Of a stretch of DNA of 64,000 bases, positions 1 through 64,000 are shown piece by piece. Source of the stretch: Phoronis australis. Lineage: Eukaryota; Animalia; Phoronida. Position numbers and translations under genes: made by a program. The notes below the pieces were generated by a model that saw only the letters and a program-made list of their open reading frames with translations, searched no databases and was not told where the DNA came from. Every line of letters begins with the position of its first letter. The first letter of the stretch is position 1. Location of the stretch: positions 2,286,392 to 2,350,391 of the forward strand of contig NMRA01000004.1 of the NCBI GenBank assembly GCA_002633005.1, read 5' to 3'.

Positions 1-3000
1 ATCACGTGAAGTACTTCTGTGCTGACGGATACGAAATTGTCAGTGGTGACGTCAAGCGGGATTGTGGTTCGTCGGGGCAATGGTCTGGAGAGCCTCTTGT
101 TTGTCAAAGTAAGATATTGAACGTGCTCAGTACGATGAACTGTGTGTGTAGTATTTGCCATCGATTATTATACCAGTGTAAGCAGCAGAGTGTCATTAAC
201 CTTGTAATCAATAAACAGATTAATGCACCATATTCTTCGCCCCAGGGCATTCATGCGGTGAGTTGGAGTCTTATATTGGAACCACGGTGAATTCATCCGG
301 GTTGTTGTACTCGGACACTGCACGGTACTGGTGTATGACGGGATATGAACGAACAAGTGGCGACTTCAACCGGACGTGCACAGCAAACAAGACATGGAGT
401 GGACAGGCCCTTTCATGCCAACGTAAGCCTGCGTAGAGTTCAGTAACACTAGGACCTACGGTAGGACCTCTCTAAAAATCAAAACTTCAAGAGATTACGT
501 GTGTAGTTCAAACGAGAACATGTGAGTTTGGGTAGATTTTCTTGTTAGTGAACTTTACCCCGGACTGTTTCAGGAATATCTTGCAGAGATTGACTACTAC
601 ACGATGTCTATGAATTGCATGGAGAGGATTTCAACATTTGGTTTAACCGGACTATCTACGAAATTAACGCATACAAACACACGCGCACACGCACACGCAT
701 GCCCTCACGCTCCTGCACACAATAAGGTCACTTAAGGCTGAGTTTAGTGTCTTATAATGACGTCACAGGACCACACAATTTATGTCACCCTTTACCTGTC
801 AGTCACTGCCTTAGCAATTCAAACTTAAAGATATCCTTGTCGTCGACATACTCCACTTAGTCGTAAGTCAATTTATAGTCGACCGCCGTTTACACTTACT
901 GCCAATCAGAGTATGCGGAATTGTGTTTAGAATCGACTTTGCGAAATAAAATGTAGTATAACAGTGTTTGCTCCGATTTTCGATCAACTGGTAAGAAGTT
1001 GTACACGACATCTGTACCACTACCTGCGCACTCAGGCTACATTGCCGTATAAGAAGCCAACGAAAAGTTGCACGCGACACTATAATTGGAGTGTGTAGAC
1101 AGGTCTTAACGATTTCCATCTTTTTACAAACACCATCCCAGATTATATTTAACCTTGAGAGTAGACTACGCCACAAGAAACTTAACTGAACTCACCGAGA
1201 ACAGTCTTCTTGTAATTTAAATATAGCAATCGGTGAAATGTTCTAGGAATCCCTTGTTTAAGAATGCCAATTTCTTCAAGGTGTTACCTGCGGTCAACCG
1301 CCAAGTCTTCCACACACGACACGAGTCGGTGAGTCGTTTTTGTACGAAGACGTCTTACGTTACTTCTGCCTTCCTGGGTTCGACGTTGTTTCTGGTGATG
1401 TCATAAGGTCATGCTTGGACAACAAAACTTGGAGTGGACAGAATGTGCGGTGTGAAGGTATGATTTTTTACTAATGGAATGTGAAGGTAATGCAAGAGCT
1501 AACTTTGATTTGCATCAGTAACATTGCACAGCTTAGTACAAGAGTTTTCAGTTATGCAGACGAATTCGTCTGTGAGTGCCTTTAGACTAAGCAAGCGTGT
1601 GGACTGTGATGTTCGAAAATTATATCATTATTCCTATGTATCATGACCTCTTGAGAAACTGGTTCTAGAGTTGCATTGGGATGTTGAAAAATATAAATGC
1701 AATTTTATCATTCAAATATGTTCAAAAGAAATTAAGACTGCGTCCATCAGTACATCTAGGTAAGATTATATCTAGTTAAACATTCGTTTAATTCCTCGGA
1801 CTGGTCGTGCGTTAAGTATCCAATTTACCCATGGTGCATGAGCGAACAAACTCCAAAGAGAAACAGGAGTACCATATACAAAGTTGTTTCCATGTACATG
1901 AATATTGCCGTCGGTCCTTCCTTTGTACGTTTCTAATGACTCTTAACGCGAGTTCTGACACTCGTGCAGCACTTAAACCCCCGAGTCGTGTATTGACCAC
2001 CAGTGCTGTATTGGTAAAATTAGAGGTAAGTAGGCACCCAGAGCCCACCGCATCACCTTAAACACTGAACGTAAGTTACGGTGCCTAGTTCCTACGTTCA
2101 AATGCCAACGGGTTGTTGGCTGCGCCTACGTGCGCTTACACCCACTACAGCACTGTTGGCCACTTCGTTTTCAGTGTCTGGTAACGTCACCACACGGGTT
2201 GGATGTTATTCCACCGTGCTTCACATTGACTGTGCTGGCAACGAAACTCACGGTGACGCCTTGATAGATGTTGTTTACGCCACTGTGGGTATCGACACCC
2301 CTGGCGTTTGTGGTGCAGCCCTTGGCGACAAATGTGACGCCGTCTCCCACGGTGTGATGGACGTGGTCAAAGAGAGGTGTAACTACAAGAGCTCGTGCAG
2401 CGTTCCTGTGAACTCCAATGTGACAGCTTCCTATTGCGTCAACACTACTATTCAACCATACCTAACAGTGGCGTATCGATGCAAAGGTAACTATTTTTAT
2501 TTAAATTTTATTCGTTCATTCATATTAGGTCTTATCGGGAAAGTAATTAGTGCTCAGTGTTACTTGTTTACTGCGGGACTTTATCTGCAAGGGACAGAAC
2601 TGACTGCATTATTGGCACTGGGAGTTTTAAAACGGCAGCCTTCCCTCTGAGAGCATGGCTATAAGATAATGCCAACTACGTGCCGTTCTTAGGGTGTTCG
2701 GCAACGTTCCCTCCTCCTTGCGACATGTTTGGTCCACGCCCGGCGACTTCTGTTATTCGATCCATGGGGCAACATGGCAGGATCTGAGGAACTCCAAGGA
2801 TCATAATCTGGACTCGCTATGATTACCAAGATGAGAAGACTAGTCTATCAAAAGAGCGAACTGATTTCTTAGGCAACTTAACGCATTCACTTTAATGCCA
2901 GTAAGTCGTGAAATCGTGTTTATCGACTCAAGAACTCTACTGTGCTACTCGGGATTTACTATCAAGAAATTTCGTTATGGTTGCCTACATGTCCCTGAAC

Positions 3001-6000
3001 TTTGAGAGATTGTTAATGTTAAGACAGTACGTTGAGTCAACGTATGTTTTACAGAGTTTCGATGTAAAGATCCAGAAAGCATACCAAACGGCAGGCCTAG
3101 ATTTAACAGCACTATGATCTTCTCTGGTGTAACTTATGTTTGTGAAAATGGCTACGAGATTTCTTCGGGTGATAAAAACCGAACTTGTCTTCCCAACGGT
3201 TCTTGGTCTGGGCAACTACCGACATGTAAAGGTCAGTCCGATATACCTGGTGTGTCGTAATAGAAATACTCATTGCTTTTGTTTGTTGATTTTTGATACA
3301 CTGCCACTGTTTCTTAGTGAGTTGACTGAAGTATGGATTTTCACAGACATTTTTGAAGAATTTAGTTCAGTGAACATCCGCACAAGTAATTCAATTCCCT
3401 TTGCATGAACTGCAGATGTCTTCGCTGACAAGCCTATTGTGTTAAATGGATGTAAGTACCAATTGTTTCAGGTTGTTCCTGCTCTGTACCTTTACATATT
3501 CTATAAATCCGAGTTCCATTCAGGAAGCGAACGTTTGTTTTAGATCCTTTATCACAATAACATTGGTCTCAACTTGATCTTTGTTCAAATGCAAAACGGT
3601 TTTAGATTTTACAAAGAACTTACAGTTTTTCATCATCTGAGATAACGTTGGGCGCACGAGTTGAGATGGCATCGCAAACAATCTTGTAGAATCATCTCAA
3701 GCCACAACGGTCTGTCCGTTCATTTGGAATTTCGAAATCATCCCCAGTTTGAGTAAGGGACAATTGGAGACCAAGTTTAAAACGGTACGTGGTCTAAATC
3801 ATTTTTGCCACGAAAGACGTCAGGCTTATAACGGTTTTCAATATTGAAATCTGAAATATCTCTCAGCTAGAGGCGAGGCACTCGCCACATACATGTAGTG
3901 TGCATACATGTATATAGACTATACACGAACACACCAACTATCTTTAAAACATGATGATGCAATTAGCGGACTTTTGTTGGTTGTTGCTTTCATTTTAAGT
4001 ACGTTTATTATGAAAACATACATCCCAAATAATAATCCTATACCAGGTCACAGTTGCGGTGATCCGGGTGAAGCCCCTCACGCGTCGCGAAGTGGCAGCA
4101 CCATTTTTCCTGGAAATATGACATATACGTGTGATGAAGGGTGGACGAAGAAGTCTGGTACTTACATAAGACAATGTATGGATTACAAAGAATGGTCTGG
4201 TTCGCTGTTGGAGTGCACACGTGAGTGTCGACTGGATACATCTGAAGAAAATAAAGTCGATTACCCCAATTCACGGACGATTTCTAATCTCAGAAACTTT
4301 GAGAAAGCCGCTGCTTGACTCTTATACACCTGCATCGACCTTTCTGTAACTTTCTAGATAGTTTGTCATTTTACACCATCTTCTGTGATGCTTTTTCTAC
4401 CTAAATGCATCTTTAATCAACTGCCAATTTATAAATGCCTTTCTGCCTTAATCATCGTCTTCTGGTTTGAGCTGCGAGACCGTACACTGTACATGGCAGC
4501 TTCGTCAATTAAATCGGATTAGATGCTGCGTTTCAAAATCCCCACTTCTGAAAATCAGTCTTATCTTATTTTCATTTGTGATGAGAGAACACCAGAATGA
4601 CCGTTGGATTTTACGTCTTCATTTTTGTCAGGTGTTGAGTGTCTGAAGCTTTCGCAAGTGGATCATGGTGCTATACTTGGCGATGGAAGTTTATTTCAGG
4701 ATATACTCGTTTACACGTGTGACCCCGGTTACAAACTAACTACTACCGCAGAGACGAATTATACAAGGGTGTGCCAAGCTAACCGCACCTGGTCTGGTGA
4801 AATAACAGAATGTCGAAGTAAGACAGCTGTATCCTATTCTATTTTTTACCTAAGTTTGTCAACCCTATGTCTCGTTTTTTGATTATCGACATTGGCATAA
4901 AACCCTGAAAAATGTCTTTACTTGAGCGACAAAGAAAATGGATGCAAAACTGTTTTTTTATCACCTGAGTGATTTCCTAGGGTGGGCATAGAACAGCTAC
5001 AGTGTAAAACAAACGGGGAAAAACCGGAGACAAGTAACGCGTGTTTTAATATTCATGGGAGCTGATGCGATTTACTCCTCCGCAAAGTTTCACCTATCAC
5101 TAAATTTGTGGGGGGCAAAATTTCAAAGCAAATTGTGATTATTGCAAGACGAGTTTTTTTGAAGAATACGATTTCCCCGGGCCATTGTAATCTATACCGC
5201 TGTATTGCTTCAGAAAAGAACTGCGGTTTGCCACCAGAGTTCAACTACACACGAGTTGAGGGATCTTCGTACTTGTTCGGCGACGCAGTGACGTATTCCT
5301 GTATCTATCCATATGTCATGCTTGGTCTTGATGACAAGAAGTCACTTTACTGTTCAGAGAACGGGACGTGGGCCGGAGCCATCCCAGTCTGTAATTGTAA
5401 GAATAATGTTCACACTTTTACTTTGACTCAGTTTCATTAGCTTATCTTTAGATCGTCATTTTGGTCTGAGGTCAACAGAAGTTTTTCTCAACGGTGGTCT
5501 AGATGTGCTCCCTGCACACACGTAATAGGATGGGCATGCGTGCCCGTTTCCTTTCAAAGTACCCATTTGCACGGACTTGTGCATGTCTTCGTTACTTAAG
5601 TAATTTTGCACTTGGGTGGAAGTGCGGACGACTTCCCCCTGGTTCCTTCAAGCTTAGGAGACTTCTCTGAGTGAAACAGGATTTTTAAAGATATCCGTCT
5701 TGACACAATCATTCATCTTTTATTTGGTAAAACCAATCTTGATTATGACTCTTGTCCTGACTCAGTGGGTGGATGTGGAGATCCTGGCTACGCTGTACAC
5801 TCAACAAGGTCTGTTGAGAGTTTTAACCTCAACCAGACAGTAACTTACACCTGCCGACCAGGTTACAGATGGTACGGCGTTGGCAGCCTTGTGAGGACGT
5901 GTTTCAAAGCAGGGTGGACGGGGAGTCCCCCAGAGTGTGATAGTAAGTTAATTGTTCTCATATATAAAGCTGGTTTATTTTCTTTGGTCAAATCAGACCA

Positions 6001-9000
6001 AAATTGATTGAAGTTCAACCTGCCCAAGTATACATGTACCTGTTAAACATGGTAATCGTTTTTACCGAGATATTTTCGATCGAGGCAATTTTTTAGATTT
6101 TAATCAATCACCTGCTGATCTTACAGCTTTTAGTTCATTGCTCCCAACTAAGTTGTTCCAAATGCAAGCTGACTATAGACGTGCAACTCTGGATAAAAAA
6201 GTCTAAGCGCGTAATTATAACCAGTTCAACATAGGCCTACTTACGATCGTTTTAATGTTCCTGCTCATCTGTCAGCATTACGGTGCCTTACATGTACTTA
6301 TCGACTTGTTACTACCACAATGAGCATTCTAGACGGAGATAGGTACTGTACATCCCCGTATCTTACCAGTAGTTTTCAATATTTTCTGGCCAGCGTCAAC
6401 ATTCAAAACAGTTTCTGCACAAAAAACCGCATCTACAGTACATGTAAGTATCAATTCCTTTTTAACAAGAACAAGTTTCAATTCTGGCAAATTGTCGAAA
6501 ACATCTCAACAGGTGCAGTTCCACACATTAGGTCGAAATTGCCACAAATTCCTTGTATCTGAGTCCGTTCACACAATAAGAACGTGGTTGGATGCCCAAT
6601 AAGGTTACATGTACATGTATGTAGAACTCTGTAAAATGACCAACTTTGGCTGAGTTCGGAACATCACGTGAGATTCACGTGGAGCTTTCAGATTACTATG
6701 CTTCATATTCTGTTCTCTAAAAAGCTCTTAGGTTTGTTTTTATAATGTTCCAGTTGTGTATGAGAAGCCATTAAAAATATGACTTAAGTACATGGTTTAC
6801 TTAAAAGATCTTTAAATCTGAATTAAACGAAAACAATATGACACTTTAGAAAACTACAGTAGACATTTAGATATGTCACATTTATATAAAATAAAATTAT
6901 TGATTACTGATGTTTTACACTTAATGAATCATTTTTTACTAAATTTTACAAAAAATAAATAGTGACTTGACAGATTGGTAAAAAGTCAAAAATCAGGCTT
7001 TCTACTTTCAGACTATGCTTTTACTGAGTTAAGATATAATGTTATCTTGATGAATTGCAAATTGTACTTGTCGATAAGACACAACATTTTATGCAACGAA
7101 ATTTTTGTTTCACTAAATTGCCAAATAACGCAGCAAAATGTCAGCGTCAAACACAATTCTCTCAAAGTCTGCATATTGTATGTTGAAAACGATAGAACAG
7201 TCATCGCCAGGAAAAAGAAAACCCGGTCGGCAAACGAAGGGCTTTCGGGTACGCTTTCCCTCCAAAAATAGGGTTGGTCACCCCCTAGGCATACAAGATC
7301 CCTCATTGGGTAAGACATAAAGTGTGGGTTTATGTAATTTCATAGGTACATGAAAGTAGTATCTTACTTCATTCACAATGTTTTTACACATAAAAACGCG
7401 CACGCGCACGCACACGCACGCACGCACGCACAATCACATTAACTTCCGCCGTAAGTGTTCTGGCGTGTTTTTGTGCTATTCATGACCATTTCTACAGTGT
7501 ACTGTACATGTATATCTAAAAGAAAAAGATGGTTCCTAAGTTTTTGTATCCATCTAGGTATACGCTGTGGTGAACCGCCTCCCGTGAATAACAGCATTCG
7601 CTACGGGACTAGATTTGACTATCCGAGTTCCCTAACGTACGCATGCAACATAGGATATGAAATTATTAGCGGAAGCTCACGAAGGGCGTGCACAGAAAGT
7701 TCATCTTGGACGGGGGAGCCCCCCGTATGTGAACGTAAGTTTCAAAAACAACAAACATGCGAGCTTGGAAGGGTTCGATTTGGTTATCTCCCCTCAGATT
7801 GTGGTTTGGCGACATTCGTTGGGTTCGCCAGTTTTCCCCTTCAGGTATGTCGTTTGTTTCATTGTGGGCTCTTACAAACGTGGTTTGAGGACCTTTGTCT
7901 GAGTTTTGCGTGAGGGGAATTTTCTCAGGTCGCCTTTGGCAAACTGAAACTGAGCTAAACTTCCTGTAACAAGATGCTCTGCTCTTTGACATACGTTATA
8001 CTGTCATTCACATAATTTCACACCAGCTCTCGCCGTGATCGAGTTTTTCCCGCGAATACATACCTGTACCATGCGCGCACCCAAGGGGGGGGGGCTCGGG
8101 GGCTCGAANGGGGGCTCGAACGAGCCCCCGTTTGACGAATTGTGTAAAAAGGTCCGCCTCAGAGAAACAAAAAGTCCGAGAAAACGAGAAAAAAGTCCGC
8201 TTAAATTGCGCAGACGCACAGTTCACGGACCTGAAGGTGGTACCCCGTTCTTTTTAGTCCTTCCGCTTTTTTGTTAGCACAATGTCCACTTTGTCAGAGA
8301 TTCGAGCCCTCATATTAAATGTTGGGTGCGCACATGTGTACAACTTTCGTACTGTCACTATGGTGCTATGGTAACAGGGTATTTCATGTATTGTGAGAAT
8401 CAAATTGTATGCTAGTCAAAGTACACCTTGGCAGGTCTTGCCTGTCGATTTCTTGGATACAATACATGTAAATGGTACCCTTAACATATTTTACAATAAA
8501 TTAACAGGTGTCAACTGTGGACCACCAGAAAAGACCATCGAAGGCGTCATTGTGCGTGGCTCGAAGTTTCAGCTGGGTGACATAATTACGTATGACTGTA
8601 AACCTGGCTATTTCTACCTCGCGGGCGACTACAACAGGACTTGTCGACCTGACAAAAGATGGAGTGGCGTAACGATGAGATGTCGAAGTAATTAATTTAT
8701 TAAGAAACTGATAGCACAACTTAATAATTTATATTGGGCAAAAGTAAGCATTCAACAAAACAAGTTTCGATATAATATACTCCACGATGCATCGAAGTAG
8801 CGCAATATCTCGCTCATATTGTTCAGTGCACAAATAAGAATTTCGTTTTCAGCAAGAAATTTGTTAAGTCTTTTCCGGATAGAGCGCTTGTGAATGTGTG
8901 CCCATACACGCAAATTTAGTTTCTGAATAACTTTTTACACATAAATAGTTCGCATATTTCATTATTTTCGCCGCTTTCCTTAACACTTTTTGGTCGCTAC

Positions 9001-9949
9001 AATGATATTTTAATAGCTCAACACGTTTTCTTCTAATCAGAGAAGGACTGTGGAGCTCCAACTGTAGTCCCCAGCACTCGTCGCTATGGGAATTCTTATC
9101 TCTTTGGTGACATCATTCTGTACACCTGTTTCACTGGATACAATTTAACCAACGGAAGTCTGGTGAAGACGTGTACCGAAAACGGGACCTGGAGTAAAGA
9201 TGACCCGCTATGTACAGGTAGGACTCGCGCAGACGTGCTGTAGATTTCCGTATTCTACATGCGTCCAAGTATCTGACGAATGACATGATGCTCAGCGAAG
9301 CCGTTCAGAGGCTCCTAAGCCAACACCAAGCTGTCATATAGAATGGTATAAGCTATCTGTGGCATCTTCTGTTGTCATTTATATTACCATTCAAACTCAT
9401 TGTTCGAAGTGGAACAAGTTTCAAGTTTGGAAGTAATTTACTTTGGCAAAATGAAGGTACATCCCATTCCATATGCTCAAAGTACCTCAAGTAAACGCTA
9501 TTTTCCGATATCCCACGTGACAAAGCTGATAGTATTCATGCCAGTTGCTTAAGGTACAACTCAATAATAGCTGATTGCAATCGCTGGCACAGGATTATAT
9601 ACTTTAGTAAACTTAGAGACCTTGTCTACCATCAATGGTTATTTCCTTTATTTCAGCGCTACCTGGACCACCACCAAACGAGAGAAAGGCAGTTTGGAAG
9701 ACGCTACCAAAAGCAGAAGCTTCCGGCTCCCCATATATTGGGGCGTTAGCCATAGGTCTAATTGTAGGACTGGTATCTTTCATCGTAGTTCTTGATTTGG
9801 TTACAATTCAAAGGCAGCTGCCGATTTTGAAGCATAACCTTAGCTGTGGATTAGACCGCTTCAATGACTGGCTGGATAGAACTAAGGGGTCACCATTAGA
9901 TGACAGCGAAGATGTTGTAGATTTCACTGACCTCCATATGATGTACTGA
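1..9949 (+). CDS. Multi-exon Sushi/CCP-repeat single-pass membrane protein with a SUEL-type lectin domain (CSMD/SVEP1-like architecture), 5' end outside the window
   Basis: AG/GT-bounded phase-1 exons: <1-108, 246-422, 1281-1457, 2175-2486 (SUEL), 3055-3231, 4047-4220, 4632-4817, 5214-5396, 5766-5942, 7558-7734, 8508-8687, 9041-9217, 9657-9949 (TM plus tail). Eleven exons (the first partial) each encode one CCP module (C..P...Y.C..GY...G...R.C...G.WSG..P.C). The last exon has the hydrophobic segment IGALAIGLIVGLVSFIVVLDLVTI and a TGA at 9947-9949. Confidence 0.92.
2175..2486 (+). CDS. Exon encoding a SUEL/Gal_lectin (rhamnose-binding lectin fold) domain within the Sushi gene
   Basis: CYSTVLHIDC...IDVVYATVG...C...C...VKERCNYKSSCSVPVNS...C...PYLTVAYRC has the SUEL cysteine spacing. 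Acceptor tttcag at 2169-2174, donor GTAAC at 2487. Confidence 0.8.
8070..8336. mobile_element. MITE with CATG termini and 5-bp TSD, in a Sushi-gene intron
   Basis: TIRs CATGCGCGCACCCAA / TTGGGTGCGCACATG, flanked by the direct repeat TGTAC (8065-8069, 8337-8341). G-run subterminal region. Confidence 0.8.
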
Positions 9950-12900
9950 CTACCTATGACAACTCCAAAGGAAATGGGTGAATTTTGGTCTGTGGTGGTA
10001 TAGTCGAGTTCATGCCAGTTTGTTTTTTCTGGCAAGCAACGACCTTCTCCAGAGTTACCCGTAAAGTCGACAATTCCCCATTTTGATTGTGCACGAAGAA
10101 AATGGATAAATGATTCATGTACAATGTACATAATCATACCGCTTACAGACCTTGATACACCAAGACTATGGTAGGGAGGTTCTTTTACCCCACGTGGTCT
10201 TTTAGTAAGTCAAAGGAATTGCGGCGACAGCACGTTACGCCTCAGCCATTCAGCTAGCCAAGCCTATGTCATAGAGGCGTGCCCGAGTTGAGTGAGCGTG
10301 TGAATCTTTGTTACAATGTAGAGCGCCTATAATTGTTTTCACAAGTTTATATTTAATGCATTGGAAACCAAAATGGCAATGCGCTGTCTGCACGTGATCA
10401 GTGTGAGTGGGATGTAATTTGTAAACACAACCTACAAGTCATGCGTCCCTTTACTTTATAACTTCAAATGTAATCACCCAGCGCGTGGATATCAAATTAA
10501 TCATAATGATCTTCTCATGGTGTTCTTGAAGCCATTTTTTGAAATTTGAAATGCCCCCTGTGTAAAAGTCCCTGTCATTTAGACAAAATTGATTTAATGT
10601 CAAAGATCTGCAGACGAGTAAACTAGTAGAACATGGCAATGTAGATTAGGATATTACAGTATATGCTCGAGATTGAAGTTGTTATACACATGTATGTATG
10701 TATATTACATGTTTTTTAGAAAGGCAAAACATAATTGAAGCCATAAAGACTCAATTTTCATCTTGATGTCCGCCTACAGGTACAGGCCCGCATTTGACTG
10801 TGAATCGGAAGTGATACTATATACAGGAAGCGACCAAAATAATCCGAATCATACGTTAAAATAAGCGAAAACACGTGTGAAACATTTATTTTAAACTTTA
10901 CGAATTGTGTCTGTATTGCTATCGTTACAACATTTGCAGTTGCCAAAATCTCGCTTCTATAGCAGAAGTGTATCAACAACGAATCGCGTGTTACAGTTAC
11001 AGACTCGCTGTTCCATATACATGCAATAGTCTCCGTAATAACGATTGCGATGCTTGCCTGCCTAATCCATTTTGTTGTCAGAAAAGAGAATGGAACAAAA
11101 AGGTACATGTATTACCTGTTACAGGACGTTGTTGGTTTCTTAAGCCTAAAAAGCGTTTTATCATGTTTTCGCACCTTGTATTTAACGAAATGCAATTTTT
11201 CAATGATTGGGATTTCAACGACGGTGACACCATATTAGTGTAAGAGTACATGTACTATAAAGCAAAGCCATACACATAAACGATCGAACTTGGAAGGATT
11301 TACCCCGAGAACATTAATTACCGTAACATCTTTAATTTGAGTGCAATCAGATGAACCTAATTTGGTCACTATTAATCGATCCGTGTCGTTTGTGGGAAAA
11401 GCGCCGCCAATTCACGTATTGTATTCGCTGCCTATCAAGGCCACATTTTGTTTTTGAGTAAATTGTCTGCATGAAAAAACTTACAGTCATATTCCATTTG
11501 CAGCGTTGTGGTGAAATGATACACACGTGGGGTAAGGCCTGTCCATTCCCCTGCCGGAAATCGTCTGAATATACAATGTATGGTTGTCACCGCTTCAGAT
11601 TTGACCAGCTTTAATAGTATCCACAAGTGAGTTTAAAGATTATGACCATACCTTCTTAGGGTCTGGGGAGCAGGGGATCACTGTTAGCAACAACACTGCA
11701 TGGACTCTTAGCGCGTTATACTATGTTGCCTTGTACATCAAATAGCCCAACTGGAGCCGGATTCTTTTGCTTGAAGATGCCTCATACGGGAGCGTCTAAT
11801 GCATGGTTCTCAAGCATGCACTGTACATTTTCCGCTTCCGAAAAGGTTTATAAACTCTGCATTGGGTTTGTAATTATTTCATGGCAACATGGCTAGTTTG
11901 AATGCATGCCGAGAAATGTGCAGTGCTGCTGCTCGTACGAAAGCCCGTTGTCTTGTGTACAGGTGGGCTTTTTCGTGAGGTTACTAGTGACGGGAGCTTT
12001 GACGCTTGTCCGCGTCGTCACTCGTTATCCCTTGCATCTCCTTTTTGTCGCTAGTTATCACGGAGTTTCCGCCATCTCCCATGAAGAAGGACATGGATTT
12101 CAGTTGCCAGACAAGCGTTCTCTCCAATTTATGTATAGCCTACCGAAAATAATATTTGCATGATCTGTTGCTGCCGACGTTGCCTTATACAAATCCCAAT
12201 GGACATTTCATTAACAGTCCTGTCATCGCTCTCAACATCTCTTTCACGTTTAATTAAATGCCATTTCTAGCAGTCACTTTAACTGACATATGCATTGCTT
12301 GCTCGTATCCTTTGACCCGTCATCTTTTGGAGAATGGGAGTCCTTGTGTGACAAGTTCAGACAAAATTAACCCGAGAACATGCCATTCAAGGAAATTAAT
12401 TGTCTACCATACATACTGTAACAGAGCGGTACTTTCTTGGGTGTATTGAACAAAACAACCTTTGGAAACTCCGTTAATTGACACATTCTGTTTCGCTCAT
12501 CAATTCAACAAATTCTCTTAAAACAACTTAACATTATAATGAGAGATAAAGTAAAGTTTTGTGTGAATTGATCAAGATATACCATCAGCCATTAGGGACG
12601 ATGGAAAATGAATTAAAGTTTATTGAAGATGACTGGATCAGCGTCGGGCGGATATAAAATTGTAGTTAAAAATCTTATGTTTAGATCTCCGCTGTTCCCT
12701 TAAAGGGATGGTAGACTGGTTGATTTACAATTTAGAAACGACTTTTGCTTTGTTATATTTGTGCACATGTACATATATTCGGATTATTAAGTAACGACTC
12801 GCCGTAACTTAAGGTGGCTTCGAGTCGACCCTAGTCTCCTTAGCCATTGATGAAGTACTACAACACATTTAATAATTTCAAGACGCTGAAGTGCCTCCTA

Positions 12901-13942
12901 GTGGTTATTTATGTAACTGAATGTCATCGACATGACTGAATTTACTGAAAGAGGGTTCAGTGAAGAAATAAGCGAAACACAATTACGACAGAGACATTTT
13001 TTTATTCCTGTGTTGGTTTAAACACAAGCGGCAGTACCAAATACAAGTGGGTCTATGCTTCAAAATTGTCAGATATAGCTTAGTCAGAGCGATCAAAAAT
13101 GAATAACACTGGGTTTTAGCCTTCCAAAATAACATTAAGAATTTACAAACATATTTAAGCTTGGTTGTAGTTCAATAATCTTTATGCATAAATTTGCATG
13201 AGCACGAGGTCATCATACGTTGTTTTCAACTGGAAGCCATTCCATTTCACTACCAACATACATGCGTGTGATTTCCAAGCAAAGATACATATAGTAGTGG
13301 TCATGAAAGGGATAAAACACTCTGAGAAACTTAAAAATTAAATTTGCCCTTCTTTTACCAATGCCAGCTAATGAGTGAAGATTTAAAAATCGGCATTTTT
13401 ACAGTAATGGCTCACTCTGTTTTTATGAGTCATTCTTTACTTGTCTTATTTCACCAGTCGAACTTGCCACTGTGTTAAAAGGAAAGTCCCAGATAATAGT
13501 CACATGGCGCTCAATACATGTATACCTTTAAGCAATACGTTAGACGCGCAATGGATTTAAAAAAAAAAACTTGGAAAGCCAAGCTGTATGCGTCCAAATT
13601 CCATAAGGTAAAAAAGTATGAATAGGTTCGTGCACCTATTTCCTTTCGCCATAAATCTTGGTTAGTTTAGCCAACCGTTTTGAGTGTAGGCCGATAGGGG
13701 CATGACACGGAAGTAGTTAAAACATTCGACGGCGATCTAAAATCGCAATAAAACAGACCACAGGCAGAAGGAAACCATGTGACAACTTTTGCTACGTCTC
13801 ATAACTTAAATGTTTCTGACGTACATAACTTTACCTTCGGTTGTGATAAAACTCTTGAGAACGCTGTGAGAACCGTATCACTTGAAAACAATACGATAAA
13901 GCGGAAGTGACGCGTTGGAGTACGTGTACATGCGCAGCGCAG

Positions 13943-16900
13943 TTACTCAGTATAAGGCGTCACCTTAGAGTTCCTTTGATCGCCCCCTCGTCTGCAAAAC
14001 AGTTCGGCTACAATAAAGCCGATAATGCACACCACCACCAAAAAAACAGCAGACGATATCGAAATAACGATGGCCATAACCGCAGGGCTTATTGCTTCGC
14101 CGTCACCGTTAGGAGTATTGGGTGTCGTTTTGTTCAACATGGTATTCGGATTGTTTTGGAATACAAACAATGGCAGCTGATGATCATTTGTCGCTGACTG
14201 TGTAGTGACAGCGGGAGATCGAATGAAGACGCAGGTCGTCTTTGTTATTCCTGGTAAGAACTTCCCGAAGGTGTTAAGTAATGCGAACTTGGCTGTGTCG
14301 CTTGAAATACGATGACTCCCATAAGGCACCGCGATCTTCAAAACAACATACCACGTTCCTGAAAGTGTCACAGACGACTCAAGGTGGAAATTTTGTATTC
14401 GGTTGCCGTTTAAAAACAACGATTTGTTGGCGTGTTTCCTAACAATAACGAGCACTGTTCTTCCTGTCTCCTTCGTGATAAAAGAGTAACAATTTCCGTA
14501 CTGGTCGATGTCGGGAATTATTTCGTTTACCATGAGATCGACACTAGTTATGCTTGAAGGTTGTGAAGACACTATGCTCACGAGAGTGTTTGGTGTTGTG
14601 TTAAGATGCGCACGTTCATACTGCTGTAGCACAGCAACGGATGCATTACTTAATGAAGAAGACGTATGCACCGTGTTGTTCGATGAATTGGCGTTCAGAA
14701 TAACGTGTAACGTGTTTGTTACGCTAAATAATAAAAACTGTCTCCCCCACGAGCTTACAGGTGGTCTTATTGAGAGGTAATTTTGAAAAACAGACGTCAC
14801 TAAAGCTGGCTTTTCCGAAAGGACAGAATAGCAGGGATATCTCTCAGAAGTATTCCCACGTTGGTGTAGTTCGATGACAGCATACTGTTCCTTAACGACA
14901 TCACTTAGGTTGGTGAAAGTCGTCTCGAACGAATTACCATCGACTTTCGTTATAATGAGTTCTTTTGAAGCACCATCATCTGATGAACAAATTACACTTT
15001 CGTTGCCCCACGATGTTACCGGAAGTAATGATGTCATGAAGTAAGTATGATTTGTTGTCGGTATCTTGATGGAGGTCAAAATTGAGTCGGACGAGTTGAT
15101 AATGTAGCCTGGAAAAAGAACTGAGCTTATATAGCATATATACACGCCCAAACTAGTAAATTGCATTTTAGTTTGCTAGGGTACATGGTAAGAACATTAT
15201 CTGGAACCAACTGTGCTTCTCCGAATTCGTCTGTGATACCTAATGTCTTTGTAACCGACAACGTAACCGGACACTTACACGCTTTAATGTCTGAACGTGT
15301 GTCTAACTGAATGACAAGTTTTCTTGAACAACTTTTACTTCCTCTCAAATTTTCGTATATCGTTTATTAAAACTGAGTTGTTCTTTGGACACAAACGTTC
15401 GAAGTTCTAAAGTGAAGATGGAAAATCTGGAAGATATAGAATTTTCAAAAACAAACTAGACGGACGTCTACCGAACTCTGTCAGGATACTGTCAAACTTG
15501 GACGAACTTCTTGGCAGAATTCGGTTTCGCATTTTAGTTGAAAATTGGCTGTGAAATCCCATTCTGTTAAGCGTTTGGTAGAGTTGGTGTAACCTTATTG
15601 CTTCTTTTCTTTACTTGTTAATTTGTGAATGAGCTTGCAAGACAAGTTGTTGCGATTTCGTGAAAGTGCGTGCACCAACACCTTGCAAGAATTGGATGAG
15701 ATTGTGTAAGACTTGAATCGGGTTCTAGTAGACAAGACTGAGATACATTGTCATCGTCTTATGCTTAGAACGTTTGTCGAATTTTGACGCTGTCTAGTTT
15801 ATTTTTAAAGCTACTGCTGTTGCGTTTAAAGTGACATTATGGCAAAAAAAAAATGATTTTCCGAGAACAGCTGATTCGATCCGAGGATCGCAAACAAATG
15901 TTCTGCTGATTGAGATGCATTGTAACTCTCACTCGATAAATGACATAGAAAGTTAAACCGTATTAACTGGTAAAGTCACAAGCTGTGATCCCATAGAATG
16001 TCTGACAGTCAACGGCGATAATATGTCGTTTTGTACTAAAATTCCTTATTGTTATAAAACCTGTCAAAGCTAACGACTTCAATGCGTTTAGACCTTCCAA
16101 CAGAGCACCACAATTCGTTTTAAGTCGTAAAACGATAATTCCTCTTTAAAAACAGTAAGTCAAGTATTTTTGTTCATGATTTCCAATATTAGTGTTCATG
16201 GACCCTGGTTATAGCGGCGTTGTTTTTCGGAAACATTTCATAAATTTCGATATGAACTTGTTGGCCACGTTATAGTACAGACTACACACGTTCTGCAATT
16301 AGTCGTGCTAGTTTATCTGGGCTGTTGACGAGAGAACTGTTATTACTAGACTGTCAACCACTTGAGACACTTGATTGGTCAGCCATCGAGAACCAATCAA
16401 ATGGCCTTGGCGCTTGAACCGCAGAAGTCAATTAAATGTACCCAGTGCTCATCGAGTCAAATACATGTACATGTACAGCCTCTAAACCTCTTCTCCTGCA
16501 GTGAAATCGCAGCCCCTTGATTTGTCAACCAATACAGAAACCGGAATATGGCGAAAAAAGGGTTTGCCTGTGTGTCTTTAACCCACGTTTCAAAGCAATC
16601 AGTATAGCCTGAAACCACTTGGAAAAAAGTAGATAAATCAGTGTCCGTAACTGGATTTTGAGGCAGAACACGACTATCAACTGAAATATTTCGGTACCGC
16701 CGTGAAAGCGTTTGAGCCATTTCCGAGATTGTCTTTTCAAAAACAAAATTACCTTTTCTAGACAGAAGTTTACCAACGATCTGGCTGTAGTTAAGCTTCA
16801 CTGCGTTCCTAATTGTTCTATTCAACGTCACTGCTCGTGTTTGCGCATCGATGACACGCACTTCCACCGGAGCTTTTCCAACAGGTGTCACTGTTAAACA

Positions 16901-18075
16901 CATCGTCTGGATCCACGTGATGTTTGGAAAACTGACAGCGAATGTTGTCCCGGTGTAGATATCAGAAGCTGTGAGAAGAAAATAATCACGTCTACACGTA
17001 TATTTGTAATGTTGCCGCCACGTTGCCCCTGGATAGGTGTACATGTACGCTGTTTGTTTCGGTGCGATAATAGATTGAACACTGATTTTTCCAGTTAATC
17101 TCGACCTGTGTTCACAAGTTTATCAAATAAACAGAAAAATCAGGAACCCCATCTGGGAATCGAACCAAAAGTCTGTAAATGTCCGGTATAGTCATCTTAC
17201 CATTGAGCTACTGAGGATGAGATATCTGTGCAATTACTGTTTGCAGCCAACTGTTATGTCATCCGTCTCATGAGCGGAATTCCGTCTTTTTCACACGAGA
17301 TTTTAACAATTACATAATCAGCAATTAGTCAGTATGTGTTAATTAGGTGCTAGTATAAACGTTGATGGTGGTCAGTAGAGAAGAAAATTGAATAAACACA
17401 GATAAACCAGGAACTCTATCTGCGAATCGAACCACAGGCCTATAGATTGCCGTTCTAGTGTTTTTACCACTGAGCTACTGAGGATGCGTTGTGCATTACT
17501 GTTTGCCGCCAACTGTTACGTCACCCATTGGCTTTTTCTTTTAACGTAAACAAGGATCTAAAATGTTTCAGACTATGTATGGTTCTTTTTTCTAATTACT
17601 TATATGATGGAAAAAGTTACTACGATGTCCTTTAATTTTCTTTGGTGAACAAATTACGTAATCCCTGCCCTGACCTCATTGGTTGCATCAACCAAGTGAC
17701 ATCCGTTAGTACACAAACAGAACACCATAATCAATCCTGTACGTAGAACTAAAACTAATGCTATCCTACTCCTGACAATCATTACCTGAACTTACTGCAC
17801 CCAGGTGTATGGAATGTAGAATGATCATGAAGGCTCCTGCAAAATACAATTTAATACAACATTACAAGTCCGAGTTTACAGAATACAGCTTGGGATCGTT
17901 TTTTATACTGGTCACTGGGGGGTGATCACTTTTTTGTGAACCGTGACACAGAAACTTTACCTTGGCATGAACGTGAAATGGTGTTTCACAAACTCGTGAA
18001 GAGTTGTTTGAACCTCATTGAGAACGTGAGTTTCCTACAGGTGTATATCTTACCGTGTGCCGCCCTGAACTGCAT
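13943..18075 (-). CDS. Type I membrane protein with an IgGFc-binding-protein N-terminal-like domain (about 480 aa)
   Basis: Exons on the minus strand: 18075-18054 (MQFRAAHG), 17836-17786 (AFMIILHSIHLGAVSS, signal peptide), 16968-16753 (alternative donor at 16774; SDIYTGTTFAVSFP...), 15108-13943. All junctions are phase 1 with GT/AG. Motifs G..F...F, PPVSSWGRQF, IIPDIDQYGNCYSF and GSHRISSD.AKF fit the IgGFc_binding domain. These are followed by an S/T/N/P stalk, a TM helix (AVMAIVISISSAVFLVVVCIIGFIVAELF) and a short tail ending SKVTPYTE. Confidence 0.82.
17143..17218 (-). repeat. tRNA-derived (SINE-head-like) element, copy 1
   Basis: Minus strand has A box TAGCTCAATGGTA and B box GGTTCGATTCC, followed by a T-run. 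Stems are degenerate. Located in an intron of the IgGFc-like gene. Confidence 0.6.
17410..17487 (-). repeat. tRNA-derived (SINE-head-like) element, copy 2
   Basis: Minus strand has TAGCTCAGTGGTA ... GGTTCGATTCG. Its flanks also match copy 1 (17125-17265 vs 17391-17527). Confidence 0.6.
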
Positions 18076-18557
18076 TTGAACTGCTACGAGTGAACTGTGA
18101 CTCGACCCCCGATAATCATCCACCTCATCGTTACGCTAACGTCAACTGACAAGTGTTAATCATAGTTACAGCAAGGGTAAAACAACGTGGTAATTACTAA
18201 TTGTCGAGAAAATGAAAGCCTGATGAACTTACACAGACCAACAAAGCCTTTTTGATTAGTCCATCTGTTTTCAAACAAACTGAACAAATGCACGCTGATC
18301 TAACTGAAGCAAACAAACACACCCGCCAAATGACACAGGATTTCCCCTGTGTAGAAACGTTGACATGCAAAAAGTAAACAAGCTAATTAAGGGCCGCATT
18401 TGTTTTTGAACGAATTCTTCATTGTGCATATATACACTGTAGACACTGATTTAGAATCAGAAATTGAGGAAGTCGGGCTTTTCCACGTTTCTCTGCTTCA
18501 GTTGATCTGCCACGCACGACATGATACTTTTATGCGCTTTAACGACGTGAAATGAAT

Positions 18558-18590
18558 GAGCATGCGCAGCGGTTTCCACTTCCGTGAATC
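18558..18590. promoter_or_regulatory. Candidate promoter motifs (NRF1-like GCATGCGCA, ETS-like ACTTCCG) upstream of the IgGFc-like gene
   Basis: Adjacent motif matches about 500 nt upstream of the ATG at 18075. Motif match only. Confidence 0.3.
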
Positions 18591-21500
18591 CAATTCATCA
18601 CTGGATTAGTGTGCTTGCCGTGGTGATAAGGACAGTTTTAACTTTAAAAGAACAAAATGAATATCACGACTTCAGACGCCATTCGAATGTTCTCTGTGAA
18701 ATCAGGACACGGTTTTTAAAATGATGAGTTTGGACAGTGTAAAATTAAGCACAATCCGCTGTTTTGTGATTTTATTAAACGTCATCAGTTTTCAATGTAA
18801 ATTGCCTAGCAGCTAAATTGAAATGGAATTGATCAATAGCTGATATGGCAACGGTGTGTACTGCCGATTTACAGCAAATCTCTACTGACTCACGAAACGC
18901 CGTTAAAATGGTCAACAAAACATTGTGACGCCGATCTATATGTACATGTAGTCCGTATTATTCTAAGCCAAAAAAGCTTCAATAGTCTCCAACTCTGCGA
19001 AGGTGTGAACATTTTTAGGACAAAAATTAGCGGGAGGTCAAGTGACTCAAGAGTTAAAAAATGTTGGATATTTTATAAAAGCACAAACGACTACACATGT
19101 TTTGCCAATGGTTTGATCACCGTGGTGAGAGCTAGATATACTCCTGTAACAAATAAAGCAGCCTGCTACAGAAACGGAAAACTTACCTTGGGGGACAACT
19201 GTCATTTTTTCTTAATGCAATGCTGAGACACCGTCCGCGCGGCTACATACTGAAAGACAAAAGTCTGTATGTACATTGCGAATCTATTTCTTGGGGCTGC
19301 TGACGTCAGAGTTATGCCCTTTGAATATTGCAAGAATTTCAAGCAAACATCGTCAGATTCATTATTTTTGAAACACAGACAAAATATAAAGTCTTTCATC
19401 AAAATACAGTTTTCAAAGTATCTGTCACTGATAATAAATATACATTTATGCATGCATTGACATGGCTATTGATTTGTTTATATCAACATTCAAAATTCAT
19501 ACTTTCCCTGTAAGGGAAAATATACTACAGTTATGTCTTTCTAAATAAGAGGACGTGCTTCACCTTGTTGGAGAAAAATCGACGAAGTGACGAACAGTTT
19601 ACAGGGATGAGGTAGTTTTCTGGAAATTTGAGACTCCAAAGGAAAATGCTTTGACATCAACAGAAGTTCAAAATTTTCAAAAAAAGTTAAAGAAAATGTC
19701 TAATGAATGGTTTACGACTGTTTCAGTGGCAGAGAATCACTTTGAATAACGCGATATAGTCTGTTTTTCACGTTCTTTGCCACTTTAAGTATTCAGTAAC
19801 AACAAATTGGAAAGAGTCGACACATTGACAAAGTTTTGACGCATGGAAGTGTGGCCCAATTGTCCACTTTGTTACTACAAGATTATTTATTAAGTATGGG
19901 GAACTTGCGCGGTTGAAATGTTTAAAAGCTCTTGCGTCTGGATGTTGATTTGACTTCTGCCTAAATTTCCCAGTGACAGTAACTAGCTAGTCACGAGTAT
20001 TCTCTCACTACCAACAGGTGGAGCAGTATGTGAATACTGTATATCCTCTTAGCAACTAAGCCGGCTTTTATCCAATCATTAGCGCATTAAATTTGATTTC
20101 AGATCGACAACACTGTTGGCTGCATTGGCATACCGACATGAGCACCGACTGAAACAGTTCATACATCGTCCGATTTGACTGACACTAAAGCTCACGCTAC
20201 CTTAGATAGTCGGTGGCGATTTACGCTCCAGTTTGAATCAATGTTACAGTGTACATGTAGGCCTACATGTACGTGTACCTGTTCAAGACAAGTGCTAAAC
20301 AATAAGCTACCAATATTTTGGTTTAGCATCTACTAGTAGACCAGTCTAAACCGAAACCACTGTGTATTGTTCAATTTTTTACAATTACAAGGGAAACTTT
20401 TGCAGTCTATTTTTGTTACAACTAACGATTTTGGATGGTTTGCATGATGGTTCCTTTCGTGGATATGTAGCAGCACAAAGAGATGAAACGGCGGCAAAAT
20501 GTTTGCATCTAGATGTACAGTAGGTGGTTGAAACACAATACATATAAATGTACATGTGGGTGTAAGACGAGGAAGAACAATGTTAACAAACTCCTGCCAT
20601 TCCTTAACCATGAAAGTAGCAAAGATCTGTCAACTTCCAAACCCTTTAAGTGTTAAAAACAAACATAATTGAATTCTGAAATATTATGCAGTGTGCAAAG
20701 TAATTGAAGGGATGACACAACAGTCCATACTGGAGCCACATTATACAATTTGTCTTCATCTCGGTTTAGCGAACGACATGCACACTTACATGTACATCTT
20801 TCCTCGAATGGCATCCAGCATGGCTTCAAGCATACTAAAGGAAATGAGTACATTATATGTCACCAGAATGCGTTAACACGTTATTAAGTTGGTCTTTCGA
20901 TGTTTGTCTGAGTTGTTTTAACACAAAGCGTATCCGTTAAAGGTACAAGCGCAGTGATTACACCTCACAGGGATAAATTGCGTTAGTGCACTGCTGCACG
21001 CAAGATCTTGACGATGCCTTTCTGAGAATACTTTCCGTCCTTACATTTCAATAGAAACCAAGTTATTTCTTCGAATTACTCTTACCAAAAGCTTTTAAGT
21101 GTCTTTAATAAGGCAGCCAATTGAATGTACCTTAACAGCCACTGATGTTAAATAGAGTGTTTGACGGTAAAGTAAGAAGATCAATTGGCAATTCCTATAA
21201 ATACCACCTTAAGACTTGATCACCGAACCGAGTCGTTTTTTCCTTTTTAGTAATAAGTAAAAGTCGTGTGGCCACTAAAAATAATTGCTCATCGTAACAA
21301 AACAACTTGCGCAAGTAGCCACGAAAGCGGATATAAAACTTGTCGTAGCAAACTGGTAATCTCCTTCAAACAATTATGTCACCATATTGACCAGCACCAA
21401 ATGTCAAGTTCTTGGTACCCATAGATTAAGTACAACACTCCGGTATACACGATTGACGAATTTCGTAACTGCATTCGGCACTCTTTGTTTACAAAGACAA

Positions 21501-24411
21501 ACTTTTCAAGTAAAATTGTACATGTGCCACCTACCAACAATGTGATTGAATATTGTACATGTACTTTCGAGCACAATGTCCTGCTTGATTAAGCCAAAGA
21601 TTTCAAGTTCTAGCATTACTCGTATAGAGATCAGCTGGGAGACGCAAGATAGCTGGTTGCTGCTCACGTTAAGAATTCTTGAACGAGCATAAATGGTGAC
21701 GGACAAGCATTGTAATCTATAGTTTGAAACAGGCAAGGACAAAGCTCTAGTAAAATTCATGAAACGGAATCCTGGTCATTGTTACAGTGTATGTTGGGTA
21801 TAACTACTCAGAGTTTTAAGAATTTCCCATAACGAGATTAATACAATAATTGCAAATACTCTTGAATATAACATTGTAAAAAAGTAATAAAAATCGTATT
21901 TGACGCCCAAATCGCATTCCTCGTCGTAATATTGGCATTTCAATCAATTTTTTTGTGAAAGTTGTTAAAATTCAATTCACTTGTTTCGAAAATCGTTTCT
22001 GTACCTCATTTCAAGTCAAAGTTTTGTTAAAACCTCGCCCCTTTTTACATTTTCCCGTTTCCCTAGCAACGCGCGTGCCGCGTCTAGGCCTAAAAGTGTG
22101 GGTAGTTTTCTGATGAACTGCGTCAAGATGTATATCACGGTATCTGCCAATAATTGTCATCTGAAACTTTTTTTTGTCTCGCCCAGATTAAGAGATTTTC
22201 CTGAATTTCTGCCTTTATTACCATTTTCACAAGTTTATCATCAGTCGATTTTCGTAAGTACGTGTACATCAGTGTTAATCGAAAGACAAAGAATTCTTGC
22301 AGGCTACCGGGTCAAAGAAAAAAATAGCATGTTGGGCCGTCACACGGCAACATTAGGTCCCACAGCGCATTTTGAGTTAACTGTAGGTTTTAAAAGCACA
22401 TTTTATTTACGTTTTGACGACCAGTATTGCAACAACTAGGGTGGCTTTGAATTACAGCACTGGGAATTATCGTTGGAAAGTGTGTTTGGTGAGGTGGCTG
22501 AACGTGAGGTAAGGACTTACCGCTAACTGCAGATTTTACGCGAACAGCAAGACAAGGCACACCCAAGGAACGTTGCGATCAGGCAATTGAACCAGTAAAA
22601 GAAATACATACATGTACTCAATACTAAGTCGAAATTTTATGTAGATATCTTTTTATGTGTAAATATGCTGTATGCATTCATAACAATACATTTCGTTTGA
22701 TTCCATCGATGTTTTCCCCCATTTTGTTCGGGACGAAATGCACGCTTTTGACCTATTTCTGATGACCCAGCTTTTTCATGAGCGACGTTTTGATTGAATG
22801 TTTGTGGGAGCCCAAGTGAACAAATCCAAAGACGGCTCTTGGCTCTACAGTTCATTACATGACCACATTCACAAACGTATCCTAGGTTCGAGCCGCAACT
22901 TATGAAAATAACATGATATTAAATCATCTAACTTCCACTTTTCAGTCCATTGATTTTTTAAAATCTTAAGCATGCTTTTCACCGCTCCTTATCTGACAAT
23001 GTTAAATTCTTCTAATGGGGTTAAAAATATCACCGCGTTCATCCGAACTTGATTTGTTGCCGAATGAGCCGTAAACACAAGTCACAGGCAACATATGCAC
23101 TTTTACGATTGGAAAACCCCAGTAAACTCTCAATCGTGTGTCGCTGACGATCGAGATGCTGTTGCACATTGCAAGTAATCCCTTTTACCACAAACATTAT
23201 TGCGAGCCTGATTTCATTGAAGTAAAAGGCTTAACTCGCTTTGTGTTTTTAGTTAGCTAAACAGGACGAAATTATACTTTCAGAAGAATACTAGCCTAAT
23301 CAACTGAAAGGGAAATGCAACGTACCCAGCAGATCGAAGGGATGTTCGCAAAACGCCACCATGATCTTGTGCTATACTGGCGTGTTCTCTTCAAATTGCC
23401 AAGACACCAACAATATTTAATGCAACCTTGATACACGTCGTTGAATTTCTCTCACGTTACCATGACGACGTCAAGTGGTGCTTTTATGCATAAAATGTGC
23501 GAATGTGGTGATCACACGGGATGTACGCACTTGAATGTAATGAAGTGCAAAATAACCTATTGCTTGAGAGCCAGTCCTTCGATGATGTCTAATTTCACAA
23601 TTACTTGATTGCATAGGGACTTGATATCGATATCCGTAGGAGTTCGCATGGTAACAGCTCTTAGATAATTACAGCTTTTTAGTCCACACTTGGTGATCTA
23701 GTATGGTTTTACTGCTTTTGTACAAGTACATGTACATGTACCTGCGGATGTATTTGAACTACACCTGAACATGCAATATCAAAGGTTCTTCAATCAGTGA
23801 AGACGGGAGGATAACACATTTGAAGCAATGCACGTGAAAGTAATTGCGGGCGTGATTACTGCACGCATCGTGTAACATCTTACTTCAGACCACGTTATTG
23901 ACCATTGTTTCTCCAAACCTACATGTGTTTTTAGCTCTGCACTGATAATCCAATAACAGTTAACGTCATTATGAATGACCAGACCTATACATACATGTGC
24001 ATTTATAACCATTTTGTTGCACAGATTGGAATATTTACATTTCGTCTGAATCCATGTTTGCGTTCAATCAGACGTCTTTTTGATTGACTTAATCAATTTA
24101 GGGTGTCATGGTTGCAAATTAAATTTCTGAAAATGAACGAGTGTGTTGTCTTTTGAAGCAAACGCACTGAGTGTTGACAGTGCCTAAGAATTGTGGTTCT
24201 TGAAGATCCTTACGACTGCGTTACCATTAAGAAACTTGGCCGTTCAGCGACATCTTCATAGTAAGACAATGCTTCTCTACATCAGCCGGTGTCACCGTAC
24301 ACCATTGATGTCATAAAATGATACAGCGTCTACATAATCAGCCTGACAAGGCCAATACAACCGTTTATTAACCCATTTTGTTAATCAACGCGTGTTGATT
24401 GACGTTTTGGA

Positions 24412-24490
24412 GGGAATCGGAGGCTGGATTCAAACACGCGTCATTCAAGTTTCGTACATCGACAGCCGTTACCTTTACCACTGAGCTATT
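24412..24490 (-). repeat. Degenerate tRNA-derived element
   Basis: Minus strand has TAGCTCAGTGGTAAAG ... GTTTGAATCC (A and B box remnants). Confidence 0.4.
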
Positions 24491-25224
24491 CATCAGGTGA
24501 CATCATCTTAAATGAAAATTGAATACTAAAATGAGGACGTGCAATAATCGCATGTTCAAGAAACCGCATTAATTTCGCTGTGAAAAATAAGACGTGTAAT
24601 TTCAATAAAACGACACCTTTAATTCAATAAATTTATCTGTCATTTTCTCTCAATTATAAATCCTCGATGCCCTGTTTAATTGTGGATAACATGTCGTCGG
24701 GAATCTGACTTGGAGATTATGTTCATTAACCACAGGTGACCAACTTTAGCAGACGATATTTTCACGGTGGGAGCTAACCATGATAAGATAAGTAGTAAGC
24801 TAGTCTATTGTTTAAAACTTTTGTAGATTACATTTATTTTTATTGTTTTTTAATTTTCAATTCGATTTGAGTAAAACATTGACTCGGCGTGTCTTAAAAG
24901 GTCACGACCCACGGCCCCGGGCCTCTGACGACAGAATGCAGTTCCAAGGGGAGTCGAGAAAACAGCTCGATTCATTGCAATGGTTATCGTTCAGTATGTG
25001 GTTTAAATAAATAACGCTCTGAGGACGATAATTCTCCAAAATCCACGATGGCTCAGATAAGGCAAGGTTTTTCATCACACCGCAGTTTGAGCCTACCAAC
25101 CACGCGACGTTTTACACGCCTTTTTGGGACCATGAGCGATACTGTAGACAAAAAACGCCGATTCTTTCAGAAGCCATTGTGGTTGGGTAAACCGGCGGGA
25201 CTTCTGATACATACGCGCTCCCAG

Positions 25225-25365
25225 GAGGAGAGCTCGTTCGAAGTGGACAAAAAGGTCCGCCTCAAACAAACAGAACACCCGAAAATTTAGAAAAAACAAG
25301 TCAAAAGTCCACAAAAAGGCAAGAACTAACAACATTCGACGAATGCACAATTCATAGCTCGAAAT
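25225..25365 (+). repeat. Remnant related to the internal part of the 8070-8336 MITE
   Basis: Shares AAAAAGGTCCGCCTCA ... AAAAGTCC with 8146-8200. Confidence 0.45.
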
Positions 25366-28300
25366 CCTCATGCCAGCGTTTCAGCATTGATGTTTCTAGA
25401 TTTTATTCCAGGCACTGGAAATCAAATTTCAATCTCAAATGCTAAATGTGACATTAACTGAATAGTTTAAATCTTACACCAGAAACGGATATTCGATAAT
25501 ATTAGTAATCGACAAAAGGACACGCCAGTTTTACAAGAATTCACAACTTACATGATCTGCATATACTTGAAAGCTCCAAGAATTACACTTACAAGCAATC
25601 CCGTGCGCTCCTTTGGAAATGTTTCCCACTGGCGCGGAAGCCTCTTACGACAGCGGTCACTCATTGGAAAACCATGTTCAGAAAACACAGACACAAGCCT
25701 TTGACGTACATGTAAAGCATTCGGTAAGTCCGAAGCCGAAGACATTGATGTCGAGGTAAATTTTGAAGGTCATTACAGCCATTTTACAGTAGCTTCCGTA
25801 GGTTATAGATCAATACCTACGTGCCTTAAATAGTCACTTCAGTTCTCCAGAGTAATCTGGCTATTCAAGTAAAATTCGAGCGCAAAACTAAGCTGGTCTC
25901 ATAACCACCTTCATTATATAAATTAAAAATATCGAATGACGGTGACGTAGTATCACTACAGTTACCATAGAGACGGATTAAAGATTTCTTCATCTTACTT
26001 GTGGTAAAGATGTTATGCGGAACATGGCGGACAGTTTACTCGAAGTTTTAAATATAACTTAATTTAATTTATGAACCTCATTTTATAAATTGAAGGGATG
26101 CAGTAGATTGCGTACGTTTTGATGGTTCGTTTATATAACAAAATCAAATGAACATGAGACAGAATTTTCTTTGAATGAGTAGAAACTACAGGTACATGTA
26201 TGTGCGAGATGAGATATATTATATTGGAGTCAAATCTATTGACTAACGTTGAATGCCCATCACCTACTGCAGTTGATATTGTTTGCATCTTAAATTGTTA
26301 GTTGGAATTTTGTATTTGTTCTGAGACCGGTCTGTCGTGGAGGTGTAATTTTGGGAGAGAAATACCCAAAATAGATTTTTGATCGTTTTTTGCATCTCAG
26401 TGTCTTTCCGTTATCTGCAAGACTTAGTTTTTCAGTTGACTTGAGACAGAGTGGTAACGAGGTCTCTTGATGAACAAATTGGTGATTTCGACAAGAAAAA
26501 ACAATTATTCTGTAGAGGCCCAGTAGGCTCAGGTACATGTACAAAGTTGTACGTGATAAAGTTTAGTTTGAAGCCAAGAACTTGCCACCGGTAGGACTTG
26601 TCACAGGTAGGGCTTACTTCATTACAGACGTTACCAGGCGAGATAGATTCTTCTGCCGCGCGGCTACCAGCACGTTTCGTAGATCAAATATCTGGCAAGA
26701 AAGGCTATATCACCCAAGTCTTTGCAAGATATCACCAGGCAAAACCAGCCAATCACGAGATCTCACTGGCTTTCTGACTTGCAAGTGTCTTGTATCTTCG
26801 GAACACGCTCCAGGTACATTTACATGTACCGGGTTACGGTTCTCCGGAAATTTTTGGTGAGAAAGCTATCAATGCTAATACACGAAGAAACAAGCGGAAT
26901 CGACAGTCCTGTGTAAGGGCTATTAAACCACAATGAATTATTCAAGCTTCGTGACATACACTGTAAAGCTGTATTTAATGCCCTACTAATCGGCGAGTCC
27001 TCTCTGGGGCTCGGCCAATGTCCTGCGATGGCTTATGTGCCGCCTGAAAACTGCCCAGAGGTTTCCTATCTAGAAATGAGCGTTTTACCCTTATACACAG
27101 AAACAATCAGAGGTCAGCATGAAGTACATGTATTTCATGTGTTGGCGGGTCATAACAAGATCGCGACTGCTGAACGTGTTCGAGCACTGCCACGGTTTAC
27201 GTTGGGGGTATTTTGAATACACGAGACTGCTCTGATGAGCCGCTGTAGTGTTTGCAAATAGGTACGTGGAACGTAAACTGTTTACTCGATCGGAGATTCG
27301 TAAAAAAACTATTATAAATGCGCGATTTAAACAATCATAGTTGCTGAAATTGTAGTCACCGTCGGAACGGGATTTTCATTTAGAACCTTAATGAAACTTC
27401 GACGTTTCGGAATTTGAATGAATCCAACTGTGGTTTAAAACGCATTTAATTACCCGATCTCACTTTTCAGCTGAGGAGGGATGTGCAGATTTGCAGTGTG
27501 TATACAGACTGCGGTCTAATTTGCCCGACCCCTTCACAATACTGGAAAAATTCCGAATATGAAACTTCTACGTTACACCGTATTTGTACGAGATTGCATT
27601 AAAGGCAATTCTATACTTAGGTCAACCAAAAATCAAATACTTCACAATACAACAATTAACGTTAGCGGCAATGAATGCATTTAATACATTTGGTGTGTAG
27701 CGTCAGGCGTAATTAAAAACGTTAGCTGACGAATAGTTGTAAAGAAACAACTAAAGGTTCTACTCCAAGCATGAGGAAAAATGTTTTTTTAGAGATGCGC
27801 CGCGCATGGCGTAAGAGAACAACACTTGTGCAGTACCTGTTTTAGCTGAAGACTCCCTGTGCGTGTATACATTCATACATGTATCCACCGAATGCATTTA
27901 TGTGAGAATGTTTTGAATAAAAGCGAATCAGGAACTACGCTACTGGCGAAAACGCCAATAAGATTCAGGGAATAGACACGGTTGTGCAAGTGCCTTCCTC
28001 AAGTCACCTACGCGTTGTCATGGCAATGCTTTGCATGTCCAAAATAAACATGCTTATACTTTTAAACGGAAGCTCGGCTCATATCGGCAACAATTGGAAA
28101 ACATTAAAAATACACCCACCTTAAAGTAAGTCGAGGTCAAATGTCGTACTTTTCGAATTCCATATGCGCGAAAAAGCTTGTCGCTACATGTAAATCACCA
28201 CCACCGACAAGATTAAAACATATGGCTCGTGCACCAAAAACATTTCATAATGCAAGAAATTCAGTGACTTTTAAGTACGACAAGGTTTACTGGCAATGTC

Positions 28301-28941
28301 AGCAACACAATTTGCTCTCACGTGCATTATGTTTCTGTATCTCTGTCCTCCGAGACCCTTATGGTTATAATACGTTTACAAAACGCTATAATTACACCGT
28401 GCCGAGGGTAACACTTGACATCATATTTCATAACATAGAACAGTCGTTGTAATCAATTTCAGTTTAGCTAACTGTGCGTGATGAATTTTCGGATCAATGG
28501 TCGCGCTGCAAGTCACAATGAAGTGCGCATGCTCACCGACGACGAAAGTATTTGTTCCTGCTTCGATATCCCCACGGACTACACATAGCTAAAGGCTATA
28601 AACATAGGTAAGTTAGTTAAACGCTGCTTTTAACCAATGCAAGAGATAATGAGGAACATTCTGACGACACGTCACACAAACTGGATATAATACTCAAACA
28701 GACTCACTTTTTTGTACACCCCACCGTGCAGTGGTGTACACACAAAGCATATTATCACAATACACCCTGTTCTACGCCAATTTAGATCATGGCTTCCTCA
28801 GAACTTGGAAATAGCCAGGCACATGTGTCTACAGATACACTTGTATATCTAACTCTGAGTCTACAATTTATTACAGAGACAAGCGTGGGCGCCAATTTGA
28901 GTAAGCCAAGGATGCAAGCACTAAAGTATCAAGTAGGCAGA

Positions 28942-29273
28942 NNNNNNNNNNNNNNNNNNNNNNNNNNNNNNNNNNNNNNNNNNNNNNNNNNNNNNNNNNN
29001 NNNNNNNNNNNNNNNNNNNNNNNNNNNNNNNNNNNNNNNNNNNNNNNNNNNNNNNNNNNNNNNNNNNNNNNNNNNNNNNNNNNNNNNNNNNNNNNNNNNN
29101 NNNNNNNNNNNNNNNNNNNNNNNNNNNNNNNNNNNNNNNNNNNNNNNNNNNNNNNNNNNNNNNNNNNNNNNNNNNNNNNNNNNNNNNNNNNNNNNNNNNN
29201 NNNNNNNNNNNNNNNNNNNNNNNNNNNNNNNNNNNNNNNNNNNNNNNNNNNNNNNNNNNNNNNNNNNNNNNNN
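28942..29273. other. Assembly gap (N run)
   Basis: 332 consecutive N, adjacent to a (CA)n microsatellite. Confidence 1.

Positions 29274-29332
<59 letters not shown>
29274..29332. repeat. (CA)n microsatellite
   Basis: Perfect CA repeat running into the gap. Confidence 0.98.
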
Positions 29333-29333
<1 letters not shown>

Positions 29334-31114
29334 TTCTTGTGAAAACAACACTCATAGCCTACATATCGGAAAGTCCCTCACGTTTTTTAAAAGGAAAGCA
29401 TTATGTCATGACTCTTTAACTACGCGGGCACTGCCACTATTATCTGCTTCAGAGTCATTAACTGAAATGGAATATTGATATCTGTTGTCATTTATGATTT
29501 CTATCTTTCGTCACTGACATTTTTGAAGATGGTGTAAACTACCACACCATCACAAAAGATTGAAAAGTAAACAATAAATTGCCATTATTTTTACAACTTT
29601 TTTTCTTAAAGCAGATCCTCTTATAAACAAGAACAGTCATCCATCAGTTTTACAGTTAACTACATACTGAATTTCAAAAATTAATTATGCAAAAATTCTC
29701 TAGTTTGGGACAGTGAATAATTTTTTTGATCGAAGTCGGAGCTTGTCCCAATTTTTTATAAATTCACACAATTGTCTGTTAGAAATTCAAGGAGAATGGT
29801 AGGAATTTATTAAATGTTTGTCATGAGAGTCACTTTTTATGAACTTACAGGAGTATTCTTGCAACCTGCTATGCTGCAACATAGCGTTAGGAATTTGAAA
29901 AGTACGAAAATATACAAATCACTCACGCCTCAAATTTCAGGATGAAAAAATTTAGGACGCTGTCTCAATCTGGAGAATTTTTAATGTAATGTATCACCGA
30001 TCTAATTGCTATCATCAACTATGTCACCTTTGCTAAAAATATGTGTTAGAAACAATTATAAGCTATAAATATGATCAATCTGAAATATGTTCAAACATAC
30101 ACCATTGCCAGCATGATGAGGATTTTTGGCAAACATCTACATGTTTCCTATACATTATGGCTACAGTGAAGTCATTCTTAGTCACAGCAATATGAAGTGA
30201 ATGACACACAGAAGTGGTAGCCCATAAGGACGATTTTCAACTTCTTTCACAATTTTCCAAAGCTTGTCTTCCAGGTCCCTCATGGGAAGTCTAAGCACAC
30301 TTTTTCTGAAGTTTTGCAAAGATCATCCAAAGATGTATTGATTTTAAACAACAGTTTCCGATCAAGTTGCTCAGTTGAGTCTTTAGACACGGTTGACAGG
30401 ACAGGGTTGGATTGTTGATAATCTTCAGACACTGAATACCCATGGTCAACTAACACGGACTCAAAATTTAACAATCTCTTTGCTCCTATTGGCTTCTTCG
30501 AAACAGATGGCGAATCAATTAGTACATATGTACATGTTTCTGTCGATCTTCAGACTGAGCAATGAGAATGCTGAAATCCATTCTTGCTGATTTCTGCAGC
30601 TGTGTGAGTTTTGAACAAAACGGAACGCATGTGCTGCAGATAAACAAAGGCCTAGTGTCCAGCAAATAATTGTTAAATTGAATGTAAATGAGTTAAAAAA
30701 AATTCAAGTACCTCTGCTTTAACATTTTTTAACTTTGTATGCGTGAGAGTCAGAGAATAACAGTTTGTCACATAATATGCATGTCTTTGACTTTGCCTTT
30801 TGCAGTGGAGTATTACAGTTCACCATCTGAAATTAAATATACGTAAACACCAAAGGCTCTCAATTTTTACTAGCATGACTGATGTGCCTCCTAGAATTAT
30901 CTGTGTTCAAGTGAGTTGACTTACGGCTGTAAAATTTTAATCAAGCTGATCAATTTTAGTACTGCAGTTGGGAAATATATTTAATCAAAATTTTGCAGAA
31001 ATTCCATAGTTACAGAATTACAAAATATGACTCTGCTCGGATATAATGGTCCCTGATATGGATAACAAGTTTCATCCACTGATAGTAACATACGCCTTAA
31101 AATTTAAGGCGATT

Positions 31115-31346
31115 TATGCCTCACACTCGCGGGCGCGGTGAAAATAGGTGGGCGCGCAGTGTAAAACTGGCCAGTTGACAATTTGGGCAACTGAACCAAG
31201 GACTGATTGAAGAAAAAATTACATTACAGGAGTATTTGTTTGATTTGGAAGAAATTAAAGACATCAATGGGTACCTAAGGTGTCCCTCTATGAGCAAGAG
31301 GTACTTAAACCACATGACTTTCATGTTTTAATTAGTGTGAGGCATA
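31115..31346. mobile_element. Small TA-flanked MITE (Tc1/mariner-type target site)
   Basis: TA|TGCCTCACACT ... AGTGTGAGGCA|TA forms a perfect 13-bp inverted repeat. Confidence 0.5.
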
Positions 31347-34300
31347 CGTCACCAGAAATCTATCAGTGTATGAAACTCCCAGAGGAGCTTCACTGTCTCT
31401 ACTGGGGCCAGCTAGAGACGGTGGTCACTATCTAATCCACTGAATAACAGGAATGTTATTCAGTTGTTACATTCATCAACTTTTTGACCATGTCCTTGTC
31501 CTGTTATTTTTTCCCATTTTTTCCTGGTATAAAGTGACCAACAACACGTGTATTCGCCTGGTCAAGTCTAGACATTTGCTGTTACTGGTTACTTAATTTA
31601 GAAAACTATAGCAGCGTCATGAACATTGATATTAAACAAAATTTAGTCATGTTGTTGATAACGTGTCATTGATACGAAGAAATGTATGGTCACGTGGCCC
31701 AGTTAATCACATATTTAAAAATTATGCAAACGTCAAATTCTTCCGGATTTTCAGTGGAAGAAAAAAAATATTTTTTGACTTGAAATCATCCTGCTTGGCG
31801 TTGTCCATAACGCCTTGTTTGAAGCAAATTGCATTGTCAATGGTACTGTAAGTCTAATGTACATGTATTAGGCTCTCAATGGCTCAATACAGTCTTCGAT
31901 GTAGCTGGATGGAGATTCTGATAATTTCAAGAAAATCAGTAATATGTTCTAAAAAGTCAAAAACAGCAAAGGAAATCGAGATGGTGAACTAAAAATTGGG
32001 TGTGTATTGAGCAATGATGAATTTTATAAAGAGAGAGGTGTTCCTACTAGTACGTAGTTACCGGTAATTTCCGTAACTAAATCCATGGACGTGTATTAAA
32101 AAAATTTCAGGCGTTTTAGCAACACCAAATAATCGCTCGGGCATTTTATGGGAAAAAAAGGGGGGGTGTCATGTAAACGGAAAATCAAAGTTTTGTGGAC
32201 TTTGGCATATTTTACTTAAACCTGCGTTTTTAAATTTTATGTTAATAAATGCAGTGCCGACAACGTGTTCGTTTTCACAAATAATGAATGCTGCACAAAA
32301 CTGAATTTGGGACAAAAATGATGCTGAAAAGGCATTTATGATTAAAATTTCAATATAAACGCCGCACTGTCTGGACACTTGACACCACAAGTTGAACGCC
32401 TGCGGGCATTTATTCGGTATAACTTTCCCAATAAACGCCCACGGGCGTTTCATCGGGTGGGTTAATTTGTGGAAAATCCCATTAACGCCTACATGCGATA
32501 TGATTCAAAAAATCTTTGACAGACTTTATAAGAAATGGACTTTTTTGAAAGTTGGCAAGGTTATTTGAAAATGTTGGCATTTTTTGCAGAAAATCTAGTG
32601 TAGATGTTTAAAAAGTCTTGACAAAATTTAAAAAAGGTTGGCATAATTTTCAAAATTAGTGGCAACTTTTTAATTTTTGATCTTGAAGAGGAAATAAAGT
32701 CTATGTTTCATGGCCCGTTGGAATCCCATAATTTGCACATGCTATTCATTTGTTGCCAATGTTTCAATACATCAAGCTCTCATCCACTGAAAGACCACGG
32801 ATACCATGCGGGCAGAGATTTATGTTATTTGTGATGAGCATTGTTATCTACTTTGAGTCCTATTGATATTGGCGTTGTTTTCCTAAGAAGTGGGAGGTAT
32901 TAATAGCGTTTGGGCTAACATCACACGAGTGCTTTGACAGTGGTCGCCGCTACGTTGATTAGAAATTTTGAGTTCTATCCACGGAATTGCATTGCTGTTG
33001 GAAAAATGATCTGCGCATGCCAAAACTAAACACCTATCATTGCCACAAATTCTGTGTGTATCAGGTTTTGACATCCCCCAATAATTGTCCATTCACTTCA
33101 GCAAAGAAATATCACGTTGTGCACTGAGTTTCCCGAGTTCCAAGTTTGACGGATTGAAAAATATGATTTCACGTGCATCCTTTACCGGTTAGTGATAAAT
33201 ATATTTACCCTACCCTTCGATGGCGGACTTTATTAGCGATGGGTACCTTTTTGTCATTTCTCCTCATAATGATTCCTTTTGCGGTTACGTAAAATTAAAT
33301 ATTTGATTCTTTTTTAGGCTAGTTTCTTTGCAGAGTTCCCGCTTAAACGGAACTGGGACCTCAATGAAAGTGTAAAATGTAATATTTAGTCGTTTATTCT
33401 TGCTTTTTCGAAATCGCCTGCATCAGGCCCCTTGATGGCGAAAACCCACTATCACCCGTATGCAAAAGCACATTGTTAGTATTTCGTCCGAAACTCAAGC
33501 AACTGTATGTTTTCGAGTGTGAATTGTCGACGCCATTTTAACTGGGTTACATTTTTGACTTTTTGTCACATACATTGTGCACACGTTCATACTACAAACT
33601 ATGGCGTTCGTGCTTGATAAAAATATTTATACTTGGGATATCATAATTACGTTCATTGCCCTCTCATTAAAACGTTGTGTTCGTCTCGAAATATATAGAT
33701 GCATATAGCTCGCAACTGTCTTTCCATTAATGATATTATTTTCCGTAACTAGGAGTGTGGTCATTTACAACACTCTGCCATGCTCGTGGTCACGTGACAA
33801 TGTGTATTTTGGCAAACACTTTTGGAATAGTCAGTGCCAGAGAAAAAGTCCTTTAATCACCATTTATCAAATTGTCTCATTTTAACATCTAAAACCGTGT
33901 CTGGAAGTTTCCATAACTAACGCCTATGTACATATACTGTATTTTACGGCAAACATGTGTGCAGAAAAATAAGAATTTCCCACTACAATACATGTACGAT
34001 TCTTTATTTTGAATTGAACAAAAACAATAACAATAAGTTCTCAATACAAAAATCTGAGACGAGGTTTTCACATTAAATCCCTTTGCTGTCAAAAAACCCA
34101 ACACAATTAAATCGACGGACTCATTCATCGTATTCCGAATTTTGAAGTCGATCGTCACTCAAACAGAAATCGCTGAAAAAACTTGTGTGAACAGTCGGGT
34201 GCTCACAGTTATGTATTTGATATATGATCCAAACTACACTTTACGGTCATCACAGTCGTTGTGTAATATGTTCGACGTTAGCCTTTTAGTTTATTTTTCA

Positions 34301-36231
34301 AAAACAAAGCTCAGTTTATCAAAACAGAGGAAGTAGTTAGCGTATTTTACCGCAATGAGTAATCAACGTATTTTGATGCTTAAACTTGAAGCGCGTAATC
34401 CAATGAAGCTGATCACGTGATTCACTGTTCGCCCGTCTACATGCATGTTGATATAGCTCAGCAGGTCACCATTTAGAAATCACAGACGACGTCGTGCTTG
34501 TCACAAAAACCCTAAAAAAGCTGCCCAGAAATATTCGGCAAGAACAATTATGGGGCAACATGTAAGAAATTGGCTAATACTTGCAACAATGTAATGAGGC
34601 TGTGTTAAACCCGGAGTTTTCTAACCCAGACGACTCAGAGTTTCAGTAGTAGGCAAACTTCAGAATTTAGCAGGAGTATGAGGGGATAAGTTACAAGAGA
34701 TTCCGTGCCAAAGTTGACATGGAGATCTAGCTTTAATGAGGGAGAAGGAGAGCCCGTTGCCACGCCGCCTATTTCTTCAGAGAAATAATTGCCACACGTA
34801 ATGTGGTAGTTCTACTTGACGTCTACATCAGTGTATGTTTTGCGCAATTTGTGTTGTTGCTATGCCGGCGACACTTTTGCTGTTTTCGATATCGGGTTTT
34901 AGCTGAAAAATGTTGATATTTCATCAATGACATCGTATTATTCGCTTCACAAGTAAGTACGAAAACAATTCTAGTAATCATATTTGTCTGTATTAATAAC
35001 ACGTCTTCATAATAGGTCTGCCAGTTATTCGGTATACAGGAAACCAACTTCCTCAGGTCCCAATACAAAATGCTGCAGATTGAAACAAATTCTGTACAGA
35101 GGTGCTAACACGCCTTCTCACAGAGGAAGACAACAGTTTACCATGTCATTTTTAGTAAAAATACGGTTCGTTGATTATCCCAAACAAATGGTTCAGTTAA
35201 TTACGGCTTTCCGTAATTTTATTAATTAGTCGTGCACTACTCCGGAAATGACGTTTAGGGGATTAAGAATTTCCCGTCATTTTGTTTCTAGTGAGTTTAC
35301 TGTGAGGATTTGTTCTACTGTTATCCTGATGCAGGGTTTCCTAAAATTGTCGTCACCACTTCCCATCGACGAGTGCTCTGCTACAAGTTGTTAAAGAACT
35401 CAATTACGTTGAATTTAGGAATCTTTCAATGTGTAATAGTAGCCTGAAAATGGCTCGAGTCGGCGACCCATATTACAGACACAGTGACGTCAATGACGGA
35501 GACATTGTTCAAAGCTGTGGAGAGATGAGGAATTTTTTCACGAACAGTCAGTGAGTGGGCAGATGTTTGAGCCCGAGTATAGTGAGGCAGAATACGCATA
35601 GACAGCCGTTGAGAGGGATGAGGCAGAAACTGAGCACATACGTGATGGGGTGTCATGGTGCAAATACACTGTGTGCACTGTTATGCCGACCTCAATGGAA
35701 TGCCTATGCTGTTCCTACTGGATGGTGAGCAGCCAAACCGTTCCATCCAGACGTGTGACTCCCTCGATCGACACACGTCTGGCACTTTCTAAATAGCCAG
35801 AAGTCCACAATAAACTCATCAAAGTTTGGCTCACCGGCCTGATCACTAGACAACAAAGTGTTCTCCCCACTGGGTGTCAAATTTGGCCTGTATTCATTTC
35901 CACTACTCAGCATCGCTGCAGGGCTGCTCACAATCGCTGAGCTGGAACCAACACCATCACTGGGCGAATCACTTCTAGTTCCAGTCCCGGCCGGGGGAGG
36001 GTACGTTCGGGGCCACGGATGACAGGAGATCAAGCCCCTCCAGTCACTATAGAGGACACTACAGCTCGCGAGGCTACTCGCTTCAAAAGTGAACTTTCCG
36101 GGGGATGGCGACTGGGCACTGCCGGAAAACGACAGTATGGGACCTTTGTTCAGGCACTGTTTTGCACAAACCTTCATCAATTCAACGTACATATCGCTTT
36201 CGTAATCCAACGGCAGAGAATGCTTGCCGAT

Positions 36232-38205
36232 AATAGCGGAGTTGCAACGCCGCCATATTGGAAATGGGTCAGAATGTTGCATTGTGGTTAAGCCGGTAAA
36301 CAAGTACGTCGGCAAGTGTGGGGGCGAACCGGCCACAGGGAGGTTATACGTGTTGTGTGCCTGGCATGCTATAATACCAGTTAGCGAAATAAAAAAAAAA
36401 TAGTTACTACCTGCCTGTTTCCCAAGGATCAAGAACTGCGTTAAACATGGGTCAGAGACATCGGTAGAGCTGGTAGCAAAGGCCGACTTCGTGAATTCTT
36501 TCCGACTTCGTAGCATAAAGTGTGCAGCGCTCATTTTGAGGGCGGCAAGAAAACGTATCTTAGAAACTGCCCAACAATATCTCCCTTCAAAGAAACAGTA
36601 ACAAATACTCCACGGCGGTTGGTAGTGAAAAAAAAAATTGTTTTCGCTTGACCAGAACCAAGCCAACATGAGCAATTTTGAGGATAATGCCTCTGCACAA
36701 TCACCTGTTCTGGGTCGACTCACTTAACGTATGCACACTATATGCATTACGCGCTAAGATAAAGCGTGCAGATTATTATTATTTACTTTCTACAAAATTG
36801 TGGTACATTGCTATCAAAATTCGTTGTTAAATTACGATCATTTTTCATAAAATTTTGTTGAAGTTCCAGGGCGAAATCTTGCCGACAAATGCGTAGCTGC
36901 TGGTCTCGCAATCGTCGATAGGGCTTGAATTCTTAAATAAGAATACAGCTTTGACTCAACAAATTACCTGAAATCCTCCTCAAGTTTTCCAAATAGCGTC
37001 TCTAAGATTTTTAAGTTCTTGTGAAGTCTGGATTAACTGCAGATTAAGTCCAAATCTACGCTAGATTGTAGCACGCAACCCGAGAAAAATCTCTGTGGGA
37101 ACACATGTTGTTGTCACGTGACGTTTGTTTTGAAGTTTGTATGCGTGTGTGTGAGAGTAAGCGTGCGTGTGCTTGTCAGAGTTCATTTGCCAGAGTAATG
37201 TAATGATCTAGGTGTGCATTGTATCCAAAAAAAAAAAAATCAAGCAGTCAAGCAGAGCGTGTTTTAATATTTACGACTTAGCACTTGCTGGCCTCATCTG
37301 CTAAAAACGTTCGAGAATTTTTTCGGTAAGACCGACATGTCACTCATTGAGTCGCCGGGTGAGTGGATGCGTGACCGTAGTGTAACAGCTATTTCCCGGA
37401 AGATTTGGGGTGTAAGGGTGCGAAGTGGGTCATTTTGACCTTAAAAACACCAATTATGATTAGTTAAATAATTTCTCTTAAAAATAATGCAGAAGCTTTT
37501 TACGGTATTGGAAACTTTCGGAAATTAGTGCCAATATTTATTTGCCGATGCTATGTTACCCGATTAATCTTCGATGACAGTCGGTACATTATGCAGCGCG
37601 CGCTTCTTGGTCGCGTGCTAACACTGGTCGAGTTTTTTTTTTTAGTCTTCGATTCACGGTTTTCACATGCACAAAGAAGTTTGAGGCCGGAGAAGATCTG
37701 TACTGGAAAGAAACAATGCAATCCCGCTCTTTGACAAGTACGCTGTGTCTGTTTTCAAAGTCCAGACCCGCGTAGTGGGGCACATCCCTCGCAAGAGCAG
37801 CAAAACTTCTGCGTTCTTTTTGAATCGCGGCGTAAGTTTGAAGTGTATACGGACATAACGGTGAGGCTCGTGGTCCGTTACAAATTCAGGCTGTCGGATC
37901 TTTCAATTGATAAATTGGAGACGTTAGAACTGTAGGTAAGGGCATTTTTCGCATGTAGTTCATGGGCTGGGCGCTTACTTTAGCAAAGTCTGAAAACGCG
38001 TTGGGGCACTTGTTGAGCCATGGGCGCTAATTAGGGCGAATAGCGGCAGAATTACATACAGCAGCGTAGTTTAATGCACACAAATTACACGTCGTGCAAA
38101 CCAGTCGGCCATCCCGTTTACCATCAACAATCCCAGTAGCCTTTGCGCACCCTAATTTCCGGACATGCGCAATCGTTAAATCGATTCGGTTGCAACTCCG
38201 CTATT
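36232..38205. mobile_element. Non-autonomous DNA element with perfect 17-bp TIRs
   Basis: AATAGCGGAGTTGCAAC (36232-36248) / GTTGCAACTCCGCTATT (38189-38205). Its ends coincide with the break in the THAP ORF. Confidence 0.8.
37645..37858 (+). pseudogene. Degenerate HIRAN-like domain fragment (transposon cargo)
   Basis: SIHGFHMHKEV* ... FDKYAVSVFKVQTRVVGHIPRKSSKTSAFFLNRGVSLKC matches the HIRAN-type pattern RGYH.Y..IW...N..D..AV.V....VGHIP. It carries a stop and frameshifts, and is followed by GGGCGCTTA/GGGCGCTAA repeats (~37968-38047). Confidence 0.68.
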
Positions 38206-39644
38206 CTCCACTGCTTTGTACGATGCGAGGACGCAACACTGTGTTCTTCACACGAACGAGCCAAGTACGGCCGAGCGTGTCATCTCTCAGAAAGCGGTGT
38301 AATGGCATACCCAAAGTGCGCTTGAGACAATAATGAGTACACCCTGTTACGCAGCAACTGTGCGGCATGTTGACTGGCTCGTAAGCAAACGCAAACGACA
38401 AGTGAACGCATCACAACTGAGGAATAACAATGACTGACTCGACAGCTCGCAGTTACATGTAAATTTCACAAAACAAAATGGCGCAAAATTTTAACCTTGT
38501 AAACGTCACTTCCGGAGTAAGGCACGACTAACTAGAAAATTACGGGAAGTTATTATTAACTGGGATAGTCAACAAACCGTGTTTTTACTGAAAATGACAT
38601 GAAAAAGGTCGCCTTCTCATTTAACCGAGCATCAATAATGGTGGGTTTGTTTGGTGGAATTAACTTTTGAAAATGAGTGTTTGCTCATCAAAAACACGCT
38701 GCTATGTAATGTTCTGACAACCACCATGTTGACTGAGGAGAGAAAAAACCTTCATTGTGATCACGTTACTTGTGAGCCAAATAGAAAACAGAAAATAACA
38801 TCTTCTTGTAAAGGCACCTAACTGTTAACAATGTGATATGTGTCTTAAAACCAGTCATCTGTACATAAGACTGTCTCGGTTGAAAAGAAAAACAACGCAC
38901 TTTGACAGCAATGATGTAGATGATATTTCCAGGGATTCTTTATTGCCCCGAAAGCACGGCTTCTCGAACAGCACACAGACCGACAACAGTGTCATCTATT
39001 GTCGCGCTGTAAGGGATAAACATTCAAACAAGGTTGTGTGTTGTGTTCGCGAGGAGTAATCTTCGTTAATGATAATTCACAATTATTTTACTGCTAAATA
39101 ATATCAAATATAGCTCTATGGAACACAACTTCAATCATTTAGCTTAAAATTCAAAGAACCTGAAACTCCGACTTTTTAAATATGACTCACCATTTCAAAT
39201 TTGGTTGAGATCTTTTCAGACATACATGTAGTGGCTCAGGGATTTTAAGAATGCTTCAATATTTCTGAAGATGGTGCAAAACATTTCAAACATGAGTGCA
39301 ATACTGTAGTTTTTCAGGGAGTGGCTACTGCGTGTTTCTTTGGTATCGTTTTATAAACAAACCCTCCACAAAATGCCCTGAAATACACTTCTGGGTAAGT
39401 AACGAATGCACAGTTGTCCAAATACCTGATGATCAAATAAATGCAAAGGCGAAAACAGCAGTAGTTTGAAGCACTTAATTATTTCAATGGGACGATTGAT
39501 TTTCCACTTATTTGCATTGCCATTTTACATATACATGCATCATAACCAATCTTTTGTAAAAACACGAAACAACTAATTCCAAAAATCTAGCTCTCATGGA
39601 AAATAGTCAAAATGTATGTTACGTGAAGGGAATTTTGCCAATGT

Positions 39645-40010
39645 TTTCAGAAATGGCGACTCACTAAATCCATCGTCAACAAGCTTCAAGTGTTGGTAAA
39701 GAGATGCCTTGGTCGAATCTTACAAATCAAGTGGTCTGACAGAGTAAGAAATGAAACTGTTTGGAGCAGAGCCAAGCAGGAAGTCATAGAGATCCAGATT
39801 AAGAGAAGGATGTGGAGGTGGACTGGTCACGCGCCACGAAAGCCGAATGCAAATACCACTGAGATGTACTTTAATTGCGACCCCCAAATGATACGGAAGC
39901 GAGGCAAAACTGGAGAAATGTCACCTCTGAACACTTCTCTTTTGGCATGTCATGGGTCGCGATCCGAACAAAAGTTACCAAGCGGATTATATGGCGAGTA
40001 GTCATGGTAG
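39645..40010 (+). mobile_element. RTE-clade LINE 3' fragment (post-RT domain)
   Basis: SE.WRLTKSIVNKLQVLVKRCLGRILQIKWSDRVRNETVW...IKRRMWRWTGHAPRK...PQMIRKRGK matches the RTE C-terminal consensus (CLRRIL.I.W.D..SN.E....R..W.GH..R...G.R.RGRP). Confidence 0.85.
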
Positions 40011-40938
40011 CCCTTGCTAGACATCTCATGATGTCCGGAAGCATGGGCCAAGCAAGTCACCAGCCAAATGATAAACATTACCAGAAGAAAGCGTAATTTA
40101 TTCAGCCATTGTCCATCGTTGAACAGACGCCAATTTTCGTATAGAGGACAATCACTGACCATTTCATGAAAACTGGTAAATTATGGTGTCTTGCTCTATC
40201 AGTACAAGCAAGTTAGCAAAACTGAATGAAAACATGTTCTTTATCAAACAATTCCGAGTGCACATGTAAAGATGACCGCGAACTGGACATTAATGTTTGT
40301 TTCTTTTGTTCAACGGTAAGAATGTGTTTCATGAACACGCCCAAGATCATTAAAGCAAAGCTAAAAACGAATTTCAAAACCTTTTGATGAGTAAACGTGT
40401 GTTAAATTCAGTAACTGGTAAGCTTTCTTATACCGCAATGACAACGACTACATCAAGAGGTACCACCAAACATATGTTGCCCGGAAATAGATGAGACACA
40501 TGGTGAAGAGTTTGTTCCAAATAGTTATATTCAACTGATACAGATGGATACCTAACGGAAATCTAAAAACACTTGACCAGAAGAAATTTTGTAACACCAA
40601 GCCTTAAAAAGAGGACGTGATTGTTCCAGACTTTTTATCATAAAAATTGGGCTCTCTAATACAAGAATATATGTCGAGAGAATGTTTCAGGTCAAAGCCT
40701 CGTGCGCATACAGTACGAAAACAATGTATGTACAGTTTAGATACAATTGAGACGCCTATGCATAGCTGTTACTGTTTTAAAAGTTATGACGTTAAGGAGG
40801 GGTGGGATGCGATAAACAGACTAAATTACAATATTAACAGTGGTTCTATGCCACTGAAACAAAACTCAATCTTCTCACTAAGTACTTTTAGGGTTTGTTC
40901 GTAGAGATTTTTTATTTTCTGTTGATAACAAAGCATTT

Positions 40939-41253
40939 TCATTTAGTTTCAAATTTCCCAAAAAAAACCCTGCTCGCTACTTCATGTATTTTTCTCCCAC
41001 AAGGCAAAACAAAACACGTCTCCTTATTTGGTATTTCAAAACATGGACGTAGCGCTTTTTCTTGATACGGAACGTATAACCTTTGATTCCAAACGACATC
41101 AAGCAACTGCGCGCATTCATCATAAGCGGGAGGAAGGTTAGAAACTTTGTGGTAACCACAATTTGTTCCTTCGCGTGTATTTAACAAATCGTGAATTTTT
41201 TCTGGAATTTTTTTCACAGGATAAAGTGAGTTGCTATCTACTAGACGTTGCAT
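40939..41253 (-). pseudogene. Possible decayed DNA-transposon ORF fragment
   Basis: IHDLL...CGYHK followed by a Cys-containing stretch resembles the N-terminal YH..C motif of large DNA transposases. The family could not be determined. Confidence 0.25.
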
Positions 41254-43079
41254 GATGGTACATTCGCCAGGATTTGCTTAAAAGATAATTTCGATGAATT
41301 TTCAAGTTCCATGTCTCATTAAAAGCATGGGCGATTTGAGTGATGATACATGCATTTAATTTACAATCTATTATCGAGATGAACGATATATGCCTGCAAA
41401 TCAGTTAAAATCTTCATAGTTAATATGTCGAACAATTAAGCAGATATGACAAATTATGATAACCAACTATAATAATAATGTGTGGATACCTTTTTATTTC
41501 CAATAGCAAATCAAATTAAATCCTGAATGAGATTGACCGACAACTTGTGCTTGATTAGTGCTTTTATGTTTGTTTAATGCCTGTCTGTCTGTCGTGTCGT
41601 CTCTCTCGTAGCATCATTCATACAACTGCGCAGTGTATTTCCCACATATTAAACAGAACTACTAACTAACAAATTCGCTCTCCGTATACCATTCGAGTCA
41701 CAAAGTAAATCCTAGGTGTTAACCCTACTTCAGAAAGCAGATATAAATTAGGAAGGGGTTTTGCGTTCTTTTAATATCATAATGCTTTTTAATGGTATCT
41801 GCAAAATTAAATGAACATGATATGTTGATGTACTTAACAACAAGGCATCCGATAATCGATTGGCAACTAGTGACTATGAAATCACTCTGTCAGAGCAAGG
41901 AGAACGAATATGTCATCGGCTGATGTGTCACCTTCCATCCTAATACACGTGCAACAGTGGGACGTTCATTAATAAAATATAATACCAAATATAGTGCCTC
42001 GTCAGAGGTACAAAAACATAACTGATTCTATATTAAGAAAATCAGATACATAAAGGGGGCGACAATTCGTCTCATTACTTTGTATCGATATTGAATCTCG
42101 TTCTGGAGGGCGGCAATTTAAGTGAGAGTTCACGACATAAATTGTCCACCAGAGACAATTAATGCCAATGGCGGCAATTTATATTGCAGCACTCGCACAT
42201 CTCAGGTTAAAGGTGCCTGTGCCTTCTGAAAGCGTACATGTAATTCCTCCGTCAGTCACTGCCTGCAATTTTGAATAGACGTCACTGACCGTTAAACTCG
42301 TATTTACGTTTACGGTCCTGCTCTACACAACTCGAAGTGTCTTTATGGGATCCAATCGGTAGACATGCAATGTCTCAAGTAAAAGAACACAACAGACTTA
42401 CGTTTAAACACAGCCATCGTATCACCTACCCTCTTGTTAGGTGGCACAGCGAGGGAGTGTAACTTTAATTAGCGTTTTAGAAAAAGCGGACTACTGCTTT
42501 GGCGCCACTGCATTTGGCTTTGTCAAAAACTCTTCGATCGATGTTTGGTTCTTTCACGGAATAACTGAAAACACAAGTCACGCACGTCTTCCAAACTTTC
42601 AAAGTACAGTGTACATATAAGCTATTATAATAAGTCTTTGATTTTAAATGTTAATACGTTATGTTTTCGTGTATGTCATTTTAACCTCATGCCTTACTAT
42701 CCAAGCATTTAAAACGTCAACGACCATGTAATAAACAACTCGGTTATGCAGTGGGTGATATGGGAATTCAACAATAACATCCAGGTTTCTCTTAAAATAA
42801 CTACTTAATGATAAGAAAGGTGTCGTTTCATAAAATATTATAACATTAATATTGTTGGGGGTTTTGACGTGAAGCCCCCTTTACTATCGTCGTATCTGTC
42901 TGTCGGCGGCCTGCTAGGAATGAAATTACAAGTTAAATCTGAAATCTAGTTGGCACAGGACTGCATTTGATATACTACACCCACGTGGACAGTCATGTGA
43001 TCGAAAGTACAATCGTCACATGATTGAACAGCAGAGGTATTTTGGTTATCATTTTTGTCTCAGCATCTGCCCCGGCACC

Positions 43080-46000
43080 ATGATTACATTCACTCTTCTA
43101 GTTTGCGCTTCCCTTTTCGCTGTTGGTAAGTTTTTTCCTGCTTGCGTTCAGTGCAATGAACTATCGTTTGATTTCAAGCTCTTGATGTTCTATATTGTGT
43201 TTTTTATTTTTTTTTTTGAGTTTTTGTGGGCAAAAACTGATACCGTTACGCGAATAGTTTAAATTTAGATTTCTCTTGTATCTACAGATTTATTGTTGCC
43301 GTTTAGAAAACGTGACACACATATGCAATTTAATGGTTATCGGTGCAAGCCTTAGTAGTCATATATGAGCTTCTTGTGACTTTTGATACTTTAGCTAGCA
43401 CATCCTTCTTGTCATTTTTTTCTCTGCGATGTTTCACTTGCCCCTTGCCCCCTCCTTCCCTTACCTAGATCAAGGCTTTCGAAAATTGGTTAGCGTAATC
43501 GTTCTATAATTAATAATTGCTTTAGGTTCATCGCAGAAAGTTTTGCCAGTTGGGACCATCTACACCACACCAGATGTCCAGAGATTTGCACCAAAAGCAC
43601 AGCATGTATTTGTTGCCAGCACGTGCGGCAACTTCAATGGTTTTGATGTCAGTGTGGGAATAATGCTGTTCCACAACCCAGACTGGAGGATTAGCCAGGG
43701 TGTGGTCAGGTTCTACGTAACCGACTTTGAACCATCTTCAGGGATGGTATGTTCGATTGAATTTCGCGGATCAAAACTTCTTGTGTCAGGTATTTTAGGT
43801 GTAATTACAACAGGTTGTGCCAAAATCTTATGGAAAACACATCACTCGAATGTTACTGAGTACAATACATTAGCGCTGTAACATCGGAATTGAACAGCTT
43901 ATAGCAGAAGACAAAAATACCTTCTGGAATATTGCCAGTGTTTCGGTTTCATACATTGACGGATGAGTTATTTATATAACCGCCACTACCAATAACACAC
44001 AGTGTGACTCATGGATTATGGATTGTTACATATTCCTTTGCCATAGTTGGTTTTGGCTTCGTTGCAAATTTTACAAGCTACATGTGCATGTCATATGACA
44101 TTTGATTTTTTTTTGTTGGGACGGTTGGTAGTTCCCGATCTTGATCATTTGTGTACACTGAGTTTCAGTTTCATAACCATTCGCATGCAATAACGTGTCC
44201 TTTGGTTTGGACTCGAGCGGACTTATTGTCTTCACCGATTTTTCCCGTCCCTATGCATGTTTCGTCTTCCAGTCTGGGTCTATGGTTTAATCATTGTACT
44301 CGAAATCGAACTTGACATGTTGTTTCCTACTTTTGTTTATTTAGTGATCGAGGTACTTATGCCATCGATTCCATATACCATTCTTCAAGTCGTATGCCAC
44401 ATGTGTAAACGGTAAATGATAATATTAACGTTTAAAATATACTTACGCTTATACCCACAGATAATGTACATGTGGCTATACGCATATGCATATGTATATG
44501 TTGTTCCTGTCCCNCACCCCCTCGGCCCCCGTAATGCGCCAGTAATGATCACTCATCGGCGCAAACCGTGATTCAATCTAAGCAGAATAATGGACACTTA
44601 TCTTGAGCTCGCACAAATGTAGAATGGAAAAGTCAAAAATAATTTTGAGTTCCATTTCGAATACAAAGGACCATGGTTTTGCATGCAAAAACGCCAGAAC
44701 CCAGTTATTTTACTCCTTTACTTTACACCTTGAGTGTTATGACTATTTGGGCGAAATCGGTGGGATAGATAGCCAAATCAAGTCAATTAAAATAACAGTT
44801 CGATTAATGTTTTCACTTTAGGCCATTCCAGCATCATCGATTTTATGCAAGAATGAGGCATTCCCCGGCGCCCAGCCTGAACCTAACTGCACAGCCACTA
44901 ACTGGGACGGAACCAAAAAGAAATTGTATGTAGTCACTACAAACGGAAATGTCGGAGGTATCGACTTCTCGGTTCTCGTGGAGTTCAAAGACTCCAAGCA
45001 AAATGTAAGTCATTTACAAGTCGCTGCACAAACAAGTAATGTCGGGACAAGACGTACGTGTACATGTAGATACATAAGTAGTTTGCGCGCTTGGATGGGC
45101 ACGAGCGTCAGTTCAAAAAAGTTGCTGTTTCCTGGAAAGACTGAACCCACAGAATTAATGTGGATTCCATTAGGTCAGGTGGCACCGTAATCGAACTTCA
45201 GTGTTATCTCTAAGCTATTTCAGTAAATTATAATACACGATCTCTGAGGAAACACGCCCTCATTACCTATTTAATTGTGTTGTCATGAATAGGCATTGTT
45301 AGCAGAAGGTTAGAGGTTCAAGTCCTGGTCGAGGCAAAAATCATTTCAAATTTATCTTTAGGTCACGTGATTTTCCAGCATAGTGCGGGTATTAGACATA
45401 TAATTCACATTTTACTCTTCATTTGTCATGTTCTAAGAACTGAATATGTAAAATTAATCTTCGAGGGGTTGTCGAATATACACACGTTTTTTAGACTGTA
45501 ACGCCTCAAGCTAATTTATAAACCGTTTAGATTAATTAAATTCTGCCATGGCGTCGTCCTTTTATCTGATTTAATCCAAGGACGAGGATGCTAGTATAAC
45601 AAAGTGAAAGTTGCTGTTTAAGAAGATAACTTCTCTCTGGTTGGTCAAATGGTATGTATGTACATTTGTCAGTACATTTGTTGGTTTCTTTATCTGAAGG
45701 TACTCACGTACAGTAAAGGATTCATACCGCCGTCTGGATTTGTTCAAGAAGTAGTATACGCGAACACCGCTCCAACCTATCTCGCTCAGACTGTAAAGAC
45801 GGAGGGCACTTTTTCGCTCTTATACCAGGAGAACTTGCTTCTGGAGTTTGCATTCTGTCCCGACGAAGGCACCACAAAACATTACGAAATAATCAGCACG
45901 GTGAATTTGTTATAAACCTCACTCTTTTCGTGTCAGTAAATCGAATTGACTATCGCAAGATTTGTACTAGAAAATAGCTTACTATAATCAAATCAGATAA

Positions 46001-47186
46001 GAATCGCTTATATATTAATGCGATTAAATTTTTCATCTATTTTAACGACGCAGTCGATAGCAGTATAATCTTCTTATTCTAACAATTATTCAAACGCATT
46101 CCATAATGCGCTTATTAAAGAGTTCATTGCTTTACCATGGGCGTCGCACCATAGGGGGCTGGGGGGCTATAGCTCCCACTTTTTTCAGTGCTGCGCCGCC
46201 CATGTTTACTGTACCATAGATAAACACGTTGTCTCAAGGAGAACATGCATTTCAACTTGGTCAATGATGAACATAACTGTACCCTTTACAATTTCATAAG
46301 GTTAAGTACTAATCTCTCCTTTGCATGGGTGCAACAAGAGACATAGTCGTCCCGCTGTATTATCAGACAATGACAATATTAAGCCGGTCCTAAATCGAAC
46401 TCTCTTCTGCAGTAGAGGGAGTAATATAAATTGCGTGACTAACAGTTTTTCAAAACGCTAGGTACTCCTTAGTTTCCTAATTTATTGGCGACGGTGTTAT
46501 GACTGAAAATGCAATATCATTATAGGGACAAATAAGTTCCTCAGCATTACAATGATAAATTTTCATATATGCGCGTATGTATGTATGTATGTATGTATGT
46601 ATGTATGTATGTATGTATGTATGTATGTATGTATGTATGCACGTTTGTATGCATATGTATATGCATATGTTTATGTCTATGTCTATGTGTGTATACATGT
46701 ATAAGTACAAAGTGTATACAAGTATATATTTATATTTAAAATTATATTTGCTTCTAAAGAAGCTGGACAAGTGGTTGACACGTGTTGCATCCTGGGGAAA
46801 TACCTTAGAATGGGAGTGGTAATGTGTTATTTTGGCACATGCCTATAGTACATCATGAGAAATACCATTGTTTATTCCCAGTTACATGTATGCAATAAAT
46901 TCTTATTCTATGCTGATGGCGCCATCTGTTTCAGATTTTTGGCACCGGAATTCACAGCGCATTCAACCAGTACCTCTGCAAGACATTGCCTTGTAATCCC
47001 GACAGCCCCAACGTAATCAACTCCAATCCAAACGAGGTCGCCCTGAACACAGCCGCCATGGTGACCACTATTGGTGACATCTCAAAGGTTTACGTCAGTG
47101 TCTACGGCTGGGGAGGCGACTACGAAACAACCTCACGAAGCTTCCGTGGACACTTCCAGTATGGTGCCTCACTTAACAGGATATAG
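43080..47186 (+). CDS. Uncharacterised secreted protein, 300 aa, 5 coding exons
   Basis: Exons 43080-43125 (MITFTLLVCASLFAVG, signal peptide), 43526-43746, 44822-45004, 45700-45900, 46935-47186. Sites are GT/AG, phases are compatible (1,0,0,0), and the joined frame is open for 903 nt. AATAAA at 47321-47326. Confidence 0.85.
46136..46204. mobile_element. 69-bp mini-MITE with 5-bp TSD
   Basis: CATGGGCGTCGCA / TGCGCCGCCCATG, flanked by TTTAC (46131-46135, 46205-46209). Confidence 0.8.
46575..46639. repeat. (GTAT)n tetranucleotide microsatellite
   Basis: About 16 perfect units in the last intron of the 300-aa gene. Confidence 0.97.
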
Positions 47187-47894
47187 AAAATGAGAGAGCG
47201 TGTGGGTTCATACTGAAGGAAATTCAAAATTCCAGTTACCCCCTGTCGCTTAGTGGTGTTAGACATATATTGTTAAGTTTACATAGCTGCTTGATTATGA
47301 CTGTGAGTGGCGTACATCATAATAAACCATAATCATCCAATAGAGATGACTCACTGTTGTCGATCTAATTCAAGGGAAACTTCAGCGTAAGTGTCACTGT
47401 TGACATAATTCTGATCTAAGATATGTACAGCAGACAACCGGGGGTGCGATACAAGGTGACAATGTCTCTGCCTTGTCGATTCAAATCATGTAAAACTTCA
47501 CTGAATGACTGTAGACATATTTTCTTGAGTATCGGACATTTAACATGATAATGTGTAAAATGGAAATCAAGGATGCTACTCAGTGTTCAATTCAATTTGA
47601 TTCAATTAGCTTAAACTATCCAGGCACGTAAACTGGTCAACATGGAGAAGATGTCATCAGACACGCATTTACGCTGAACCATGAAATAGCTGTGACTTGA
47701 AGAAATTATTAAGTGCGGTATCGTTTAATCAGATCTCCTTCATGACCAATGGTTTGTGTCAGTAAGCACGACAACAGGAAAACAACAAATGGATTCGAAA
47801 GTCAATTTTATTGCCAAACAACCAAGTTGTCACGAGAGTAAAACTGTAAGTACGAAGTGATGCTGGCTAAAGAGTGCACTTTACAATTGGCGTG

Positions 47895-50800
47895 TTATCC
47901 GTAGAGGTCCCCTGATTGTCCTGGACTGGCGAACGTTCCTAAAACAAAATATGCGACTGAGCAAAGCTTCCTTACCTGCAGTAACACTTGAATATCATGG
48001 AATGTTAATACATATTTTGTAGTGTGCCGGCGACGAATAATGTCGACACCAGTGTGAACATATGAAGTTTGAGTTTTACAAGGCGTAGGCCTGTACTGGG
48101 AAAAACGTATATTACCATAAGTTCAACCACGTCTACTGTATTGCAAAAACTTCAATGTCAGAAAAGGGTCAGTTCTAAGGAACCAAACGGTGACAGTTTC
48201 CTCAAGCCAGGACTTAGTCAACGTTCATGATCATTAGAATTCACGTGGAAACGAGCTTTTAAATGCATTGTATGTTAGCAGGCCCGTAGGAAGGCAAAAT
48301 TATTGGGGGGGGGGGGGCACAAACCATTTCGACGACGCCAAATAACTCCCCCATAGCCACCACCTCCGGGAAAAGGATAGTGTGTCCCAAATATGTACAC
48401 ACTTCCTGAACGCTTGCAGTTCAAATTCAATCCTTGTGGTTATCACTGAAAGTTTGCACGGCCTACTCCAAGGTTACATCTTATTTTTAACGTGGATACG
48501 TCAGTCAGGAAAAGCAATCAATTCAGTTTTGAAGAAAAAAATTACTCAATACTGCAGGAAACTAAAAACACCAAGGAACTGGGAAGGCAACCTTTCCAAG
48601 AAATGAGTTGAAATTTATTTATTTAAGGATTTTTAAAACGTCTTTTTCTATCTACGGTTTGTGTGTACGAATTTCATCAATGTCTTTGAAAGTTATTTTA
48701 GATAAGCAAAAATCGTCTAAGTGTACTTACTATTTGGGGATCGGATTATAGAGTTTTTCCAACTTCAGGCAGCAATTAAATTCACTGAATTATCATCAAT
48801 TCTTATAAGATTAGCTTCTAATTGTCAAAAATCATCTATGAATCTATCGATATTCGTAAATACATAAACAAGTAAATCAGAAACCAACGAATTTGTTTAT
48901 CAAACAGGAATGCTCTGCGCAATTTCCGCATGTATGCTCGAAGACTTTTGACGGGTAACCGGAGGAATATGGGAGATGAGGTATTCGTACATGTATTAAG
49001 TTGTGTTTTCAGAGGTACCTATAACGGTTCATGATGTAAACTTGAACTCCACTGACAAAAAACGTTAAAATCTTTGTTTATGAATGCGAGAGTTCCTTGA
49101 GTACCCCTTTTCCACATGTAAACTATCATCACAAATAGTAGCCCTGACAGCAGTGTTTCCACAAGTGAGAATTCCTTACAAAAAACTCATAGTAACCATA
49201 GTCCATTGGTATACTATTCTTGTGATACTACCGGAACGGAAACAGTAACATTATTTTATAACCAACCATCTGAAATAGTCCCTTTGTGTTTTTCATAAGT
49301 AGTGGTCTTCACCTTCTTTAAAATTCCACCCTTTCGATGGCGGCAATCCTACTGTATTTTTTCATTTTTTGATCAGTCAAATCATCGTTTAACGCATTAT
49401 TCTTAGAATCGTTTTCGTCAGTGACAAGAATTCGTATAAATCACTAGGGCTGATGAAAAAAATGAGATCCTTTATTACACCATTCGTTAATATTAATTCT
49501 TATCAACATCTTATAATATGTCATACCATTCTTAGAAATAGTCGATATTAATCTATTTTAAAAAATCATTTGTAATCAGTTTTATCAACCATAATTGATT
49601 GTGTGCACCTGTCGTGCACGCGCAAACATAGTGCCTGAGTACACTTGTCGTGCACGTGCAGATATACATGTATATAGAGGGACAAAGGGACATTCACCCC
49701 CAACTGCTCCACCGAGAGAGGGCACCGTCTGAAATGGGACACCTTAAGATGAAAGGCTAAAAATCATTAAGCTTGGAAAAAAGTGATCGTTCATTCCACC
49801 GTCGTGTGGTCCCAAAACGAGGCAGGGAGTGAGCTCCTTCAACATGAAAGCACGATTTCACAAAAAAACAGGAAAATAGAGATAATCGATTACAACACTG
49901 TGCCCTCTCTCCGTGAGCGGCCCCCTAAGAAAAACACAAAAGGTGGCCACTTGAATGTCATCAATGGCCTTTTTCAAGGGCGGGGCTCCTAAATATGAAA
50001 ATATGTGTACAGTATTTTCAAATATCAGGAAATTCTCAACAATTGATGTTATCTGTCAGGTCATCAATTTTACTCAAGTGATATACAGTTTCAAAAAAAA
50101 AATAAAGCGAAAGTTGTCTAAGTTATCCCTAACCATAGAGGGCCCTCTGGAAAAATATAGTTTTGCATTCGCCGGCAAAATTGACTTATTTAATTTAATC
50201 ATCCATTAAATTAGTACGCTCCGCAAAAGCTGCGCTTTACAAATTTTCTCGATATGTGTGCGTTTAGACGACCTGTGCTGCAAAAGCGAAGACACTAACG
50301 ACAGCGTCCTGGTAAAGGTCCTCAAAGGGTAAACCATGCACCGATGCAGATTTGTTAAATGTGCTCTTGAATTTTCTCTTTTATCCGTTTTTAGCAGTCT
50401 TTCTTTTGTCGACTGTCCCCGATACCATGCCTTTGTCGGTTTCCACGGTTTAACCTAGACGACTGAAAATTTGGGGGCCCGTGCTCCCCCGGCCCCCCAC
50501 TACCTACGGCCCTGGTTAGAACAAGACCAATTTGGAACAACCACGCAGGATTCTAAACCATCGTCTGATTTCTAACAAAGTAGTCTCAAACTAAATACAA
50601 AAGGCAGTCGTCGACGTGGTTGCTGAGGTGAAATCTAAATTACAGTATGATAATCTGATCGGAACATTGAGTAGGCTCGTCTGGAACTAGATTAAAAACC
50701 ATATTGCCGAGAACATTTTAAAAACCACATGGATTACGAAAACTGATGTTTTGCATAATTCGAGACAATCCATAGGAGTAACTGGAAAAGTGATGCACCA

Positions 50801-51137
50801 CTGTCTCTGTCGCTACTAATCTACTCTACTTGTTCCGATGACTAACACAGAAATCTTCAAGCACTTGACCTTTGTTTAAGTTAAATTAAACCTAACCAGT
50901 TTTGGTGCACTGTTTATGACTGCATCTTGCACTCGTCCGCTACACCTTATGCTTACCAGAACCATGATCTATCGTTAATTGTGGCCCGCTTTCTCCATTA
51001 CCATCTGCATCCCCTTTTGGTCTTTGTATTAACAAGGCGGACCCTTTATTCTTGAAGCGATTTTTCTTCTTCCTTGCATCTACATCAGAAAGCACAAGCA
51101 GTGAAATCAGCAAGATTGCTAGCCACGCCCGACGCAT
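47895..51137 (-). CDS. Secreted peptide precursor, paralog 1 (74 aa, C-terminus SGDLYG*)
   Basis: Exon 1 is 51137-50957 (181 nt, donor GTAAGC). Exon 2 is 47938-47895 (44 nt, acceptor ttttgttttag). Protein: MRRAWLAILLISLLVLSDVDA-RKKKNRFKNKGSALLIQRPKGDADGNGESGPQLTIDHGSGTFASPGQSGDLYG*. AATAAA on the minus strand at 47812-47807. Exon structure is identical to paralog 2. Confidence 0.82.
48279..50514. mobile_element. 2.2-kb non-autonomous DNA transposon with 5-bp TSD, in the intron of peptide paralog 1
   Basis: CAGGCCCGTAGGA ... ACCTACGGCCCTG TIRs, G-run and C-run subterminal tracts, TSD GTTAG (48274-48278, 50515-50519). Confidence 0.82.
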
Positions 51138-51221
51138 TCTGGATGGGATGAATGTCGAATTCAATAACCTGCTTGGCGTCAAACGCAAAAAAGATGTGTC
51201 TGTGTTATTGTGATGCCCTTC

Positions 51222-51232
51222 CACATATAAGG
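51222..51232 (-). promoter_or_regulatory. Candidate TATA box of peptide paralog 1
   Basis: CCTTATATGTGG lies about 90 nt upstream of the ATG. Paralog 2 has CCTTACATGTATAACT at a similar distance (about 62954-62969). Confidence 0.4.
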
Positions 51233-52990
51233 CAGTCGGATAGGTCTTCCAGACGCCCTGGTCATCTGACAGCGTGGGCATAATTTCAGTCCAACAGCTG
51301 ACGTTAAGTTGACTATTAACAAATTAAATAACACCTGGAACGTTTTCACTGCCCGCTGGTCTTCTTGGCCTGTCAAATCATCGAGTTGCATGACGTCTTT
51401 GTCAACAAAGTGGCTGATTGATCACATCCTGCAATGCATCCCATGGGCTCCCCTTCAATGCGTCCACAGTTTCCCAAATGTGGGAAAATTTGAGCTCTTT
51501 AATTTTCTAGCAAGCTAACACTAATTTGGGCGGAAAACACACAATATTGAGGGGATGTACATATATTCATTGGGATAGGGCCAATTTCCCCACCGAAGGC
51601 ACCTCCCCATTCTAATCCCGTGTCGATGGATTCTCTTTATGTGTAAGGAACTATACAGGAAGTCCCGCTTCGACAAAAGTTTACGAGAGGGTCTCACATT
51701 CTATTTAGGGTTGTTTTTAAAATGGCAAATGTCCGAAGAGCGACTTTCAAGTTGCGGTTATTCATAACTTGCTTTTTTAAAAATGCTGTCGGCTCGAGTT
51801 TGCAGGATCCATGCAATTGTTCTTATTGGCTATTCTGTGTACTACATGCGATGTGTACCTATACCGTAATCGTGCTTGAAATATCGAGACAAAGTTCAAA
51901 ATACCAAAAAAGCAACATCAGGAGTTATAACCAACCCAGACAAATAAGAAATCAATAATTAAGATTTATAACTGGAGAACCCACTATTGCCAATATTGAA
52001 ATAATAGGGATAAATGTGCACTTGAGGAATTAAAAGTCCTTGACATACCGTTGTTGCCAAGACATTTGTCAACAAAATCTAAACAAAAACAGGTCGCTTC
52101 AAGCATTCCATGCTTAATATTTTATATTTCCAAGTTCACAATGCTCACCAAGTGCTTAACATGAAGAAACAAGATCAGGAACATGGCATTGTAACTTATT
52201 TGAATGTATGTGTTCAGGCAAGACATTGTTTCACAAGTTTACATAGCAAAAAGACACCTTAAGCGCGGCGTGACTAACTCACGTATTTTACGTGCTCAAG
52301 ATGTCAATTTTCACGCACTTGCGTTATCCACAAACGGTGTGTTTGCATCTGATACTCTATTTCATTAAATTGTTCAAATAAGTGATATTTGGATTTAAAT
52401 GTTTTACCCAAATTTCCAATTATCTAATCATATTTGTGGTCGTGATTAAAACAGTCGACAGGAAACCTGTGGTAGTTGCTTAACTTACTCAGTGTTCAAA
52501 CACACGCTATTTGCTTAAGGAGGACAGGTGCAAATGTAGAACAAAATACTAAAAATGTCGTAGAGTAACGCGTATTTCTTCGTTACTGTGACCTTATCTG
52601 TTAATAACGACTCATTTCGTAATCACATTCTTTCTCGTAATAATTATTTCTTTTCGTAATATCAACTTTTTCTCATAATTCCAAGTTCCTTTCTCCAAAT
52701 AACACCTTCTTTCCCGTAATTACGCCTTTATCTCGTACGTATTTGCTGCAGTGATACCACTACCTCAGAATTACGCTGAGAACTATCCCGAGCTGTTCAA
52801 ATTACTGCTGGCGAGCTGTTGGTTATGGTCGTTTGTGTCGGCCTGACCGCCTTGTGGAGCACAACATTTATGGTTGTCCACTAAGTTTTGAACTATATAT
52901 ACGTATCTTCAAAGTGACAGATTAAAATTAAGTTTATGCTAGAATTTGAAAAAAATTCTAAAGCTGGTGTTCTTTTTGGTTAACAATTAT

Positions 52991-53152
52991 CAGGGACATG
53001 TGCAGGGTTTTGAGTTATAAGGGTGGGGGCAAGGCAGAGTATTAGCCAGGATTTTGTCCGTCAGACATTTGCACCCCCAAACTGCCAAATGGAATCCGAG
53101 AGAATTTTAGAGGGGGCATGGCCCCTTGGCCCCCCCTCTAAATCCGCCACTG
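52991..53152. mobile_element. MITE with CAG..CTG ends and 5-bp TSD
   Basis: Flanked by ATTAT (52986-52990, 53153-53157). Right end CTAAATCCGCCACTG; left TIR is degenerate. Confidence 0.65.
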
Positions 53153-56100
53153 ATTATATACCCTGTTTACATCGATGTTTTGACCCGTCGAAAGAAGTTC
53201 CTCTACAGAAGAGTTAGCGTCAGCGTAAATGTACAATCACAACTCCTGAACCAAAGCACCCAATCTAATGAATTTATGAGTAACAAGCATATTTGAACTG
53301 ATGTCTGAAAATTGTGTTGGTGTTTCTTAGCTTTACATGTATACGTGTAACATAAACAGAAGGATAACAATTGCAGATAATGAACAGGCAATGCGTAAAA
53401 GGGAAAACAACTAATTATACGAAAAGGCTACACTATTAGTTTACCTTGCAGCGAGGCAGGCAATGAAGACATTGGTGTTAAAAAGATGCAATATGCTTGA
53501 TCGTCACTAAAATTTAATGTGGGCAACGTGCAACACTTACGATTTCGGAACGTGCTAGTTCCTTGTACACTCAGTGGGGAAGATCAGCTCAGGAAATAAG
53601 CGATATCTTCAGCTTGCAATTATATACCGGGGTGCATCGTAAAATTTGAGTTGTGTATTTTAGGAAAAGGGAGTACCGAGCAAAAATACGCTATACCTTA
53701 ATTCGACGCAACGCGACTGGCTTCTTTGCATGCATCTTTCGGACGGTTCATCTAATACACATAACACAGAAATTGTTGAAAATGAACAAGTTCTTGTGTC
53801 AACTGCTGTTGAATAGCCCTATATCTGTATCCTTATGTTTTGAGTTGTTAAATCCAAATTCATTTCAAAAAAGACTTTATCAAAGCGAAAACCACAAAAA
53901 TTTCAGGATTGTTTTTGCAATAAAAATGTTAGATGTAATTTTGTAATTAAAGGCATTCAGTTAGTATACCCGTATCACATGTACATATACTAACACTGGT
54001 ACAAGTTTACACTAGAAGTTGATTCGAAATGGCCCTTAACTGCACTTTCATATAAACGCACCATTTTGTTACTAGTATAATGTGTGTGTTTCCATTTTGG
54101 TTGCAAGAGGAGTTTGTCGTTGACTTACGGAACACGCATACTGCGGTTTGTAAAAGTTATCATCACATATAATTATGCAAAATCGGCCATTCAATACGCC
54201 CTGGAAATATTCCGTAAAATACGCCGTGAAACACGAGAGCCAATCCGTCTACGGTGGTAGAGGCTGTATTTCACTATTCTCACGGTTGAAGTTCAGTCTC
54301 CTGATCGAGTGAGTTCGAGTTTACGATGGCAAATTTGTTTGGGCCCGTTCATTTGGTTTACCTACATGTACATGTGCAACACTGATCTAAAGCGTCTTTC
54401 CTGAAAAAGCCGTTTCACTGCTCTAAACACTATAAGCTTTCATCAAAGTTTTCCTACGCAAATTTCGACGCACGGTGTTAAGGAGGTCATGCTGCTTCTC
54501 TGGCTTTAATTTAAGTCAAGAAAAATAGATAAATTTCCTACATAGCTTCCCCAACAAAATCAGGAAAAAATCTAATTCAAATCAAACGTAAACGTTATGT
54601 CATGGATGCATAAAATGAATCTACAATGAGAACTAGGATTTTTACACGAAATTAATACCTATTATCGATTTTGTGTTTTTTACCGAAACATCGTCTGCTC
54701 GCAGCGTTCCTCGACTCTCCCACGCCTGTGGCGTAAAATCTGCGATACAGTCCTTACCTCAAGTTCTGCGAATCAGCACAGTTTACACCACTGTTTTCCA
54801 AACAGGGGGGACACATTTCTATTACTATTTTCATTCCATGAGGTAAGACCCGAACATAGACCTAGAAAACTAAGAAATTCATCGAACCTGAAACAATACG
54901 CTGCACAACTGTTTTAACTTAAAAGTTGATGTTTTTATATTCCCGGATAAATCGTTTCAAGTTTCTGACGAATTTTTATATTTATTCAGTGTTCATCGAT
55001 TTAACTTGTATATTTCCCGAACTGAAAATTCTTATAAATTTGTTAGACCTTGACTAGCTACAGTGTATTCACCGTCAAAGATAACCTTATCGCTCATTCG
55101 GCACGGTTAACCGGACATCTATAGACCTAATTCACGCCGACAGGAGGCGCGTTCTAAAACGAGGCTCGTTACGGTAGCTCTGTTGGCTTTTCGTCAAATT
55201 TGACGACAATTTTGTGAACTTAAACGTGGAAGAGCATGCCACGAGTGATACTCAGTAGTTCCTTGAAGTTGTTGAGTAAATGTGGTCCAGTAATTTTGTC
55301 TTTGGTGCTATCTACCCGCTGTGATAGGCCCGGCAATTTCAATACCCGTTCTTGTTTAGTGGAAGGTTTTGGGTGGAATACAGAGAAGTAGAATTGTGCA
55401 AAAATCTGGTTGGCAATGACACACATTTCAACCTACATTTCTGGAATATAGGAAGCAAAAACATTTTGGATTCGTGTACCCTCTCTAGCACCGGGACAAT
55501 TGTGAATTTGTGACTTAAGGTATGAACAGGCGAAAATCGAATTTCTTGGCCATCATTTGTCATCTTGATTTTTTCTGATGGACGTAGAAAGACAAACGGA
55601 CATGGCTCTGGTGAATTTCTTAATTTTGAGAAGTCTCAATGAGTGTATTTTCTGTAAGTTGTGTCTTTCTTCAAGTGTGTTAAGACAAGGTGGAAGCAAG
55701 GGTTTTTATTGACCCAGACAAGCGATGACGTCCAATTCAGCCATTCGAACTGCGGTCTTGCCCTTAGTGGTACATCTACCGAGTACCAACACGGAAGATG
55801 TACCAGCTGTCCAATTACATAAAAATCGTTTCCACATTCTATGAAACATTTCAAAGAATAACCTTAATTTAAGATGACTGTTTATTATCTATGTTGATTA
55901 TTTCCTTATTGGAAATGCCGCAAAATTCATGTGAATCAGGTAAAATTAACCAGCTTCCTACCAAGAGGTACTGAATTCAGCCTCTTCCGCGTAATGTATG
56001 ACAAAACTGGTTAAGTGTAGTGCAGTAGAATGACTATTCCTTATCTTACCCCTTAAGTACGACGAATGATGGGAAGTTGTATTTTTGATGTTAAGTTGGC

Positions 56101-56549
56101 TTGGTTCACATAACTTTCGGGCCTTCTTCGGGTGGTGATTCAGTATCGAAATATTGAAAATTCCCCTGCCTCTCCCGTCATGTACTACACTTAGTCATAA
56201 GTAGGCTATATCATGCACTCTATACCTCACCTATTCTCAATCCCCATTACGGATTTTTCTACTTCAGTATTCATCCTTCCGCGGCAATGACAAAAATTTG
56301 GCAAAAGACGTCTCACGCATTGGAGGGGCACGCTTATCACTCCCATGCTATCATCGCTCGTTCTGAGTATCCACCCCTGGCTTGCAGGTGTTGTCCCTAC
56401 GGGCTCCTTTAATATGTAACAATTCTTGTTGCTTATCATTATCTTCAGTGACTTCAATACCAACCCTTTACGACGGTGTTCTAACACCAGATCGTGTGCG
56501 TGTGTAAGTGGAGACTTGAATGGAAATTGAAACATTGATCAAGATGAAT

Positions 56550-58010
56550 GGGGTTGTTCTCAGTCTGAAATTCCAAGACCCCTTCGACCCGCTATTCCTT
56601 TGACCAACGACCCCATCGACCCAGGACGCACGATCTGCTCTGACTCAAGACTGGTGCAATTGTTTACAATATGACGACATTGACCTACTCACATGATTCT
56701 GGTATCGTTCGATTTCTCGCAACGTTATCCTTTCTAAAATATATGAATGTATCCCCTACCGCGTTTCCTCCTTATTTTATCGTCGAATTTTGTTTCGCAC
56801 TATTTCCCGGTTGACACCGCCATGTTAGCTCAACTCAAGATTACAGCGCCACCTGTTGTTAATGAATGACACAGCATCATCGATTCTGAATGGTGTTTGC
56901 CCGCGCGATATTCCCGCTAAAATTTTCCTGACATAGTATGGAGGACAAGTAGCAGCATTCCTCATTTTCCAATTTTTCCAATTGTGATCATTTGAAAATT
57001 TTTCCACGAAATTGTCTGAAGTGATAGGCCTACCCTTTTCACCAATTTGGTCCTCAAAAACAACCTTCGCCTTTTTAACGGATTCTTGCTAGCGGATGCG
57101 TACCAATGTCGCCACAGGATCGAATTAGAACCCTTGGGACCGTAACACGGGTAGGGGATAGACGGGTCTCGGTCAATTTGAACTTATGAAAAGCGACGAT
57201 CTGCAGAAGGCGGTAGATTAGCTTAGTTTTTGACCGACAGGGGACTCCTTCCATTCAACATTGCGATAATACTACCGAGTACCCGCCGGGAAATAGTGCG
57301 AGGAGAAATTTTACGATAAAATACTAAGGGAACGAGGTAGGAAAAATTTCTGTGCACTTTTGGAAAGATAACTTTGCAAGGATTCAAACGATACTATAAA
57401 TGTGTAAGTCAACGTCGTTATATTGTAAACAATTACCCCGGTGGCTTGTAAAACAGAGTGGCGTAAGAGCATTATCTGAATGGCGGATTGTGAGTGTACT
57501 CTCGTTGTCACAAAAACAACGGCTACATGTACCAATGGCTCTGTTCTAGTAAACTTAGGTTGACAGTATGTTAACGTGTAATAACTTCATTTTTATCATG
57601 TCCTTCCTGTCGTATACTCGTTTACAATAAAGTACATGTAACTTTGGGATGTTTTTTAGTGAACAGCTTGATTTTGAAACTATTAACTGAGGAAGTTGCC
57701 CTTTCATTGCCTTCTAGCATTCTTCCAAAAATAGCTTGAACACACCACTCACTGAATACCAGACGAGACGAATACACTATCGCCGGGAATGAGACGATTT
57801 GTTACGTTGATACGCGGCGTAGGCTTTTGATGTGGTGTGGTCGCGTTTTTATTCTGTTTTTGCATTTCAAACTTGTTGAATCGACTCCCTTACTTGAAAA
57901 AATAGGGAAAAGCCAACCAAGCTCAAGGCCAGACTCGTTGGTATTGCAAGTTTTGGCTTGTTCTAGGTTCGGATTGAGTCGAGCTTTCGCAAACTGTGTA
58001 GAGTTCAGTA
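56550..58010. mobile_element. Longer, decayed copy of the 61271-62140 element family
   Basis: Begins GGGGTTGTTCT, has CCCCTTCGACCC repeats and TCTGCTCTGACTCAAGACTGGTG (compare 61485-61508). 57745-58000 aligns with 61805-62060. Confidence 0.55.
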
Positions 58011-59344
58011 ACGCTAGGATCTTCGCTAAAATCTAGCCAAAGTCATGTGTACCGTTTTAAAATACACGATGATATCTAAGGTAATCTCGCGCGAAGCCTT
58101 GCTTTTAATCGAGAACCTACATGTAGCGTCACTGAACTCTACACTGTACTCTGACTACACCTATCGACTACAACAAGGAGGCCTTGCACGGGGTGGTAAC
58201 CCACAGAAAGGTACTATACGCAGTGTGTTCCGCTCACTCGGGTGGGTATTTCCGCCTCTCTGGTATACGTTCGGGTTGCTCGATTAATTTTAAATAATTA
58301 CTATTGACAGGATAAATATTGATTATGTAATTTTAAAACCATGGGCTCAAACTTCTTTACTTGTACTCTACTTGTGTATTAGATGTTTTTACCTCTTTTG
58401 TTCTGAGGTCAATGCGCTGTGACGAATCTAAAATTTCAAAGATCAGGTCTTAGCAACCAATGTGGTTTTTAGTAACTAATCGTTAAGTAAGTGGATTATT
58501 ATAATTTGAGCAGAAGTCTGGAAAATATTCAAATGGAATTTGACGTTGAAGCTATAGGACTTGCTTCAGTGTACTGAAGAAATAGTATAATAGAGAGATC
58601 TCGTGGAAGATTCTAAAGATTACCTTGGTTAAGGAACAGGAAATTAACTACAAGATCAATTGCCATGCCAACACGTGTTGCATTACGAAGGACTATGACC
58701 AACAAGAGGAAACTTCCCACACCTCAATCAGTGTTGCGTCACGAAGATCTGTGACTTGCAAGATAGTGTGTTGTAAGATACTGCCAATCGTGTCCTTGCG
58801 TCGCGATAGACCGTGGCCAGCGTAGTTTATCGTTGGTAGAACGTTACTGCAGACTTGTGTTGCGTAGGGAAGGACTGTCACAAATGGTACAGTACATGTA
58901 TGTGTTAGTACGATGATCGACCAACAGGACTATCATCTCACGAGTGTCGAATCCTACAGCCTGGATAGCGATTAAGACGCTTATGGTTAATTGATTAAAG
59001 TTGTCCTTACAGAGGGCCCTAGCGTAGTTACTCTTCTTCATCGTTAGTGCACCTTATTAACAATAGGTTTCACTTGTTTTAATTAATGATAGTTATATGA
59101 ATTATTATTACTCCATTTAAGAGTTCTCTCTCCATCAATGCACAATCACAAAGCATAGCCACTTTTTAAACTAAACCCACAGTCAAATTTTGACTATACT
59201 TCTGACATATACATATAGTACTGTCCGAAGTTTACGAAATATAATTACACAAACACTGTTTATGTGAATTTATTACCACGCAGTCACGCTGCATGGTTTC
59301 CAAAGCAGGAATGTGAGTTAGTAGAACTGCTGCCAATTGGCGAG

Positions 59345-62300
59345 TTATCCGAAGAGGAACCCGGACAATTCAGAATCAGACTTCATTCCTAAAACAAAAT
59401 ATGTGAGAGTATACATATAGAAATATCACATTGTGTAGCACTGAAATGTCACACGATGTGAATACATTATTAGCGTTTACTGTAAGAATAGTTTTTATGA
59501 AATTTGTTTATTTACAAAAGTTACGTGTAGGAACAGTGTATGTGCTAGGAAACATCTCCGTCTTCAACCGCATGTACTTTGATGCAAAACCTTAACTAGA
59601 AACACTGGAAAAGAGTTAACACTACGGGACCCCTTTTTGGCAGTTTGCTCATTACAAAGTATTTTTACTTAATCTATGTTCATGATTTAAACGCCATGTG
59701 CAGGTTGTCAAAAGTTCGCGAAACTAAATCTGTTAGTCTAAGGAGGTGTTGTCAAATTAAATCCAATGGCAGTTGACGTGATTGCCAAAATCAGTCTACG
59801 ATGCAATAAGACAATCTGAGGTCAGCTGCGCAGAGCATTTAGCATAGTTGAACGAGGTACCGAAATTTGACAACAGGAGCACTTGGAGTGCCATCCAAAG
59901 TGTACTGAAATAGATGTCTCTCGCCGTCTGCACTCTGCGTGTGGCTCCTGGGGTCCTTATCAGGAGGACAAGACTGAGCTGGGTCAGATACACCGGGTAC
60001 CGGCCAAAATTGTTTTGAAATGAACAATCGCGTGACACTGAGCACCGAATGATCTACATGCATTGCGGAAACACATCCTCCAAAATTGAGCTAGCTCGAA
60101 TCTTCGAGGTTACACAGAAACTCTATGTAATAGAGTACAGTGATCACTAAATAGCCAATCTCAGACGAAATACACTCTGGCTCGGGCCACAGTTGTCCTC
60201 AGCTTCCAATTGCACCCGATACACACTACAAGGTATGAAGGAGGACTAAGAATTCCACGGATGCTCCATTTCACTTACATATCAAACTAACAAATTTACA
60301 CAAAACGGGTTCAGAAAACCATAAGCAATTGTTCTTTCTTCTGATAACATTTACAGTTTCGTGCTTCAGGGAGGTCGCAACAACTTCGAGGTCAAAAAAC
60401 AAAAATCTTTCTAAAAATCCGATGCGTACCCACTTCAGAGTGTCTTACGTAAATTTCCGATTTGTCACGGAATGTCACGACATCAATAACACCACACTTA
60501 GCCAGAATATTTCGTAACCTTCCGCGATGAAAAGGCAACTGACGATGCTGGCAATGTTGTTCACAAGGATTGACCTTGTTAGTGAAGGATAACTGAATTA
60601 GCGCAAAGCTGTTCGAAATTTACATGTATGTAAATTCACATTATTTCATTTATGTTATCACGTAATGAATGAAAGTATATCAATTAAACATTGAATTATA
60701 AATCAGTGCTGACAAAAATGAAACTCGATCAGTTTGGGCACGAAAAACCAAACGTTTTCAGTTGAAACAAATACTAAAAATACAATCGTGTGGTAAATAT
60801 CGAGCCTACGATCCGTTACTTTGTGAAATGCAGAGCGTGGCTTAACTAATTGTGCTTTGCAAGCAGCGTTGATGTTTCAAATCAAGTCTTTGGTGCTAGC
60901 AAAAGAGTCAAGAGGGTTTATTATCAATCGTCTGGCATCAAGACCAGTGGAGTATGTAGTCCAACAACCCTCCAACCTGAGATGGACAATGTACAGTATG
61001 GTGAAAACAGACAAGACTAATGCTTACCCAGATGAATTCGTCAATCAGCAACAATCTCACAAAGAATAACGAAAGTGGACGAACCGCTTCACAAACTACA
61101 TGCCTCCCATACATGTACATACGTGGAATCTCTGAGAACCTAGGATGCATATCCGAGGAACTCAAAACGAGAACTACATGTATATATTGTAGTCAAACTA
61201 AAAACAGGCATCGGTGTTTCAGGTAATTTTAGTAGTCAGTAACCTGTAATGAATCACTTGCTTTCAACGGGATTGTTGTAAAACCCCTCGTCCCCCCACA
61301 CCCCTCGTCCTCCTTGGCCCACGACCTACTCAACCCACAACCCCTTCGACCCACGACCCCCTCGACCCAAGACCCCCTCGACCCACGACCTGTTTCCAAA
61401 AGAGTTAATTTTGCGCTTTTTACATGTTTCATAATCGTATTACGTAACTGAGTGACTTTCTCATACGACATACCTACACGCGAGTCTGCTCTGGCTCAAG
61501 TCTGGTGATTAAAAACAGAAAGTGGCGCGAGAACGTGATCTGAAATAGCGCATTGTGAGCGCGCTATCGTTGTCACGGAGTAGTTCCACGAGCGGCTACA
61601 AATTGCCCAGTTCCAGGGAGAGAGTGCGTTAACTTCAATGTATATAATTTTACATTTTTTATTATTTGCTTTCTGCCGTAGGCCTGTAATCGTTTACACT
61701 ATACTCCATAACGTTAAAATACTTTTTAGCTAACAGTTTGTTTTTTTCAAACTGTGTTACTGATAAAATTACAGTTTTATCTGATCCTTGCACTGTCCGC
61801 AAAAAAGGTTGAATCCGTCATTCATTGAAGAGCAGACGAGGCGATTACACTCTGCCGGTAAGATTTGAGACGTTGGTTGGTCTTTGATTTGGTTAGGTCG
61901 CGTTGTTTTTTTTTCTGTTTTTGGCTCTCAAACTTGCCGTACTGACTCTCTTAATTGCAAAAGAACAGGGACAAGCAAACCCAGCTCACGGCCCGAATCA
62001 TTAGTCCTGCAAGTCAGCGCTTGTTCTATGTTCAAATCGAGTCGAGCTTGTGTAGACTGGGTCAAGGGGTGAGGCAATCGTGGGTCGAGGGGGTCGTGGG
62101 GTGTGAGGCCAAGTGGGTCGAGAGGTTTTTAGAACAATCCATTTAACGTGCTACCTTGAAATTTAAGCTAGGTGACTGATGAGTGCCCTTTTGGGTTTTC
62201 TGTGTGACCTTTCTAGAGTGAAATGTTCTCCCACTGCTGATGCTCAGTGTTCCGCGATTGTAAATTTAAGTTACATCTGTGAGCTACCTTTAATAGATAA

Positions 62301-62866
62301 TCTATCTCAATTTTGACAGCAACAAAGGTCCCCAGGTACCAGACGTGGAGTGCAGAAACCGACAGATATCCGGAGTTGTGGTACACTGGAGTGATCGTCT
62401 GAGATGATGACCGTTCGTACATTTACGTTTTAACTTAAAAGTACTGCCTCACCGAATAAGCCACACAATAAAAAACAAAGACAATGGAATTAGCCAATCT
62501 AGATAAATAAGTAATAACTAGCCTCTCAGCCGCTTTTACATGCTGACCACATGCAATTCTCGTGTTTGTGATAAGCAACTTTGAGTGAAGGCAGTTGAAC
62601 AATGTTTAACGTAAATGAAACCAACTCAGGTTTTCATATACATGTATGTGGCAGTTGATGATCGCTGACTTCACCATATGCCTACCGGTATCTTTCCCAT
62701 TCAAAGAGCGTGCCATGTTTTCTCCAGTATCTTCAGAAACTCTTTTCCCTCCTCGTAATCGCCGACCAGTTGCTTCCCTCTTGTAACTTCGTTTCTTCTC
62801 GTTCGCATCAACGAGAGAAAGTAGAAAAAGTGCAATCAGCAAAACTGATACCCAGGCTCGGCGCAT
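59345..62866 (-). CDS. Secreted peptide precursor, paralog 2 (74 aa, C-terminus SGFLFG*)
   Basis: Exon 1 is 62866-62686 (181 nt, donor GTAGGC). Exon 2 is 59388-59345 (44 nt, same catattttgttttag acceptor). Protein: MRRAWVSVLLIALFLLSLVDA-NEKKRSYKREATGRRLRGGKRVSEDTGENMARSLNGKDTGMKSDSELSGFLFG*. AATAAA on the minus strand at 59274-59269. Confidence 0.82.
60880..61225 (+). mobile_element. Penelope-like retroelement fragment (region C-terminal to the RT)
   Basis: NAYPDEFVNQ ... CLPY(MY)IRGISENLGCISEELK resembles the PLE motif NGYP..FI...LPYI.G.SE.I.R.L. Frameshifted. Confidence 0.6.
61271..62140. mobile_element. MITE with TIRs and subterminal ACCCCTCGACCCACG repeat arrays, in the intron of peptide paralog 2
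   Basis: GGATTGTTGTAAAACCCCTCG / CGAGAGGTTTTTAGAACAATCC. Tandem ~15-nt units at 61283-61390 appear inverted at 62060-62125. Confidence 0.75.
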
Positions 62867-63697
62867 TTTGGTTATTTGGAATGTCTGTTTCAATGACCTT
62901 CCAGGTGTTTGATTGAAAAAGCGGTTTGTGAATGTCTATCACGAAGTGCTAAGAGTTATACATGTAAGGCTGACACCAAAAGACCAGCCCCTATAAGTGC
63001 AACATATGGCGTTCAGCCCATCAATCGTCTCACTTAATGTTATGCAGGACCTAGTATGGGCAACGGAAAGTGCAATCATTATTATAAAAATATCCTTTTG
63101 TAAATTCAATACTATTAAAACATTAATCCAATTTCATCAGTTTTTGGCCACAATAAGATTAAAAACCGGACGATCGCCGCACAAATAAAAGAGTTCATGT
63201 TCAATTGAACGTCTCGTCTTTTCATTAGACATCATCAGGATCATATTTACAAAAATTTAGGACAACGAGTGCCAACATACAGCTCAGGTAACATCCGTAG
63301 ACTGAAGTGAGGGCTACATAGAATATGGTCAGTAGCTGGTCATCACAATATTTGCAGGGTCACAGAGCTCTGCATGTTATTCAGAGAATCAGTGGCATGC
63401 TGGTTCTGAATGGCCAATGACACTTTAATGTACAGTAACTCCTTATTAGGTTCTTTGCAGATAATACTAACAGAGTTGGTTTGGTGATTGTAGCTAATAC
63501 AATGCCTATATATGTTACTTTTCTCTGAGGTGTGATGTTCTTTCAACCTGTCACAGAGGCGTCTCTGTGTGAGTCCTATACATTGTAGAATTCCTTACAG
63601 TTGTCACATTCAACATTATACACAACATTGATCTTATTGAACAAGAGCAATGTTGTGTATATCCATAATCGCATCTCCATAATCAGTGAAATTATTG

Positions 63698-63793
63698 GGA
63701 TTTTTCTAAAACCCGTCGACCCCTACACCAGACTACTACTTCGATCCACGACCCCCTCGATCCACAACCCCCACGACGATTTTAGAACAATGC
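63698..63793. mobile_element. ~95-bp miniature member of the same TIR family
   Basis: GGGATTTTTCTAAAACCCGTCGACCC...CCCCCTCGATCCAC...GATTTTAGAACAATGC. Confidence 0.55.
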
Positions 63794-63865
63794 AAATTAT
63801 TATTGCAATGTATGTGTATAAATAATTATGTGCATACATGTATATCTATACAAATGAATTTATAT

Positions 63866-64000
63866 GTATGTGCGTGCTCATTCGTGTGCGTGCGCATTCG
63901 TGTGCGTGCGCGTGCGCATTCGTGTGCGTGCGCGTGCGCTTGCGTGCGCGTGCGCTTGCGTGTGTGTGCGTTTACCTGTGTGTGCGTACCTGTGTGTGCA
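63866..64000. repeat. (GTGC/GTGT)n compound microsatellite
   Basis: Alternating purine-pyrimidine tandem repeat running to the window end. Shorter (CACG)n tracts occur at ~677-700 and ~7397-7431. Confidence 0.9.

What the first reader, a model, noticed from the sequence alone, without database searches (positions are those of the whole stretch)
47895..62866. Tandem pair of unannotated two-exon genes for 74-aa secreted, probably C-terminally amidated peptides (SGxL[Y/F]G-stop)
Seen: two minus-strand genes about 11.5 kb apart share exon sizes (181+44 nt), phase-1 junction, acceptor context (catattttgttttag) and a downstream AATAAA. The ORF track shows only exon 1, so the conserved C-terminus is easy to miss. 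Both encode a 21-aa signal peptide (MRRAW...VDA), a Lys/Arg-rich N-terminal third, a Gly/acidic spacer and a terminal SGDLYG* or SGFLFG*, with no Cys. Established: a terminal Gly on a secreted peptide is the substrate for PAM amidation, and hydrophobic-aromatic-amide ends are typical of neuropeptides and of toxin or antimicrobial peptides. Paralog 2 also has convertase-type KKR, KR, RR and GGKR sites. Inference: a lineage-specific bioactive peptide family (...DLY-amide / ...FLF-amide) that I cannot assign to any known precursor.
Basis: partly seen in the sequence, partly recalled or inferred. Interest (0 to 1): 0.85.

Follow-up and report, generated by a model that had tools for sequence, protein, structure and literature searches.

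The report
Orphan cationic–acidic secreted peptide pair
Two duplicated animal genes, one of them shown by RNA reads to be spliced and expressed, encode 74-residue predicted secreted proteins with no relatives found here, which are most likely cut into a strongly positive defence-type peptide and an acidic tail whose end may be amidated.

Summary
In detail: coordinates, exon sizes, phase, splice sites, polyA signals and translations are as stated. RNA reads confirm gene A's junction (17 reads run from exon 1 into exon 2 in one run) and show a frame-preserving allele. Gene B's exon 1 had no reads in 4 of 4 runs. No true relatives were found.

The tip is more conserved than the rest (4/6 vs 7/47), but the conserved DNA block runs into the 3'UTR, and the expressed copy A has no basic site near the tip.

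Best reading (0.40): signal, cationic defence peptide, acidic propiece. Rivals: amidated signalling peptide (0.27), uncut polyampholyte (0.20). A new family of a known kind; function untested.

The parts
51138..51230 (-). Gene A 5' UTR (5' end approximate), contiguous with coding exon 1
   Evidence: Read depth continuous up to the 51226-51250 bin in X1, none beyond, no joints listed; the in-frame upstream ATG at 51281 is not reached by reads and has no counterpart in B
50957..51137 (-). Gene A coding exon 1 (181 nt): signal, cationic block, first part of the acidic block
   Evidence: 40 reads in X3, 6 in X1, 0 in X2, 0 contigs in X4; depth falls to zero at the donor
51075..51137 (-). Gene A predicted signal peptide, residues 1-21
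   Evidence: Hydrophobic core, V-D-A at -3..-1, pN 0.18 vs pS 0.50 against B; cleavage inferred
51012..51074 (-). Gene A cationic block, residues 22-42 (net +9; residues 22-41 pI 12.0, 15% Arg), ending at K41-G42 before D43
   Evidence: best charge split at residue 41, P 0.00055
47895..47938 (-). Gene A exon 2, coding part (44 nt); codons 69-74 (47915-47898) encode SGDLYG, then TAA
   Evidence: spliced reads
47807..47812 (-). Gene A AATAAA, 83 nt after the stop
   Evidence: its use as polyA signal was not shown
62686..62866 (-). Gene B coding exon 1 (181 nt), intact frame and donor
   Evidence: depth 0 in bin 62272-62795 in 4 of 4 runs
62804..62866 (-). Gene B predicted signal peptide, residues 1-21
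   Evidence: 14/21 identical to A; cleavage inferred
62741..62803 (-). Gene B cationic block, residues 22-42 (net +8), ending in G-G-K-R (62752-62741)
   Evidence: best charge split at residue 42, P 0.097
59345..59388 (-). Gene B predicted exon 2, coding part (44 nt); codons 69-74 (59365-59348) encode SGFLFG, then TAA
   Evidence: Homology to the RNA-confirmed exon 2 of A; junction not seen in reads
59269..59274 (-). Gene B AATAAA, 71 nt after the stop

Best explanation
Two tandem duplicates, one shown to be spliced and expressed, encode a predicted three-part secreted precursor that is likely cut at residue 41-43 into an 18-20 residue strongly positive peptide, likely acting in surface or mucus defence, and an acidic Gly/Ser-rich propiece that would mask its charge during storage. 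Shown: gene structure, splicing and expression of A, the three-block charge layout, constraint on the signal and on the charge of the basic block. Inferred: secretion; cleavage (after K41-R42 in B, where trimming and amidation would give an amidated 18-mer; before D43 in A, leaving K-G that could be amidated); action by electrostatic binding to microbial surfaces or polyanions rather than by an amphipathic pore; amidation of the terminal aromatic-Gly as a by-product of the secretory route or as a second, minor product.
For: Charge blocks +9/-5 in A and +8/-3 in B; best split falls at 41 and 42, at the G-K-R of B. Basic-block charge kept while identity is only 4/21: neutral simulation mean about +3, P 0.012-0.030 in 4 of 4 settings; acidic block P 0.04-0.09. 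Signal conserved, mature region at pN about equal to pS (0.48 vs 0.52). Both cationic segments meet pI >11 and Arg >10%, the traits shared by mature myticalins (PMC5577615 section 2.1 read). Gene layout parallels myticalins: one exon with signal, mature peptide, boundary and start of the anionic part, then a phase-1 intron (passage); tandem clusters (PMC12294457 passages). The same order is typical of Ciona LCAMPs, where basic sites are absent and styelins/clavanins are cut before Asp (PMC7387483 passages), which fits K-G-D in A. Patchy expression (40, 6, 0 reads) and a 2%-divergent, frame-preserving allele fit a tissue-restricted, fast-changing gene.
Against: The dibasic boundary site exists only in B, the copy with no expression evidence; A has K41-G42. 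B's cationic block holds three further dibasic sites (KKR, KR, RR) that convertases could shred. Hydrophobic residues are only 17-25%. Under the published LCAMP screen limits, A passes barely in 3 windows (H 0.03-0.10, moment 0.14-0.15) and B in none. The blocks (18-21 aa) are shorter than myticalins (23-42) and the acidic parts only weakly acidic. B's charge split is not significant alone (P 0.097). The model does not explain why the tip is conserved. Only two paralogues and one allele were available; tissue, organism and activity are unknown. pN does not exceed pS, so positive selection is not shown.
Confidence: 0.4

Rival explanations
1. The active product is a C-terminally amidated signalling peptide (neuropeptide, hormone or pheromone) with the motif SGxL[Y/F]-amide on a variable acidic extension of about 31 residues; the basic third is a pro-region.
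For: Tip 4/6 identical vs 7/47 (P 0.013; neutral P about 0.025); Gly-stop in both; residues 43-68 evolve like a spacer (pN 0.51, pS 0.46), as expected for precursor spacers (PMC3890597 passage); K41-R42 in B would release a 31-residue amide; modest expression in bulk RNA fits a rare cell type.
Against: Conservation covers synonymous sites and the UTR; given the tip's DNA identity its protein identity is as expected (P 0.5); the variable position is D vs F, a poor fit for a shared receptor motif; A lacks any basic site in 42-74; the supposed pro-region keeps its charge; no matching named peptide.
Confidence: 0.27
2. The protein stays whole after signal removal: a 52-53 residue charge-segregated, mostly disordered chain that works as a mucus, adhesive, egg/sperm-packaging or mineral-matrix component, possibly amidated for stability.
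For: Equal length and no gap columns between paralogues despite 15% identity in 22-68; composition kept, not sequence; low-confidence model with no structure after residue 37 (exon-1 part only, pLDDT 61.7); no shared cleavage site between A and B.
Against: Expression in the sampled runs is modest (40 reads in 11.0 million records read) for a structural secretion, though the source tissue may not have been sampled; the X3 allele is one residue longer, so length is not fixed; G-G-K-R sits exactly at B's charge boundary. Abalone FITZAP is net anionic with N-terminal poly-Asp, the reverse of this layout.
Confidence: 0.2
3. It is a divergent member of a described family, such as F-type SALMFamides or another known neuropeptide.
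For: B's predicted end fits the SxFxFamide motif of F-type SALMFamides (PMC3594158 passages).
Against: A's end does not fit; SALMFamide precursors carry 3-9 peptides flanked by dibasic sites in 174-258 residues; no Pfam, PDB or protein-collection match.
Confidence: 0.03

Closest known systems
Myticalins / modiocalins (Mytilus, Modiolus linear cationic AMP precursors; PMC5577615, PMC12294457)
   Same: Signal, Cys-free cationic block (pI >11, Arg >10%), anionic C-terminal part; conserved signal with variable mature region; phase-1 intron inside the anionic part; tandem copies; Gly before the dibasic site (B)
   Different: No sequence similarity to the published signal consensus (compared by eye); no 5'UTR intron before the ATG in A; dibasic boundary only in B; shorter, Lys-rich, Pro-poor cationic block; weakly acidic tail with a conserved aromatic-Gly-stop
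Ascidian LCAMP precursors (Ci-MAM, Ci-PAP, styelins, clavanins; PMC7387483)
   Same: 50-100 aa, signal, cationic then anionic region, no Cys; boundary before Asp in A
   Different: Cationic block is barely (A) or not (B) amphipathic; B has no window within the anionic limit (net -3 or lower); different signal consensus; organism not shown to be an ascidian
F-type SALMFamide precursors (echinoderms; PMC3594158)
   Same: B's end fits SxFxF-Gly
   Different: A does not fit; single terminal copy, no flanking dibasic sites, much shorter precursor
Abalone FITZAP/sp6 (PMC6952181)
   Same: Small two-exon secreted, disordered, fast-evolving, charge-driven protein
   Different: FITZAP is net anionic with N-terminal poly-Asp; these are net cationic with the basic block first

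Membership tests
Myticalins | Order signal - cationic Cys-free region - anionic extension | tested here: met
Myticalins | Mature region pI >11 and >10% Arg | tested here: met
   A 22-41: pI 12.0, 15%; B 22-39: pI 11.5, 28% (criterion)
Myticalins | Conserved Lys-Arg site at the boundary | tested here: not met
   B has K41-R42, A has K41-G42
Myticalins | Mature region 23-42 aa; extension 35-75 aa | tested here: not met
   18-21 aa and 32 aa
Myticalins | Signal consensus of the family | tested here: not met
   Consensus compared by eye: only a generic hydrophobic core is shared
Myticalins | Phase-1 intron in the anionic extension | tested here: met
   vs passage
Myticalins | 5'UTR intron right before the ATG | tested here: not met
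   Reads of A run on about 90 nt upstream of the ATG without a joint
Myticalins | Antibacterial activity, gill expression | not testable with these tools
   Run labels carry no tissue; no assay
LCAMP (Ciona screen) | 50-100 aa, signal, no Cys | tested here: met
   signal inferred without SignalP
LCAMP (Ciona screen) | 18-aa window with H 0-0.6, moment 0.1-1.0, charge 3-10 | tested here: inconclusive
   A passes marginally in 3 of 36 windows, B in 0 of 36 (limits; scale values recalled)
LCAMP (Ciona screen) | Anionic window, net -3 to -10 | tested here: inconclusive
   A: 6 of 36 windows; B: 0 of 36
F-type SALMFamide precursor | C-terminal SxFxF-amide motif | tested here: inconclusive
   B fits, A does not
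F-type SALMFamide precursor | Several peptides, each flanked by dibasic sites | tested here: not met
   One terminal motif, nearest dibasic site 31 aa upstream in B and none after residue 25 in A
Amidated neuropeptide precursor (general) | Signal plus terminal Gly | tested here: met
Amidated neuropeptide precursor (general) | Conserved basic cleavage site before a conserved peptide | tested here: not met
   A has no K/R after residue 41
Amidated neuropeptide precursor (general) | Neuronal expression or MS-detected amide | not testable with these tools
   No tissue data or peptidomics
FITZAP/sp6 | Net anionic, N-terminal poly-Asp | tested here: not met
   Net +4/+5 for residues 22-73, basic N-terminus

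The most novel reading that the evidence does not exclude
A dual-product precursor: one cut at residue 41-43 releases both an amidated cationic defence peptide and an acidic peptide whose SGxL[Y/F]-amide end is a ligand for an orphan receptor, founding a new peptide family that couples defence and signalling in one 74-residue gene.
Probability: 0.12. Interest if true: 0.7.

Novelty: new member of a known kind. Interest (0 to 1): 0.36.

Why it matters
Short Cys-free secreted peptides are missed by annotation and by homology search. This pair is a verified example with directly testable products: two 18-20 residue cationic peptides and two predicted terminal amides. If the best reading holds, it adds an independent origin of the signal-cationic-anionic defence precursor in an invertebrate lineage. 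If the tip proves to be a receptor ligand, it is a new signalling peptide family. Lineage-restricted secreted peptides are common in invertebrate genomes (my background knowledge), so without activity data it is of moderate interest.

Tried and rejected
Whole genome: none held, so family size and synteny beyond the window are open. Relatives, all queried with the exon-1 part only (60 aa, alignment A1 or one exon): word-indexed protein search 1 candidate, 0 scored; HMMER over 1.84 billion representatives 1 hit, a 1515-aa shark Ig-domain protein scored over 7 repeats and rejected as a repeat-summed artefact; Pfam only sub-threshold hits; PDB 0; metagenome DNA pattern 0 and 150 pattern matches, 0 confirmed. 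These blanks are weak: two neighbouring genes also found nothing, so this lineage seems poorly covered. ESM Atlas gave no answer. No RNA holder was listed by the index; runs were added by species label. Third paralogue at 27795(+): in-frame stops, no hydrophobic core, 23 of 294 and 33 of 296 random regions align as well; rejected, though it was the best-scoring unrelated ATG of 2458 against B. No reads of 80-90% likeness on exon 1 A, so no further close paralogue was seen. Upstream ATG at 51281 as start: not covered by reads, absent in B. Positive selection: not shown. Alternative-acceptor scan had a threshold that missed the true acceptors and was not used. Rfam: 0 in the window. Literature: named amides (4 papers with FLFamide in cnidarian work, listing only), motif strings (26 papers, 25 listed, titles unrelated), searches gave nothing further; Platynereis supplements 11 files searched, 5 not searched, no MRRAW or GDLYG. 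Earlier findings: none for this genome or sequence. The organism's clade could not be fixed.
Full report
1. Observation. Gene A: exon 1 51137-50957, exon 2 47938-47895. Gene B: exon 1 62866-62686, exon 2 59388-59345. Each gives 74 residues ending SGDLYG or SGFLFG before the stop, with no Cys, phase-1 introns of 3018 and 3297 nt and the same acceptor context. AATAAA follows at +83 and +71. The pair is linked by self-blastn at both exons, and nhmmer finds no third copy in the window. An MRRAW word at 27795(+) has in-frame stops and aligns no better than 23 of 294 and 33 of 296 random regions.

2. Expression. Four runs were listed by species label and all four were laid; about 18-19% of each raw run was read. 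Run X3 shows 15 reads at 11 starts joining exon 1 of A to exon 2. A closer lay on 50851-51600 gave 40 reads in X3, 6 in X1, 0 in X2 and no contig in X4, all from minus-strand RNA, with depth ending at the donor and 17 loose ends matching exon 2. The X3 allele differs by one synonymous change (G32) and L14F, a 3-nt insertion that adds a Gly after residue 56 and P66S (both read by me), so the frame is kept. Coverage ends near 51230 and does not reach the in-frame ATG at 51281, which B lacks. Gene B's exon-1 bin had depth 0 in 4 of 4 runs; B is intact and its signal region is under purifying selection against A, but its expression and junction are not shown.

3. What is conserved. Signal region: 14/21 identical, pN 0.18 vs pS 0.50. 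Residues 22-68: 7/47 identical, pN 0.48 vs pS 0.52, no gap columns. Tip 69-74: 4/6, pN 0.23 vs pS 0.21. The tip is more conserved than the mature region (Fisher P 0.013; neutral simulation P about 0.025). But the conserved DNA block runs through the stop and 11 UTR bases (13/14), and at its own DNA identity the tip's protein identity is as expected (P 0.5). Keeping the terminal Gly alone has neutral P about 0.22; keeping aromatic-Gly, 0.067. So selection on the amidation motif is suggested, not shown.

4. Residues 22-42 are +9 (A) and +8 (B); residues 43-74 are -5 and -3. With the split chosen freely, the best boundary is residue 41 in A (P 0.00055) and 42 in B (P 0.097). Neutral evolution to the observed DNA distance leaves about +3; the observed charge has P 0.012-0.030 in 4 of 4 settings, while identity (4/21) is no higher than neutral. 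Basic residues turn over but the charge stays. The boundary is G-G-K-R in B and P-K-G-D in A. A has no K or R after residue 41, so no convertase site would free a short tip.

5. Relatives. All searches used the exon-1 part only. None gave a true relative: Pfam, word-indexed proteins, PDB, metagenome DNA. The one hit among 1.84 billion representatives is a shark Ig-domain protein scored over 7 repeats. Two neighbouring genes also found nothing, so the lineage is probably poorly covered and the blanks are weak. The Atlas did not answer. The window is animal: multi-exon SUEL-lectin/sushi and IgGFc-binding genes, about 40% GC, no CpG depletion (2385 vs 2536 expected). A marine invertebrate, perhaps a lophotrochozoan, is my inference from recalled gene families; it was not established.

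6. Mechanism. Best reading (0.40): a three-part precursor. Shown are the gene, the splicing of A and the charge layout; the rest is inferred. After signal removal, a cut at 41-43 would free an 18-20 residue cationic peptide (pI 12.0 and 11.5), amidated through G-K-R trimming in B or a cut before Asp in A, and the acidic piece would mask it in storage. The peptide is too polar for a typical pore-forming helix: A passes the published LCAMP limits barely in 3 of 36 windows and B in 0 of 36, so electrostatic binding is likelier than lysis. Against it: the dibasic boundary is only in the unexpressed copy, B's block has three more dibasic sites, and the conserved tip is left unexplained. Rival 2 (0.20): an uncut, mostly disordered polyampholyte in mucus, gametes or matrix (the exon-1 model is low-confidence and has no structure after residue 37). 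Rival 3 (0.03): a known family.

7. Comparison. Myticalins share the order signal-cationic-anionic, pI >11 and Arg >10%, a conserved signal with a variable mature part, a phase-1 intron in the anionic part and tandem copies (PMC5577615: passages, and section 2.1; PMC12294457: passages). They differ in signal consensus, a conserved Lys-Arg site, lengths and a 5'UTR intron, so this may work like a myticalin but is not one. Ciona LCAMPs share the order and lack basic boundary sites; styelins and clavanins are cut before Asp (PMC7387483: passages, and methods section). Anionic propieces that neutralise the mature peptide are described in PMC10608444 (passages). B's end fits the F-type SALMFamide motif, but A's does not and the precursor layout fails (PMC3594158: passages). 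FITZAP has the reverse charge (PMC6952181: passages). No matching named neuropeptide appeared (listings only), in PMC3890597 (passages; 11 supplementary files searched, 5 not) or in PMC4990251 (passages). Subscription journals and peptide databases were not searchable, so 'not in print' is limited to these searches.

8. Verdict. A real, previously unmatched two-gene family of small predicted secreted peptides, with an architecture of a known kind. Interest 0.36; a dual-product precursor (probability 0.12) would deserve 0.7.

Noticed in passing
window 43080-47186 (+), with RNA signal to about 50400: A convergent multi-exon gene for a predicted secreted protein: signal exon 43080-43125, exons 43526-43789, 44822-45004, about 45700-45900 and about 46937-47186 (one phase change between the second and third is unresolved, so an exon may be missing). 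No Pfam, PDB or protein-collection match for the exons tried. Plus-strand RNA reads and an X4 contig of depth 885 cover 47600-48104, so a long 3'UTR probably overlaps exon 2 of gene A in antisense.
   Followed up: partly
window about 2075-9950 (+): Multi-exon gene with a SUEL lectin domain, at least three sushi repeats and a C-terminal membrane segment.
   Followed up: partly
window 13943-17119 (-): IgGFc-binding-domain gene (E 2e-11) with a C-terminal membrane segment; no homologue scored in the protein collection.
   Followed up: partly
whole window: The palindrome TACATGTA occurs 52 times against 1.9 expected from base composition; a paper search did not explain it.
   Followed up: partly
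window 53025-53152, 55000-55460 and 63136-63300: Short dispersed repeats with many partly fitting RNA reads on both strands and loose ends; 63200-63300 folds back on itself.
   Followed up: no
window 39627-40001 (+): Frame that looks like the end of a LINE reverse transcriptase (recalled likeness; Pfam gave no match).
   Followed up: no
window 57450-57999 and 61512-62062: A 584-nt direct repeat pair at 67% identity, one copy between the genes and one in the intron of B.
   Followed up: no
window 27795-27980 (+): MRRAW and, 49 codons later in the same frame, a TGEN word that recalls gene B; in-frame stops and chance-level DNA alignment argue against a third copy.
   Followed up: yes
window 28942-29273: Assembly gap of about 330 N beside a (CA)n repeat.
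   Followed up: no
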